The notes beneath the pieces were generated by a model. The model had not been told where the DNA came from. It saw nothing but the letters and a program-made list of their open reading frames with translations, and ran no database searches. The translations under genes were made by a program, and so were the position numbers. From a virus (Duplodnaviria; Heunggongvirae; Uroviricota; Caudoviricetes): DNA of 39,130 nucleotides. Shown one piece after another: positions 1 through 39,130 of this stretch (its first letter is position 1; the number at the start of each line of letters is the position of its first letter). The DNA is taken from the IMG/VR virus record IMGVR_UViG_2563366972_000008, positions 1 through 39,130 of that record. One strand, written 5' to 3'.

Positions 1-341
1 TGTCTGGTCGCCTCATCTTTTGAAGCAGACGCCGATGATGCCGATGACGCCGCCGAACTGGCGGACGATGCGGCAGCCGTTTTTGAGGATTCTGCGCTGG
101 TTTCCGACGCTTTCGCGTTCGTCTCGGATGTCTTCGCTGCGGAAGCAGACCTTGCTGCTGCGCTGGCCTGTTCAGTGGCTTCGCCAGCCTTCGTTGTGGC
201 TGTTGAAGCAGACGATGCGGCGCTTTCTGCCGATTTTCCGGCGGCGGTGGCACTGGCTGAGGCCTGCCCGGCACTTGTTGACGCGGCACTGGCAGACGAC
301 GCAGCCGCTGTTTTTGAGCCTGCCGCAGCCGAGGCGCTCTG
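1..341 (-). other. In-frame continuation of the tail-fiber reading frame downstream of a TGA stop; Ala/Ser/Thr-rich repeats, runs off the window edge
   Basis: Reverse-strand translation continues in the same frame after the stop at 342-344 with the same low-complexity Ala/Ser-rich composition and no further stop to position 1 (hand translation). Confidence 0.4.
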
Positions 342-1208
342 TCACGCTGCCGTTTCAGAAGACCTGGCGTTTGTCTCGGACGTTTTTGCCGCTTTCGCGG
401 AATTGTCTGCCGCCGTTGCCGAGGAAGCGGCACTACTGGCGCTCGAGGCTGCGCTCGTTTCTGATGATTTTGCCGCCTCTTTTGAAGCCGACGCATCCCT
501 GGCTGAGGTGGCAGCTTCTGACGCCTTCGTGGTCGCGGCGGATGCAGAAGTGGCTGCTGATTGTTGTGACGCTGCCGCATTCGTTTCTGACGTTTTCGCC
601 GCACCGGCACTGGTGGCCGCCGCGCTTTTTGAGGACTCTGCAGCGGCAGCACTTTTTAATGCTTCAGTGGCCTTTGTTGATGCCGTTCCTGCGCTGGAAG
701 ACGCTGACTGAGCCGACGAAGCGGCCTGTCCGGCTGACGTGCTGGCTGCACGTGCTGAATCTGCAGCATCAGTCGCATGGGTTGCCGCCTCACGGGCAGA
801 TGTGCTGGCATCACTGGCTGACTTCTTCGCGGCTGCCGTGTTCTGTGCCACCACGGACGCGTTACGCGCCACCTCTTCCACCATCAGTTCAAAACGGCGC
901 AGTGCCTCAGGACGGGCATCATCCTCCGTCATGGCACCGAGAAAATCATTCAGCGTACCGGGTCGGGAATCTTCATACACGGTGATGGTCCCGGCATGTG
1001 ACGGCGGGAATCCCTCCACCAACAGAATAACGCTGTACTGCCCGTACTCAACGTCCATGCTGTAACGCCCGGCTTCATCCGGATTTTCTGAGGCCAGCGT
1101 GTTCACCACCACCGTGGTGCTGTTACGTTTTGCTTTCAGCTGGATTGTGCAGTTCTGTACCGGTTTTCCTGTGCCGTCTTTCAGTACACCTGAAATCTTT
1201 ACTGCCAT
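342..1208 (-). CDS. stf: Side tail fiber protein (Stf-like) N-terminal portion, ended by an in-frame TGA
   Basis: Translation MAVKISGVLKDGTGKPVQNCTIQLKA... matches the conserved N-terminus of lambdoid side tail fibers as recalled, followed by Ala/Ser-rich repeats. ATG at 1208 preferred over the GTG at 1214 used by the ORF track. Confidence 0.7.
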   Translation of the reverse strand: MAVKISGVLKDGTGKPVQNCTIQLKAKRNSTTVVVNTLASENPDEAGRYSMDVEYGQYSVILLVEGFPPSHAGTITVYEDSRPGTLNDFLGAMTEDDARPEALRRFELMVEEVARNASVVAQNTAAAKKSASDASTSAREAATHATDAADSARAASTSAGQAASSAQSASSSAGTASTKATEALKSAAAAESSKSAAATSAGAAKTSETNAAASQQSAATSASAATTKASEAATSARDASASKEAAKSSETSAASSASSAASSATAADNSAKAAKTSETNARSSETAA

Positions 1209-1219
1209 ATTCACCCCAC

Positions 1220-1245
1220 AAAAAAGCCCGCCTGAACCGGCGGGC
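1220..1245 (-). terminator. Rho-independent terminator downstream of lom
   Basis: GC-rich inverted repeat GCCCGCC/GGCGGGC followed by a U-run on the minus-strand transcript. Confidence 0.5.
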
Positions 1246-1272
1246 TGTCATAACACTGTGTTACCTGGCTAA

Positions 1273-1872
1273 TCAGAATTTATAACCGACACCCACGATG
1301 AAACCGTCAGTGCGCCAGTCACCACTGCCGGAGCCTTCATAAGCAATATCAATGGCCACGGATTCGGTCGGGTTAAACTGCACGCCAGCCCCCCACGCCA
1401 GAGACGTGTTGCTGTGGCGACCGTCATCACTTCCGGTCAGCACATCGTGCTTTTTCCCCTTGTTGTCAGTTACGCGAAGATAATCCCCGGAGAAAGTCGA
1501 CACACGGCTGTAAGCTACACCCGCCATCGCATACGCGCTGAACCATTCATTCACGCGCACAGACGGCCCCGCCATTACGCTGAACCAGCGGTTACGAACG
1601 GAATCTTCATGCCAGCGGGTATCGCTGTAACGGGTCAGCTGGCGATTCTTGTCTCCTGCATAGCTGAATGACGTCACCAGCCCCAGTGTGTCCGTAAACT
1701 CATAACGGTATTTCACGTTAATCCCGTTCAGATCATCGCTGCCGGGGACGTTCGTCGAGGCATGAAGATACCCCGCGCTCAGCGTGGACTGATGTTCAGA
1801 CGCCCATGCAGGCGCACCGGATACGGCCAGACAAATGGCTGCGGACAAAATTGCTGCACAAACTTTACGCAT
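1273..1872 (-). CDS. lom: Lom/Ail-family outer membrane beta-barrel protein
   Basis: 199-aa ORF with signal peptide, alternating beta-strand pattern and C-terminal GYKF; sits after J as in lambda. Confidence 0.9.
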   Translation of the reverse strand: MRKVCAAILSAAICLAVSGAPAWASEHQSTLSAGYLHASTNVPGSDDLNGINVKYRYEFTDTLGLVTSFSYAGDKNRQLTRYSDTRWHEDSVRNRWFSVMAGPSVRVNEWFSAYAMAGVAYSRVSTFSGDYLRVTDNKGKKHDVLTGSDDGRHSNTSLAWGAGVQFNPTESVAIDIAYEGSGSGDWRTDGFIVGVGYKF

Positions 1873-1894
1873 AATTACCTCTCGCTTTTCTGCA

Positions 1895-1927
1895 ATAAAA
1901 AAGGCGTCATTCCTGACGCCCTTTATT
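1895..1927. terminator. Hairpin terminator between J and lom, probably bidirectional
   Basis: Inverted repeat GGCGTCA-ttcc-TGACGCC flanked by an A-run upstream and T-rich tract downstream. Confidence 0.5.
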
Positions 1928-1942
1928 GGGGTTATAAATATT

Positions 1943-4900
1943 TCAACGAATACTGATGCCGGAAGCGGCTTTTTTGGTCACAATCACCGTACAGTCGGTG
2001 ATATTGCCTGCCCCCTGATTGCCTTTCTGGAAAATCTTAAACTCCAGAGTGACGCTTCCCCTGCCACTCGGCATATCAATAACTGCACTGTAACTACCGG
2101 GAATGGCCCCTTTAGTTTCTCTGGATGCGATTAATACGCCGTTTTTGCGAACTTCAAAACCATAACCCGTGTATCGCGTGCCTCCTGGGTTATTTCCGCT
2201 CCCCGGATCGTCATACGCTATACCGTTAAAAATAATGGGCGGAATAATAATCTGGCGGTCAAAGTTATGATCATCGCTGATGGTGACTGTAACCGTACCG
2301 TTTGGTGTTTCCGTGTTACCCCACGTACCGACTTTTTTCGGGAAGGCTTTTGATACAGCTTTAACGAAATCTCCTCTGACCTGGGTCGCCTCCAGCATGC
2401 CCTTAATCGTACAGTTCTGGTTAATCGTGACATTGTTGAGCGTTCCTGAGTTCGCATTCACACTGCCACTGATATCCGCATTTTTCGCCGTCAGTCTCCC
2501 GTCTGATGTCAGGGAAAATGCCGGAGGATTACCGCCGCTGGTAATGGTGGGGGCCGTCAGGCGTTTCAGGAACACTTCATTCATGAATATCTGATCGCCC
2601 TGACCAACAAACATCGGCTTTGTGTTGCCATTCGCAGGATTAATCATCGCAATCCTGTCTGCTGCCAGCAGCACCTGACTCTGCATGCCGTCAGGGGTGT
2701 TCTCAATACCGGCACCGATACCCGCAATATAAAGGCGTCCGTCCTGCATCTGCTGCAGCTTCACTGCCCACATGCTGTTCAGGTTATTATTTGTATCAAC
2801 CTGAACCTTCTGTATCTGCTGGATCGCTGCACTCTGGTCTTCCAGTTTCTTATTGACGGTCTGTGTTATTTCATTGCTGACATCCGTTATGGACGTCCTG
2901 ATTTCAGTCAGGTCAGGCGCAAGCTGACCGTTATCAATCTGCGTCCACAGCTCCTGAGCCAGATGGGTTTTCCCTATCTCGCCTTTGAAAAAATCCAGAT
3001 AGCCTGATGCATCATCACTCGGCTGACCGACAGCCTCCACGAATGCCGATTTGCCAACGGTGTTCACACTGCGAACGTAAAAATAATAATCATGGCCCGG
3101 TTTGATATTGATACTGGCGGCTATCCAGTACAGTGCCGTACCAAGATAACGCGCGCTGGTTTCAACCTGCCTGATATCCGCAATCCGTTTTTCCGAGAAC
3201 CAGAACTCAAACTGTACCGTCGGGTCATAAACCGCAAGATGCGGCGTGGCGGTTATCTGAAAATAGCCCGGTGTCAGCTCAATCCGAGACGGCGCTGCCG
3301 GTGCGGCAATCCGGAACGATACCGATGCCGGATCGCCCTGCTGTCCCCACGCATTTACCGCCCGGACTGTCAGCCTGTAGTTCCCCAACGCCAGTTGTGT
3401 GAAGCGGTATGTGGTTTCCGTCGTCCGGGCCGTGCTGACCAGCCGCTCACTGCCGTCGTCCGCTGTTACGGTCAGACGGAGCAGGAAGCTCACGCCCTTC
3501 ACCACCTTCGGTGTGTCCCAGCGCGCCAGCACCTGATATTCCCCGCTGTCTGCGGTGACTTCGGCAGTCAGGTGCTGCACCGCTGGCGGCGTGACACCAT
3601 TCACCGTGCCGCTCTGGTCGCCGTCAAAGTGCGCCCCGTTATCCACGATGGCCTCTTTTTCCGGCACATGCTGCACGGCAGTGATGGCATACGTGCCGTC
3701 GTCGTTCTCACGGATACTCACACAGCGGAACAGGCGCTGGCGCAACGTCGGCAACTTCAGCCCCCACACGCTGTATTCAGCAACGCCGTCAGGAACACGG
3801 CTCACTTTCACCTTCACGCCGTCGGTGACGGACTGGACCTCCACGCTGACCGGATTACCACCTCCGTCAACCAGGCTTATCAGCGTGGTGCCGGAGGATG
3901 GCAGCGTGATTTCACGGTCGAGCGTCAGCGTCCGGGTCTGGCTGTTCACCGCCAGCACGCGCCCGCCGGTGCTGATACCCGCATAGTCATCATCGCAGAT
4001 TTCAATGACATCCCCCGGTACATGGCGAAGCCCTTCCGCACCCACGCTGAAGTCCACGGTCTGCGTTTCCAGCAGTTCCGTTTTAATCAGCCACAGCCCG
4101 GCGCGGTGCGCCTGCCCCCGACTGGTACAGCCAAAGGCATCCATCTTCGTGACGTTACGACCGTAACGGGCAATGGCCTGCGTGTCCTCCACAAGCTCTG
4201 TCGCCGTCTCCCAGCCGTTATCCGGGTCAATCCAGTTCACCTCAACGGCATTATGGCGGTCCTTCAGGGCGCTGAAGCTGTAGCGGAACGGCGCGCCATC
4301 ATCCGGCATCACCACATTACTGCGGTTATAGGTCCACACCTTATCCGACGGTCGGTCCTGCACAAACGTCAGCGTCTGCCCGTTCCATACCGGCATACAG
4401 CGCATCGCCGAGCAGAAATCACTGAGCACATCCCACGCCTTACGCTGTGTGGTCAGGTACGCATTACAGGTGATGCGCGGCTCCGTGCCGCCAAAGCCGT
4501 CCGGCACTGACTGGTCGCAATTCTGGCCGATGACATACAGCGCCCATTTATCCACATCCGCCGCACCAAGACGTTTCCCCATGCCGTAGCGCGGATGGGT
4601 CAGCATATCCCACAGACACCAGGCCATGTTGTTGCTGTATGCCGGTTTAAACGTTCCGTCCCAGATACCGCTGTATTGCCGCGTCTGCGGGTTATAGTTC
4701 GACGGCACCTGCAGAATACGCCCGCGCAGATGATAATTACGGCTCACCTGCTGGCTGCCGAACTGCTCCGAATCCACCTGTACGCCGACCAGTGCCGTGT
4801 TCGGGTAGCACTGTTTCACATCGATGATTTCGGTGTATGACGACCAGAGCGTTTTGTTCTGCAGCTGGTCTGTGGTGCTGTCCGGCGTCATCCTGCGCAT

Positions 4901-5440
4901 CCGTATACTGAACGGGCGCGGCGGCAGGTTACCCACCACCACCGAGGCCAGATACTGCGAGGTGGTTTTGCCCTTAATGGTGATGTCTTTTTCCGTCACC
5001 CAGCCACCATTACGCTGTATCTGAACCAGCAGGCGGACTTCCGACGGATTCCTGTCCCCCTTTGAGGTGGTTTCCACCAGTGCCTGCACGCCGAAGGTAA
5101 AACGCAGTCGGTCAATGTTTGCCGACGTGATGGTCCAGGTGATCGGCGTGTCGTATTTCACTTCCGTACCCAGCACCGTCTCGGAACCGGAGGATTCAAA
5201 CCCCTCCGGCGGAGTCTGCTCCTGCTCACCTGCCCGGAACACCACCGTGACGCCGGATATATTGGTATTCCCCTCACTGTCCAGCACCGGCGTACTGTTC
5301 AGCAGCACGCTTTTTAATCCATCCACCGGACCTTCAATCGGCCCTTCGCTGATGGCATCGATCACACTCAGCAGCTGCGTGGACTTCAGGTTGTCCTTCG
5401 CTTCGCGCGGGGTATGCCCCTTACTGCTGCCTTTACCCAT
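1943..5440 (-). CDS. J: Tail tip / host specificity protein J
   Basis: 1165-aa ORF in the J position between I and lom; size and context match the lambda central tail fiber. Confidence 0.9.
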
Positions 5441-5500
5441 TCGTCATGCTCCATAAACGATAAAACCGCCCGGAGGCGGTTTCACATAAAACATTTTGCA

Positions 5501-6172
5501 TCAGCGACCAATCACCACAACCTGACCACCGTCCCCTTCGTCTGCCGTGCTGATCTCCTGAGAAACCACCCGCGACCCCACACGCATTTCACCGTACAGA
5601 ACAGGCAAAACATTGCCCTGGGCAACCATGTTATCCAGTGAGGAGAAATAGGTGTTCTGTTTGCCGTTATCTGTACTGGCTGCCGTGGGCGTCCTGGCTT
5701 TCGGTGCCAGCATCTGCGCCACACCACCGAGCACCATACTGGCACCGAGAGAAAACAGGATGCCGGTCATACCACCGGCCCCAATGGCTGCCCCCCATGC
5801 TGCAAGGGTGGCTCCGGCAGTAAAGAATGATCCGGCAATGGCGGCAGCCCCCAGAACAATCTGGAATACGCCCCCTGACTTGGCCCCGGCGACTCTGGGA
5901 ACAATATGAATCACAGCGCCGTCAGGCAGAGTCTCATGTAACTGCGCCGTTAACCCGGACGTGCTGACGTCCCGCCCGGCAATCCGTACCTGATACCAGC
6001 CGTCGCTCAGTTTCTGACGAAACGCCGGGAGCTGTGTGGCCAGTGCGCGGATGGCTTCAGCCCCCGTTTTCACACGAAGGTCGATGCGGCGGCCAAATCG
6101 TTGCAAATCCCCGTAAAGGCAGATGCGTGCCATTCCCGGTGACGCCAGAGGGAGTGTGTGCGTCGCTGCCAT
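5501..6172 (-). CDS. I: Tail assembly protein I
   Basis: 223-aa ORF with Gly/Ala-rich hydrophobic C-terminal half, between K and J as in lambda. Confidence 0.8.
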   Translation of the reverse strand: MAATHTLPLASPGMARICLYGDLQRFGRRIDLRVKTGAEAIRALATQLPAFRQKLSDGWYQVRIAGRDVSTSGLTAQLHETLPDGAVIHIVPRVAGAKSGGVFQIVLGAAAIAGSFFTAGATLAAWGAAIGAGGMTGILFSLGASMVLGGVAQMLAPKARTPTAASTDNGKQNTYFSSLDNMVAQGNVLPVLYGEMRVGSRVVSQEISTADEGDGGQVVVIGR

Positions 6173-6822
6173 TTGTCGGTATACCTCTCTCGTTTGCTCA
6201 GTTGTTCAGGAATATGGTGCAGCAGCTCGCCGTCACCACAGTAAATGGCGGCATGATTCGGCACCGATGAACCAAAGCAGCACAGCAGCACATCGCCCGG
6301 TTGTGCTGATGACAACGCCACCTGATACAGCCCTGTGGCCTCCAGATTATCCAGATAGAGATTCTGACCGTGACGCCACCAGTCATCCTCGCGATGAAAA
6401 TCCGGCATCTCAATCCCCGCCAGATGGTAAGCATCCCGGAACAGCGTGTAACAGTCCGTCACCCCGTGCTCAAAGCGCCGCCCGGAAAGATGTGGCACAC
6501 AGCGGAACTTGTGAATCGCCCCCCGGCAAACCAGCCACCACGGCAAATCACTCTGCACCTGCAGCCGCCGGTCGGTCTCACTCAGCCAGGGCAGACCACC
6601 GGGGTGGCTGTGGACCAGCGCCACAATCTCTCCCTGCATTTCTGCACTCAGCCAGTCCTCCGGCGACATCCGGAAATACGCCTCCGGCTCACCGGATATA
6701 TTCACGCAGGGAAAATATCTTTCCCCCTCCGGTGTTCTCACCACGAAGCCACACGACTCCGCTGGCGCACATCGCCGGGCGTGCGCCAGAATCGCTGATT
6801 CTGTCTCTGTCATGGGATTCAC
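6070..6822 (-). CDS. K: Tail assembly protein K (NlpC/P60 and JAMM-like)
   Basis: Translation MTETESAILAHARRC...HSHPGG matches lambda K as recalled; true start probably the ATG giving MTETES. Confidence 0.8.
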   Translation of the reverse strand: MNPMTETESAILAHARRCAPAESCGFVVRTPEGERYFPCVNISGEPEAYFRMSPEDWLSAEMQGEIVALVHSHPGGLPWLSETDRRLQVQSDLPWWLVCRGAIHKFRCVPHLSGRRFEHGVTDCYTLFRDAYHLAGIEMPDFHREDDWWRHGQNLYLDNLEATGLYQVALSSAQPGDVLLCCFGSSVPNHAAIYCGDGELLHHIPEQLSKRERYTDKWQRRTHSLWRHREWHASAFTGICNDLAAASTFV

Positions 6823-7517
6823 TGCGAAAGTTTGTTAATGGAAAGGAAGCCGCCAAAGTTGCCGACGTTATTGCGAAACTTACAGCCACTCAGGCATTTG
6901 CTACATTTATCCTTCGTGATATCGGACGTTGGCTGGTCATATTCATCCGCGACAGCCGGGCCATCATAACCGCACTCATCGCCGCGGTAGATCCAGGTGC
7001 AGGTGTTGGCCAGCATGATGCGCCCCGGAAAAACAGCGCCATCCGTTTCCGTCGGTGTGGACAGCACAAAAGAGGCACTGACCGCGCTCAGTTCGCTGCA
7101 CTGTTCGATGCGCCAGCGGCTGATCACCTCCTGCTCCGGATCGGCGTCACTGTTTCCGTTGACGAAGTTCACCGCATCCAGAAAACGGGCGTAAACCTTA
7201 CGCCGGACCACCGTTCCGCCGACCAGACTCTGCAGATCTTCCGCCATCCCGGTGACCATGCCGTACAGATTAGAGACTTTCAGCGTTGGCCTTGCACTGG
7301 CTCCTTTGCCGTTCATCTCAAATCCGCTTCCATGAATGGGATAGGCCTGATACTGCCGCCCCTGCCAGGTGACTGGTTCACCTTTTTCGTTCTGCTCATT
7401 ACAGAAGAAATAACGATCTCCGCCGACCTCTGTCAGATCAATTTCCCAGAGCACGACCAGCGCGGATTGCTCCGTTTTAGTGCACTCATTGAGTGTTTCC
7501 TGCTGTATATCCTGCAT
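6819..7517 (-). CDS. L: Minor tail protein L
   Basis: 232-aa translation MQDIQQETLNECTKTEQSALVVLWEIDLTEVGG... is near-identical to lambda L as recalled. Confidence 0.9.
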   Translation of the reverse strand: MQDIQQETLNECTKTEQSALVVLWEIDLTEVGGDRYFFCNEQNEKGEPVTWQGRQYQAYPIHGSGFEMNGKGASARPTLKVSNLYGMVTGMAEDLQSLVGGTVVRRKVYARFLDAVNFVNGNSDADPEQEVISRWRIEQCSELSAVSASFVLSTPTETDGAVFPGRIMLANTCTWIYRGDECGYDGPAVADEYDQPTSDITKDKCSKCLSGCKFRNNVGNFGGFLSINKLSQ

Positions 7518-7873
7518 CAGTGAGTGACCTCTTCAAAGGTACAGTTAAAATCGGTATACATGGCATTATCCGAAATGCTCCACTCCCTGCAGACAACCCG
7601 GACAGTCCTGTTGTGTTTTGGCGGACGCCACAAAAAAGCACGAATCCCGGCATGACGGGATAAAAAACTGTCCAGCGCGGCACGGGAATATTCATCTGTG
7701 ACACGAAATACCGGTTTAAACGTTTTCAGATCCGCATTCAGACCACCAGCCCGTCGCTGTTCATATCCGTCACCAAACTTTACCGTAATAACTGATGGCT
7801 TTCGTGTCGTCTCCATCCCCTCACGGGGGATCCAGTTAAAAACTTCAGGCTCAGGCACTGTACAATCCTCCAT
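7517..7873 (-). CDS. M: Minor tail protein M
   Basis: Conserved FNWIPREGM...VKFGDGY resembles lambda M. Start uncertain: ATG 7873 fits the alignment, ATG 7816 has the better RBS. Confidence 0.7.
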   Translation of the reverse strand: MEDCTVPEPEVFNWIPREGMETTRKPSVITVKFGDGYEQRRAGGLNADLKTFKPVFRVTDEYSRAALDSFLSRHAGIRAFLWRPPKHNRTVRVVCREWSISDNAMYTDFNCTFEEVTH

Positions 7874-10800
7874 CCCGACGCGATGACTGCATAATTGACA
7901 CAACCCTGCTGTCGATCAGATCCACCAGTCCCCTGGCTGAGCGCGCATCTATCTCGCCATTGCTCCCTTGATTCTGAATGCTGATGTGATACACGGGAGA
8001 ATAAACAAATCCACCGCCACCATTCACATTTCCAATGGCCCTGACCCCAAGAGAGCCGTCCGCTGCCCGTGTCAGTGGCATGATTGCTTCAGGCCCGGCC
8101 TCGCCCATCAACCCGGCACCTTTCGCAAAAGCAAAATACGTCGGTGTATCCACAATAGTGTTACTGTAAGCACTCAGATTTGCCGATGTGTAAACACCAC
8201 CTTTTGCGTTTGCCACTGCCCCCGAAATCCATCCGCCGACCGTACCAAGCCACCCTCCGGCACCGGAGAGTGATTTCAGTCCGTTAACAATGGCTGCATT
8301 CATCAGAATTTTTGAAACTTCCCGGAGAACTGAACTCCCCCAGTTCCTCCAGTCCACAACATTCCCGGCCAGTGCATCGGAAATATTTGATACCAGCCCG
8401 TCCATCGTGGAAACGACAGCATCTGCCGCCTGTGAAGCATAATCGGTGGCACTGTCTGCCCAGTTGGTCAGTCCCTCCTGGAGTCCGGCATTCCAGTTAT
8501 TACGTAAAGCATCGGCCTTTGCATAATAATCCTGCTGATCGCTGAGACGCTCTTCCAGATATTTTTTATTCAGTTCTTTCTCCTGTTTCCACAGGGCTTC
8601 TTCAATTTCTCCGGCCTGATACTGTCTCAGCAGCTCGTTATTTTTCTGCTCAAACGCCTGCCGGATACTCCACATTTCCTGGAGTCGTTCACGCATCCGT
8701 GAGCCTTCACCATATCCCAGCAACTGCGCTTCGTCAGATGCCCGGGCACTGGCATTACTGTCCGCCAGACTGCTCTCATACGCAGCAAGCTGCTCACGAA
8801 TCTTTTTCTGGTCGATGAGTGCTGCATTCTGCAAAAGCGTTTTTTTCTGCGCTTCTGACAGGGTTGATAATTCGCCCTGACTGACCTGATATTTCATCTT
8901 AGCCAGTTCAGTATTCTGCCCTGCCAGTGCTATCTGCTCTTTCTGCTGTTTAATCAGCCGTTTATAAATATCTTCTGTTTTTTCCGCTTCGGTCTTTTTA
9001 TGCGCTTTGGGTTTATTTGCCTGGTTATTTCGCCATGCATCCAGTGAATTATTAATATAATTCAGTCTTGCTGTCTGATATGCCTCTCCCACAAAGCCGA
9101 GATCATCCGCAGCATAACCCAGGCGGGCACGCTCACGGGCTTCCCCCTTCAGGCGGGACAGAGCCAGTTCGCGCTCGCTGTTATTCAGTGCTGTCTGCTG
9201 TTTATCATCCAGGGTGGCCTGTGGCAGCCGTAATGGTACATTCACCAGCCCCTGACGCTGCTGAAGTAACTCATTACCAAGCCCGAGAAGGTGATTAAAC
9301 TCAGTGTACTGACCATTCATGATCAACAGGGACTGATACGCTTTATTTTGCTCCGCCGCCTGTTGACGAATCAACGCCACCCGTCGCTCCTCCAGCCCGG
9401 CAAGCACATCCTGAATGGATTGCGCTTTGCCCTGCATTTGAGTGAGGCGAGACTGTTCAACTGCCAGTTGATTTGTTGCTTCTGCAAGCCCTTCTGTGAC
9501 AGTTTTTACCGACGTCATGTGGTTAATCATAAAACCGTTATCGGTTGTCCAGCCCGGGTTTGCCAGCACATACTGATAGCCAGCAATTTTTTCCTGTAAG
9601 GATTTAATCTTACTTTTCTGCTCGTCAATTAACCTGTTTTGCTCATCAAGTGCCTGCCGCGTCTTTTCCTCATTATCTGACGCTTCAGGAAGCGACATTG
9701 CCGACGTTTTCTGGCGAATTTCGTCGATTGTTGCGGCATACTGGCGTGCAGATTCTCTGGCCTGCTCCTGATTCTGATACATCGTGTACCAGGCCGCGGC
9801 TCCCAGCATGACAAGCCCCGGCACACCCCCAACCAGCCCCAGTGCCCCACTTAACAAACGGCTCCCCACTGACGTGACAGTATTCAGCGTTGTCTGTGCT
9901 GCTGTTCTGGCCGCAATATTACGGGTAAGTGATGCCTGGGCAGCAGCCAGTTTCGCTTCTGCGGCTGCCTGCCTTTCTGTACCACGGGTAGCCACAACTG
10001 CCTGTTGCGCACGATAAACCGCCGCACGCGCCCTGGCTGTTGCTATCTGTGTCCCCCGGAGTTGCGCTTCCGCAAGAGCCACTTCGTTTCTGGCTGCAGT
10101 AATTAATCCGGCAGTTGCAGATCCAGCAGAAGACGCCATATTGCCAAAATATCGGGCTACCCCGACGGCAACCAGAGCACCGGCAGCGGTTGCCACGGTG
10201 TCAATATTGCCTGCAATACCATTCAGCACACCGGAGAGCGTCTTCGTCACTCCGCTTGCCTCGTTCGCACCACCAACCCAGGCCATAAAGGCGTTTTCAA
10301 CTTTGGTTGCAGAGGATGAAACCGTATCAGGCATTGCCGCATATTCATCACGTAATGCCCCAAGCTGACTAATCAGTGCAGGAACAACCTTATCGGTGGT
10401 CAGTTTTCCGTTATCCGCCATGGCCTTCAGATCCTTACGGGCAACACCCATTCCCGCAGCCAGCGCACGAATAACACGATCGCCGTTCTCATTCACCGAG
10501 TTAAACTCTTCACCGCGCAGCACTCCCTGCGCCAGTGCCTGACTGAACTGCGTGATCACCGAACTGGCTTCTGCTGTACTGGCACCGGATAAATTCAGGC
10601 CCGTGGAGATCGCCTCGGTGACTTTCAGTACTTCCTCAGAACTGTAACCATACTCCCGCATGGAAGCTGCAGAACGGGCAAAAAGGCGTGCGTTATCAGA
10701 AAACGCCGTCCCCGTTTTCTGGCTGATCGCCATTAATTCACGCTGTGATGCCTGAAAATCATCACTGGACTGTGAGGCCTGCTTCAGACGGGCATTTACT

Positions 10801-11084
10801 GAACTCCATTCATCCGCAAGAGATATAAGATGTCCAGTGGCAAAAGCACCGGCAAATGCGCCAGCCATGTTCAGTGCCGAAGATTTAGCTGTATTTATCT
10901 GATCCGTCACTTCTGCCAGTGCACGCCGCATTTCACGGGATGCAGCAGCGGACTGCCGGCCTCCGTTCTGCATGGTACGGTAGTAATCCTGCCCCATACG
11001 CGAAGCCCGGGAGATCTCTGACTGGAATGACCGGGAATTTGCCGAGATTTTAATAATCAGTTCACGTAATGTCGCCACACTCAT
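7851..11084 (-). CDS. H: Tail tape measure protein (H-like)
   Basis: 1077-aa ORF, Ala/Gln-rich and coiled-coil-like, between the G/T chaperone and M. Confidence 0.9.
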   Translation of the reverse strand: MSVATLRELIIKISANSRSFQSEISRASRMGQDYYRTMQNGGRQSAAASREMRRALAEVTDQINTAKSSALNMAGAFAGAFATGHLISLADEWSSVNARLKQASQSSDDFQASQRELMAISQKTGTAFSDNARLFARSAASMREYGYSSEEVLKVTEAISTGLNLSGASTAEASSVITQFSQALAQGVLRGEEFNSVNENGDRVIRALAAGMGVARKDLKAMADNGKLTTDKVVPALISQLGALRDEYAAMPDTVSSSATKVENAFMAWVGGANEASGVTKTLSGVLNGIAGNIDTVATAAGALVAVGVARYFGNMASSAGSATAGLITAARNEVALAEAQLRGTQIATARARAAVYRAQQAVVATRGTERQAAAEAKLAAAQASLTRNIAARTAAQTTLNTVTSVGSRLLSGALGLVGGVPGLVMLGAAAWYTMYQNQEQARESARQYAATIDEIRQKTSAMSLPEASDNEEKTRQALDEQNRLIDEQKSKIKSLQEKIAGYQYVLANPGWTTDNGFMINHMTSVKTVTEGLAEATNQLAVEQSRLTQMQGKAQSIQDVLAGLEERRVALIRQQAAEQNKAYQSLLIMNGQYTEFNHLLGLGNELLQQRQGLVNVPLRLPQATLDDKQQTALNNSERELALSRLKGEARERARLGYAADDLGFVGEAYQTARLNYINNSLDAWRNNQANKPKAHKKTEAEKTEDIYKRLIKQQKEQIALAGQNTELAKMKYQVSQGELSTLSEAQKKTLLQNAALIDQKKIREQLAAYESSLADSNASARASDEAQLLGYGEGSRMRERLQEMWSIRQAFEQKNNELLRQYQAGEIEEALWKQEKELNKKYLEERLSDQQDYYAKADALRNNWNAGLQEGLTNWADSATDYASQAADAVVSTMDGLVSNISDALAGNVVDWRNWGSSVLREVSKILMNAAIVNGLKSLSGAGGWLGTVGGWISGAVANAKGGVYTSANLSAYSNTIVDTPTYFAFAKGAGLMGEAGPEAIMPLTRAADGSLGVRAIGNVNGGGGFVYSPVYHISIQNQGSNGEIDARSARGLVDLIDSRVVSIMQSSRRDGGLYSA

Positions 11085-11123
11085 TCTCCGGACGAAAAAA
11101 ACCGCCGAAGCGGTTATGTTGAC

Positions 11124-11414
11124 TCACTGAGACACTATTAAAAGCGCGTTTTCCAGTCCGGCAAATGGATCTGAGACGCCTTCTGTCTGCTCTTGTTCCC
11201 ACTGAAGAAGCGCATCATTCAGTGGGACTTTGACACCCTGCGCACCGTAAACCGCAGAAACTATCTGGGCAGCCCGGATATCAGCCCGCTCGTCACCCAG
11301 CGGGCTGAACCTGTCAAATTCTGCCCACATCATGATTTCTGATGCGGACATTTCCCGGCGTAACTCTGACAATGTGCGCCCCATCCTGAGCGCCAGCATC
11401 ATCAGAAAACGCAT
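11124..11414 (-). CDS. T: Tail assembly chaperone T segment, expressed as a G-T fusion by -1 frameshift
   Basis: ORF in the -1 frame relative to G, directly downstream of a slippery A-run at the end of G. Confidence 0.6.
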   Translation of the reverse strand: MRFLMMLALRMGRTLSELRREMSASEIMMWAEFDRFSPLGDERADIRAAQIVSAVYGAQGVKVPLNDALLQWEQEQTEGVSDPFAGLENALLIVSQ

Positions 11415-11425
11415 CCCCGGAAGCG

Positions 11426-11812
11426 CTACTTTTTTTTAACCTCGCCGGCATCACTGATCAGTTCCAGAGACTGCCGAAGAAGCCGCGCATGCACCGGGCC
11501 ATACACGGCAATCACCCGTTCACGATCATCCTCTGAAAATACAGGTTGCAGTCCGGTATCACACAGAACATCAATGAACAGTTCAACATCTGCCTCCAGA
11601 TTTCGGCGGGCGCGCTCCGCAACGGATAACGGTGTCTCATCATCTTTTGCTTTAACGATCTCCTGCCAGCGCAACCAGGCTTCTGCAGAAGGTTCCCGTA
11701 ATACAACCGTTGCCCCTTCCCATTCAGGCACATCAACAGTTTTATGGCGAAACCCCGACATCGTTGCCAGTGCCAGATTGCGGATATTTTTAGTCATCAC
11801 ATCTATCCTCAT
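11426..11812 (-). CDS. G: Tail assembly chaperone G
   Basis: 128-aa acidic ORF between major tail protein and tape measure; ends ...GEVKKK with slippery site A_AAA_AAG. Confidence 0.7.
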   Translation of the reverse strand: MRIDVMTKNIRNLALATMSGFRHKTVDVPEWEGATVVLREPSAEAWLRWQEIVKAKDDETPLSVAERARRNLEADVELFIDVLCDTGLQPVFSEDDRERVIAVYGPVHARLLRQSLELISDAGEVKKK

Positions 11813-12516
11813 TAACTGACGGTAACAGTGCAGGAAGTGGAGGTCACCTTGTTAACAGGGCTTGCTGAGTCAGAAATCTCGCAGGTATACGCACCGGCAT
11901 CACCTGATGCTGCTGATGCCTTACTGAACGTTGCCGCCGTCTGTCCGGAAACAGGAGAACTACCTTTCTTCCAGACATAAGAATAAGGCGGCACACCACC
12001 GGCAGCCTCAACCACCATTTCGAGTTTCGCTCCGGCAGAAACCTGCAGCGTGCTGTTTAAATCGACTTTCACTTTCAGCGGCTCTGTCGTCAGCACAGGT
12101 TTACCTTTCAGACGCAGGGAAAACGTTGCAGCCACAACACCATTGGTTCCTGCAGACCAGGTATGCTGACGCACCTCTGCCATAAAGGTAAATCCGTTGC
12201 CTGACGGAAAAATAACTTTAAAGCCATACGTGGTGTCATTGTCATAGGCACTGCGCAACGCGTTCTGGGCAGCATTGAGATAAAAGTTGCCTGACATGGA
12301 AATCTCTGACGCGGCACCAAGGCCGTTAATATTTTCCTGCTCAACAGAACACAGCGTGGTGACATCAATATCCTGCTTTTGTCCTGCGGTAAACTGCACC
12401 TCTTTGATTGTACAGCTCAGGCCAAGATAGCTGGCAGAATCCAGGGTTTCTGCTGTTACCGGTGCAGACGAAATCATAATTTTCGTCAGTTGCGAACGCT
12501 CAAAATTAGAGGACAT
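11812..12516 (-). CDS. V: Major tail protein with C-terminal Ig-like domain (V-like)
   Basis: Position upstream of G; AGGAGA RBS before the ATG at 12516; C-terminal Ig-like region (GGVPPYSYVW...TCEISD). Confidence 0.8.
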   Translation of the reverse strand: MSSNFERSQLTKIMISSAPVTAETLDSASYLGLSCTIKEVQFTAGQKQDIDVTTLCSVEQENINGLGAASEISMSGNFYLNAAQNALRSAYDNDTTYGFKVIFPSGNGFTFMAEVRQHTWSAGTNGVVAATFSLRLKGKPVLTTEPLKVKVDLNSTLQVSAGAKLEMVVEAAGGVPPYSYVWKKGSSPVSGQTAATFSKASAASGDAGAYTCEISDSASPVNKVTSTSCTVTVS

Positions 12517-12575
12517 ACTCGTCTCCTGAAAATAAAAAACCCGCCAGCGGCGGGTGGATAAAATCATTAATGACC

Positions 12576-12920
12576 TCAGGCTATTACCTGGAATTCAAGC
12601 GTGGCTCTGCTCAGACGGGAGTCAGGATCATAACCCTGCGTTTTAGAAATAACGGAGGGTGCCAGTTTTCTTACCGCATCAAGCGCCTGCTCACGAATAT
12701 TATCTGCGTCATCAGGTACTGTCGCCCAGACATCGATCTGCACGGTAATTCTGGATTCAGCCTGACCATCAAGCACATCAGATGCCGTGTCAGACACCAC
12801 AGAAAACACCAGCCACGGCGGAGATACCGCAGGCTTTCCCTCCGTCAGCGGGACCACATAAGGATAAACCTGTCCTCCGGCCAGCTGAGACAGCAGGGAA
12901 TACAGTGTGGCTTCCCTCAT
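12576..12920 (-). CDS. Tail terminator / tail completion protein (U-like)
   Basis: 114-aa ORF directly upstream of the major tail gene in a coupled gene string. Confidence 0.65.
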   Translation of the reverse strand: MREATLYSLLSQLAGGQVYPYVVPLTEGKPAVSPPWLVFSVVSDTASDVLDGQAESRITVQIDVWATVPDDADNIREQALDAVRKLAPSVISKTQGYDPDSRLSRATLEFQVIA

Positions 12921-13366
12921 TTACTTAAGACCTCATCAATAGCCTGATTCATTCGCTGTATGGCAATCTGTGCTGCCAGTTCCTCTGTCGTATCGAAAGC
13001 CGGGCGAATGAACGGATGCGCGGGCATGTTTATCGTTCCCAGCTCCACAAAGCGCCAGTAAAACGCATTTCGGGGATCGCTGGCTTTCATGCTGTTATCA
13101 CTGTTTCCGGTTCGCAGGTTCCGTCCGCGAATGTGGACACCCGAGATAATTTCCCCCCGACGCTTTGAACGCTGAGTGAGAACAACCACATTTTTTTTCA
13201 GTTTCCCGGTTCGCTCCGGCGCACGTTCAACAACTGCATCCCGCATAACTTCAGCACCGGCACGGGTGGCATCGCGCAGTACCTTATTGTTTTCTGCCCT
13301 GCTGAGCGTCTCCAGATCCCGTGCAATATCCGCCAGACCTGAAAAATCAAGACTGAAATCCATCAC
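12917..13366 (-). CDS. Tail completion protein (Z-like, HK97 gp10-type)
   Basis: 149-aa ORF with ATGA-type overlap to neighbours in the head-tail joining block. Confidence 0.65.
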   Translation of the reverse strand: MMDFSLDFSGLADIARDLETLSRAENNKVLRDATRAGAEVMRDAVVERAPERTGKLKKNVVVLTQRSKRRGEIISGVHIRGRNLRTGNSDNSMKASDPRNAFYWRFVELGTINMPAHPFIRPAFDTTEELAAQIAIQRMNQAIDEVLSK

Positions 13367-13701
13367 ACATTCCCCTTCTGAGAACAGAGTATCTCAAGCC
13401 GGGTGGCGCGTGCATCCGGTATTGGTGGACCTTCTATACCCAGAATGGCCCCTTTAAATGCACCGGTCAGCACTTTCAGACGTGAAGTCGCTGTCACATC
13501 GCGCCGGAATCTCATCCAGACTCTGACCGTAGCCTGAGCGGTTTCTGCTCCACCTGAGATTCTCTCCCTCCCGCTGATACCCTTAACTTCTGCCCATACG
13601 GTTGCCCCCTCCGTCATTGTCTCCACCGGATGCCCTGACGGAGAACGGACGGTGGTGACATTCAGAATAGTTACGCGATCACGTAACCTGCCCGCCTGCA
13701 T
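13363..13701 (-). CDS. Head closure / head-tail adaptor protein
   Basis: 112-aa ORF between head-tail connector and tail completion genes. Confidence 0.65.
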   Translation of the reverse strand: MQAGRLRDRVTILNVTTVRSPSGHPVETMTEGATVWAEVKGISGRERISGGAETAQATVRVWMRFRRDVTATSRLKVLTGAFKGAILGIEGPPIPDARATRLEILCSQKGNV

Positions 13702-13709
13702 GGTTCCTC

Positions 13710-14027
13710 CTACAAAGGAATAAAACGATAAGGCTCCAGCAGAGAAGAAAAACCAAACGGGATTGGTGCCTTACTGACATCTGAGGAATTTTCCCGGTTT
13801 TCGTACCAGTGCCCGACCAGCAACATGAGCGCCAGCAAAACATCATCAGCTATAAGCACCCCTTCAGGATCACTCTCTGGCACCGTCTCCTCATAAAGCT
13901 TACGGTTGATAAAATTTTCTGCCTTACGGCAGGCAGCCCGGAAATACAGCATCAGTAACTCATCATCAGTTGCATCATCTGTATCAATACGGCACTGCGC
14001 CCTGAGTTTTTCCACTATTGCTGCCAT
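13710..14027 (-). CDS. Head-tail connector protein (gp6-like)
   Basis: ORF immediately downstream of the major capsid gene; start chosen at ATG 14027 with CAGGAG RBS. Confidence 0.65.
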   Translation of the reverse strand: MAAIVEKLRAQCRIDTDDATDDELLMLYFRAACRKAENFINRKLYEETVPESDPEGVLIADDVLLALMLLVGHWYENRENSSDVSKAPIPFGFSSLLEPYRFIPL

Positions 14028-14071
14028 CAGAAACTCCTGCCCGCAGCACTGTGCGGGCATAAAAAACTGCA

Positions 14072-15295
14072 TTACGCAGCGGCTTTCTGGCGGGTTGCAG
14101 CCCCAATTTTCATCAGCTTAATCGCCTGAGAATCCACCAGCATACCGCCGGTTCGCTTGGTGGTATAAAAGCCCACAAACGGTTTGTTGGTGTAAGGATC
14201 GCGCAGGATGCGGGTGCCGATGCGATCAACGATGGTATAGCCACGTTTGAAATTACCAAACGCAATGGCTTTTGCATCGGCGGCAATATCCGGCATCTGC
14301 TCATTTTCAACGATGCCATACCCTGCCAGAGAAGAAGGCTGACCCAGCTCAATACCCGGACGCCACAGATAATTTCCGTCGTTATCCTTCAGCAGACGAA
14401 TGGCAAACAGGCTGCTGTTGTTCATCATGAACTTCGCGCCGCTGCGGTGCGCCTTGCGCAGGGTGTAAATCAGTTTAATAATCGCATCGGCGGTCACGCC
14501 AGAAGCCGCACCGGAAGCAATGTGCTGAAGTTTGCCAAATGCACGGGTCTTGTCATCTTCATCAGTGGACTCATAAGCCAGAAAACCTTTTGGTTTTTTG
14601 CTGCCGTCGCCACTGGTAAAGGCAATTTCTTCCTGTTCGGCAAATTCCAGCGCCAGTTCACTGTTGATCCAGTCTTCCACATTGAAGAAAGCATCATCGA
14701 GCATTTTCTGGGTGGCCTGCGGGTTGCCGTAGATTTCCCCCATAAAGGGTTCAATCAGACCCAGTTTTGAGGTGGCGGTTTCAGGACGTGCATCCGTTTC
14801 CCCCACCCATCCGGACGTTGTGCCGCCCAGATTCACCAGTTTTTTATAATCCGAGCCACCGAGGGTGATCACAGTGGCTTCCTGGCGCATCACCACCTCA
14901 TCTTTCAGCAGCGTCAGAATGGTGCGATCCAGTTCTTCCGGAATGGCATAACCACCATCTTCATCATTGCCCACCTGCAGCGCCTTACGCTCAAGCTCAC
15001 GCAGACCGTCTTCACGCCCCTTGCGCATAAAACCGATAAACGCTTCTTTATGTTCACCGGCAACTTTATTTTGCGTGCCGCCTGCCGGACGTTTAACTTC
15101 AGCCAGCTCAGCCTCAAGATCGCTTTTCAGGTTCTCCAGCTCGCTGATTTGCCCGTTCAGGCTTTCCACCTGTTCGGCCAGCTTGCCTTTTTCCTGTTCG
15201 ATCGCGTCAATGCGCTTGTCGTTTTTTGCCTTAAAATCGTCAAACTTCTGCTGCAGCTCCTGCGCGACCTGCTCCACATCTTTAATGTCAGCCAT
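14072..15295 (-). CDS. Major capsid protein, HK97 family
   Basis: 407-aa ORF with N-terminal coiled-coil delta-like region, downstream of the prohead protease. Confidence 0.85.
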   Translation of the reverse strand: MADIKDVEQVAQELQQKFDDFKAKNDKRIDAIEQEKGKLAEQVESLNGQISELENLKSDLEAELAEVKRPAGGTQNKVAGEHKEAFIGFMRKGREDGLRELERKALQVGNDEDGGYAIPEELDRTILTLLKDEVVMRQEATVITLGGSDYKKLVNLGGTTSGWVGETDARPETATSKLGLIEPFMGEIYGNPQATQKMLDDAFFNVEDWINSELALEFAEQEEIAFTSGDGSKKPKGFLAYESTDEDDKTRAFGKLQHIASGAASGVTADAIIKLIYTLRKAHRSGAKFMMNNSSLFAIRLLKDNDGNYLWRPGIELGQPSSLAGYGIVENEQMPDIAADAKAIAFGNFKRGYTIVDRIGTRILRDPYTNKPFVGFYTTKRTGGMLVDSQAIKLMKIGAATRQKAAA

Positions 15296-15309
15296 TATTT
15301 TTCTCCTGG

Positions 15310-15960
15310 TTAAAATTTAAGATTTTTCAGTGCATTCAGTGCGGCATCCACATCCTCAGCATCACGCAGGGATAAAGCGCCATATCCCCCGGCCATGAAT
15401 GCTTTGGCCTGGGTTCGCGAGAGTCCAACATCGCGCAGGACCCGCTCAATAATTTTCTGATCAGGGATCTCCCCACGCGCCAGCGCATTTTTCACATCGC
15501 TGATACGTGCCTCATCATTGCAAGGAAACGTCACCAGACTGACCTCCCACAGGTCGATCTCTTTCAGCAGGAATACCCCTTTTTCACGGTCGTACTCCCA
15601 GTCTTTCAGGATGTAGCCAATAGAAAGGCCGGTTAAAGAACCGGCCTTCATATGGGCATGTGCACGTTTTGCCAGGGGATCATCATCAACGAGTAATCGC
15701 CCCCTGACATAAAGCCCGACATCATCTTCTTTCATTTCGGTGTACACACCGATGGGCTCATCCATACGGTGCTGCCAGAGCAACGCAGGCAGCGCCTTTT
15801 TTTCGCTCCATTTCTGGAGTGTTGTGGTAAAGGCACCGGGGACCACCACATCATCGTGGCTGTCCTTAACACCAAAAACAGAACCGTAACCTTCAAATTC
15901 CCCGGAATCACTGACGGATTTCAGGTTCAGCGGTATATCAAGACGCTGTTTTGTCTGCAT
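15310..15960 (-). CDS. Prohead protease, HK97 family
   Basis: ORF between portal and capsid; AGGAGAG RBS before the ATG at 15960. Confidence 0.8.
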   Translation of the reverse strand: MQTKQRLDIPLNLKSVSDSGEFEGYGSVFGVKDSHDDVVVPGAFTTTLQKWSEKKALPALLWQHRMDEPIGVYTEMKEDDVGLYVRGRLLVDDDPLAKRAHAHMKAGSLTGLSIGYILKDWEYDREKGVFLLKEIDLWEVSLVTFPCNDEARISDVKNALARGEIPDQKIIERVLRDVGLSRTQAKAFMAGGYGALSLRDAEDVDAALNALKNLKF

Positions 15961-17179
15961 CTCCACTCTCCTTTTTCTTACCGTTGTCATCGCCAGCAGA
16001 GGGACTGGTGGTCATGTTCATCGGTGTCAGATACACATCACCGCCCGGGCGAGGATTCATATCCTCCAGATCACGGCAGTCATTAGGGGAATAAATCCCC
16101 CAGTTGATCCCCGTGGCATACGCTTCAAAGCGGGATTTCATGTCGCCACGCAACAATGCTCCGGCATTAAATTTGGCGTAAAACTTCCCCTGCTTGCTCT
16201 CCCTGACCAGCCCTGTATTGATCCGCTGTTCAATACGGGTCAGATACGGCACAAGGGAATAGTTAATGAAACCAAGCCCCAGCTCTTCAATATTGTTGAA
16301 GGTGGCGCGATCGGTGTTCTGCACCATATGCAGCGGCACGCGGAACAGGCGACAGATTTCTTCCAGCTGAAACTTGCGGGTTTCCAGGAACTGGCTGTCC
16401 TCGGCATTCAGTGCCACCGTTTTCCAGTCCAGCCCCATTTCCAGAATCATCGGACGATGAGAGTTTCCCAGCCCGACATGCCGTTCCTCAAAGTCCTTTT
16501 TGATACGCGCATAAGCCTGATCAGAAAGTTGTTGATCCGTACGCAACACACCGGATGTCACAGCGCCGTTACCAAACAGCCTGGCGCCGTGCTCCTCAGT
16601 TGCCGCTGCCAGTGAAATGGCCTCACGCGCATATGCAATGGGATTCAGCCCGACCAGCCCGTCCAGCGTCAGAGTACGCACATGCCAGATTTCATCCTGG
16701 GTCAGCACATCCACGGAACCATCCGGAAACGTCACCTGATAAACCGGCTGCCACTGACAGTTCAGCTTCGGCTCCACACAACCCGGATCTATCGGAAGAA
16801 GCTCCACCACTTCTCCCAGCGCCTTCACCTTGTAAGCGTAAAAATTACCCCGCAGACACAGGCAGACGATAACCAGCTCCCAGAATTCCTGCGGTGTCAT
16901 GTAGCCATTGGGTTTTGCCGAAATCAGCTTATGCAGTCGTTCATCCACCGCCCGTGTTTTAAGGGTGCCGGTGATTTTGTAGAGGCTGCAGGGCAGCATA
17001 CCAACAGACTCCGCCAGCACTCTGACGCAGGAATACACCGCCGTCAGCCGCATGGCCCGCTGACTGCTGATCCGCTTTCCGGTATAGGTGTCGTATGACA
17101 ATCCCAGCTCTTCCGCAAGCATCCCGGGTGTTGTAACGGGAGTGTTATTTTTGCGTTGAAAAAGCCCCTGGAAAAACAT
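15938..17179 (-). CDS. Portal protein, HK97 family
   Basis: 413-aa ORF directly downstream of the large terminase. Confidence 0.85.
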   Translation of the reverse strand: MFFQGLFQRKNNTPVTTPGMLAEELGLSYDTYTGKRISSQRAMRLTAVYSCVRVLAESVGMLPCSLYKITGTLKTRAVDERLHKLISAKPNGYMTPQEFWELVIVCLCLRGNFYAYKVKALGEVVELLPIDPGCVEPKLNCQWQPVYQVTFPDGSVDVLTQDEIWHVRTLTLDGLVGLNPIAYAREAISLAAATEEHGARLFGNGAVTSGVLRTDQQLSDQAYARIKKDFEERHVGLGNSHRPMILEMGLDWKTVALNAEDSQFLETRKFQLEEICRLFRVPLHMVQNTDRATFNNIEELGLGFINYSLVPYLTRIEQRINTGLVRESKQGKFYAKFNAGALLRGDMKSRFEAYATGINWGIYSPNDCRDLEDMNPRPGGDVYLTPMNMTTSPSAGDDNGKKKESGDADKTAS

Positions 17180-17361
17180 TACTCACCTCCGGAGGCGACC
17201 CACTGACCGCGATCGAGATAACGCGCAACCAGCCACGACCAGCACAGGCACAGCGCCCCGGCAACAACAAAACCTGCCGGGGGATAAATCAGCCATGCGC
17301 CGTACGACAGCAAAAGCGCCCCCAGCACGCCCACCAGTGGTGTGAGAATTATCAGAAACAT
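17179..17361 (-). CDS. Small hydrophobic protein of unknown function
   Basis: 60-aa ORF with two hydrophobic stretches, tightly packed between TerL and portal. Confidence 0.35.
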
Positions 17362-17372
17362 AATGACCTCGG

Positions 17373-19130
17373 TTAAAGCGAGCGAATACCAACGCTGACC
17401 AGATGCTCAGACAGATCCGGCTCCGGTTCACCGCCATTGACCAGCATCCGGCTCATTGCTGTAAACATCGCAACAGGGCCGTCGATTTTGGCTTCCGGCG
17501 TGGATTTATTCGGGAAGATATTGTCGTTTTTGTCCGGTTTTACCGTAACGTTAGACATCATCCAGTTCATGACCGGATGATTGCTGTGGTGGAAACGTCC
17601 GGCATAAACCAGTGATTCCGTTTCCTTCATAGCCTCTGACAGATTGCGGACCGTCTGCGGAACTTCCACCAGCGGTATCCCTTCTTCAGCCAGCGCCAGA
17701 CTGAACTGCATTGCGCTCCACGGGTCAAATCCCAGTTCCCTGAGGTTTTCACCGCCAATCCATTCCAGTAAGTCACTTTTTATCTGAGCATGATCGATAA
17801 CATCACCATCCGTCAGGATGAGCTTCCCCATCTCTGCCCACTTCCGGTAAAGTTCTGCCTGCTGCCGTGAACACCGTTCCAGTCGCCCTTCCGGAAGCCA
17901 GAATTTAAAATCGGCATGAACATGCCCGTTATCCGTTCGCCAGAGTTTTGCCGCCGCACAGATATCAATCTTATGAGCAAGGTCGACGCCGACCCACATG
18001 GGATACGTTTTCAGCTCATGCTGTGGAGCGATGTATTCGCACTTCTCCCACTTAATCATGTCCATCCAGGCAGATTCGGCAGTGACCCACACATTCATGT
18101 GTTTGGTAAAAAAATTCACCCGCGCAGAAACCTGCTCCTTCGCCTTTTTCGCCAGACGACGCAGATCATCCCAGCGTTTACAGATGCCCAGGCCGGGATT
18201 CGCTTTCTGCCAGACCGTTTCATCAAACGGATCATCTCCCTCATCGAGGGTGTAAATAATCGCAAAGTAGGAGTCGTCTTTTACAGCGCCCTCCACATCG
18301 CTGTTATAGCCACGCAATACCTTGATGGCGTAATCACGCTGCTCGTAACAAATCCCTTCCTTGTTAAACCCTGCCGTGGTGATACCAAATAACAGGGACT
18401 GCAGGCGGGCACCGGTTGCCGTTTCCAGAACGTCCCACACGTCGCGGGTTTTATGTGCATGCAGCTCATCAATAATGGCGCAGTGGATGTTCAGACCATC
18501 CAGGTTGTTTGCATCCGAGGAAAGCGGTTCAAATTTTGATGCGCTCTGCTCCTGGTAAATCGCCAGCTTGTTGAAATCAAACAACCGCCCGAGTGTCGAC
18601 CGGGCTTTTCTGACCATATTTTTGGCGTCTTCAAACACAATTCTGGCCTGGTCACGCGTGGTGGCGGCTGAATACACCTCAGCACCGCCTTCACCATCTG
18701 CCCCCGTCATATACAGGCCGATACCCGATGACAGAGTTGATTTTGCGTTTTTACGGGCGACTTCGTTGTACGCCGTCCGGAACCGGCGCACCATCACCGG
18801 ACGTCCGCTGCCATCGCTGCGCATGACAACTTCCCCGGTCTCTTCATTCACCAGCGGAATGACAAAACCAAAAATATTAATGAGGATAAATACATGCCAG
18901 TCCATCAGTTCAATGGGCTGGCCTGCCAGCGCCCCTTTTACATGAGGCACAAATTTGTAGAAATTCAGGATGTGCTGCGCACGGGGTTCACTGAAATAAA
19001 TCCCCCGCTCTTCGCCGTACTTCAGATCATCAAGAAAACGCTGGCAGGCCAAGCGGACAAATTCGCCAGCAACAATTTCTCCTGCAACAACACGTTCGGC
19101 GTAGCGGATCCCGTCAGCCACTTTTGCCAT
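17373..19130 (-). CDS. Terminase large subunit
   Basis: 585-aa ORF following the small terminase subunit; ATPase and nuclease arrangement typical of TerL. Confidence 0.9.
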
Positions 19131-19612
19131 CAGTCTCTCGCTTTTAAAAGCTCCGCCAGCGGATCAACATCATCCGGTCCGGCGATATTTACTTTAGCCC
19201 GGCTTGCCGGTGACATACCAAACTCTGCAAGCATTGCCCGGATCCGCTTCCAGGCATCCGCTTTCATTGCCGCCGCGGGGTGCGCCTTAATCAGTACATC
19301 ACCGCTCTGCGTTTCCGTGCGGTAGGTATACCCCTCAACATCGAGTGTTTCGCAGTGATGCCGATATTCGGTGTAGGCTTCCACCAGCAACTCGAGCGCA
19401 CGCGCATCAAGCTGAGAAATGATCCCTTCCGCATTCAGCTCTTCCGCCATTCGCCTGAACCAGTACTTCCCCTGAGCCCCTAAATGCTGCGGAATTTTAG
19501 GAAGACCTTTTTCATCCTTTTTAGCGGTTTTTTTGTGGTCTTTAACGGGGCGCTTTGAGGGGTTGCCTCGAATCAAATGCAGGCGTGGCGGGGTTTTCGG
19601 AGGTCCTGACAT
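19130..19612 (-). CDS. Terminase small subunit (P27-like)
   Basis: 160-aa basic ORF directly upstream of and overlapping TerL, downstream of the HNH gene. Confidence 0.8.
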   Translation of the reverse strand: MSGPPKTPPRLHLIRGNPSKRPVKDHKKTAKKDEKGLPKIPQHLGAQGKYWFRRMAEELNAEGIISQLDARALELLVEAYTEYRHHCETLDVEGYTYRTETQSGDVLIKAHPAAAMKADAWKRIRAMLAEFGMSPASRAKVNIAGPDDVDPLAELLKARD

Positions 19613-19758
19613 AATCGGTCTTACCTATCAATCGTTTGTTCACATTTCCAAAAAAAAGTTTTCGAACCTGCGGCGATGTGAGGAAGGGTCAGGCGGCGGT
19701 ACTGAGCAGCCAGGGTTGCAGAGATTTGACCCGCCCCCCCTACAGATGGGAACTGTTA

Positions 19759-20109
19759 TCAATTGATGCGTTCGCGCGCTGTTTTTGCTTTATGACAGGG
19801 CCAGCACAGACTCTGCAGGTTACTGTCTGCATCCGTGCCACCATGAGCTTTCGGAATGATGTGGTCCACAGTTCTGGCTTCAACGGCTCTCCCATTGCGC
19901 AGGCAGTTCTGACACAGATGATTATCACGCTTCAGTATGCGCGCACGTATGGCATCCCATTTCGAGCCATAGCCACGCTGGTGGCGGCTCAGTCCGCGTT
20001 GATGCTGTACCCATCCTTCGCCACGATGTTTATCGCAGTAACCAGAACTGTCTGTGGTTGTACCTGCACATCCACGCTTACGGCAGGCGCGTGGGATTCG
20101 TGATGGCAT
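19759..20109 (-). CDS. HNH endonuclease, packaging-associated
   Basis: 116-aa ORF with Cys pairs and the H-N-H motif (DHIIPKAHGGTDADSNLQSLCWPCH), immediately upstream of the terminase genes. Confidence 0.8.
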   Translation of the reverse strand: MPSRIPRACRKRGCAGTTTDSSGYCDKHRGEGWVQHQRGLSRHQRGYGSKWDAIRARILKRDNHLCQNCLRNGRAVEARTVDHIIPKAHGGTDADSNLQSLCWPCHKAKTARERIN

Positions 20110-20151
20110 AAATACCTCATACCCTGCGAAATGTTTACCACGATAAAAAGG

Positions 20152-20619
20152 CTACTTAATGCACTGAGTGCGGATATATTCCTGCGCCCCTTCCAGTTGC
20201 ATCTGCATCGTCATCAATCGGTCTCTGAGGGTGAAATAATCCCGTTCAGCGGTGTCTGCCAGTCGGGGGATGGTTGCATTATCCACGCTGGTGGGTCCGG
20301 TGGCTTCACGCACGGCTGCGGAGCAACTGGCATTGACCCGCAGGCGCTTACGGCCAGCGGCAACATCAGCGCGCAGAGTTTCATTTTCAGCTTGCACATT
20401 GGCTAATTCTCTCGAGTACTTTGCATCGAGCGCAGCAACATCACGCTGACGCTGCTGCATGTCAGCGATGGTGGCGATCGCCAGCTTCAGCTCACTGACT
20501 TTTTTATCACGCTGTTCTTTGTAGGCGATGGCGTTATCACGGTAATGATTGACCGCCCACGACAGGCAGACGATGATGCAGATAACCAGAGCATAAATAA
20601 TCGCGGCGACTCTGCTCAC
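20152..20619 (-). CDS. Rz: Spanin inner-membrane subunit Rz
   Basis: Translation from GTG 20619 ([31 protein letters not shown]...) matches lambda Rz as recalled. Confidence 0.85.
20214..20399 (-). CDS. Rz1: Spanin outer-membrane lipoprotein Rz1, embedded in Rz in the +1 frame
   Basis: 61-aa ORF with lipobox (LAVSAC) and proline-rich [14 protein letters not shown], like lambda Rz1. Confidence 0.75.
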
Positions 20620-21149
20620 TGATCTATCCCCCAACAGGCTAATGCGCTTTCCTGGTCACGACGAATAACCTGTCCATAGCAGTTATTTGAACGTATGCGG
20701 CAATCGCGCCCACCATCTTTTATCCACCAGCGAATCGCCTCGCATGCGCCCTTACGATCACCGGCATTCAGCCGCTTATAAAACGTCGACGGAAAACACT
20801 TACCGGGGCCAATGTTATAGGGACAGAATGATGCGATACCGGCTTTCTGTGGCTCGGTCAGTGGAACTTTTATATTGCGCTCCACCCATGCCAGCGCCTT
20901 ATCACGCTCAATGGCATTAACCTGAGCGCATTTTTCCTTCGACAGTTTCATTCCTGGTACGACTGGCTTACCGTCCACCATCGTTGCTCCCCGACAGATG
21001 GTCCATATGCCGGAGCCATCGCGGTATGCAGTGGTGTGATTCCCCTCTTTTTCATCCAGAAACTGATCGAGAATGTCAGGGGCAGGAGCACTGGCGGCAA
21101 TCAGTGCCAGAACAGCGGCCGACAGGCTGTATCTGATTTTTACGTTCAT
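20616..21149 (-). CDS. R: SAR endolysin (phage-21 R-like lysozyme)
   Basis: N-terminal signal-anchor-release segment followed by the E-x8-D-x5-T catalytic triad ([16 protein letters not shown]). Confidence 0.9.
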
Positions 21150-21242
21150 GGATATTTATCAGGATGCTACCAATGAAAGATACTGGAAAGCCAACTGCAA
21201 AAAGCTAACAACCCGTAATCGAGTTATCAGAACTGTTAATTT

Positions 21243-21518
21243 TTATGGTATACCGCGCCTCTGAACAGGGCGCGTTTGTGGCAACAGCTCGTCCCCTTCA
21301 CATAACCCGGCAGCAACATCCAGGAAGACCTGTCTGATGCTCCTTCTGGCTGCTGCCTCATAAAACTCCAGCGCGGCACCTTCAACACGGTCCAGCGAGA
21401 TGTCCAGGTCAAAAATTTCACCGTCAAAGCGTTTTTTGTCCCGTAACGCTAAAGTTACCGTAACTTTATTCTCAAAATTGCGGATCCCTTTCACAATCAC
21501 TTCATAGTTTTGAGTCAT
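21243..21518 (-). CDS. Hypothetical protein between holin and endolysin
   Basis: 91-aa ORF whose ATG follows the holin stop by a few bases with a GGAGAG RBS in the holin 3' end; no hydrophobic segment. Confidence 0.5.
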   Translation of the reverse strand: MTQNYEVIVKGIRNFENKVTVTLALRDKKRFDGEIFDLDISLDRVEGAALEFYEAAARRSIRQVFLDVAAGLCEGDELLPQTRPVQRRGIP

Positions 21519-21522
21519 TGAA

Positions 21523-21738
21523 TTACTCTCCCCGTGCAGCCTTACGCTTGTCTTCTCTGATTTTGAAGTACAGATTTGTCAGATAAGTCAGGAAGCCCAG
21601 AACCAGACTCCCCAGTACACCAATCGCAGCCCACTGTGAAGGACTGACCTGATCAAGCCACTGTAAAAACCAGTAGCCAGCACTGCCTGCGGAGGTGCCG
21701 TAGGCAATGCCCGTTGAAATTTTGTCCATGGATTTCAT
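21523..21738 (-). CDS. S: Pinholin, S21-like class II holin with dual-start motif
   Basis: 71-aa translation [27 protein letters not shown]... matches phage-21 S as recalled; two TM segments. Confidence 0.9.
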
Positions 21739-21802
21739 AGCCTCACCTCCGCAAATAACGGATGGCGTAGTTTTACACTGAGAAATGAAAGGGATTTGAA
21801 AA

Positions 21803-21823
21803 GAAAAACCCGCAAAAGCGGGC
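21803..21823 (-). terminator. Rho-independent terminator between tRNA array and lysis cassette
   Basis: Hairpin GCCCGC-tttt-GCGGG followed by a U-run on the minus-strand transcript. Confidence 0.4.
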
Positions 21824-22030
21824 GAAACGATATATACAGAAAGGAAAGCACTCTATCCAACAAACCAACCACAGTTAATCGGAATAAAAGCAGAGTGCTT
21901 ATGAATGATCGCCTGCCCGAAGGTTAGTATTTCTGCACAGCAATTTTGCAAAAAAAGGCGATCATTCATAACTTAAACGTCTTTCAGTCACTCCGGGATT
22001 TCCCATCATCGCAGACTGAAAGACTCTAAC

Positions 22031-22105
<75 letters not shown>

Positions 22106-22108
22106 ATA

Positions 22109-22184
<76 letters not shown>

Positions 22185-22186
22185 AC

Positions 22187-22263
22187 TGGACCGCCACCGG
22201 GGACTCGAACCTCGCACACTCAACTTAAAGGGTTGACGCTCTTTCCTGATGAGCTAGTGGCGG
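22187..22263 (-). tRNA. tRNA-like gene with noncanonical anticodon loop CCUUUAA (possibly Lys-UUU; C at position 33)
   Basis: Acceptor CCGCCAC/GTGGCGG, T-arm with TTCGAGT loop and encoded CCA; anticodon loop lacks the usual U33 and the T-stem has one mismatch. Confidence 0.55.
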
Positions 22264-22264
22264 T

Positions 22265-22340
22265 TGGTGGCCCTTGCTGGATTTGAACCAGCGACCTGGC
22301 GATTATGAGTCGCTCGCTCTCACCACTGAGCTAAAGGGCC
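22265..22340 (-). tRNA. tRNA with CAU anticodon, ileX/ileZ-like (Ile2 or Met)
   Basis: Acceptor GGCCCTT/AAGGGCC, anticodon loop CUCAUAA, TTCAAAT T-loop, CCA; resembles the Ile2 tRNA carried by lambdoid phages downstream of Q. Confidence 0.8.
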
Positions 22341-22460
22341 GGGCGCAGGATAATAACGTTACGAAATCAATGTTGCAAGCATTCAAGAATCACCTGGTTA
22401 AAAATTACCCTTACTTCCTCCACCAGCGCATTCACCCTGTCTATCCGAGATAAGTGGCAC

Positions 22461-22487
22461 AAAAAAACCCGCTTGATGCGGGTTTAA
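22461..22487 (-). terminator. Rho-independent terminator; candidate late-operon tR-prime
   Basis: Hairpin ACCCGC-ttgat-GCGGGT preceded on the forward strand by A7, so the minus-strand transcript has hairpin plus U7. Confidence 0.45.
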
Positions 22488-22530
22488 GTTGTGTGGCGAA
22501 GCGACCACTCTTAACAGATTAAGATAGTTT

Positions 22531-22560
22531 TTGCGTACGCGTTAGTGATTTTTTCATAAT
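22531..22560 (+). promoter_or_regulatory. Putative sigma-70 promoter for the plus-strand three-gene cassette
   Basis: TTGCGT, 18-bp spacer, CATAAT, then the first cassette ORF. Confidence 0.4.
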
Positions 22561-22572
22561 TATCTGTATCCT

Positions 22573-23484
22573 GTGGCTATTTCTCTTGCGCAAAGGATGC
22601 TTTTGATGACGCAGCAACTCGAAAACATGCCAATAACAGAAATCGAAATTGCCTACGGTGGAGAGGCATACGCAGATAATCAGATCGACGCGAAAACATT
22701 AGGCGAAGCCTTAACCTCTCTTAGTGCCCTGATTGAACACGCCGAAAAAATAATTAATGGCGAAACAGCAGAGCCGAAAGTCAACATCAAGGCAACAAAA
22801 GAAGGTTCATTTACTTTGCTTGTTGCTGTGATGGGGAGCATAAAAACTATTAACGCCCTTGGCCTCGTTGCAGGTGGTGGAGTTGCCGCAGGTGGCGTAC
22901 TCGGGATAATCGAATGGCTCAAAGGGCGTAAAATCAGCTCCATTGTCGTCGATGAACAAAAAGATACAGCAGAAATCGAAGTGGATGGTGAGAAGGTTAA
23001 ATGCAGTAACGACATTCAAAAATTAATAACCAGTCCAATCATCCGAAAAGAACTGGATAAATTAATCTATAAACCCCTGCAGACTGAAAAACCATCCACG
23101 TTCTCAGTTTCACAGCAGAAGCATAAGGTAGTCAGGGTGACGCAAGCTGAAGCAGTAAGTTTTAAAACTGCAAAATCCACCTTTGTCGAGAAAACGCACG
23201 TAACGACACGCCAAGCTAATGTACATTTTGCTAATGTTCGATTCAAGCAAGGCAAAAGCTGGGATATCATCCTGCCAAATGGCGAAGAAGTTAGCGCATC
23301 TATGAAAGATGAGGCTTTTCTTGAACGGGTTGAACACAACCAAGCAGCATTCTGTAAGGGTGATCTTTTTGTTGTAGAACTGACAGAAACAACAAAAGAA
23401 ACAAATGGCGCGCTGTCTAAACCACGCTATAGTATTACTAAGGTTATACGCCACAGAGCGGCGGCAGATAGGAAACTACTTTAA
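22573..23484 (+). CDS. Hypothetical protein A of accessory cassette: hydrophobic Gly-rich segment plus beta-rich C-terminal domain
   Basis: 303-aa ORF from GTG 22573; likelier start ATG 22606 behind an AAGGA RBS. Segment LLVAVMGSIKTINALGLVAGGGVAAGGVLGIIEWL; AT-rich codon usage unlike flanking phage genes. Confidence 0.7.
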   Translation: MAISLAQRMLLMTQQLENMPITEIEIAYGGEAYADNQIDAKTLGEALTSLSALIEHAEKIINGETAEPKVNIKATKEGSFTLLVAVMGSIKTINALGLVAGGGVAAGGVLGIIEWLKGRKISSIVVDEQKDTAEIEVDGEKVKCSNDIQKLITSPIIRKELDKLIYKPLQTEKPSTFSVSQQKHKVVRVTQAEAVSFKTAKSTFVEKTHVTTRQANVHFANVRFKQGKSWDIILPNGEEVSASMKDEAFLERVEHNQAAFCKGDLFVVELTETTKETNGALSKPRYSITKVIRHRAAADRKLL

Positions 23485-23487
23485 ATC

Positions 23488-23733
23488 ATGTCAATCCTAA
23501 GCATTATGCTTTACATCACTGTATTCATGGCTGTCGCAGCGACGGTCAGATATGCTGTGCTTAGGTTCTTGGTTTGGGTAAAGCCGAATGCGTATATTGA
23601 ACTAACCTACACCGATCCTGAAGGCAGAACCGCTAAAAGGAAAGTCAGCGTTAGAAACGAAAATGACGCAGAAGAGTTGGCGCTACTGCTACGCGAACTC
23701 AAAACTCGCAACGAAGCAAGTGCAGGAAGGTGA
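23488..23733 (+). CDS. Hypothetical small membrane protein B of accessory cassette
   Basis: 81-aa ORF starting 4 bp after gene A stop; one N-terminal TM helix then a charged tail. Confidence 0.6.
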   Translation: MSILSIMLYITVFMAVAATVRYAVLRFLVWVKPNAYIELTYTDPEGRTAKRKVSVRNENDAEELALLLRELKTRNEASAGR

Positions 23734-24120
23734 ATGGCGAACACTAAATCCTACCTGGCAATGCAGGCATGGTTTACCACCCTTATCACTGCGGGATTGA
23801 ATTTCCTTTTTGACTGGCTTCCTCAATTAGCCTTCTTCAAATCATTGGCGCCTGGAGCTGCTGTCGGCTTATCTCATGTGGTAATTCTTCTTATCGCTTA
23901 CATAGGTTTGCCTACGCTTAATGATGTAAGAATGAAAAGGGAAATAAAAACGGCCAGAAAATTCATCACGAACTGCCTGGCCAACCCTAACCTAACACCA
24001 GACCAAATTGCGCACTACAACCAATGTCTTATCGATCTAGACAATAAGCTATTAAAAAACATAAATATTCGTATTGATGCTTTATCTGACGCCGAATCGA
24101 AAGCTCAAGCAGACGAGTAG
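23734..24120 (+). CDS. Hypothetical membrane protein C of accessory cassette
   Basis: 128-aa ORF; ATG immediately follows the gene B TGA (TGAATG) with GGAAGG RBS; two predicted TM helices then a soluble helical tail. Confidence 0.65.
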   Translation: MANTKSYLAMQAWFTTLITAGLNFLFDWLPQLAFFKSLAPGAAVGLSHVVILLIAYIGLPTLNDVRMKREIKTARKFITNCLANPNLTPDQIAHYNQCLIDLDNKLLKNINIRIDALSDAESKAQADE

Positions 24121-24133
24121 TAACAGTCATAAC

Positions 24134-24493
24134 TTATGATAGAATCAAGCATATACATCCATCAATAAAGCCTAATGCAGTTTGCAGCTCCTTTCTTATA
24201 GTTCCATCTGAGCACCTGCGTTTCTTCGCGATTGAGCGTAGAGAAACACCAATAACAAAGTGAGCTATGAGCAGCTCATATTCCTCTGGTTTATACTTTC
24301 GCAACCGAGCCACACAACCGTCTATCATGATGCCTTCATCATCATCACACTGGAGACGTGACTTTTTGCCATGTGGCAAAAGCCCCTTGAAGCCCGCTGC
24401 TATCGGTTGCCAATCGACACCGCTATTTTCTGCTGCAGCCCATGCCCCCCAGCGATCTAAAACCTCATACATATCACGCCCCATTACCATCAC
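24134..24493 (-). CDS. Q: Late-gene antitermination protein Q (Q82/QuuD-like)
   Basis: Translation ...LDRWGAWAA...IAAGFKGLL...RLQCDDDEGIMIDGCVARL...CSDGTIRKELQ... resembles the phage-82 Q family as recalled. Confidence 0.85.
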   Translation of the reverse strand: MMVMGRDMYEVLDRWGAWAAAENSGVDWQPIAAGFKGLLPHGKKSRLQCDDDEGIMIDGCVARLRKYKPEEYELLIAHFVIGVSLRSIAKKRRCSDGTIRKELQTALGFIDGCICLILS

Positions 24494-24845
24494 CTCTGAT
24501 TTCGCAAATCTTCACGCCCAGTCGCCCACCAGGAACGAGCTGACCGCGCACAATATTGATTTCATCAAACTGCTCGTCGTCTATGAGAAGCCCCGCATGC
24601 GTCAGTGCATCCAGTGGAGCTTTCAGAATATTGTCCAGGTCACGACGGCGCTTATCCGGTGGCTCTGCAATAATCTTTATCGCCAGCCTTCCGGACAGGT
24701 TTAATTTCAGTCGCTGCTGGCGAACAATAAGTGCCACATCCCGGCGATAACGCTCACCGGCTTTTGATACAAAATATGTACTGCCACGACGACGCCAGTA
24801 GGTGTTCACCGTCGGCGGGTAAGGCAAAACAAACTCTATACGCAT
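24474..24845 (-). CDS. rusA: Holliday junction resolvase RusA
   Basis: 123-aa translation with RusA hallmarks (PPTVNTYWRR..., DKRRRDLDNILKAPLDALTHAGLLIDD). Confidence 0.9.
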   Translation of the reverse strand: MRIEFVLPYPPTVNTYWRRRGSTYFVSKAGERYRRDVALIVRQQRLKLNLSGRLAIKIIAEPPDKRRRDLDNILKAPLDALTHAGLLIDDEQFDEINIVRGQLVPGGRLGVKICEIRGDGNGA

Positions 24846-24857
24846 CAGTAACCTCTT

Positions 24858-25907
24858 TTACCCGAGCACGCCGGTTGCAAAGGCGCGATCAAGAAAACGA
24901 AAAATTAAATCAATCTGGGAACCATGCTTTTCTTCGAACGCCAGCGGATCCACATGAAGCTCGTTGTGATGCTCCCGACACAGCGGTAGCGTGAAAATAT
25001 CGTGGGCCTTTGTTCCCATCCCTCCCTGACCGTGACCAATCAGGTGATGGGGATCGTCGGCTGGCTGACCACAACACGCACACGGCTGTGTCTTCACCCA
25101 GCGCGTATATTTCTCATTTACCCAACGGCGACGTTTAGGTCGCCTCATGAAAGATTCCGGAGACTCCGGATCAACGGCAATGCTGACCACCGCCTTTTCC
25201 TGTGCTGGGTTCTGTGGCTGGTGGGTGTGAAGCAACGGCGCAAGATTTTTTGTGCGCTGCTTCAGTATGCTGGTGGCGGTCTGCTCTCCCGGTACGATGT
25301 CGCTTTCGCGGTACAAGGAGCGGATTTTTTCCGCACGCAACCCCAGTGAACGACGTAATACAGCTTCCGGTAGCGCGTCCGCCACCTGATTGCGGACCGC
25401 CCACCAGGATAATTCAGCCAGAGATAATTCACGCTCCTGCGTACCGCTTATTGCGTGACCGATGACGTCAATCATCCATGCTGACAGGTTTTGATGAGCA
25501 AGTTGCTCGAGTGATTCGGATGTCTGGTCACGCAGCTGGTTGTCGCAGTGCCAGCACAACACCATTGCGCCGGTACCATAACGGTGAATGACGGTTTCAC
25601 TGTGGTGATAATCGCCGTGTGGCCACTGGCAGGATTTAACATGGCGCAGTAACCAGTCAGACAATGCGCCAGCGCCACCAGCAGCACGAATCACTCGTTC
25701 GTCGCTGAAAAACGGCAGTAATGATTTATCCTCCGCCAGCGGCTGGCGAACGGCAGGAACGACCCCGGACGGCAGATTACGCATGCTTTTCGGTTCCGGC
25801 TCCACCAGCACACGCCCCTGCATAAACAAAGGCATCGCATCAGGACCGGGCCTGAAAAGTACAATCCCCAGACGGTGAGCAATTTCAGGAGTCACTAATA
25901 CCCGCAC
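24858..25907 (-). CDS. DUF968 / YdfU-like protein with C-terminal HNH-like Cys/His cluster
   Basis: 349-aa ORF (same length as Qin YdfU) with PCACCGQPADDPHHLIGHG...CREHHNELH near the C-terminus; between hok and rusA. Confidence 0.75.
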   Translation of the reverse strand: MRVLVTPEIAHRLGIVLFRPGPDAMPLFMQGRVLVEPEPKSMRNLPSGVVPAVRQPLAEDKSLLPFFSDERVIRAAGGAGALSDWLLRHVKSCQWPHGDYHHSETVIHRYGTGAMVLCWHCDNQLRDQTSESLEQLAHQNLSAWMIDVIGHAISGTQERELSLAELSWWAVRNQVADALPEAVLRRSLGLRAEKIRSLYRESDIVPGEQTATSILKQRTKNLAPLLHTHQPQNPAQEKAVVSIAVDPESPESFMRRPKRRRWVNEKYTRWVKTQPCACCGQPADDPHHLIGHGQGGMGTKAHDIFTLPLCREHHNELHVDPLAFEEKHGSQIDLIFRFLDRAFATGVLG

Positions 25908-25908
25908 G

Positions 25909-26193
25909 TTACCTCCAGATGCGTTGCTGGAATGTGCGGGACGGACGCGGTGGGCGTTCGGAATAAGGGAGTCTGACGTAGATTATCCAGTGACGATAAT
26001 CGAGGGTGAGGGCTTTCCTAAACTCATACCCACGTCTGCGGTAGTTCTGAATCAGCCATTCGGCCTGTTCTTCAGTGCAGGGATCGTGCTGATACCAGTC
26101 ATATTTGAATGCGTGAGAACGCCGCCCGTGCCTGCTGGCAAAGACGGCTGAATTATCAGAATTGTTAATTTTTTTGTAATGCACCACTACCAT
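25909..26193 (-). CDS. Hypothetical protein
   Basis: 94-aa ORF upstream of the YdfU-like gene; no recognisable motif. Confidence 0.4.
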   Translation of the reverse strand: MVVVHYKKINNSDNSAVFASRHGRRSHAFKYDWYQHDPCTEEQAEWLIQNYRRRGYEFRKALTLDYRHWIIYVRLPYSERPPRPSRTFQQRIWR

Positions 26194-26253
26194 CCTCGTA
26201 ATGGTGCGACAGACGCCAGTTGTTCAGGCTGGCTTTAACTATAGCATTATAAT

Positions 26254-26448
26254 CTAGTCTTTCTTAATGCTGAAGTGACTGACCGAATCCGCATGCGATT
26301 CTTTGGTGATCAGAATAACATCGGGTGGCAATGGCATTACGATAAATTCACCATTCTCAAGAACTATTACTTCATAATTACCAGGTACAGAAAGCGCAGC
26401 AATTAATTCCTTATCGTTCATAACCAAAATCCCGTGAACTTTAAACAC
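26254..26448 (-). CDS. Hypothetical small protein
   Basis: 64-aa ORF with GTG start, SD-like AAGGGGAGG overlapping the start; weak support. Confidence 0.25.
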   Translation of the reverse strand: MFKVHGILVMNDKELIAALSVPGNYEVIVLENGEFIVMPLPPDVILITKESHADSVSHFSIKKD

Positions 26449-26732
26449 CTCCCCTTAAGGGGTCCATCCCTCTTCTCCCTGCGCGCTACTTAAGAGCCTC
26501 GATTCTAGCCGTGAAGACATACCAATCAACAGCAATAAGCCACCTGAATAACAGAATCAGCCAGCCACATCAGTACAACCAGATGCATCATGCTCACTGA
26601 AAATAAACAACAAAAAACCCGCCGAAGCGCTGAGGGGTCCCCATAAATCAGCGCTAAAGCGGGTTAAGTGCGGGTGCATTGAGGATACCTGACAACTTAA
26701 AGAGTGGCGGGAATTGCTCCCCGCCGCAGCTC

Positions 26733-26885
26733 TTAACGTTTTTCAACTTCGTAGGCTAAATACGCTGAAAGCTCTGTGTTTCCCTGCCTGATGTGCAGCT
26801 CGCATAGCGAACCGCGAACCATCCAGACAAATATCAGAATGGTGATGCAAACCACCACCAGACAAAACACATAGCTCCTTCGCAT
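26733..26885 (-). CDS. hok: Hok/Gef-family type I toxin
   Basis: 50-aa ORF (absent from the ORF track) found by hand translation: MRRSYVFCLVVVCITILIFVWMVRGSLCELHIRQGNTELSAYLAYEVEKR; one TM helix plus the conserved LCE motif; AGGGGG RBS. Confidence 0.75.
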   Translation of the reverse strand: MRRSYVFCLVVVCITILIFVWMVRGSLCELHIRQGNTELSAYLAYEVEKR

Positions 26886-26943
26886 TACAGCCCCCTGTTA
26901 GTTGATTTCTTACTGTTAAGAGGCTAATCTTTATGTGTCGCAT
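26743..26943 (-). CDS. mok: mok-like overlapping reading frame
   Basis: 66-aa ORF overlapping hok in another frame and starting about 60 nt upstream, as in hok/mok/sok loci. Confidence 0.45.
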   Translation of the reverse strand: MRHIKISLLTVRNQLTGGCNAKELCVLSGGGLHHHSDICLDGSRFAMRAAHQAGKHRAFSVFSLRS

Positions 26944-27176
26944 ACAGAATGCCTCAGATTAATGTTAAGCGTCTTGCCGGACGCGTAATGTTAACTGGGG
27001 CTTTTCTCTATCTGCCGTTGGTGTTCATGCCCGAGGCAGATAGCCTCAAGCACCCGCAGCAATTCTACTTAACTCTCCTTTTCCCGCAAACCGTTTTTAT
27101 CCCCAGCGGCAAATCGAATACACCACCAGCGCCACCGCCATCGCAATTCCTACCGTTGTGAATGCTTCAGGCCAAG

Positions 27177-27773
27177 TCATCGTAAAATATCCTCCGCGCT
27201 TATCAGTCCGTTCCGCTCCAGATAACTCATCGCCTTATCCGGTAATTTGCAGTCCGGCTTCGCTTTCCTCAATTGGCTAACCAGTTGTTTAATCAGCATT
27301 GTTAATTCCCGTACCTGAACGTCCCCTTTGGTATCCTCATTGGTGAGGATACCATCGTCTTTCCCCTGAAGCATGGCGGCGCAGCAGGCGTTCCATGAAA
27401 TTTCCTGAAGGGAACGACGAATCTGTGTGCTGCATATACTCCTCCCTGACTCCTGGCTGTTAAACCATGTTTCAAATTCCGGCACTACCGTCGCTGGCGG
27501 GGCGGTGTAAAGTGGAACAACTCGCCCTCCCCATTGCTTAACACTACTCTCCGCGAACACTAAATGCTCAGTCCGATAATACCCGGGGGCATCAATATCT
27601 TTTCTTTCGCTATCCCACATGTAAACCACCGGCTCTGCTTCCAGCGATGCCAGTGCGATACGAAACACATTAGTAAGCAGGCTGTTTGAAGATTGGTTAT
27701 CGTGCGCCGGATCGCTCAGGAAACCAGTGATGAATGATTTAATTTCCGCGTTTTCTCTGGTAATAGTGGTCAT
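27177..27773 (-). CDS. Hypothetical protein
   Basis: ORF taken from ATG 27773 (MTTITRENAEIKSF...), coupled to the stop of the upstream small gene. Confidence 0.5.
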   Translation of the reverse strand: MTTITRENAEIKSFITGFLSDPAHDNQSSNSLLTNVFRIALASLEAEPVVYMWDSERKDIDAPGYYRTEHLVFAESSVKQWGGRVVPLYTAPPATVVPEFETWFNSQESGRSICSTQIRRSLQEISWNACCAAMLQGKDDGILTNEDTKGDVQVRELTMLIKQLVSQLRKAKPDCKLPDKAMSYLERNGLISAEDILR

Positions 27774-27774
27774 A

Positions 27775-27993
27775 TCAGTTTTCCTTATACGGATTAATTT
27801 TATTGTGTAGTGTGTTGAACGGCGCCCATACCACGTCGTTATACAATTCAATAACTGGCTCAATTATTTTCCCGATAAACCAGACCAGTAATAGCGGGGA
27901 TATCGGTATCATCAACACGATAAACAGAATGAGAAACAGAAATTCTGTTGTTCTACTCTTTCGCGGATATTTTTTTCTAAATAATGTGACCAT
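27775..27993 (-). CDS. Hypothetical small membrane protein
   Basis: 72-aa ORF with a strongly hydrophobic central segment; stop abuts the next start. Confidence 0.45.
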   Translation of the reverse strand: MVTLFRKKYPRKSRTTEFLFLILFIVLMIPISPLLLVWFIGKIIEPVIELYNDVVWAPFNTLHNKINPYKEN

Positions 27994-28087
27994 TCATTAC
28001 CGCCCTTTCGGGCGGCCTCCTGATGATTTGAGGGTGAAGGAATCCCTCCGGTTAAGGATTAAATTTTATTTGCAACACTAAATTTAA

Positions 28088-28612
28088 TTATTCAGGCGAG
28101 CGAATCTGTTCCGCACAATGCAACAATGCTTCTGTCACTTCCTTAAGCGTTACGGTATCGGCATCATCCAGTCCTGCAACTTTTGCGTGCCTGACAAACG
28201 CCGCGCGAAGTTCGTCAAACGCCACCGCCCGTACATCAGCCAAGAAAGCATCTGTAGCCGGGGTTTGCGGCATACCTCCGTCTGTTGCGCAGATATACGC
28301 ATCAGATATTTCATCCTGCTCGCCATTAAACACATAGCAACTCTGTACGATAAATTTATTCAGCCGCGCATTCTCCGCCGCCAGCGTCATGCGTTCTTTC
28401 TCAAGTCGGAAAATTTCAGTCACGTATTTGGCGTTTTCACCACCCTTGATTAACTCGTTAATTCGTTTGCTTTTAATTTCCAGTTCATCCAGCAGTTCCA
28501 ACACAACCTGAGGTGTGGCTTTCATACGAAATGCCAGCAATTTTTGTGGTGTGGCTGCTATTTTTATTGCTTCTGCCGCCCCACGCAGTGCCTGATAGTC
28601 AATCTTGCTCAC
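28088..28612 (-). CDS. Ead/Ea22-like early protein
   Basis: 174-aa ORF (MSKIDYQALRGAAEA..., coiled-coil middle) resembling the Ead/Ea22-like family as recalled. Confidence 0.55.
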   Translation of the reverse strand: MSKIDYQALRGAAEAIKIAATPQKLLAFRMKATPQVVLELLDELEIKSKRINELIKGGENAKYVTEIFRLEKERMTLAAENARLNKFIVQSCYVFNGEQDEISDAYICATDGGMPQTPATDAFLADVRAVAFDELRAAFVRHAKVAGLDDADTVTLKEVTEALLHCAEQIRSPE

Positions 28613-28865
28613 TGGTTGTCTCCTTTTTCCATGTTTTCAGACTTTCACCACAGAACGGACAAAATGAAACCCGCACTGGTGATTTAGAAAATTCACCGGA
28701 ACGCAACATCACCAAATCAGGGCCGCGAGTTAAATTCTCATTCCAGATTTTGTATATCAGCAGACCTTTTCGCATCGTGTATTCAGCATCATGCTCAAGG
28801 GACTTTGCCAGTGCTGCACATGGTTCTATCTTGTTGCCCTTAACCTGGCATTTTGATTCACTCAC
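28599..28865 (-). CDS. Hypothetical zinc-ribbon protein
   Basis: 88-aa ORF with CPFCGE motif; GTG start behind an AGGAGGTG RBS. Confidence 0.5.
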   Translation of the reverse strand: MSESKCQVKGNKIEPCAALAKSLEHDAEYTMRKGLLIYKIWNENLTRGPDLVMLRSGEFSKSPVRVSFCPFCGESLKTWKKETTSEQD

Positions 28866-29257
28866 CGCACCACCTCCTGAAAATTACCCTGATAAAACGC
28901 CAGTACGCGCTGCATAGCTTCGCTCTTCCGGCACTCGCTACAGATTATGTTCTGACGCCTGTCGTAGCGGCGTATTTCTCCGTCTGGTAACTTTCGAATC
29001 AGTGTCAGGTCGGTTCTTTTCTCCGGTGTCTTACGCCATACGCGATACGCCTGCTCTGATGCAAAAACACCGTATTTACCGGACATGTATAAATCGCCAC
29101 AAGCCAGCACATCCACAAGGCAGCGTCGAACCGAATGCCAGCCTGCTCCCGTCGCTCTCTCCAGCTGTGACATCGTCATGCGTCCATTTTTGCGTACCAA
29201 TCCGATAATTCGTGCCTTCAGCTCTTCCCGCTGTTCGAGAGAAAAAGGTTTCGCCAT
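28862..29257 (-). CDS. Hypothetical protein
   Basis: ORF from ATG 29257 behind an AGGAGG RBS, immediately downstream of the P-like gene. Confidence 0.55.
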   Translation of the reverse strand: MAKPFSLEQREELKARIIGLVRKNGRMTMSQLERATGAGWHSVRRCLVDVLACGDLYMSGKYGVFASEQAYRVWRKTPEKRTDLTLIRKLPDGEIRRYDRRQNIICSECRKSEAMQRVLAFYQGNFQEVVR

Positions 29258-29287
29258 AAATCCTCCTGAAAAAATCACCTTCACAAT

Positions 29288-29953
29288 TCATACAAAACCA
29301 GCCGCTTTCCGGCGTTCATACTCCTGTTTCAGCAACTCAATTGGTGTTGGCCCCGACGGGCGTTTTGGTGCTGCCAGTTGCCGCCGTACGGGCGGAACGC
29401 TGAAGCCGTCACCAACATGCTTTGCCCATTTCGTCAGTTGCCGTTCTGCAAGCCGTTTTAACTCCCCTTCGGTCATCTGGCGCTCAATCCCCTTTGAACG
29501 CATCTCGAGGCAAATGTGATACAGCACAGGCTGAGGCCACGGATATTTATCGCTTCCGTCGTATCGCCAAGACTCATTGCGCCAGCGTCGGTACTCCTCC
29601 ATCACAGCATCCACCGTCAGACCGAATGGATTGGCCCCGCTTTCCGAAATCAGCGCCACAAACTCAGCCAGGTCCGGAGGCCATGTTTCACCTGCCCTGC
29701 AACGGTCCATGCACTGGCGGCAGACCTGCCGGATTTGCTGCTCAGTCATCGCGCCAATCTGTGCAATCCAGAGCTTCGAAGGTGCGGCCCCGTTCTTCTG
29801 GGTCCAGCGGTTCGAATAAACCTCCCCCATGAGTTCCCACAGCTTCCAGGCAGTTTCCGTCGTTGATAAATCCGTTTTCACGCTCCCACCGCTCACGTGC
29901 TGCCCGAATTTCCTGAACTGCCCGTGATGCGGTGCCACCTGGTGCTGCTGCAT
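29288..29953 (-). CDS. Replication protein P-like (helicase loader)
   Basis: C-terminal half resembles lambda P as recalled; position downstream of the O-like gene. True start probably internal. Confidence 0.65.
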
Positions 29954-30782
29954 GGTTTACCCCCTTGCTGACTGGTTTAGCCTGCGCCCTGACGTGATTT
30001 ACGTGACGGGCGAATTTCTGCTCCCACTGAACCTGCGTGAAAACTTTACCCTCCGCTGCCCAGTAGTCCCGGAAGGCGGCAAGTTCAGCTGGTGTAAATT
30101 CCGGCTCCGGCAGAGCCACTCCCCACAGAGCCGCCCGTCGTCGAAAATCCGGCGACGGATGCCAGCCATCGGTCATCGGAAATTTCCCGATGGGTTCGCT
30201 CAGGCCTTCCAGGTAATCAGGTTCCGCTGTTTGCAACGGCACGCCATTTGCCTCACTGGTCGGAGCACTCTCGCGCACGCGCGCGTTATGTGTGGGGTTT
30301 AATTCTTTATCTGTATCTTTATCTGTCGTGACTCGTCGTGACATGTCGTGACATATGCGTGACTCGTCGCGCCCCCCCTCATTCTGTTTTCGTAATTTTT
30401 CCCTCTCGCGCTGCGCTCTCTTGCGCTCTGCCGGGGATTTCGCGGTTTGTGAAACGTTGCCATTGTCCTCTTTCAGTACCTGGCGTTTTTCCCATCCACT
30501 GATCAAATCTCCATCAAGTACCCGCCCCTGCATTGCCTGTAAAATTGAATCAATTACTTCTTCCGTCACATCAAGCGCACTTGCTAAATCTTCCGCCGTG
30601 ACATCAATGTGACCACGTAGTGACACGCCGTGACATGTCGTGACATTTCGTGACGCGCTCACCAGAAGGTGGATATACACAGCCATCACTGTTGCGATTG
30701 GCTGTCCTGACACCCTGGAAATTGTTCGCCACTTAGGATCGTTTGGCATGTCATGCCATAATCTGAGCCAGGCGTTAGCCAT
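29742..30782 (-). CDS. Replication initiator / replisome organiser (O-like) containing origin iterons
   Basis: ORF from ATG 30782 behind a GAGGTGAG RBS; two clusters of 10-bp-phased GTCGTGAC repeats lie inside the coding sequence, as oriLambda lies inside O. Confidence 0.7.
30326..30364. repeat. Iteron cluster 1: four phased GTCGTGAC(AT/TC) repeats next to an AT-rich CTTTATCTGT duplication
   Basis: gtcgtgac at 30326, 30336, 30346 and gcgtgac at 30357; ctttatctgt repeated twice just upstream. Confidence 0.7.
30609..30654. repeat. Iteron cluster 2: five phased (C)GTGACA repeats
   Basis: gtgac at 30609, 30620, 30630, 30640 and 30650 with about 10-bp spacing. Confidence 0.65.
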
Positions 30783-30852
30783 ACTCACCTCTTCTGATAC
30801 CGAATCTTTTACTCACGAATTGCCGGAAGCGATCCGGTATGAATATTGTCAG

Positions 30853-31278
30853 TCAATGCACAACCACAATATTTCCCGCCGGGCCACCACGATTCATCTG
30901 GTTGAAACCAGCGATCGCCACTGCGACAAAATCATCAGCGTCTCTCACCAGTCGTTCCCGCGTCTCCACCAGCTCCCGAAAATAGGCTGAACTGTGGCTG
31001 CGCATTCGGGCCACCAGCAGAGGTGGCATTGCTTTTTCGATCGCTGGTAACAACGCCTGAATTTTTTTAACCGCATCAGGGGTGTCTTTATCCAGCCAAC
31101 GGAAAATTTTCTGGGTATTACGAGCCAGCGCTTCCGGATGGCTGTCGTCATATAGCTCCGGGAACGTCATACCCAGCTCAAAATAAGCCCGGGTTATTTC
31201 AGCTGCCGGAACTTTTTCACCGTCCGGATGCGCCCAGGCATTCATCGCCATACGGATGTGTTCATGCTTGATTTTCAT
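30853..31278 (-). CDS. CII-position regulatory protein (YdaT-like, putative)
   Basis: 141-aa ORF immediately downstream of and overlapping the cro-like gene, upstream of the replication genes. Confidence 0.5.
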   Translation of the reverse strand: MKIKHEHIRMAMNAWAHPDGEKVPAAEITRAYFELGMTFPELYDDSHPEALARNTQKIFRWLDKDTPDAVKKIQALLPAIEKAMPPLLVARMRSHSSAYFRELVETRERLVRDADDFVAVAIAGFNQMNRGGPAGNIVVVH

Positions 31279-31537
31279 GAATCAACTCCGGTGTATTTGG
31301 TGTGTTAGCCTTATCTCCAGCAGGCAACCCGTCAGTTGGATTCGGGTATAAATCTGGTCGCAATTCATGAGGAGTAACCCCAGTTGCAATATAAATTTGA
31401 CGAACCCGTTCCCCCGTCGGAACTCGACCATTGTATTCATTTGCCCATTTGTGTATTTGAGATGGCCAAGCCCCTATTGCACGCCCTAGCGGACGAATAC
31501 CACCAGCAATCTTTATTGCTTTGTCCAATGCTGTCAT
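31262..31537 (-). CDS. Cro-like HTH regulator (YdaS/Cro family)
   Basis: 91-aa ORF divergent from the repressor gene, with HTH-like segment and GGAGG RBS. Confidence 0.7.
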   Translation of the reverse strand: MTALDKAIKIAGGIRPLGRAIGAWPSQIHKWANEYNGRVPTGERVRQIYIATGVTPHELRPDLYPNPTDGLPAGDKANTPNTPELIHENQA

Positions 31538-31562
31538 ACAACCTCCAGTTCAACTAACCACA

Positions 31563-31634
31563 ACAATTGTTCACTTAAAACGAACATAAGTCAACACCTC
31601 GAGGAATTGTTAGTGTTCACTGAACGGTTATAAT
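31563..31634. promoter_or_regulatory. Immunity switch: two related operator-like sites overlapping divergent promoters
   Basis: Site A ACAATTGTTCACTTAAAACGAACA and site B GGAATTGTTAGTGTTCACTGAACGG share AATTGTT...GTTCAC; plus-strand TTGTTA-16-TATAAT ends 6 bp before the repressor ATG; minus-strand TTGACT -35 element. Confidence 0.5.
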
Positions 31635-31640
31635 TGCTAA

Positions 31641-32030
31641 ATGGACATGAGAAAAAAGCAATACGACACCCCGCTAGCAGAAAGGTTAGATGCGATCTCT
31701 CAACAGCATCATTTAAGTGGTTCAGATTTAGCGCGTATCGCTGGTGTAGGTCGTTCATCAGTCAACGCATGGAAAAAAAGAGGAACAATCAGTAAAGATT
31801 CCGCAGCCAAAATTGCAGAAGCCACAAACGTTTCCCTTTCTTGGCTACTGACAGGGAAAGAAGAGACAAATAGAGAAGCGCTTGATGATGACGAGAAGGC
31901 CCTGCTTGATGTTTACAGAAACCTGCCACCCGTAGAACGTAGAAATATGCTGGCAGCTTTTCAAATGCGACTTCAAAAACTGACCGAATTTTACTCAGAA
32001 TACGTCGACCCAATAACACGACAAAAATAA
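31641..32030 (+). CDS. HTH_XRE repressor (DicA/CI-like)
   Basis: 129-aa ORF with HTH (LSGSDLARIAGVGRSSVNAWKK), divergent from cro-like gene, heading the ydfABC-dicB-like operon. Confidence 0.75.
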   Translation: MDMRKKQYDTPLAERLDAISQQHHLSGSDLARIAGVGRSSVNAWKKRGTISKDSAAKIAEATNVSLSWLLTGKEETNREALDDDEKALLDVYRNLPPVERRNMLAAFQMRLQKLTEFYSEYVDPITRQK

Positions 32031-32198
32031 TTCTTTATTTTACAGAATCATACCGCCGCAAGGCGGTTTTTTTTACCTTTTACGTATTCATTATGTTGAC
32101 TTTTGTTCACCTAGAGAGAACAATGTATTCCATCAAAGCACAACGGTGCGACAGGTCTTAGTTCCGCTACCCCGGCGTTAAGGGGAAATGAGGTCAAC

Positions 32199-32354
32199 AT
32201 GGATACTATCGATCTTGGCAACAACGAATCTCTGGTATACAGCGTGTTTCCCAACCAGGACGGCACATTCACCGCGATGACGTATACCAAAAGCAAAACG
32301 TTTAAAACCGAATCTGGCGCGCGTCGCTGGCTGGAAAGAAATTCAGGTGAGTGA
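32199..32354 (+). CDS. ydfA: YdfA-like small protein
   Basis: 51-aa ORF with GAGG RBS, found by hand translation; same length and operon position as Qin ydfA. Confidence 0.55.
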   Translation: MDTIDLGNNESLVYSVFPNQDGTFTAMTYTKSKTFKTESGARRWLERNSGE

Positions 32355-32355
32355 T

Positions 32356-32484
32356 ATGGATTTCGACACAATCATGAAAAAGGCTTACGAAGAATACTTC
32401 GAAAACCTCGCCGAAGGCGAAGAAACTCTCAGCTTCAGCGAATTTAAACAGGCGCTTTCCAGCTCGGCAAAATCTAACGGCTGA
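32356..32484 (+). CDS. ydfB: YdfB-like small protein
   Basis: 42-aa ORF starting 1 bp after the ydfA stop, GGTGAG RBS; same length and position as Qin ydfB. Confidence 0.5.
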   Translation: MDFDTIMKKAYEEYFENLAEGEETLSFSEFKQALSSSAKSNG

Positions 32485-32513
32485 TAAGCGAAGCAGCACC
32501 GCGAGGAATCAGT

Positions 32514-32732
32514 ATGCAGAAACGAGAACCCGTCATCATCGCGCCAGACTATACCGATGATGAACTTTATGAGTGGATGCGCCAGAAAATTAATGCAGCG
32601 CAGGATCTGAAATGGGCCAATGAAGCCAGGGCTAAGCAGGCTGAAAATCTGTCCGCTCTGGAGCAGGATATCACCAGGCTGGAAAAAGCAGCGGCATTAA
32701 GCATTGCCAGAATGATTACATACCCGCGTTAA
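32514..32732 (+). CDS. ydfC: YdfC-like protein
   Basis: 72-aa ORF with GAGGAA RBS; same length and position as Qin ydfC. Confidence 0.6.
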   Translation: MQKREPVIIAPDYTDDELYEWMRQKINAAQDLKWANEARAKQAENLSALEQDITRLEKAAALSIARMITYPR

Positions 32733-32867
32733 TAGCTAACCAACGAAGCTAAGGTTGGTAATTAAGGAGTTCTCCACGGGTGAGGTGGAGTGCGTGCGCC
32801 GGACACGGGTGAGCATCCGGTACGTTCTTTAAAAATCTGGATAGTCCCAACTTATTTAAACGGTTAA

Positions 32868-33299
32868 TTATCTTGAGTTCATCCAGAACTTATTATTGCA
32901 AGCGGGGCAAAAAGTACGAAAATGAGCATCAAAGCGCATTATTTCCATTGGCTGAAGTACAGATATTACCTTTTTTCCAAAACATTGTGGGCAAAGATGC
33001 ACAGTTATCTCAGTATCGCCTATAAATTGCTTCTTGGAATATACAAGGGTTCCAGAATCAAGCTTGTTAAGCTTGTAACCTTCCGCCTGTCGCTGAAAAT
33101 CTTCTGTCTCTGCAATTTTTGCTTTGAGATGCATTATCTCTTCATCACGAAAGCGGATCGCATCGCAAAGAGAGAAGCATTCCGCCTGAAGCGTGATTAG
33201 TTTGTTCTGAAGTTCAATAGTTGCGGCTTTAACTTCTGCATCCGTTTTTGCGTCATTAATAACCTTAGCGAGACCAGCTGTCTCCTTTATCGCAGCCAT
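32868..33299 (-). CDS. Hypothetical coiled-coil / C-terminal zinc-ribbon protein, reverse-oriented in the early-left operon
   Basis: 143 aa from ATG 33299 (MAAIKETAGLAKVINDAKTDAEV...); CPQC...CPAC pairs near the C-terminus; AT-rich; opposite strand to all neighbours. Confidence 0.55.
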   Translation of the reverse strand: MAAIKETAGLAKVINDAKTDAEVKAATIELQNKLITLQAECFSLCDAIRFRDEEIMHLKAKIAETEDFQRQAEGYKLNKLDSGTLVYSKKQFIGDTEITVHLCPQCFGKKVISVLQPMEIMRFDAHFRTFCPACNNKFWMNSR

Positions 33300-33629
33300 A
33301 GCCGCTGACAGTTCTGCTATCACGTTGAGTACTCTTCTCGTTGTTGGGGATATCCGGATTATACAAATTTCTTGTTGTTGGGGAATAACAGGAACCACCT
33401 CGCCTGACGTGGTTAAAAGCAGGCACACAACGCGAAAGCGTACGGCGAGGTAGCTGGTTTATAGATAGCCTGTCGTTAAATTTTCGTCGACCGTGCGCTT
33501 CCGGTTGTGGCACTCCGCGAAATGGCGCGGCGGTAAGTATGGCGGGGTTATTCCTTCCCCGTTGAGGACACCAGGTTGTCAGGTTGACCATACGCTTAAG
33601 TGACAACCCCGCTGCAACAACCCATGTTG

Positions 33630-33686
33630 ATTACCTTTTGGCGGGTATCCGTTTTTTGTTTTCCCTTGTGATACCCGCCCTTTTTA
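33630..33686 (+). ncRNA. dicF: DicF-like sRNA 3' module with intrinsic terminator
   Basis: Perfect 10-bp inverted repeat GGCGGGTATC (33640-33649) / GATACCCGCC (33670-33679) then CTTTTT, about 180 bp upstream of dicB; downstream tract AAAGTGAATTTTGTGATG recalled from the Qin dicF-dicB spacer. 5' end not determinable. Confidence 0.4.
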
Positions 33687-33868
33687 AAGTGAATTTTGTG
33701 ATGCGGTGAATGCGGCTCAGCGCACGCGGAACAGTTAAAAAGGCCAGTTGACTTCCGTATTGGTTCTTATGGGTGGGTTCTCTGTATCCGGCGTTAATTG
33801 TTAACTGGTTAACGTCACCTGGAGGCACCAGGCACCGCATCACAAAATTCATTGTTGAGGACGCGATA

Positions 33869-34057
33869 ATGGAAAAGTTATCATGCAATGCCAGTACGTC
33901 TGAACTTCGTTTCGAAATTGGCGTTATCACTGGAGACAAAACATTTATTGAAGACGCCATTAAGCAGAGAAAACTCGAGCATGACCTGTTAAATGAAGTA
34001 TGCATTCCTTCAATGCTGGCTCGTCTTGACCTGCTGCAAAAAGGATATAAACAATGA
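33869..34057 (+). CDS. dicB: Cell division inhibitor DicB
   Basis: 62-aa translation MEKLSCNASTSELRFEIGVITGDKTFIEDAIKQRKLEHDLLNEVCIPSMLARLDLLQKGYKQ resembles K-12 DicB as recalled; GAGGA RBS. Confidence 0.75.
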   Translation: MEKLSCNASTSELRFEIGVITGDKTFIEDAIKQRKLEHDLLNEVCIPSMLARLDLLQKGYKQ

Positions 34058-34245
34058 ATACAACATTTGCACTCGTTCTGACAGTTTATCTTGTTTCCGG
34101 CGAATCTCTTGAGCTGGTGACTGGCTTATACGGTTCAATGAAAGAATGCATGGCTGCCGCAGCAGAACAAAAAATTCCCGGTAACTGTTATCCGGTAGAT
34201 AAAGCTACTCACACTAATAATAACGAAATACCGGCAGGACTTTAA
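34054..34245 (+). CDS. ydfD: YdfD-like small membrane/lysis protein
   Basis: 63-aa ORF overlapping the dicB stop (ATGA); N-terminal hydrophobic helix; same length and position as Qin ydfD. Confidence 0.6.
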   Translation: MNTTFALVLTVYLVSGESLELVTGLYGSMKECMAAAAEQKIPGNCYPVDKATHTNNNEIPAGL

Positions 34246-34338
34246 AACAGCACCGTAATTAATATCCGGTTTTATTTTTATATGCCAGCAATGGCAGGGA
34301 TTTGTTCACCCTTAAATCTGTAATGAGGTTAAAACAAA

Positions 34339-36810
34339 ATGAGTAAAGTCTTTATTTGCGCCGCCATTCCGGACGAACAGGCAATAAAGGAAGAAGGTGC
34401 AGTCGCTGTAGCCACTGCCATTGAAGCCGGTGACGAACGCCGCGCCCGTGCCAAATTTACCTGGCAATTCCTGGAGCAATATCCGGCTGCTCAGGACTGC
34501 GCTTATAAATTTCTTGTCTGCGAGGATAAACCCGGCATGCCCCGCCCTGCTATCGACTCATGGGATACCGAATATATGCAGGAAAACCGCTGGGATGAAG
34601 AGTCAGCCTCTTTTGTCCCGGTCGAACCAGAATCCGATCCGATGAACGTCAATTTTGACAAGCTGTCCCCTGAAGTGCAGAACGCAGTCCTGGTTAAGTT
34701 CGGTACATGCGAAAACATCACCGTTGATATGGTGATTAGCGCACAGGAGTTACTGCAGGAAGACGTGGCGACATTCGACGGGCATATCGTTGAAGCACTG
34801 ATGAAAACACCAGAAATTAACGCTATGTATCCGGAACGCAAACTGTTCGCTATCGGATGGGTTAAACATAAATGTAAGCCTGGCGCAAAATGGCCGGACA
34901 TTCAGGCCGAATTACGTAACTGGAAAAAACGGCAGGACGCAGAGCGCAAAGAGACTGGAAAATACACGTCTGTTATTGATCTTGCCCGCGCCAAAGCCAA
35001 CCGACAGCACACTGAAAACCCGGCGGGAAAAATCCCCCCTGCCACTGCTGCCATTCGTCGTGAATACAAGCAGACATGGAAAACACTGGATGAAGAACTG
35101 GCCTACGCTCTCTGGCCTGGTGATATTGATGCCGGAAACATTGACGGCAGCATCCATCGCTGGGCAAAAAATGAAGTTATCGACAAGGATCGCGAAGACT
35201 GGAAGCGCATCTCCGCATCAATGCGCAAACAGCCTGATGCGCTTCGCTACAGCCGTCAGACGATTTTTGGTCTCGTTCGCGAACGTCCGATCGACATTCA
35301 CAAAGACCCTGTGGCACTGAACAAATACATTACTGAATACCTGACTACAAAGGGCGTGTTTGAAGATGAAGGAACAAATCAGAGCGCAACTGATACTCTC
35401 TCGTCGCCAGTACCAGAAACTGATGCAGTGGAAACGGCAATTCCGGACAACGAAAAAACCGAATGCAAAGTGGAAGTCGAACCATCTGTAGAGCGTGAGG
35501 GGCCGTTCTACTTCCTCTTCACCGACAAGGATGGCGAAAAATACGGTCGCGCAAACAAACTTTCTGGTCTGGATAAGGCGCTGGCTGCCGGGGCTACTGA
35601 AATCACGAAAGAAGAATATTTCTCCCGCAAAAACGGTACATACTCAGGTTCACAACAAAATACTGGTGCATCTGACACGACCGCACAACCAGAGCCGGTA
35701 AAAGTTACCGCTGAAGAAGTAAACAAAATTATGCAGGCAGCCAATATCAGCCAGCCTGACGCCGATGAACTGCTTGCAGTATCACGTGGTGAATTTGTTG
35801 CAGGGATTAGCGATCCGAATGATCCGAAATGGGTGAAGGGGATTGAAACCCGCGATTCTGTGAACCAGAACCAGCAAGAAACGGAACAGAACGACCAGAA
35901 AGCGGAACAAAACAGCCCAAATACGCAACAAAACGAGCCAGAAACGAAACAACCTGAACCAGTAGTGCAACAGGAACCGGAAAAGATCTGCACCGCCTGC
36001 GGTCAGAGCGGTGGCGGCAACTGCCCTGATTGTGGTGCGGTGATGGGTGACGCAACATACCAGGAAATATTCGATGGAGAGAATCAGCCTGAAGTTCAGG
36101 AAAATGATCCGGAGGAAATGGAAGGCACTGCGCATCAGCACAAGGAGAACACTGGCGGCAATCAGCATCATGCCAGCGATAGTGAAACTGGCGAGGCGTC
36201 AGATCCCTTAATTAAGGTGAACGGTCATCATAATCTCACATCCTCCAGCAGAGCGGGAATTCATCTGATGATCGACCTTGAAACCATGGGAAAAAATCCC
36301 GATGCCCCGATTATCTCAATAGGCGCAATATTTTTCGATCCGCAAACCGGAGATATGGGACCGGAATTTAGTAAGACTATCGATCTGGAAACTGCTGGCG
36401 GAGTCATTGATCGGGACACCATTAAATGGTGGCTTAAGCAATCACGCGAAGCGCAATCTGCCATTATGACCGATGAAATCCCGTTAGATGATGCACTGTT
36501 ACAATTGCGGGAATTTATCGACGAAAACTCCGGTGAATTTTTTGTTCAGGTCTGGGGAAATGGAGCCAACTTCGACAACACGATTTTGCGCCGTTCATAC
36601 GAACGGCAGGGGATCCCCTGCCCGTGGCGCTACTGCAACGATCGCGATATACGCACAATCGTTGAGCTGGGGAAAGCCATAGACTTCGATGCCAGAACTG
36701 CTATCCCATTCGAAGGTGAGCGCCATAATGCACTTGATGACGCTCGTTACCAGGCAAAATACGTTTCAGCTATCTGGCAAAAACTGATCCCGAGTCAGGC
36801 TGATTTTTAA
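34339..36810 (+). CDS. Large early protein with C-terminal DnaQ-like (DEDDh) 3'-5' exonuclease domain; full-length YdfE-like
   Basis: 823-aa ORF; C-terminal motifs MIDLETMG, WGNGANFD and HNALDDARY; acidic Q/E-rich linker with a CTAC...CPDC zinc-ribbon-like motif. Confidence 0.8.
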   Translation: MSKVFICAAIPDEQAIKEEGAVAVATAIEAGDERRARAKFTWQFLEQYPAAQDCAYKFLVCEDKPGMPRPAIDSWDTEYMQENRWDEESASFVPVEPESDPMNVNFDKLSPEVQNAVLVKFGTCENITVDMVISAQELLQEDVATFDGHIVEALMKTPEINAMYPERKLFAIGWVKHKCKPGAKWPDIQAELRNWKKRQDAERKETGKYTSVIDLARAKANRQHTENPAGKIPPATAAIRREYKQTWKTLDEELAYALWPGDIDAGNIDGSIHRWAKNEVIDKDREDWKRISASMRKQPDALRYSRQTIFGLVRERPIDIHKDPVALNKYITEYLTTKGVFEDEGTNQSATDTLSSPVPETDAVETAIPDNEKTECKVEVEPSVEREGPFYFLFTDKDGEKYGRANKLSGLDKALAAGATEITKEEYFSRKNGTYSGSQQNTGASDTTAQPEPVKVTAEEVNKIMQAANISQPDADELLAVSRGEFVAGISDPNDPKWVKGIETRDSVNQNQQETEQNDQKAEQNSPNTQQNEPETKQPEPVVQQEPEKICTACGQSGGGNCPDCGAVMGDATYQEIFDGENQPEVQENDPEEMEGTAHQHKENTGGNQHHASDSETGEASDPLIKVNGHHNLTSSSRAGIHLMIDLETMGKNPDAPIISIGAIFFDPQTGDMGPEFSKTIDLETAGGVIDRDTIKWWLKQSREAQSAIMTDEIPLDDALLQLREFIDENSGEFFVQVWGNGANFDNTILRRSYERQGIPCPWRYCNDRDIRTIVELGKAIDFDARTAIPFEGERHNALDDARYQAKYVSAIWQKLIPSQADF

Positions 36811-36868
36811 TGTTCAACCCTAATTGCCGCTAACCGTATATAGTTAGCGGCGGTTATGAGATATAGCT

Positions 36869-37072
36869 ATGAGCAGCTTATTTTTAACCGAAGATGAATT
36901 GCTAATATTAACGGGCTGCAAATATGCAAGCCACCAGCGAAAATGGTTAATGGAAAACGGGCTTCCGTTCTATACCAATCGTAGTGGCAAACCGATTGTC
37001 AGCCGGGATCTATTTACCTGCAATAAAACTTTACCACCACGCGAGGTAGAGCCGAATTTTGGTGCGATCTGA
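36869..37072 (+). CDS. xis: Excisionase (Xis)
   Basis: 67-aa ORF immediately upstream of and overlapping the integrase start. Confidence 0.7.
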   Translation: MSSLFLTEDELLILTGCKYASHQRKWLMENGLPFYTNRSGKPIVSRDLFTCNKTLPPREVEPNFGAI

Positions 37073-38097
37073 TGGGAAGACGAAGGAAAAATCCTGAACA
37101 CGAAAAATTACCTCCAAATGTATACCCAAATAAATATAGTTATGTATGGAAACCAACATCCAGAGAATCTGTCACACTAACCGCCATCAAGGATGGTTTA
37201 GCTGCTTTATGGAAAAAGTATGAGGAAACTGTAAATAATCGCGATCGTGCAATGACATTCGGTCGCTTGTGGGAAAAATTCCTCGCCAGCGCCTATTACA
37301 GTGACCTTAGTCCAAGAACACAAAAAGATTATCTGCAACATCAAAAAAAGTTGCTTGCCGTATTCGGTAAGGTACCAGCGGATTCCATAAAACCAGAACA
37401 CATCCGTCGATACATGGACAAAAGAGGGGAGCAGAGTAAAACGCAAGCCAACCATGAAAAAAGCAGTATGTCCCGTGTTTACAGTTGGGGGTATGAGCGA
37501 GGGTACGTGAAGGCTAACCCATGTGCAGGTGTAAGTAAATTCAAGGCCAAAAACCGCGAACGATATGTAACCGACAAAGAATACCAGGCAGTATTAAGCG
37601 TTGCACCTCTTCCTGTTTTTATCGCAATGGAAATTGCCTATCTGTGTGCAGCGAGGGTTTCCGATGTGTTATCGCTGAAATGGGAACAGATTGGAAACGA
37701 CGGGATATTCATCCAGCAAGGGAAAACCGGAAAAAAACAGATAAAAGCATGGAGTCCACGATTACAGGCAGCGATCGAAAAAGCAAAACAGTTACCAAAA
37801 TCTGCCTATGTGATCAGCAATCAATACGGCAACCGATATATGTACAAAGGCTTTAACGAAATGTGGGTAGAAGCAAGAAATCGTGCTGGAAAAATTTCAG
37901 GTATTTTAACCGACTTCACCTTTCATGATCTGAAGGCGAAAGGAATTTCAGACTATGAAGGAAGCAGCCGGGATAAGCAACTTTTCTCTGGTCACAAAAC
38001 CGAAGGGCAAGTGCTAATCTATGACAGGAAGGTTAAAATTTCACCAACACTTAATGTCCCGTTACCTGAAAATATTCCAAGAAAATATTCCAAGTAA
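37072..38097 (+). CDS. int: Tyrosine integrase
   Basis: 341-aa ORF with tyrosine-recombinase C-terminal catalytic region, 52 bp from a tRNA gene. Confidence 0.9.
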   Translation: MGRRRKNPEHEKLPPNVYPNKYSYVWKPTSRESVTLTAIKDGLAALWKKYEETVNNRDRAMTFGRLWEKFLASAYYSDLSPRTQKDYLQHQKKLLAVFGKVPADSIKPEHIRRYMDKRGEQSKTQANHEKSSMSRVYSWGYERGYVKANPCAGVSKFKAKNRERYVTDKEYQAVLSVAPLPVFIAMEIAYLCAARVSDVLSLKWEQIGNDGIFIQQGKTGKKQIKAWSPRLQAAIEKAKQLPKSAYVISNQYGNRYMYKGFNEMWVEARNRAGKISGILTDFTFHDLKAKGISDYEGSSRDKQLFSGHKTEGQVLIYDRKVKISPTLNVPLPENIPRKYSK

Positions 38098-38149
38098 TTC
38101 CAAGTGTGATTTTTGTCACTGACTTAATGATGTGTAAGTGATTGAATTT

Positions 38150-38239
38150 TGGCGGAGAGAGGGGGATTTGAACCCCCGGTGGAGTTGCCCCCACTCCGGT
38201 TTTCGAGACCGGTCCGTTCAGCCGCTCCGGCATCTCTCC
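38150..38239 (-). tRNA. serU: tRNA-Ser (anticodon CGA), serU-like; probable attachment site
   Basis: 90-nt cloverleaf with long variable arm, anticodon loop CUCGAAA, acceptor GGAGAGA/TCTCTCC, encoded CCA. Confidence 0.85.
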
Positions 38240-38332
38240 GTTCAGATGGTTGCCATGATGCCAGGAAATTTGGCATTTTAACAGTCCCTGTCCGTGCAAT
38301 TTTGTTCAAGTGACGAGTTTGCGAGCAAAACG

Positions 38333-39130
38333 ATGATTAAGTGGCCCTGGAAAGTACAAGAATCAGCACATCAAACTGCCCTTCCCTGGCAGGAAGCACT
38401 ATCGATCCCCCTTTTAACGTGTCTGACGGAACAGGAACAAAGCAAATTAGTCACTCTTGCCGAACGTTTTTTACAGCAAAAGCGGCTTGTTCCTTTACAG
38501 GGCTTTGAACTGGATTCATTAAGAAGCTGCCGGATAGCACTTCTATTTTGCCTACCCGTTCTGGAGTTAGGACTGGAATGGCTGGATGGTTTTCATGAAG
38601 TCTTAATTTATCCTGCGCCATTTGTGGTCGATGATGAATGGGAAGACGATATCGGTCTGGTGCATAACCAACGTATTGTTCAGTCAGGTCAGAGCTGGCA
38701 GCAAGGGCCTATCGTTTTGAACTGGTTGGATATACAAGATTCTTTTGATGCTTCTGGTTTTAACCTGATTATTCATGAAGTCGCTCATAAGCTGGACACC
38801 CGTAACGGCGATCGCGCCAGCGGAGTTCCCTTTATTCCGTTGCGTGAGGTTGCTGGCTGGGAACACGATCTTCATGCTGCAATGAACAACATTCAGGAAG
38901 AAATCGAATTGGTTGGCGAGAATGCGGCGAGCATTGATGCTTATGCTGCCAGTGATCCTGCTGAATGTTTTGCCGTACTTTCTGAATATTTCTTTAGCGC
39001 CCCAGAACTTTTTGCTCCTCGTTTCCCTTCATTGTGGCAACGTTTCTGCCAATTTTATCAACAAGATCCTTTGCAGAGACTGCATCGCACTAATGATACA
39101 GACTCGTTTTCGGCGACGAATGTTCATTAA
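38333..39130 (+). CDS. mtfA: MtfA (Mlc titration factor A, zinc peptidase)
   Basis: Translation from ATG 38333 ([23 protein letters not shown]..., HEVAHKLD zinc motif) matches E. coli MtfA as recalled; host gene flanking the prophage. Confidence 0.85.

Follow-up and report, generated by a model that had tools for sequence, protein, structure and literature searches.

We find that the early-left operon of the prophage analysed here carries a reversed gene in the interval between ydfC and an element at the position of dicF, so that ydfC on one side and the dicF position and dicB on the other flank it (Table 1). The window, by which we mean the whole stretch of 39,130 nt that was analysed (IMG/VR record IMGVR_UViG_2563366972_000008), holds a prophage that looks complete and encodes a terS, a terL and a portal of its own. 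In the ORF list, a minus-strand frame with its stop at 32868 is open upstream to 33428. The preliminary description had read it as a 143-aa gene beginning at the ATG at 33299; the gene, its strand and its interval stand, but the start has to be moved. In alignments of 20–54 homologues the conserved N-terminus (MIAELSAAM...) begins eight codons before this ATG, at the GTG at 33323, and the ORF therefore encodes 151 aa, not 143. GTG is the start codon in all close homologues examined except one, which has TTG, and PGAP annotates the identical 456-nt CDS as 'hypothetical protein' (WP_046788612.1) in NZ_CP076272, a 98.7%-identical genome. The gene had been described as AT-rich, and it is, although the drop is modest: GC content is 41.7% in the ORF, 46.2% in the remaining operon and 51% in the window. 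A consensus scan for promoters and terminators found no terminator after the stop codon. The Rfam scan returned no DicF, AgvB or C4 RNA and nothing across the upstream cassette described below; its sole match was a sub-threshold, STnc100-like one at 33692–33846.

Table 1. Features of the rip1-like locus, with positions counted from the first letter of the window.
Feature	Position	Strand	Description
ydfC	32514–32732		neighbouring gene
Cargo segment	32824–33414		591 bp here and 29 bp in Qin; holds the gene and most of the expression cassette; from blastn
rip1-like CDS	32868–33323	-	151 aa, GTG start, TAA stop; from the ORF list, family alignments and PGAP CDS
rip1-like protein layout			helical N-terminal half, residues 2–80; C-terminal beta/putative zinc-ribbon domain with CPQC at 111–114 and CPAC at 139–142
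sas-like antisense RNA region (inferred)	33321–33440	+	complements the rip1-like start, SD, 5′ UTR and promoter; ends in the core
SD-like sequence GAGAAGAG	33332–33339	-	8 nt 5′ of the GTG, within repeat copy 2; read from the sequence
Direct repeat, copy 2	33335–33350		minus-strand TCCCCAACAACGAGAA; in the predicted 5′ UTR, overlaps the SD
Predicted -10, TATAAT	33358–33363	-	perfect hexamer, 34 nt 5′ of the start; aligns to the annotated P22 P_sieB
Direct repeat, copy 1	33369–33384		between -35 and -10; plus-strand loop of a covarying hairpin
Invariant 30-nt core GCCTGCTTTTAACCACGTCAGGCGAGGTGG	33395–33424	-	nested inverted repeats GCCTG/CAGGC and ACCAC/GTGGT
Element at the dicF position	~33630–33690
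dicB	33869–34057		NCBIfam DicB, 122 bits (cut-off 100)

The preliminary description had ydfC and the dicF-like element contiguous in Qin, and a blastn comparison bears this out. K-12 Qin (NC_000913) matches the window at 32160–32823 with 95% identity and again at 33415–34400 with 83%, and has a mere 29 bp in place of the segment between these matches. Alignment of the junction shows that a decayed remnant of the cassette is present in Qin. The rip1-like allele occurs in the same context in 59 of 5426 complete E. coli genomes, about 1%, and the segment is 98.6–98.7% identical at the DNA level in at least the 20 top-listed of these 59 carriers. This allele, Cys53 included, also represents cluster P0001, which has 52 members. 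The indel relative to Qin and this distribution, together with homology to a characterised prophage defence protein, bear out the suggestion that this is a cargo gene.

The product is conserved as a protein. There are 101 homologues of the rip1-like ORF, and 2468 cluster representatives at E ≤ 1e-3, and the gene is under purifying selection (dN/dS 0.12–0.26); judged by its homologues and by these ratios, the ORF is more than a chance reading frame. The AlphaFold2 model (pLDDT 91.2) has helices at residues 2–24 and 28–80 followed by a beta-rich domain that holds CPQC and CPAC, in agreement with the coiled-coil N-terminal half and the two CxxC pairs previously described. All four cysteines (C111, C114, C139 and C142) are unchanged in 54 of 54 aligned homologues. 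That the protein is without a family is true of Pfam, NCBIfam and PADLOC-2023, whose scans returned nothing beyond coiled-coil or zinc-ribbon noise below threshold (PADLOC-2023 models defence systems both known and candidate, with none for the Rip1 family), but it fails for PHROGs, where phrog_1244 matches at 1e-51, and for the PDB, where the match is Rip1. Conservation is uneven along the chain: the loop between the CxxC pairs is hypervariable, with a mean top-residue frequency of 0.32, compared with 0.9 over residues 1–50, a pattern that fits a diversifying sensor fused to a conserved effector. Within the family, N- and C-terminal halves have also been reassorted by recombination inside the gene. 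The window allele has Cys at residue 53, where more than 90% of its relatives have Gly, and its C-terminus is at least 4 residues shorter than in the closest homologues.

The ORF is homologous over its full length, though divergent, to Rip1 ('ring interacting pore 1'; Patel et al. 2026, Nature 651:1060). Rip1 proteins are prophage-borne abortive-infection defences that consist of one protein each and reportedly kill the infected cell through a pore formed around ring-shaped assembly proteins of the phage. Searched against the PDB, a profile of the 54 homologues matched 9oox_L (hmmsearch, E=5.1e-20, residues 5–152) and the single sequence matched 9oox (phmmer, E=6.1e-12, residues 5–146), and by BLASTP the protein is 28% identical to gp30 of the Mu-like Pseudomonas phage JBD30 over 145 aa (E=4e-19). 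By Foldseek, which had been named as a check, the AlphaFold2 model shares with the protomer of the Rip1 structure, 9oox_M, a fold of long N-terminal helices and a small C-terminal beta domain (E=8e-8 at probability 1.00; TMq 0.64 and TMt 0.74, with an rmsd of 3.4 across 122 columns); the second-best match reaches only E=0.58, and none other lies below 0.5. The structure 9oox is that of phage HK446 Rip1 (gp37) in complex with the T6 small terminase (PDB). The four cysteines are invariant in the window protein, HK446 Rip1, HK630 HkaP, JBD30 gp30 and seven further homologues, and so are D28, L38, Q46, L66, Y83, V94, Y95 and L123 in the same 11 proteins; the cysteines, Y83, V94, Y95 and L123 belong to the C-terminal half, the one that contacts the ring in Rip1. 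As a review and a second paper summarise it, Rip1 is an anti-phage protein that is non-toxic alone and that phages escape by mutations in portal or small terminase; its 12-mer ring encircles the 11-mer terS ring, liposomes leak, and lysis is premature (PMC13434031, PMC13601566).

The resemblance to Rip1 of HK446 covers size (164 aa, against 151 aa here), the layout of a helical N-terminal half and a four-Cys beta domain, and genomic setting, since both are single, prophage-borne, reversed genes behind the same sieB-type upstream cassette. At every locus examined the family member is a lone gene reversed within a phage operon, and no conserved partner gene was seen. It lies between N and ral/cIII in HK446 and between terS and terL in JBD30, and further reverse-oriented loci are found in Edwardsiella, Plesiomonas, Kosakonia and E. 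coli prophages. The window protein differs in belonging to a separate enterobacterial subfamily (phrog_1244, with the MIAELSAAM N-terminus and GTG start), and its gene sits in the ydfC–dicF interval of a dicB/Qin-type operon, whereas the known ones sit in N–cIII or terS–terL intervals. HkaP of HK620, HK630 and HK629 is likewise of the Rip1 family, 28–31% identical to the window protein and placed in the same slot behind the same cassette, but it belongs to another subfamily, and its context is N/HkaQ–cIII rather than ydfC–dicB. The HkaP gene was an unnamed 'unknown' in the 2001 HK620 annotation. As the window protein is only 27–28% identical to any experimentally tested Rip1, its trigger specificity, and even its activity, may differ. 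Its maximum 18-residue hydrophobic moment is 0.34, compared with 0.44 ± 0.08 for shuffled sequences, in a crude test that is blind to HK446 Rip1 too: neither that protein nor JBD30 gp30 has a stand-out amphipathic helix by this measure.

A parallel outside the family is RAZR (PD-T7-4), a ring-activated zinc-finger RNase (Zhang et al., 2026; PMC13017515). It is also a small defence protein, and its zinc-finger domain assembles around portal or recombinase rings and is where its specificity varies (PMC13017515); in the window protein the varying part is the inter-CxxC loop. The two are non-homologous, RAZR combining an N-terminal zinc finger with a C-terminal HEPN RNase effector (PMC13017515), whereas the window protein is without a HEPN domain or a PADLOC-2023 match and its effector would be a pore.

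By alignment, the stretch of about 105 nt upstream of the rip1-like gene is a homologue of the sieB promoter region of P22 and lambda. With 33324–33440 of the minus strand as query, blastn matches P22, where the region is annotated 'P sieB', and lambda, at 79–82% identity over 61–62 nt, and a nine-way alignment of cassettes has 46 invariant columns. The position of the SD is conserved among homologous cassettes. The -35 is weak (TTCCCC) and the consensus -35 is absent, and because of this poor -35 the consensus scan missed the -10 hexamer and gave no minus-strand promoter near the gene; the hexamer was recognised only through its alignment to P_sieB. We infer that this predicted promoter is the one used for the rip1-like gene. 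The two direct repeats, which are 16 nt long, 94% identical and spaced by 34, change together from cassette to cassette (CCCCAACAAC, CCCCTACAG, TTCCACAGTCAA), and helix 1 of the plus-strand hairpin has both-sided changes in four of its five pairs.

In P22, the reversed gene is controlled at the level of translation by sas, an antisense RNA from the operon strand, which measures 127 nt by RNA-seq and complements the upstream region of P22 sieB (PMC13397905). The reverse complement of 33321–33440 aligns with this P22 region, and the plus strand of the window is collinear there with the P22 sas species; a sas promoter was located neither in P22 nor in the window. The likeness to sieB of P22 and lambda also includes the arrangement, as sieB is a reversed, prophage-expressed gene in the early-left operon with about 100 nt of homologous upstream sequence, including the annotated P_sieB and the sas-complementary region, and SieB is a late-acting abortive-infection function, as we propose for the window protein. 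SieB is, however, an unrelated protein of 184–193 aa with an N-terminal half that is hydrophobic by eye, and, unlike sieB-esc, the rip1-like gene shows no second, in-frame start of the Esc kind that has a ribosome-binding site to itself. As far as sequence comparison reaches, the same conserved promoter/antisense cassette precedes both genes, which ties Rip1 to sieB/sas, a system known for 30 years. Their shared position behind the cassette suggests how a prophage could avoid triggering the protein with its own terminase or portal. The prophage's own terS (19130–19612) and portal (15938–17179) are candidate self-triggers.

We consider it likely that the ORF is a divergent Rip1-family prophage abortive-infection gene with a sieB-type promoter, a ring-triggered pore and a sas-like self-immunity. 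It is a lone gene opposing the early-left operon, like Rip1 of HK446, which is why we read it as a prophage-expressed abortive-infection gene. In the lysogen it would be transcribed from its own sieB-type promoter, opposing the repressed dicB operon, and the protein would be harmless until a superinfecting phage builds ring-shaped assembly oligomers such as the small terminase or portal. The zinc-ribbon/beta C-terminal domain would then dock around the phage ring, docking would template a dodecamer-like collar, with its N-terminal helices making a pore in the membrane, and the cell would die or lyse before progeny are finished. Going by sieB and sas in P22, once the early-left operon is derepressed, plus-strand transcription over the sas-like region would yield an antisense RNA that masks the rip1-like ribosome-binding site, and the terminase and portal rings of the prophage itself would be spared. 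On this reading, a 'hypothetical protein' annotation could be replaced by a specific, testable function, and the ring-sensing pore defence of Rip1 would extend to a distinct enterobacterial subfamily and to the dicB (Qin/Rac-type) operon.

The gene could also be a true Rip1 homologue that is inactive or repurposed: either a decaying allele, or a sensor of something other than terminase or portal rings with a different output. The distance from the tested proteins would be in keeping with this, as would the Gly53Cys change at a near-invariant position, the short C-terminus, the shuffled halves, and the fact that dicB regions of the Qin type are often cryptic. We nevertheless regard it as rather unlikely, as the Cys53 allele represents a whole cluster and the segment recurs nearly unchanged in at least the 20 top-listed carrier genomes, the reading frame, the four cysteines, the -10 and the SD are all intact, and the surrounding prophage looks complete.

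The preliminary description had proposed that the gene may be an antisense regulator of DicB/DicF. On this reading its main role lies at the RNA level, and minus-strand transcription interferes with, or is antisense to, the ydfABC–dicF–dicB transcript and tunes DicB and DicF. The gene does converge on ydfC and is antisense to a read-through operon transcript, and, with no terminator detected past its stop, its own transcript could run on antisense into ydfC; convergent-transcription effects on dicB and dicF may occur. As a main role we find this quite improbable. The constraint acts on the protein, as seen in the dN/dS values, the invariant cysteines and other residues, and the confident fold, and the same family has the same reversed orientation in operons without dicB or dicF (N–cIII in HK446 and Plesiomonas; JBD30), which together leave the regulator reading without support. 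Other cargo genes also fill the dicB-operon slot, so that any effect on dicB would not be specific to the rip1-like gene, and the P22 precedent points the opposite way, since there the reversed gene is the target of antisense control and not its source.

That the protein is instead a functional analogue of SieB, acting as a membrane protein since it fills the sieB slot, strikes us as highly improbable: the promoter/antisense cassette and the reversed orientation are those of sieB in P22 and lambda, but homology to SieB was rejected (BLASTP against P22 SieB, E=0.54), the protein has no hydrophobic transmembrane segment (maximum 19-residue mean hydrophobicity 0.41), and the homology to Rip1 is unambiguous. 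A late abortive-infection phenotype shared with SieB is compatible with the Rip1-like explanation. DksA/TraR-like proteins, some 150 aa long, pair a coiled coil with a C4 zinc finger, and lambdoid phages do carry TraR-like genes. A secondary-channel binder of RNA polymerase of this kind, which the protein superficially resembles in size, helical N-terminal half and Cys spacing, was rejected as hardly credible, since Pfam zf-dskA_traR is unmatched even at E ≤ 1, the modelled C-terminal domain is beta-rich and not the DksA globular domain, and Rip1 is the sole significant match in both structure and sequence.

The 30-nt core at the upstream end of the cassette reaches well beyond the Rip1 family. 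It occurs once in the window, where the chance expectation is 0 matches, and is found in 2767 of 5426 complete E. coli genomes (51%) at 4373 places, none of them annotated. Small cargo genes of at least 36 unrelated families lie behind it, and in IMG/VR the neighbours of cassette and cargo lie on the opposite strand in all 64 loci that have recognisable neighbours. Cassettes with unrelated cargo share the core, and homology to loci with other cargo stops at 33390; by these alignments the core marks the border between the operon backbone and swappable cargo. A text search of the literature found no earlier description of the core sequence or of a hotspot at the sieB locus, and the cassette element is absent from the coverage of the Pas-sRNA preprint.

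We tentatively raise the idea, which we hold with less than even confidence, that the assembly of core, repeats and hairpin is a widespread 'plug-in' module of lambdoid prophages, which would both express whatever abortive-infection or exclusion cargo is inserted, out of the repressed prophage, and supply a sas-type RNA, derived from the early-left transcript, to shut it off. If this were true, the module would be a generic self-immunity switch, silencing its cargo as soon as the resident phage, or a related one, enters lytic growth. The rip1-like gene would then be one cargo among those of at least 36 unrelated families, mostly of undescribed function, and the core could serve as a practical marker for new small defence genes. 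Dozens of uncharacterised small prophage-expressed proteins adjoin the core. The core stems almost never vary, and the rare variants mix sense-compatible, antisense-compatible and incompatible changes, so covariation says little on an RNA pseudoknot formed by GCCTG/CAGGC and ACCAC/GTGGT. For the short (class B) cassettes we also considered the core as a putative sigma-70 promoter, with TTNACC, 16 nt and TGgTATNCT recognised by eye. When sense and antisense strands of 34 class B cassettes are folded, the antisense one comes out ahead in 29, a result confounded by GU-richness.

We find that the reverse-oriented ORF between ydfC and the dicF position of the dicB operon is a further member of the known Rip1 ("ring interacting pore 1") family, and that the conserved sieB/sas-type cassette it brought to light is a more novel lead than the gene itself. 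The preliminary description had placed the ORF correctly among its neighbours, and the six-frame ORF list has it ending at 32868 and open as far as 33428 on the minus strand. It had been read as 143 aa from the ATG at 33299; however, aligning it with 19 homologues, and next with 53, puts the beginning of the conserved N-terminus (M-IAELSAAM...) eight codons upstream of this ATG, and the start is therefore the GTG at 33323, giving a product of 151 aa. Close homologues start at the same place with GTG, or TTG in one case, and NCBI annotation of an E. coli chromosome with 98.7% identity likewise has this 456-nt CDS (WP_046788612.1, "hypothetical protein"). The ORF has a GC content of 41.7%; the remainder of the operon has 46.2% and the whole window 51%. 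Judged by its homologues (101 in a 90%-clustered database, all in Enterobacterales and neighbouring genera; 2468 representatives at E<=1e-3 in a 50%-clustered library) and by a dN/dS of 0.12–0.26 against eight homologues, the ORF is a real gene.

The view that its product belongs to no known family no longer holds. No significant match came from Pfam, NCBIfam or PADLOC (2023), and PHROGs returned phrog_1244 (function unknown, 1e-51). In a PDB search the family profile matched 9oox_L, "ring interacting pore 1 (Rip1)", over nearly the whole length at E=5.1e-20, and the single sequence alone did so at 6.1e-12; this entry, solved by cryo-EM, shows Rip1 of Escherichia phage HK446 in complex with the small terminase of phage T6. 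The AlphaFold2 model, built from a 54-sequence alignment (pLDDT 91.2), has helices at 2–24 and 28–80 followed by a small beta domain bearing CPQC and CPAC, which bears out the helical N-terminal half and paired CxxC motifs seen earlier. Foldseek, already proposed as a check, matched the model to 9oox_M (E=8e-8, probability 1.00, TM 0.64/0.74), with the next-ranked match at E=0.58. By tblastn, relatives at 27–31% identity were found in two groups of phage genomes, namely HK446, HK620, HK629 and HK630 (gene named hkaP), and Pseudomonas Mu-like phages including JBD30, DMS3, MP38 and D3112; the four cysteines are invariant in an 11-sequence alignment across both groups, as are D28, L38, Q46, L66, Y83, V94, Y95 and L123. 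In all the features open to in silico testing, namely sequence, fold, motifs and the architecture of a single reversed prophage gene, the protein agrees with Rip1.

Some differences should be pointed out. Identity to the tested Rip1 proteins is only 27–28%, the C-terminus is slightly short, and residue 53 is Cys where relatives have a near-invariant Gly. The Cys53 allele represents a cluster of 52 members, and its DNA segment recurs at 98.6–98.7% identity among the top-listed E. coli genomes. A hydrophobic-moment test for an amphipathic helix was uninformative, with no helix standing out here or in HK446 Rip1 and JBD30 gp30. Other identities were rejected: RAZR (PD-T7-4), whose ring-sensing principle is analogous but whose effector is HEPN; DksA/TraR, which lacked both a Pfam and a structural match; and SieB, by sequence comparison with P22 SieB.

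Features of the window around the rip1-like gene
Feature	Position	Strand	Remark
Portal gene	15938-17179
terS	19130-19612
DicA-like HTH repressor	31641-32030
ydfA, ydfB, ydfC			DNA 95% identical to Qin
rip1-like ORF	32868-33323	minus	after ydfC, before dicF-position element
GTG start	33323	minus
Repeat copy 2 and Shine-Dalgarno sequence	33335-33350	minus
TATAAT	33358-33363	minus	perfect; aligned with -10 of P_sieB
Repeat copy 1	33369-33384	minus
Invariant core	33395-33424	minus	GCCTGCTTTTAACCACGTCAGGCGAGGTGG
sas-like region	33321-33440	plus
dicF-position element	33630-33690	plus
STnc100-like match	33692-33846	plus	just upstream of dicB
dicB	33869-34057		NCBIfam DicB, 122 bits (cut-off 100)
ydfD-like gene, 823-aa exonuclease, integrase			beyond dicB

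In its passage on Patel et al. (2026), a 2026 review (PMC13434031) presents Rip1 as a single-protein defence encoded by prophages, discovered between terS and terL of a P. aeruginosa prophage and not toxic alone. It places escape mutations in the portal of Pseudomonas phages and the small terminase of E. coli phages, and describes 12 protomers around the 11-mer small-terminase ring, each touching the ring with its C-terminal half and having an amphipathic helix as its N-terminal part; the complex is said there to form a pore, release dye from liposomes and cause premature lysis. Homologues are given as widespread in Proteobacteria, chiefly in prophages, and PMC13601566 and PMC12908700 agree with this account. 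JBD30 gp30, which is reversed and has a small "DNA binding protein" on one side and terL on the other, fits the published locus.

At every locus examined the family is represented by one gene on its own, which faces against the phage operon: between N and ral/cIII in HK446, between N/HkaQ and cIII in HK630, between an N-like gene and cIII (adjoining a BstA-like gene) in Plesiomonas, between cI and rdgC in Edwardsiella, between repressor and a ydfD-like gene in Kosakonia, and between the ydfC-position gene and dicB in a second E. coli type. The sieB gene has this position and orientation in P22 and in lambda, where it lies at 34482-35036 and runs against N and ral. From the homology, fold, motifs and architecture observed we infer, by analogy with Rip1, the trigger, pore formation and phenotype: the lysogen would express the gene, and its product would lie dormant until terminase or portal rings are made by a superinfecting phage; around these it would assemble into a pore and abort the infection. 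Within the subfamily, the mean top-residue frequency is 0.9 over the highly conserved residues 1–50 and 0.32 in the hypervariable loop that separates the CxxC pairs. Two IMG/VR alleles (L047 and L071) are near-identical to the window in the C-terminal half (dS 0.10–0.15, dN ~0) but highly divergent in the N-terminal half (dS about 1.8–2.0), which points to recombination between the N-terminal (effector) and C-terminal (sensor) halves and is consistent with a conserved effector to which a variable sensor is attached. Related prophages have other genes of defence type near the rip1-like gene: in Plesiomonas, one for a BstA_C-domain protein beside the repressor (L009, 7226-8152), and in E. coli, one for a SIR2_2-domain protein downstream of the replication genes (L006, 10655-11614).

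About 105 nt upstream of the gene are conserved in DNA, even between loci whose proteins are only 27% identical (130 nt before the start, seven Rip1-family loci aligned). Searched by blastn against phage genomes, this stretch returned 164 records, including lambda and, in P22, the region annotated "P sieB"; 46 columns are invariant in a nine-way cassette alignment. The rip1-like gene has a weak -35, and a search for its terminator found none. A 127-nt RNA detected by RNA-seq, sas, is the reverse complement of the P22 sieB upstream region (PMC13397905, Table 2); this antisense RNA switches sieB translation from SieB to Esc, whereby P22 escapes its own exclusion (PMC12197685). The homology to this P22 region thus places the rip1-like gene behind a predicted sieB-type promoter, with a sas-like sequence on the opposite strand. 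A plus-strand hairpin with repeat copy 1 in its loop shows covariation, four of its five pairs having changed on both sides. Pairing holds in 89.5% of cells, compared with 28–46% in slid controls; G-U pairs, which the other strand would have as A-C mismatches, account for 14 cells, and the converse case for 7. Both repeat copies co-vary from cassette to cassette (CCCCAACAAC, CCCCTACAG, TTCCACAGTCAA, CCCCCACAA), which would follow if anti-copy 1, the antisense loop, also recognised copy 2 beside the ribosome-binding site of the mRNA. By analogy with P22, we suggest that derepression of the dicB operon would yield the predicted sas-like RNA and silence the defence, sparing the prophage's own TerS and portal rings and giving it antisense self-immunity. 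The earlier reading as a cargo gene was right, whereas that of an antisense regulator of DicB/DicF is unsupported; the P22 precedent suggests antisense control in the opposite direction.

The core, searched by degenerate pattern in IMG/VR, was found on at least 120 contigs. Among the matches listed, the first ORF after it is SieB-like in 14, Rip1-like in 8 and another in 75; these 97 ORFs fall into 36 clusters, most without a Pfam match and several of them small zinc ribbons or membrane proteins. The at least 36 families of small ORFs (60–190 aa; e.g. L024, L026, L055, L078 and L082 among loci L017–L136) are unrelated, include membrane proteins and CPxCG zinc ribbons, and are all reverse-oriented in early-left operons. 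Again among the matches listed, neighbours are on the opposite strand in all 64 loci where they are recognisable, one flank having DicB, YdfD, the exonuclease, cIII or Ral and the opposite flank YdfA-C or N. Comparison with other dicB-type operons, as suggested earlier, finds other cargo in the same slot, and in each case their homology to the window stops immediately past the core, at 33390; the opposite boundary varies. No account of the cassette as a multi-cargo module was found in the literature that could be searched.

Cassettes are either long and window-like, the start lying about 96 nt past CTTTT, or short ("class B", about 62 nt). The latter have a single hairpin with many compensatory changes, a CA-rich loop (e.g. 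AGTTCTCACACAA) and a 3' arm that abuts or overlaps the Shine-Dalgarno sequence. The core is present at 4373 sites, spread over 2767 of 5426 complete E. coli genomes; no annotation falls on it in the 40 of these places listed, and Rfam has no family for it. Its stems hardly vary, and the rare variants are mixed; the core may act as RNA structure, promoter or recombination linker, and we favor none of the three. It is not needed for a rip1-like gene to persist, since that of Trabulsiella odontotermitis (L154, 1370-1500) keeps the promoter-like spacer and copy 2 without core or copy 1. One 136-aa cargo behind the same cassette (L066) has a coiled coil and a C-terminal CxxC...CxxC zinc ribbon (MDVGLFISS...CPNC...CSFC); it did not register as Rip1 in BLASTP, and either convergence or remoter kinship may account for it.

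The window aligns with K-12 Qin over 32160-32823 and 33415-34400, and between these stretches has 591 bp (32824-33414) against 29 bp in Qin. The rip1-like gene is thus an insertion/deletion difference, and ydfC and dicF are indeed contiguous in Qin, as had been noted. A decayed scar of the cassette remains between them (L002, 3634-3662: ...CCCTGAAAAGTCAGACC...), so the contiguous order looks like a deletion derivative rather than the ancestral state. The dicF-position element has conserved flanks and a body unlike K-12 DicF, with a strong terminator-like hairpin (GGCGGGTATC...GATACCCGCC) and U run (z=-4.3); Rfam DicF was not recognised there even at E<=1, and the element may be a variant of DicF whose seed differs. 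The adjacent match to Rfam STnc100, linked to PasD prophage sRNAs by a 2026 preprint, is sub-threshold (33.7 bits, gathering score 47, E=4e-5). At 22034-22340, 26883-27055 and 38153-38239, all on the minus strand, the prophage also has four clustered tRNA genes, an antitoxin RNA of hok/sok type (sok, 93.7 bits) and another tRNA gene; the last, just past the integrase (37072-38097), is probably the attachment site.

Follow-up and report, generated by a model that had tools for sequence, protein, structure and literature searches.

A hairpin cassette other than DicF in the DicF/KilS position upstream of dicB in an Escherichia coli Qin/Rac-type prophage

The hairpin upstream of dicB in the 39,130-nucleotide stretch of prophage DNA analysed here (“the window”) is certainly a terminator-type element, occupying the DicF/KilS slot, and the prophage, of Qin/Rac type, looks intact. 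By the usual test, the Rfam model, the hairpin is not DicF. The slot is polymorphic, housing DicF in Qin and KilS in Rac, and the hairpin is one of its alleles (allele “B”). On balance we lean toward allele B being an Hfq-type sRNA, which would be cut from the early-left transcript, end at the terminator and carry a seed unlike that of DicF.

The host is E. coli, and the prophage ends at its integrase gene, adjoining tRNA-Ser(CGA)/mtfA. The window carries genes for tail fibre, tape measure, major head, portal, large terminase, endolysin, replication and integrase; with structural, packaging, lysis, replication and integrase genes all present, the preliminary description of the prophage as “apparently intact” is reasonable within the window's reach. 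The early-left operon runs from ydfA-ydfB-ydfC-like genes to dicB-ydfD-exonuclease-xis-int, and within it a strongly conserved leader is followed by the variable cassette and then by a structured spacer that is also conserved. The hairpin lies between the ydfC-type gene and dicB, inside the conserved leader and spacer, as in a dicBF-type operon. The features are as follows:

31641..32030, + strand, DicA-type repressor gene, 129 aa (Pfam Phage_CI_repr and HTH_3), at the head of the early-left operon
32096..32124, + strand, candidate operon promoter (dicBp analogue), TTGACT-17-AACAAT, upstream of the ydfA-like gene
32199-32354, + strand, ydfA-like gene (DUF1391 profile, 94 bits)
32347-32484, + strand, ydfB-like gene (similarity to K-12 Qin ydfABC)
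32514-32732, + strand, ydfC-like gene (similarity to K-12 Qin ydfABC)
32868..33428, - strand, inserted ORF of 186 aa, phrog_1244, unknown function (PHROG match 2e-51)
33452..33618, + strand, conserved upstream leader, 95-100% identical to Qin, homologous to the 5' portion of the 190-nt precursor of DicF
33619..33639, + strand, variable 5' module of allele B, AACCCATGTTGATTACCTTTT (alignment to Qin)
33640..33679, + strand, allele-B hairpin, 10-bp stem and 20-nt U/C-rich loop, the putative seed (sequence read and fold)
33680..33687, + strand, intrinsic-terminator U-run, CUUUUUAA, its tail the same as in DicF and KilS
33688..33852, + strand, conserved structured spacer common to Qin and Rac (fold -70.8 kcal/mol, z = -4.3)
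33869..34057, + strand, dicB, 62 aa (Pfam PF05358, 130.2 bits, residues 1-62 of 62)
34054..34245, + strand, ydfD-like gene, 63 aa (DUF1482, PF07358, 69 bits)

The DicA-type repressor gene matches dicA of K-12 Qin in both position and orientation. The candidate promoter comes from a consensus scan only (9 of 12 consensus matches) and may be the operon promoter; the K-12 dicBF transcript starts upstream of ydfA (PMC10448788). From 32160 to 32823 the window is 95.5% identical to K-12 Qin ydfABC. The opposite-strand ORF at 32868-33428 is absent from K-12 Qin (the alignment gap to Qin spans 32824-33414) and occupies the position that sieB has in Rac. This gene also interrupts the operon here, an observation that counts against an sRNA reading.

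At the downstream end, dicB and ydfD are ordinary members of their families. The Shine-Dalgarno sequence GAGGA (33857-33861) precedes dicB, whose product is 55% identical to K-12 DicB, and the ydfD-like start overlaps the dicB stop by 4 nt (ATGA). The ydfD-like protein is 63% identical to K-12 YdfD, which RefSeq labels a “lysis protein”; lysis activity is reported for YdfD (PMC8835842). The preliminary description had proposed dicB overlapping a 63-aa ydfD-like gene, and both Pfam profiles as well as the ATGA overlap bear this out.

The hairpin itself can be read directly from the sequence: its arms, GGCGGGTATC at 33640-33649 and GATACCCGCC at 33670-33679, form a perfect 10-bp stem around a 20-nt loop, CGTTTTTTGTTTTCCCTTGT (33650-33669), and C plus TTTTT follows at 33680-33685. 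The fold of the cassette RNA (-18.5 kcal/mol, z = -5.1) was equalled in stability by none of 200 dinucleotide shuffles, and in its 101-nt context the cassette folds at -24.2 kcal/mol (z = -3.45). Read and fold thus agree with the perfect 10-bp stem and U-run terminator at 33640-33685 that had been noted beforehand. Of the canonical features of an intrinsic terminator, the stem and the U-run are present (the U-tail has only five U's), whereas the 20-nt loop is beyond the 3-8 nt that such loops usually have. A consensus terminator scan (loops of 3-8 nt) misses the hairpin and reports only a spurious 5-bp sub-hairpin at 33640-33653.

The resemblance to DicF is a matter of position and of the hairpin's base. 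Along the alignment to K-12 Qin, identity is 95-100% at 33455-33614, falls to 50-62% across 33615-33687 and returns to 95-98% over 33688-33847 (except for a variable block at 33728-33767), with 65-80% inside dicB. These alignments uphold three points of the preliminary description: the hairpin sits where dicF lies in the Qin operon, the flanks do match those of K-12 Qin dicF, and the stem and loop differ from those of K-12 DicF. Allele B and DicF (Qin, RF00039) thus have the same slot and the same flanks, and in addition the base GGCGG/CCGCC, the U-stretch that precedes it, the CUUUUU tail and a similar 5' stem half and loop start (TATC.GTTTT). As in DicF, there is a Rho-independent terminator at the 3' end, a 10-bp GC-rich stem followed by CUUUUU, its tail identical to that of K-12.

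What differs is the block between. Relative to DicF, the replaced block takes in the 16 nt upstream of the RNase E 5' end, the 14-nt 5' arm, the upper stem and the loop, and it also covers the DicF 3' segment that pairs with ftsZ. The allele-B 5' module stands in for the upstream 16 nt and the 14-nt single-stranded 5' seed of DicF in the Qin alignment; the seed UUUCUGGUGACGUUU is absent from the cassette, where ...GAUUACCUUUU leads straight into the stem instead. The upper stem is perfect in allele B and two-tiered in DicF, and the loop is 20 nt and U/C-rich against the 9-nt UUACUCCGU of DicF. The DicF 5' seed, or arm, regulates xylR (PMC5069750).

With the Rfam DicF model (RF00039; gathering score 48 bits), which gave 76.7 bits for K-12 dicF as positive control, there was no match at the gathering score in the whole window and none at E<=10 in a 1-kb search of 33300-34300; alleles C, D, E and F (described below) likewise had no passing score. 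This model had been named beforehand as a check, with the lack of a hit as one half of what would speak against a DicF-like RNA, and no hit is what was found. The designation “DicF-like” therefore holds for the slot, the terminator base, the U-tail and the flanks, and fails on the Rfam model, the missing xylR 5' arm and a predicted ftsZ pairing at background level. “Diverged,” also from the preliminary description, is the less apt word: because the identity steps are sharp (100% to about 50% to 95%) and recombinant alleles exist, replacement of a cassette within a polymorphic slot is favored over gradual change.

On both sides of the cassette lies a scaffold with the marks of RNA processing. 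K-12 DicF exists as a 190-nt species (RNase III 5' end) and a 53-nt species (RNase E) from the same transcript (PMC10448788). Transferred by alignment, the RNase III 5' end of the 190-nt form would map to about 33498, which falls within a 10-bp stem predicted in the leader (33491-33500/33524-33534); by homology with DicF, a short-form RNA would begin near 33635. The spacer is predicted to fold into a long-range stem (33691-33708 with 33833-33850), an 18-bp duplex around inner hairpins. In a comparison of 117 distinct spacers, some 23 outer pairs are kept nearly without exception, and an inner hairpin carries compensatory changes (G-C to U-A in 13 sequences, U-A to G-C in 13). From this modelled structure, the duplex is probably where RNase III parts the sRNA from the dicB mRNA, and RNase III cleavage here likely accounts for the longer 3' form of DicF reported by Faubladier et al. 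The noncoding scaffold (95-100%) is better conserved relative to K-12 than either DicB (55%) or YdfD (63%); such conservation fits a processing role and would also supply homology for cassette exchange.

The spacer resembles another known RNA family. Against 33692-33846 the STnc100 model (RF02076) scored 33.7 bits (E = 2.1e-5, model positions 21-154), short of its gathering score of 47. STnc100/PasD and this spacer are alike in the outer stem and the CACCUGGAGGCACCAGG hairpin, and both are structured prophage RNAs with many sequence variants; the resemblance is to the spacer, not to the cassette. PasD genes lie near the Q antiterminator gene and STnc100 next to Fels-1 prophage genes (Zhu, Shabalina and Storz, preprint 10.64898/2026.05.13.724894); PasD genes, unlike the spacer, are not near dicB. 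Identity with the Pas sRNAs of EPEC was considered and rejected: that preprint sets Pas near lysis, Q antiterminator or structural genes and makes no mention of dicB or DicF.

Cassettes were collected by scanning IMG/VR for three patterns: the pair of conserved flanks separated by a variable gap, the 5' module of B type, and the 3' stem of KilS type; a further scan covered one genome per species. (Of 36 loci outside the flank pattern in a search with the 16-mer CAACAACCCATGTTGA, 29 were chance matches in unrelated viral contigs.) The alleles are:

Allele A: the canonical DicF hairpin
Alleles B1-B7 (the window has B1): GGCGGGTAT(C/T) ... GATACCCGCC, with loops of 17-20 nt of the form CGUUUUG.UUUU.CCC
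Allele C: GGCGGCATCAG-TTTCATTGCTGG-CTGATGTCCGCC
KilS-type allele: the KilS hairpin
Allele D: the DicF 5' arm fused to a KilS-type stem
Allele F: a minimal hairpin with an 8-nt loop
Alleles G and H: further variants

Every allele folds into a terminal hairpin. Common to all are the UUU(U)GGCGG 5' base and the CCGCC(C)UUUUU 3' end (UUUUGGCGG...CCGCCCUUUUU), while the upper stem and loop vary. The U-rich stretch just 5' of the hairpin, nearly invariant across the alleles, is part of the known Hfq-binding module. As far as the sequences go, then, the scaffold stays constant and the interior varies. When a covariance model trained on 22 non-B alleles was run on the 39-kb window, it matched the hairpin (33636-33685, 26.7 bits, E ~1.5e-7; the runner-up scored 12.6 bits). 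It aligns the hairpin base and tails only and skips the interior, which is not alignable; that the homology signal is limited to base and tails counts against reading allele B as an sRNA.

Within the B family, variation is mostly in the loop (B1 and B2 loops differ by 3 nt), and the common sub-alleles all keep a perfect or G-U-compatible stem and the 17-20-nt loop CGUUUUG.UUUU.CCC; indeed, the open loop is kept in 11 of 11 B sub-alleles. Since this loop is bigger than a terminator needs, and allele F works with 8 nt, its retention suggests that it is kept for a reason. The concentration of variation there fits a function-free, relaxed loop as well as it fits seed diversification.

The slot is also modular. 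The 5' module of allele B is found fused to other hairpins (C, E) in other prophages, and 5' modules, hairpins and downstream genes are variously combined. In our own sample the gene that follows allele B1 is DicB in 19 cases and KilR in 2; for allele C the figures are DicB 18 and KilR 5, and for allele A DicB 96 (79 by DicB motif plus 17 of a DicB-like variant) and KilR 2.

The other characterized occupant of the slot offers a useful comparison. In the Rac prophage of K-12, KilS is annotated just upstream of kilR, another FtsZ inhibitor. Bar et al. 2021 (PMC8175672), who make no reference to DicF, predicted KilS (b4833) from RIL-seq and verified it by northern blot. The KilS 5' end is homologous to about 33487, and its 3' end reads GGCGGCATCAG-TTTTTTTCTTGAAGTTCGG-CTGATGTCCGCC-CTTTTT, followed by the spacer AAAGTGAATTTTGTGATGCGGTGAATGCGG... 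common to Qin and the window. KilS is thus like allele B in lying in the same slot before a division-inhibitor gene, with the same hairpin base and U-tail and the same spacer after it; B-type cassettes, like KilS, also occur upstream of kil genes. It differs in the upper stem (GGCGGCATCAG/CTGATGTCCGCC), in the loop (UUUUUUUCUUGAAGUUCGG) and in an upstream leader that is shorter and unlike that of allele B. Neither the KilS hairpin interior nor the upstream body is matched in allele B, only the GGCGG/CCGCC base and the tails being common. Further, KilS has northern and RIL-seq support, and allele B is a putative sRNA.

Among 5,426 complete E. coli genomes, canonical DicF was found in 3,947 (6,298 places), the B family in 158 (170 places) and allele C in 89 (112 places). 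The 64-nt cassette is carried at no less than 99% identity to the window by 82 E. coli records, and carriers of the B family include O121, O55:H7 and pig ETEC strains; two examples are O55:H7 RM12579 (NC_017656.1, 1999629-1999692) and O121 RM8352. Allele B is also present in IMG/VR prophage contigs, and in one phage isolate, deposited under the name Actinobacillus phage vB_Apl-pPE4, a cassette of B type precedes a kil gene. Among the matches listed, neither B nor canonical DicF lies under a RefSeq feature; since canonical DicF equally goes without one there, the missing annotation of B is uninformative.

Pairing with ftsZ was estimated by a windowed, accessibility-corrected duplex calculation against a background of random 120-nt windows (full-length duplex scoring was uninformative, with random windows at about -26 to -32 kcal/mol). 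The published site was reproduced, DicF nt 32-52 pairing with ftsZ -28..-8 at -8.4 kcal/mol, though as a control it is weak: 12.5% of random windows do as well. By this low-power method allele B1 reaches at best -3.6 kcal/mol with ftsZ, and 46% of random windows do as well or better. In alleles B2 and B3 the loop GUUUUUCCC(G) can pair with the ftsZ Shine-Dalgarno region CGGAGAGAAAC (-7.5 and -7.8 kcal/mol), and 7% of random windows are as good as the B3 estimate. In what is a weak, sequence-level test, we therefore see no evidence that B1 keeps the ftsZ or xylR activities of DicF. A scan of the whole window turned up a complement of the B1 loop in the integrase mRNA (19 bp, 37716-37738, -15.8 kcal/mol). 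This site occurs in 1 of 12 B1 loci and in 8 of 48 canonical DicF loci, and we set it aside as a target: it is a coincidence of this mosaic.

The sRNA reading that we mildly favor would run as follows. Once the DicA-type repressor is relieved, the polycistronic transcript would undergo cleavage within the leader, of the kind that RNase III and RNase E carry out on DicF, and would end by termination at the allele-B hairpin or by a cut in the long stem downstream. Two products would result, both ending around 33685: a precursor that starts at about 33498 and measures some 185-190 nt, and a short RNA of roughly 50 nt that starts at about 33635. This DicF-type biogenesis (processing by both enzymes, then termination) is assigned to allele B by analogy. 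Hfq would bind through the U-rich stretch, the hairpin and the U-tail, and the open U/C-rich loop, with its anti-Shine-Dalgarno-like UUUUCCC core, would pair with host mRNAs. Because allele B has neither the 5' seed nor most of the ftsZ-pairing 3' segment, its target set should differ from that of DicF. As in Qin, read-through would allow expression of dicB, which blocks division via MinC, and of ydfD, which causes lysis. No internal promoter was found for DicF (Ragunathan et al.), so production of the RNA would depend on derepression of the operon; this counts against the reading, as does a U-tail of just five U's. Several considerations count for it: the position within the conserved scaffold, the match to the covariance model made from non-B alleles, the large loop and the modularity of the slot. 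In addition, the two other occupants of the slot, DicF and KilS, are experimentally verified Hfq-associated sRNAs, and allele B recurs (82 records, 158 genomes, one phage) in the manner of an allele that is maintained.

A serious competitor, to which we give a lower probability, holds that the hairpin is only an intrinsic terminator or attenuator (of the lambda tL type) plus a processing site, leaving a fragment with no role in trans. It would limit read-through into the toxic dicB-ydfD genes, and the differences among alleles would be neutral or a by-product of mosaic recombination between conserved linkers. There is a good deal in its favor: a GC-rich stem and U-run where termination is documented for DicF, alleles with just the stem base and tails in common, B-family variation concentrated in the loop, the minimal hairpin of allele F, and sharp identity boundaries and recombinant alleles that fit the modular exchange typical of lambdoid phages. 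Like tL-type terminators, allele B has a GC-rich stem and a U-run in an operon that comes on after repressor loss, before toxic early genes; it departs from them in that its loop is exceptionally large, a conserved U-stretch precedes the hairpin, and a dedicated, conserved processing scaffold flanks the cassette on each side. A terminator alone also sits poorly with the slot's characterized occupants, both Hfq-associated with mapped targets or interactions, with an open loop of 17-20 nt (against the usual 3-8 nt) that no B sub-allele has lost, and with the near-invariance of the U-rich stretch across alleles.

That allele B is instead a functional DicF orthologue, still repressing ftsZ translation with a merely changed sequence, we judge improbable. 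The slot and the partner gene dicB are indeed those of DicF, the 5' half of the hairpin, GGCGG(G)TATC.GTTTT, resembles the GGCGGTATCAGTTTT of DicF, and B2 and B3 score nearly as DicF does on ftsZ (-7.5 and -7.8 against -8.4). Yet the DicF model finds no match even at E<=10, B1 pairs with ftsZ at background level, and the ftsZ-pairing segment (nt 32-52) is replaced, the remainder being locked in the perfect 10-bp stem; moreover, an anti-Shine-Dalgarno-like loop would pair weakly with many ribosome-binding sites. A tiny hydrophobic peptide encoded through the cassette is very improbable. Two ORFs do exist, one of 15 aa from the ATG at 33625 (MLITFWRVSVFCFPL) and one of 41 aa from the TTG at 33584, and the short one ends at a TGA in the 3' stem in B1, B2 and B3, with B1 and B2 loops only 3 nt apart; however, neither start codon has a Shine-Dalgarno sequence upstream, and loop lengths of 17, 18, 19 and 20 nt across the B alleles do not keep the frame, and on these two grounds peptide coding was ruled out. 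In addition, U-rich sequence gives hydrophobic codons by default, and the start codon lies outside the predicted short RNA.

A broader proposal, which goes beyond the sRNA reading of allele B and which we put forward tentatively, is that the dicF position is a natural “seed-swap” locus, with a constant processing and Hfq scaffold and interchangeable cassettes (DicF, KilS, B, C, D, G, H and so on), in which allele B would be functional with a regulon of its own and diversity would be selected. The leader, the UUUUGGCGG/CCGCCCUUUUU base and the RNase III spacer would supply processing and Hfq binding, and each cassette would bring a different host regulon beside the same division-inhibitor genes. 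Selection might act, for example, against redundancy or cross-talk among co-resident prophages.

Effects on the host are known for few prophage sRNAs; DicF is one of them, acting on division, metabolism and, in EHEC, virulence. A survey that uses the Rfam model or near-identical BLAST matches counts the canonical allele only. In approximately 3% of complete E. coli genomes, O55:H7, O121 STEC and pig ETEC among them, the same scaffold holds a different cassette, with the same toxic genes alongside. If allele B is active, it would add an uncharacterized regulator to pathogenic lineages and would offer a natural system for the evolution of sRNA seeds by cassette exchange. If it is a terminator only, the finding still explains dicB loci “without dicF.”

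The sequences on either side of the dicF-slot cassette vary in their own right. Within the spacer, the structured stretch between the cassette and dicB, there is a second variable block (33728-33767) that has only 45% identity to the K-12 prophage Qin and carries a 14-nt insertion; it maps to the apical portion of one inner spacer hairpin, and the spacer around it is 95-98% conserved. Upstream, three loci on IMG/VR contigs (L125, L194, and L216) lack the central ~100 nt of the leader, so that CGCTTCCGGTTGTGGCA abuts the B-type 5' module almost directly, the same arrangement as in the short leader of Rac, the K-12 prophage with the sRNA KilS in this slot. The absence of the leader's center in these loci indicates that the leader, too, is modular.

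Some cassettes were found under unexpected host labels. The phage PP818812.1 (locus L352, 3497-8557) carries an E. coli-type DicA repressor, a B-type cassette, the spacer, Kil, and the exonuclease VIII region, and its deposited host is Actinobacillus pleuropneumoniae; either this host assignment is questionable or the phage infects an unusual range of hosts. Two contigs of metagenome bins labeled Veillonella parvula (L237, JAGZPX010000007.1) and Collinsella sp. (L238, JAIIUG010000151.1) have a DicF cassette inside E. coli-type flanks, canonical in the latter and differing by one loop base in the former, and these are probably E. coli prophage contaminants from binning.

Elsewhere in the prophage, the following features were located:

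22031-22340, minus strand: prophage tRNA cluster of four genes, Gly(TCC), Thr(TGT), Lys(TTT), and Met(CAT)
26883-27055, minus strand: full-length sok antitoxin RNA (Rfam RF01794, 93.7 bits)
32868-33428, minus strand: 186-aa ORF, an insertion that separates the ydfC-like gene from the conserved leader
34339-36810, plus strand: gene whose 823-aa product has an Rv2179c-like 3'-5' exoribonuclease domain at its C terminus (PF16473, 224 bits)
37072-38239: integrase gene, then tRNA-Ser(CGA), then host mtfA

The full-length sok RNA implies a hok/sok-type toxin-antitoxin locus within the prophage. The 186-aa ORF matches phrog_1244 (unknown function; 2e-51), has two Cys-x-x-Cys pairs at its C-terminal end, and is without counterpart in K-12 Qin; since Rac has the exclusion gene sieB at this position, it may be an accessory or defense gene. 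RefSeq relatives of the 823-aa protein are labeled merely "exonuclease." The alignment to Qin extends as far as 35105, into the part of K-12 Qin that holds the ydfE pseudogene, broken by an IS2 element (insD7), a candidate counterpart of the gene for the 823-aa protein.

The top non-self complement in the window of the loop of B1 (the window's cassette allele) lies within int: GCAAGGGAAAACCGGAAAAAAAC (37716-37738, plus strand) pairs with it through two helices, of 12 and 7 bp, on either side of a 3-nt bulge. As a B1 target, this site is probably a chance match, since it showed no association with the allele at other loci.

The integrase/tRNA-Ser(CGA)/mtfA segment lies at the prophage's attachment end and is 100% identical in E. 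coli strain 702/18, whereas no full-length match above 90% to the dicB region was found among complete genomes. Taken together, these sequence matches indicate that the prophage, which as a whole has no representative among those genomes, is a mosaic.

Follow-up and report, generated by a model that had tools for sequence, protein, structure and literature searches.

The window, by which we mean the whole 39,130-nucleotide stretch of viral DNA that was analysed, contains an ATG-initiated open reading frame of 823 codons at 34339..36810 on the plus strand, in agreement with the original prediction of a full-length YdfE-like protein at this position. The gene is the intact form of ydfE of the Qin prophage and follows dicB and ydfD in a leftward early operon, with the excisionase (xis) and integrase (int) genes downstream (Table 1). 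No gene was found between the exonuclease gene and xis in the ORF list or by Pfam and PHROG searches. Of 80 viral loci, 74 have the order dicB-ydfD-exonuclease, as do phages mEp460, 813R8 and Tritos. The tRNA-Ser(CGA) gene beyond int is likely the attachment site and the end of the prophage, and is followed by an ORF that, from a reading of its translation, we take to be host mtfA-like. The prophage is a Tritos/mEp460-like lambdoid element, probably integrated at tRNA-Ser(CGA), with the operon dicB-ydfD-exo-xis-int. This operon is presumably controlled from the Cro/CI immunity region; a promoter scan of the sequence immediately before the exonuclease gene gave nothing promoter-like beyond chance level, and the gene is probably expressed from the early operon only.

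Table 1. Features of the dicB-to-int region of the window and modules of the 823-aa protein.
Feature	Residues	Position	Strand	Evidence or context
Immunity region		31262..32030	.	Pfam Phage_CI_repr/HTH_3; PHROG repressor families
Cro/DicC-like		31262-31537	-	Pfam/PHROG
CI/DicA-like repressor		31641-32030	+	Pfam/PHROG
dicB		33869-34057	+	Pfam DicB, E 9.8e-38; upstream, same operon
ydfD/DUF1482		34054-34245	+	Pfam DUF1482, E 3.2e-19; upstream, same operon
Full-length ydfE-type gene	823 aa	34339..36810	+	ORF; PHROG 2082 'exonuclease'; final leftward early (dicB) operon gene before xis/int
Folded N-terminal alpha/beta + helical domain (YdfE_N type)	1-204	34339..34950	+	
Helical domain	245-343	35071..35367	+	AF2 pLDDT ~75-90; RecE non-catalytic homology starts at aa ~262
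Small beta-hairpin/helix domain	385-437	35491..35649	+	AF2 pLDDT 77-88
Acidic Q/E-rich linker, mostly disordered	438-625	35650..36213	+	Composition; pLDDT <50; BLASTP/blastn against recE
C4 zinc knuckle CxxC-x7-CxxC	C551, C554, C562, C565	35989..36033	+	Sequence; conservation
Head-swap junction	~621-625	36202..36213	+	blastn end of homology to PD-(D/E)XK-headed relatives and recE
DEDDh (DnaQ-like, Rv2179c/DexA-type) 3'-5' exonuclease head (predicted)	636-823	36244..36810	+	PF16473, PDB match, alignments
DUF4224 excisionase		36869-37072	+	Pfam and PHROG; directly downstream
Tyrosine integrase		37072-38097	+	Pfam and PHROG; directly downstream of excisionase
tRNA-Ser(CGA)		38150..38239	-	ARAGORN and Rfam

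The gene is not new, being common in E. coli prophages and already annotated, a point that the original prediction had missed, although its enzymatic role is a predicted one. PHROG 2082 ('exonuclease') matches the protein end to end (1-823/823), and an NCBI protein 99% identical to it (P0001) carries precomputed Pfam assignments to YdfE_N, YdfE_C and Rv2179c-like domains; in the precomputed results for this protein and all listed relatives both YdfE family models (PF27430 YdfE_N and PF27432 YdfE_C) are matched. NCBI names the product of the gene 3'-5' exoribonuclease. Of 5426 complete E. coli genomes, 3386 contain 80% or more of the dicB-to-xis stretch in which the gene lies, although none covers more than 78% of a 25-kb query. 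The gene is present and full-length in the viable phages Tritos, mEp460 and Evi.

In E. coli K-12 (DH10B, J53) the match to the window covers positions 33700-35105 only and then enters an IS2 transposase; K-12 ydfE therefore consists of the IS2-truncated first ~255 codons. The suggestion that K-12 ydfE is a remnant of a gene of this kind was borne out, as dicB, ydfD and ydfE align before IS2 interrupts. Over these ~255 codons the Qin pseudogene shares ~84% DNA identity with the window gene, and dicB-ydfD lies upstream in both, whereas neither the RecE-like part nor the exonuclease head described below is left in the IS2-cut copy. The sequence match and the shared locus context indicate that the two genes are orthologous.

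The C-terminal head of the protein was matched by Pfam PF16473 (Rv2179c-like 3'-5' exoribonuclease) at residues 642-813 (E 1.8e-66; 223.6 bits against a cutoff of 27), with positions 2-177 of the 177-position profile covered. The three DnaQ-like motifs that had been noticed at the C-terminus were located as IDLET (Exo I, DxE; D646, E648), NFD (Exo II, D; D746) and HNALDD (Exo III, Hx4D; H796, D801), and all five DEDDh residues are invariant across 67 family members. The Pfam domain search thus recovered an exonuclease family and, with the catalytic residues intact and the PHROG annotation in accord, the exonuclease call stands. A sequence search of the PDB matched the head to a 227-aa 'Exodeoxyribonuclease' (8kel/8ken; 8kel E 2.4e-6, 27% identity), which is T4 DexA (Kang et al. 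2025, PMC12153337), and the head was aligned with T4 DexA, whose catalytic residues it shares, and with the stand-alone epsilon34 gp34. The AF2 model of the head was poor (pLDDT <50) because the input alignment mixed proteins with different heads, and a Foldseek search with this low-pLDDT model gave weak oligoribonuclease matches only (E ~0.6); the assignment of the RNase H-like alpha/beta fold of DEDDh exonucleases is therefore drawn from sequence evidence only. From the behaviour of DEDDh members at the family level, the head is predicted to act 3'-5'.

Within the scaffold that precedes the head, the small beta-hairpin/helix domain carries the signature ERxGPFYF...GRANK...EI..EEY, which is the most conserved block among YdfE_N-type relatives; G388, P389, F390, Y391, R404, N406 and K407 do not vary across an alignment of 40 sequences, and Rac RecE has a gap where residues 385-437 align. 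The folded modules of the gene are under purifying selection (dN/dS ~0.07-0.27), and the linker, which is nearly identical to RecE 455-591, has a dN/dS of 0.23-0.59. The motif CTACGQSGGGNCPDCGAV, which had been picked out in the acidic Q/E-rich part of the protein, is present there with its four cysteines in a tract that is D/E- and Q/N-rich and hydrophobic-poor. These cysteines are invariant in 67 homologues, the zinc knuckle that they form is conserved in the protein of phage 813R8 as well as in Rac RecE, and it would be expected to bind metal.

By BLASTP, residues 262-625 of the window protein align with Rac RecE 278-591 (E 2e-60) and are near-identical from residue 470; nucleotide identity to recE is ~82% across the final ~300 nt of the homologous part. 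The NCBIfam RecE equivalog NF007259 aligned window residues 245-625 with model positions 270-602 at 268.6 bits, below its cutoff of 1269. The nuclease domain of RecE comprises residues 564-866 (PMC11611040); the window protein gave no BLASTP alignment with RecE residues 600-866 and no Pfam match to a PF12684-type PD-(D/E)XK nuclease domain. These alignments indicate that the stretch from residue 262 to 625, zinc knuckle included, is homologous to the non-catalytic region of RecE, and that the homology ends exactly at the start of RecE's nuclease domain. The correspondence of the middle third of the protein to this region had gone unrecognised in the original prediction, and the acidic/zinc-knuckle linker is common to the non-catalytic part of RecE rather than specific to YdfE.

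The window protein and RecE (exodeoxyribonuclease VIII of the Rac prophage) are both large proteins with a C-terminal nuclease domain, encoded in the leftward early operon slot just before xis and int. They differ in the head, which in RecE is of the PD-(D/E)XK type and acts 5'-3' whereas that of the window protein is of the DEDDh type and predicted to act 3'-5'; in the N-terminal ~245 residues, which are of YdfE_N type in the window protein and PF06630 in RecE; and in the following gene, which is a translationally coupled recT for RecE but xis in the window. The N-terminal region of RecE is likewise of unknown function (PMC11611040, PMC11610958).

Comparison with sibling prophages located the boundary between scaffold and head. 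In blastn alignments homology to locus L091 stops at 36202 and homology to Rac recE at 36212, and the DEDDh-headed gene of phage 813R8 is homologous through 36819. In a representative set of 47 proteins with lengths of 550 aa or more, two N-terminal and four C-terminal heads occur in all the combinations that were tested; the phage 813R8 protein, for instance, joins the RecE N-part to a DEDDh head. Loci L091 and L096 have the gene order dicB-ydfD-[YdfE_N::PD-(D/E)XK]-recT-lar-xis-int. Their N-part shares 93-95% identity with that of the window protein, and in PD-(D/E)XK-headed siblings recT is always the next gene. This pattern indicates that the window gene arose by head-swapping on a common scaffold in the same operon slot. 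Its place as one combination in a head-swapping family had not been part of the original prediction.

Loci L092-L094 encode a third arrangement, [YdfE_N::Rad52-like head], with gamL directly upstream in L092 and L093. A Foldseek search with the model of this head returned human Rad52 as its sole matches at E <=1e-3 (1h2i, 4.9e-5). A PDB profile search and hhalign against single Erf and Bet sequences gave no match, and Pfam Rad52_Rad22 was the top match in two of three sequences scanned, at sub-cutoff values (E 0.026 and 0.042); the structure comparison of the predicted model was alone decisive for the putative identity of this head. In prophages of Klebsiella, Enterobacter, Citrobacter and Pantoea, many proteins annotated as 'exodeoxyribonuclease VIII' seem to have a Rad52-like annealase in place of a nuclease. 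An annealase concealed within the 823-aa protein itself was considered and rejected, since the DEDDh head takes the place that a Rad52-like domain occupies in relatives such as P0290.

The absence of a Bet-, RecT- or Erf-like gene before xis, noted at the outset, held up under search: Pfam and PHROG gave no match to the RecT, Bet, Erf and Sak4 families among early-region ORFs (20-34 kb), and tblastn with RecT, Bet, Erf, Sak4-like and epsilon34 gp36 seeds gave zero matches in the window and in 80 related IMG/VR loci, as did SSB, Exo, Gam and Abc2 seeds. A hidden recombinase was accordingly rejected, after PHROG and Pfam scans of the sizeable early-region ORFs and then tblastn, and the survey of neighbouring genes revealed no overlooked recombinase partner in the window or in the 80 viral loci. 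The locus does not have the make-up of a two-component recombinase of the Red or RecET type, as no annealase gene adjoins the nuclease gene and the head family is predicted to act 3'-5', not 5'-3'.

The prophage contains 17 Chi sites against 1.6 expected, of which 13 are on the late-gene (top) strand (8 of these near the cos/lysis end) and 4 on the bottom strand, and no anti-RecBCD gene was found in it by tblastn with Gam and Abc2 or by Pfam and PHROG. Tritos, the prototype of a nuclease-only class of Rec module in Zheng et al. (Genome Res 2025, PMC12315714), has the same gene (83% identity over residues 1-638) in the same dicB-ydfD-exo-xis-int layout, and the 13/4 top/bottom Chi distribution lies within the range of 21/6 to 7/2 for that class. 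The window prophage belongs to the 'no anti-RecBCD, high Chi' or Tritos nuclease-only class, and its missing recombinase fits the Chi-rich, RecBCD-dependent lifestyle described there for such phages. This fit was a further point not raised by the original prediction. The parts of the paper considered here contain no description of a RecE-scaffold/DEDDh chimera or of a role for the protein; the paper explicitly excludes DnaQ-type genes adjoining int from Rec-module genes and terms one- and two-gene Rec modules 'somewhat suspect' (PMC12315714). It counts as a Rec-module nuclease gp34 of Salmonella phage epsilon34 (PMC12315714), which is 56% identical to the head and whose gene also belongs to a lambdoid leftward early operon. 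Epsilon34 gp34 differs in being only ~180 aa long, without scaffold, and in sitting between an SSB gene and abc2 with the putative recombination protein gp36 upstream, partners that the window does not have. It is also stated there that 3'-5' exonucleases usually destroy the 3' tails required by RecA and tend to act as inhibitors of recombination (PMC12315714), and a pro-recombination role for the window protein is therefore not obvious.

We tentatively favour, as plausible though well short of assured, a role for the protein as a 3'-5' DNA-end-processing exonuclease that is expressed on induction and acts alongside host RecBCD and RecA. The modular protein leads from a folded YdfE-type N-scaffold through a RecE-like middle with its acidic zinc-knuckle linker to the DEDDh head, which would remove nucleotides from free 3' ends by two-metal catalysis involving D646, E648, D746 and D801, with H796 as general base. 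Produced after induction or infection, this accessory nuclease would shorten 3' tails or make them blunt, whether at the ends of phage DNA or at recombination intermediates. The DEDDh head is accompanied by no annealase or anti-RecBCD gene in a Chi-rich phage, which suggests that strand exchange is left to, and would be performed by, host RecBCD and RecA, on which the phage probably relies for recombination. The substrate is presumably DNA rather than RNA, and the part played would be one in RecBCD-dependent recombination. The scaffold may keep the nuclease at its site of action; its model gave no informative structural match in Foldseek and structure comparisons, and this tethering role is therefore conjecture.

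T4 DexA and its E. coli homologue EcD ('HREX') fall with the window head in the DEDDh Rv2179c-like subfamily, have the same catalytic residues and likewise come from a phage or prophage. In the alignment with DexA, the residues of the S87/D90 tetramer contact correspond by residue count to P and D in the window protein, and the alignment is unreliable around the acidic D169. EcD is reported to digest T4 DNA and to protect cells (Kang et al. 2025, PMC12153337), and most complete E. coli genomes have the dicB-to-xis stretch with the gene, all of which would suit a prophage defence or superinfection-exclusion nuclease of HREX type that degrades incoming 5hmC DNA of T-even phages. We nevertheless regard this reading as quite unlikely. 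The position of DexA W152, which is required for 5hmC recognition (PMC12153337), corresponds to C766, and across 67 homologues the residue there is H, C, Y or S, never W. EcD is moreover a different protein, its cloning primers encoding a MIDTET... start and a ...TIPETYD end, and both it and DexA stand alone, whereas the window head is fused to a 635-residue scaffold and its gene lies in a temperate-phage early operon. PADLOC yielded just a generic Cas-associated DEDDh match (E 2e-5), the gene sits at the end of a repressor-controlled operon with a promoter signal not above chance, and the fused RecE-like scaffold and the recT- and Rad52-bearing siblings point to recombination. A defence role was rejected on the generic PADLOC match, the tryptophan that is not kept and the chance-level promoter scan. 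It also appears improbable that the nuclease serves in lytic growth for host-DNA breakdown and nucleotide scavenging, or against nucleic-acid molecules of host defence, for example the products of retrons or reverse transcriptases, even though T4 DexA is annotated and described as a participant in host-DNA degradation (PMC12153337), early lytic expression would fit and the neighbouring dicB and ydfD are host-directed: no result ties the exonuclease family to host-DNA breakdown or directly to any anti-defence target, a partner endonuclease to make free ends is missing, and the scaffold is common to recombination proteins.

The naming of PF16473 after the exoribonuclease Rv2179c, the NCBI product name and the weak Foldseek matches to oligoribonuclease would instead suggest an RNA exonuclease that trims or degrades phage or host transcripts, for example the long dicB-operon RNA. 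This we judge distinctly improbable, given that the sole solved relative from the sequence search is a DNA exonuclease, T4 DexA, that stand-alone homologues are located in DNA recombination modules and that the scaffold is common to DNA recombination enzymes; processing of DicF in particular was rejected, the prophage having no DicF RNA to process. Least probable of these readings is that the gene is a functionless, drifting relic of a RecE-type gene whose nuclease head and recT were lost by accidental recombination. The absent annealase partner, the doubt cast on small Rec modules in PMC12315714 and the destruction of the K-12 copy by IS2 would all agree with decay, but the low dN/dS extends to every folded module, the catalytic and zinc-knuckle residues are all invariant, and the gene is full-length in the viable phages and widespread in complete E. 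coli genomes (see above).

Beyond the end-processing role that we favour for the window protein, a broader reading, which we consider doubtful, is that the non-catalytic YdfE/RecE scaffold serves lambdoid Rec modules in general as a docking platform for swappable heads, which may be an exonuclease of 5'-3' or 3'-5' polarity, a Rad52-like annealase or a head of some fourth kind. The DEDDh form would then blunt or trim 3' ends in Chi-rich phages that have neither annealase nor anti-RecBCD gene, preparing them for RecBCD to load and run to Chi. It is this scaffold that confers on full-length RecE its extra activity in linear-linear recombineering. The family offers a natural experiment in which one scaffold bears an annealase or nucleases that differ in polarity, which argues that the scaffold may provide localisation or bind partners whatever chemistry its head performs. 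Taken alone, the gene is unremarkable, being among the commonest E. coli prophage genes and already named in databases. If the docking-platform reading is true, the DEDDh-headed protein would be a phage-encoded helper of a host pathway, not a substitute for it, and the purpose of the RecE N-terminal region would be explained. The natural experiment makes the role of that region directly testable, and it offers a specific candidate for the means by which lambdoid phages that are rich in Chi and have no recombinase work together with RecBCD.

The full-length ydfE-type gene was found to be an intact, ATG-initiated ORF, as the original prediction had it. In a Pfam search the full model PF16473 ('Rv2179c-like 3'-5' exoribonuclease domain') aligned to aa 642-813 (E 1.8e-66), and the DEDDh signature is complete in D646 and E648 (IDLET), D746 (NFD), and H796 and D801 (HNALDD), all five residues being invariant among 67 family members. 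The predicted enzymatic class, a DEDDh exonuclease as first proposed for the C-terminus, is secure. The cysteine motif CTACGQSGGGNCPDCGAV, noticed earlier in an acidic Q/E-rich middle tract, is a CxxC-x7-CxxC knuckle (C551, C554, C562 and C565) that is also invariant among the 67 members, and its tract is D/E- and Q/N-rich and poor in hydrophobic residues.

The gene is common, widely distributed and already annotated, and was already known as a prophage gene. PHROG 2082 ('exonuclease') aligns to residues 1-823 of 823, and an NCBI protein 99% identical to that of the window is named '3'-5' exoribonuclease' and carries the newer Pfam domains YdfE_N and YdfE_C. The dicB-to-xis stretch was matched in 4811 of 5426 complete E. 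coli genomes, 3386 of these holding at least 80% of it. At 82-93% identity the gene occurs in phages mEp460_ev081, Evi, Tritos and HannyBb and in several Stx2a-phage-associated prophages, these sharing the layout CI ... dicB - ydfD - exo - xis - int. K-12 strains align to window positions 33700-35105 only, followed by IS2; what these strains retain as ydfE is therefore the ~255-codon 5' part of such a gene, truncated by IS2, and so the remnant it had been supposed to be. Pairwise dN/dS was 0.07-0.27 for the folded modules, compared with 0.23-0.59 for the linker, and selection therefore maintains the gene. Within one gene pair (the window gene versus mEp460, Tritos and IMG/VR loci) dS per module varies about ten-fold, for example 0.52 in the N-domain and 0.04-0.12 in the remainder of the gene against mEp460, which shows intragenic recombination breakpoints.

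By BLASTP, aa 262-625 align with residues 278-591 of Rac RecE (E 2e-60), with near-identity beginning at aa 470 and extending over both the zinc knuckle and the acidic tail, which makes the 'zinc-ribbon linker' a feature of RecE. The NCBIfam RecE equivalog matches the same span at a score far under its cutoff. At the DNA level, homology to recE stops at 36212 and that to a sibling locus with a PD-(D/E)XK head at 36202, defining a junction at aa 621-625, where the RecE nuclease domain starts. Homology to the gene of phage 813R8, which joins a RecE-type N-terminus to a DEDDh head, extends past this junction through the stop codon. The protein is therefore a RecE-type scaffold carrying a different catalytic head: its middle third is homologous to the non-catalytic region of Rac RecE, whereas the catalytic heads differ. 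Reviews ascribe no known function to the region of RecE before the nuclease domain (PMC11611040, PMC11610958).

When aa 1-640 were searched against 1.84 billion representative proteins, only 255 clusters were matched. Typing of the 47 representatives 550 aa or longer by Pfam and phmmer revealed two N-terminal types, YdfE_N and the RecE N-terminus (PF06630), combined with four C-terminal heads: DEDDh (2 with YdfE_N, 3 with RecE_N), PD-(D/E)XK (3 and 8), a third head (14 and 1) and a fourth (6 and 2), with no recognised head in a further 7 RecE_N proteins. The third head bears the motif KKSLTDAxKKALSxLGFSAD, and Rad52_Rad22 was the top, sub-threshold Pfam match for two of three sequences scanned (E 0.026 and 0.042). 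For an AF2 model of one such protein, P0290 (mean pLDDT 71.9), the human Rad52 N-terminal domain was the only Foldseek match at E <= 1e-3 (1h2i, E 4.9e-5; 5jrb, E 5.7e-5). These proteins carry the database name 'exodeoxyribonuclease VIII', and could correspond to the 'RecE-2' proteins lacking a nuclease that PMC12315714 mentions. Across some 40 relatives (P0271-P0312) and sibling loci L092-L094 (P0290, P0271), from prophages of Citrobacter, Klebsiella, Enterobacter, Kosakonia, Pantoea and Erwinia, no nuclease domain was detectable and a Rad52-like C-terminal fold sits on the YdfE scaffold; named 'exodeoxyribonuclease VIII' or 'exonuclease', they are, judging by the modelled fold, probably misannotated fused annealases. 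The fourth head (P0126, P0217 and P0311; PHROG 26058) bears the motif SGRTDV...LSPxFSDxEIHxVATTILDxWSD, and in the locus of P0311 its gene is followed by a DUF7740 gene, xis and int.

The partner gene varies with head type. In two E. coli loci with an N-part 93-95% identical to that of the window, the same upstream dicB-ydfD and a PD-(D/E)XK head, recT, lar, DUF1187, xis and int lie directly downstream, and likewise in Rac. Rad52-headed loci have no separate annealase gene; in Citrobacter koseri the gene immediately upstream is gamL. The window gene follows dicB and ydfD (DUF1482) and precedes a DUF4224 excisionase, a tyrosine integrase and tRNA-Ser(CGA); xis is directly 3' of the DEDDh-headed gene in the window, mEp460, 813R8 and Tritos. 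PHROG scans of the whole early region found no annealase, recovering a RusA-like resolvase, an HNH/DUF968 protein, Q, a replication initiation protein, a P-like helicase loader, a Ren-like protein, CII, Cro and CI. A tblastn search for RecT, Bet, Erf, Sak4-like, SSB, Exo, Gam and Abc2 gave no match in 80 IMG/VR loci, each of which has a YdfE_N-core-DEDDh gene and 74 of which also have dicB and ydfD; these loci are closely related (core at least 90% identical) and hence non-independent. The missing recombinase partner was thus corroborated, as was every other element of the original prediction, and its interpretation is supported.

Features of the prophage (window coordinates)
Feature	Position	Strand	Remarks
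Full-length ydfE-type gene	34339..36810	+	ATG-initiated ORF, 823 aa
Four tRNA genes (Gly-TCC, Thr-TGT, Lys-TTT, Met-CAT)	22031-22340	-	downstream of Q antiterminator, upstream of lysis genes
303-aa ORF	22573-23484	+	between tRNA cluster and Q region; PHROG 3243 (no known function)
sok antitoxin RNA	26883-27055	-	Rfam RF01794, 93.7 bits
186-aa ORF	32868-33428	-	CxxC...CxxC motifs; PHROG 1244 (no known function)
STnc100 match	33692-33846	+	upstream of dicB; sub-threshold, 33.7 bits vs 47
Chi sites, first eight	7743, 14134, 17666, 19381, 19977, 20287, 20724, 22420		
Chi sites, other nine	25217, 25269, 25675, 25802, 27123, 30966, 31011, 31500, 36931		

Elsewhere in the prophage, the 303-aa ORF matches PADLOC candidate defence family PDC-S42 (E 3e-53) and is probably a moron-type defence gene, and the sok RNA indicates that the nin region holds a toxin-antitoxin locus of the hok/sok type. 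DicF sRNA, annotated upstream of dicB in Tritos, was not detectable at that place in the window (32700-33900).

The window contains 17 Chi octamers (GCTGGTGG) against 1.6 expected from shuffles; 13 of the 17 are on the late-gene-encoding strand, eight of them within 20.7-31.5 kb, adjoining the lysis/cos end. Such an excess and clustering is characteristic of lambdoid phages that are rich in Chi and depend on RecBCD. Zheng et al. (Genome Res 2025, PMC12315714) show that Chi accumulates in the same orientation in lambdoid phages without an anti-RecBCD function, and propose that these use host RecBCD for recombination-dependent growth. Table 1 there includes a small class 'nuclease only, no annealase, no anti-RecBCD', with the prototype Tritos, which carries the same gene as the window. 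The same source places DnaQ-type nucleases inside lambdoid Rec modules such as that of epsilon34; in epsilon34 we verified that the genes run gp36 (putative recombination protein) - SSB - DnaQ homologue - Abc2, this homologue being 56% identical to the head of the window protein.

A role as a defence nuclease of the HREX type, suggested by the work of Kang et al. 2025 (PMC12153337), is weakened on several counts: the required tryptophan, W152 of DexA, is replaced by C766 here and by H, C, Y or S among relatives; EcD is a different, stand-alone protein; and the gene lies within a repressed operon, with a promoter signal not above chance. Action on RNA or scavenging of host DNA is less likely still, as is the status of a relic, which purifying selection contradicts.

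The reading we consider most likely, though at slightly less than even confidence, is that the protein is a 3'-5' DNA exonuclease that would be expressed on induction or infection, be kept where it acts by the RecE-like scaffold, and process the 3' ends of phage DNA or of recombination intermediates together with RecBCD and RecA of the host. Against it stand the facts that 3'-5' exonucleases usually antagonise recombination, that the family is named 'exoribonuclease', and that Zheng et al. leave int-proximal DnaQ genes out of the Rec-module members (PMC12315714). What the analysis adds is the placement of the gene in a family of RecE-type scaffolds that swap heads, together with an explanation for the absent recombinase.

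Follow-up and report, generated by a model that had tools for sequence, protein, structure and literature searches.

A lambda-like prophage junction at the tRNA-Ser gene serU of Escherichia coli, with probable strand exchange in the anticodon stem-loop

The tRNA-Ser gene serU is a documented insertion site of lambdoid and Stx phages (PMC8065619; PMC7067040; PMC8767318). The described serU prophages of E. coli (PP_SE11-6 of strain SE11, those of STEC O145:H28, O121:H19 and O157:H7, and SerU-LTIIb) occupy one and the same site, between yodB and mtfA, and a 77-nt duplication has been reported for the prophage of SE11 (PMC2608844). Insertion in serU has also been reported for phage ST64B (PMC10100743). 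Such sites belong to a well-populated type: in the Islander survey, the anticodon-centred class comprises 2083 of the 3919 islands in tRNA genes and is the commonest class of all (PMC4383910). In this class ("A" of Williams and Islander), an intact tRNA gene lies beside the integrase and a displaced 3' fragment at the other end, with a block of identity that runs from the anticodon stem-loop to slightly past the tRNA 3' end.

We analyzed a stretch of DNA of 39,130 nucleotides (hereafter, the window), and we are highly confident that its positions 38098-38260 hold the integrase-proximal junction of a lambda-like prophage inserted in chromosomal serU, between yodB and mtfA, with a 77-nt copy of the host site in attP and with strand exchange in the anticodon stem-loop (Table 1). 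The site is that of the serU prophages already described. The duplicated segment is the one reported for PP_SE11-6, and O157:H7 Z852 carries the same integrase beside serU, whereas the body of the prophage is different from the known ones, a new mosaic. We found no substantive difference from Islander class A, of which the serU junction is a textbook example. Beyond the correct annotation of three items (the prophage limit, the hybrid nature of serU, and the disagreement about the integrase 3' end), the locus thus adds little to what is known.

Table 1. Features of the window, with emphasis on its serU junction; positions count from the first base of the window
Feature	Position	Strand	Remarks
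Lambdoid prophage DNA	1-38192	both	phage-type to at least 38192; left side cut by scaffold end
Minus-strand modules		-	side tail fibre, Lom, J, tape measure, capsid, portal, terminase, lysis, four tRNAs, Q region, replication
Plus-strand genes		+	repressor, exonuclease, xis, int
Putative excisionase gene, DUF4224, 67 aa	36869-37072	+	Pfam DUF4224, E = 1.9e-15; PHROG 1266 "excisionase", E = 3e-21
Tyrosine integrase gene (int)	37072-38097	+	341-aa ORF; TAA stop at 38095-38097
Three tandem direct repeats, ATATTCCAAG, ATATTCCAAG, TAATTCCAAG	38072-38104 (starts 38072, 38085, 38095)	+	candidate arm-type sites
attP/attB shared segment, duplicated at both prophage ends	38135-38211		77 nt: 15-nt trailer plus the 3' 62 nt of serU
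tRNA 3' trailer, phage-supplied	38135-38149	-	IHF-like motif ATTCAATCACTTA, 8/9 consensus positions
serU, tRNA-Ser(CGA), 90 nt	38150-38239	-	ARAGORN; Rfam tRNA model, 57 bits at 38153-38239
Phage-type marker bases G38181 and C38192	38181 and 38192		compensatory G-C pair in the variable-arm stem, host alleles A-T; alignments and ARAGORN
Predicted strand-exchange interval, ACTCCGGTTTTCGAGACCG	38193-38211		anticodon stem-loop; left bound, marker 38192; right bound, identity end at 38211
mtfA, chromosomal flank gene, 265 aa	38333-39130	+	Peptidase_M90, E = 4e-60; window ends with the mtfA stop codon

The anatomy of the right end proved to be exactly as an earlier note on this DNA had described it: the integrase stops 52 bp (38098-38149) from the 3' end of an intact serU-like tRNA gene on the opposite strand, whose 3' CCA (38150-38152) points toward the integrase, and mtfA follows. 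The ORF, ARAGORN, Rfam and Pfam all agree on this arrangement, and a gene is annotated under the name mtfA in 5,379 E. coli genomes. The integrase matches the Pfam catalytic domain Phage_integrase (PF00589) over residues 183-317, with 44.9 bits against a cutoff of 27.1, and also N-terminal and central integrase domains (PF22022, PF14659). Its alignment with lambda Int runs from residue 1 to 313 and includes the N-terminal arm-binding motif MGRRR..LPPN.Y. By homology, it is a lambda-family tyrosine integrase of the ST64B/CP-933U type, predicted to be specific for serU. Upstream of int lies the DUF4224 gene, whose stop codon overlaps the int start codon; given its family annotation and its position, it is likely the excisionase gene, and its product would act as the excisionase of this prophage.

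Searching with tblastn, we found homologues of the integrase, 57-60% identical, in Klebsiella phage P7641, Citrobacter phage Chris1 and Salmonella phage ST64B. In all three, int is followed by three repeats and then by a serU fragment that ends at the same base (after GAGACCG). The ST64B integrase, Sb28, is 58% identical over 96% of the length and carries the GenBank note "similar to CP-933U." ST64B resembles the prophage studied here in its xis-int-attP order, its three arm-type repeats and the end base of its serU 3' fragment, which matches Salmonella serU; it differs in its arm motif (TTTCTCA, as opposed to ATTCCAA) and in its Int N-terminal domain, which is only 31% identical. To our knowledge, the late genes of ST64B are not those of a lambda-type siphovirus. 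Phage lambda is a more distant relative, with an overall Int identity of ~25%. It shares the alignment over the full length of Int, the five arm-type sites (repeats in our case), IHF (in our case a similar motif, between core and arm) and an xis gene that overlaps the int start. Unlike the system in serU, which uses a tRNA anticodon stem-loop, lambda has its attB in the gal-bio intergenic region, and it has Arg311 at an Int position that is Lys here.

This lysine, together with the annotation of the integrase 3' end, opens the way to another reading of the locus, in which the boundary is a fossil, that of a defective prophage fixed in place by an integrase that was either frameshifted or inactivated by an Arg-to-Lys change. 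PGAP indeed calls the near-identical integrase "frameshifted" in 702/18, O157:H7 Z852 and MS 196-1, with an end equivalent to 38122, and the residue aligned with lambda Arg311 is Lys288. However, the 341-aa form is annotated as intact in strain 2013C-3033 and in GenBank ON470583. The family is conserved as far as ...KISPTL, a few residues short of the end of the free-phage homologues. The disputed tail is thus not conserved, and is unlikely to matter. The integrase stop codon follows an A4 run, and it is because this run and the arm-type repeats overlap the end of int that PGAP annotations disagree about 38068-38122. As for the active site, R195, H285 and H308 are aligned with their lambda counterparts, and Y317 lies in the conserved block just beyond the alignment, a family-invariant block that is kept up to SPTL. 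In the catalytic signature R...K...H-x-x-R...H...Y, five positions agree, the exception being the second Arg (lambda R311). Lys288 is invariant in five family members, among them the free phages ST64B, P7641 and Chris1, and we therefore regard it as a trait of the family and not as a lesion. All major phage modules are also present in the window. Given these observations, we consider a fossil boundary unlikely; moreover, this reading bears on present activity only, and would leave the identity of the boundary unchanged. What implies that the integrase is active in site-specific recombination is distribution: 1144 genomes carry both types of junction, and free phages carry the same attP. We also observed that Lys288 (codon 37933-37935) stands in the motif FHDLKAKG, where lambda has FHELRSLS.

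Returning to the preferred reading, a lambda-like prophage inserted in serU, its attachment site would be expected to comprise arm-type sites in addition to the core. Three tandem ATTCCAAG repeats are found at 38074-38104, the third of them containing the int stop codon, and they account for three of the four matches to ATTCCAAG in the whole 39-kb window. Measured from the center of the anticodon loop, they lie at -130, -117 and -107, the same offsets as in the three other attP sites, each of which has its own motif. In the four attP sites, the far arm adds one inverted copy, at +47/48, and one direct copy, at +111/112; only the first three repeats fall inside the window. The inverted copy is an exact 7-mer in three of the four sites and a near-match in ST64B. 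The arm motif itself changes from phage to phage, and is ATTCCAA in this prophage, TTTCTCA in P7641 and ST64B, and TATACCA in Chris1. The first 60 residues of Int change with it: they are 31-48% identical between phages with different motifs, where the remainder of Int reaches 60-66%, and 86% identical between the two phages that have a motif in common. Across these phages, then, the positions of the repeats are conserved and their sequence covaries with the Int N-terminal domain. The ATTCCAAG repeats are probably the arm-type sites that the N-terminal domain of the integrase would bind, as with lambda P'1-P'3, and the whole set of five arm-type-like sites, with three in tandem on the int-proximal arm, would follow the plan of the lambda attP. 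The arm sites are farther from the core than in lambda (-107 to -130) because the 3' segment of the tRNA gene intervenes.

Between core and arm, the IHF-like motif in the tRNA 3' trailer is conserved in the four attP sites, and the trailer of the K-12 attB fits the consensus at 9/9 positions, which suggests to us a candidate IHF site. We rejected the possibility that the 13-bp tandem AAAATATTCCAAG is a recent, frameshifting duplication: all six relatives have it, including one that is ~7% divergent, and homologous phages have equivalent triplets.

Taken together, the lysine and the arms lead us to a broader proposal, tentative and held with somewhat less than even confidence. The serU-specific integrase subfamily (this prophage, the CP-933U type, ST64B, P7641 and Chris1) may work with Lys at the Arg-II position, and may also retarget its arm specificity (ATTCCAA/TATACCA/TTTCTCA) by divergence of the N-terminal domain only, the five arm positions staying fixed. 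If this is true, the subfamily would be a natural system for catalysis without Arg-II and for arm-site recognition. Within the locus, specialist interest may attach only to this lysine, conserved at the Arg-II position, and to the covariation of the arm sites.

Where the strands are exchanged can be narrowed down by comparing the tRNA gene of the window with its host and phage versions. It differs from K-12 serU at two positions only, 38181 and 38192. The G-C pair is present in six of six int-side junctions (the window, 702/18, O157:H7 Z852, 2013C-3033, MS 196-1 and GenBank ON470583), and A-T is found in K-12 serU and in both int-distal copies read (702/18 and SerU-LTIIb). Compared with empty sites, the window shows seven differences, all to the left of 38193, and is identical to the empty-site alleles to the right of 38192. 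The identity between attP and attB ends after GAGACCG (38211), and it does so at the same base in the four attP sites, from E. coli, Klebsiella, Citrobacter and Salmonella. With a phage marker at 38192 and the identity ending at 38211, strand exchange is therefore placed within 38193-38211. The anticodon loop TTTCGAG (38201-38207) lies in this interval between the inverted repeat CCGGT/ACCGG, and it is likely the 7-bp overlap region between two core-type sites. The lambda-family heterobivalent integrase would thus exchange strands within the interval, most likely with 38201-38207 as the overlap; the positions of cleavage are those that we infer from this geometry.

By these alignments, the serU gene beside mtfA has two origins. 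The chromosome contributes its 5' 28 nt (38212-38239) together with the promoter side upstream, the phage contributes no less than its 3' 43 nt (38150-38192), and in between, at 38193-38211, phage and host sequences are identical. In the proposed mechanism, the phage attP carries a 77-nt copy of the 3' region of serU (the trailer, 15 nt long, and 62 nt of the tRNA, which extend into the anticodon stem), so that after integration the tRNA next to mtfA would combine the host promoter and 5' third with the phage 3' two-thirds, and would for this reason stay intact. Indeed, ARAGORN and Rfam recognize an intact, regenerated tRNA on the integrase side, and the phage-type bases at 38181 and 38192 indicate that the phage provided part of it. 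The gene annotated as "chromosomal" serU is therefore better described as a host/phage hybrid. We dropped the idea that integration displaces a recognizable serU terminator, since scans for promoters and terminators around serU were uninformative for the window and for K-12 alike.

The earlier note had put the prophage end at about 38150, which did not hold: phage DNA extends to at least 38192, and the crossover, in 38193-38211, is ~45-60 bp further to the right. It is this interval, not 38150, that gives a reliable right-hand limit of the prophage. A junction near 38150 would be at or just past the tRNA 3' end, with a 15-40-nt core in the acceptor/T-arm and a tRNA that is essentially all chromosomal. 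Many integrases do use a T-loop or 3'-end junction (Islander class J; PMC4383910), and the integrase stop is only 52 bp from the tRNA end, but this placement is very improbable in view of the phage-type bases at 38181 and 38192, which are present in every int-side junction and absent from K-12 and from the two int-distal copies read. It is further contradicted by the identity of attP and attB up to 38211 in four independent attP sites, and by the far-junction fragment, which comprises 62 nt of the tRNA instead of 15-40. The suggestion that the att core lies in the 3' part of the tRNA gene was nonetheless right as to location, as the junction alignments confirm; it failed on length, since the shared segment has 77 nt (38135-38211) and reaches into the anticodon stem-loop.

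Thanks to the large number of complete E. coli genomes available, the occupied site could be compared with many empty ones. A junction-spanning query found a match in 5422 of the 5426. In those free of the integrase, the match starts at query base 236, which corresponds to window 38135; this is the start of homology in K-12 DH1 and in 21 of the 22 empty genomes sampled, the remaining one starting at 38142. The K-12 DH1 locus reads yodB, 570 bp, tRNA-Ser, mtfA, tRNA-Asn, yeeJ, with no insert, and its homology to the window covers 38135-39130. The proposed prophage boundary at serU beside mtfA is thus borne out, K-12 and thousands of other genomes having no homology to the left of 38135, and the comparison with an unoccupied serU-mtfA locus, which had been put forward as a check, confirms by the loss of homology at this base that the junction is in the serU region. 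To count occupancy, we used a second query that only occupied sites can cover to at least 80% (empty sites again start at 38135). The junction of integrase, tRNA and mtfA is present in 1144 of the 5426 complete genomes (21%), a recurrence that cannot be due to chance. In a spread sample, the segment had at least two copies in each of the seven occupied genomes and a single copy in each of the 22 empty ones. This integrase type therefore holds serU in roughly one of every five complete E. coli genomes; the junction is at an already known and very common attachment site, and its assignment is correct but unsurprising. We give practically no credence to the view that there is no junction of chromosome and prophage at all, the tRNA-Ser being phage-borne or, together with mtfA, the cargo of a larger island: the phage does have a tRNA cluster of its own (22031-22340), but the order tRNA-Ser, mtfA, tRNA-Asn, yeeJ is found in prophage-free K-12 and in essentially all 5426 genomes, and the identity to empty-site alleles to the right of 38192 refutes it.

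In an inserted prophage of this kind, the displaced 3' fragment of the host gene would move to the far prophage end, beside yodB. Strain 702/18 illustrates this arrangement, with a 41-kb lambdoid prophage between serU and yodB, of which the last 351 bp before serU are 100% identical to the window. At its yodB-side junction, K-12 sequence continues up to the equivalent of window 38211 and is followed by phage DNA, and the int-distal copy matches window 38135-38211. An identical fragment is annotated as a 62-nt pseudo-tRNA-Ser beside yodB in GenBank KU052038 ("phage SerU-LTIIb"), and in both cases the displaced tRNA 3' fragment is in direct repeat. The second copy of the segment in relatives is thus beside yodB, about 41 kb away.

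No second att copy is present in the window, as judged by a search of all 39,130 nt for words of at least 13 nt shared with 38090-38260. This is in line with the earlier note as far as it placed the second copy beyond the left edge, although that edge is a scaffold break and the copy does not lie further along the same scaffold. Window 1-15440 is the reverse complement of bases 1-15440 of scaffold KB733036.1 in the draft assembly GCA_000352305.1, and since the scaffold ends where the window begins, in the tail-fibre region, the int-distal junction must be on another scaffold. Its placement in this prophage is the one that we infer from the relatives; in 702/18, the distance from the equivalent of the window left edge to the yodB-side att copy is ~4-5 kb. 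When species-representative genomes were scanned for exact 50-mers, three loci turned up, 90-97% identical, and none of them reaches yodB. The scaffold break itself falls in a repetitive, Ala/Asp-rich stretch of the side-tail-fibre region.

A serU junction of the int-distal type was also observed in two packaged phage genomes, ev099 (2239-2773 of the stretch compared) and mEp332 (2051-2585). Its parts are a 262-bp stretch that shows no difference from the K-12 yodB-serU spacer, a serU fragment of 78 bp, and the far arm of the phage. The integrase of ev099 is annotated as a 357-aa product ~2.4 kb from the serU junction, and the stretch of mEp332 that we examined has no annotated integrase. These junctions look like host DNA that was picked up in an aberrant excision event or through recombination with a prophage in serU.

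The remainder of the window is a single lambdoid genome throughout. PHROG hits identify J, tape measure, major head, portal, TerL, endolysin, replication initiator and repressor, and the order of int/xis, immunity, replication, Q, lysis, head and tail (J, Lom, Stf) is, on gene content, that of a lambdoid prophage. Compared with the serU prophage annotated in strain 702/18, the window is colinear and mosaic. The best match among complete E. coli genomes covers 78% of the right-hand 25 kb, at 93.5% identity, and by this comparison the body is a new mosaic.

Several genes of the body merit a brief description. The phage tRNA cluster (22031-22340, minus strand) lies between the Q region and the lysis genes and comprises four tRNAs: Gly-UCC, Thr-UGU, Lys-UUU and one with anticodon CAT, which RefSeq names tRNA-Ile in a relative. 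A sok antitoxin RNA (26883-27055, minus strand; Rfam, 93.7 bits) indicates a toxin-antitoxin locus of the hok/sok type, and hokD appears in the annotation of a relative. Adjoining xis, an 823-aa "exonuclease" (34339-36810, plus strand) has a C-terminal Rv2179c-like 3'-5' exoribonuclease domain (E = 2e-66), preceded by a middle part that is long, acidic and of low complexity.
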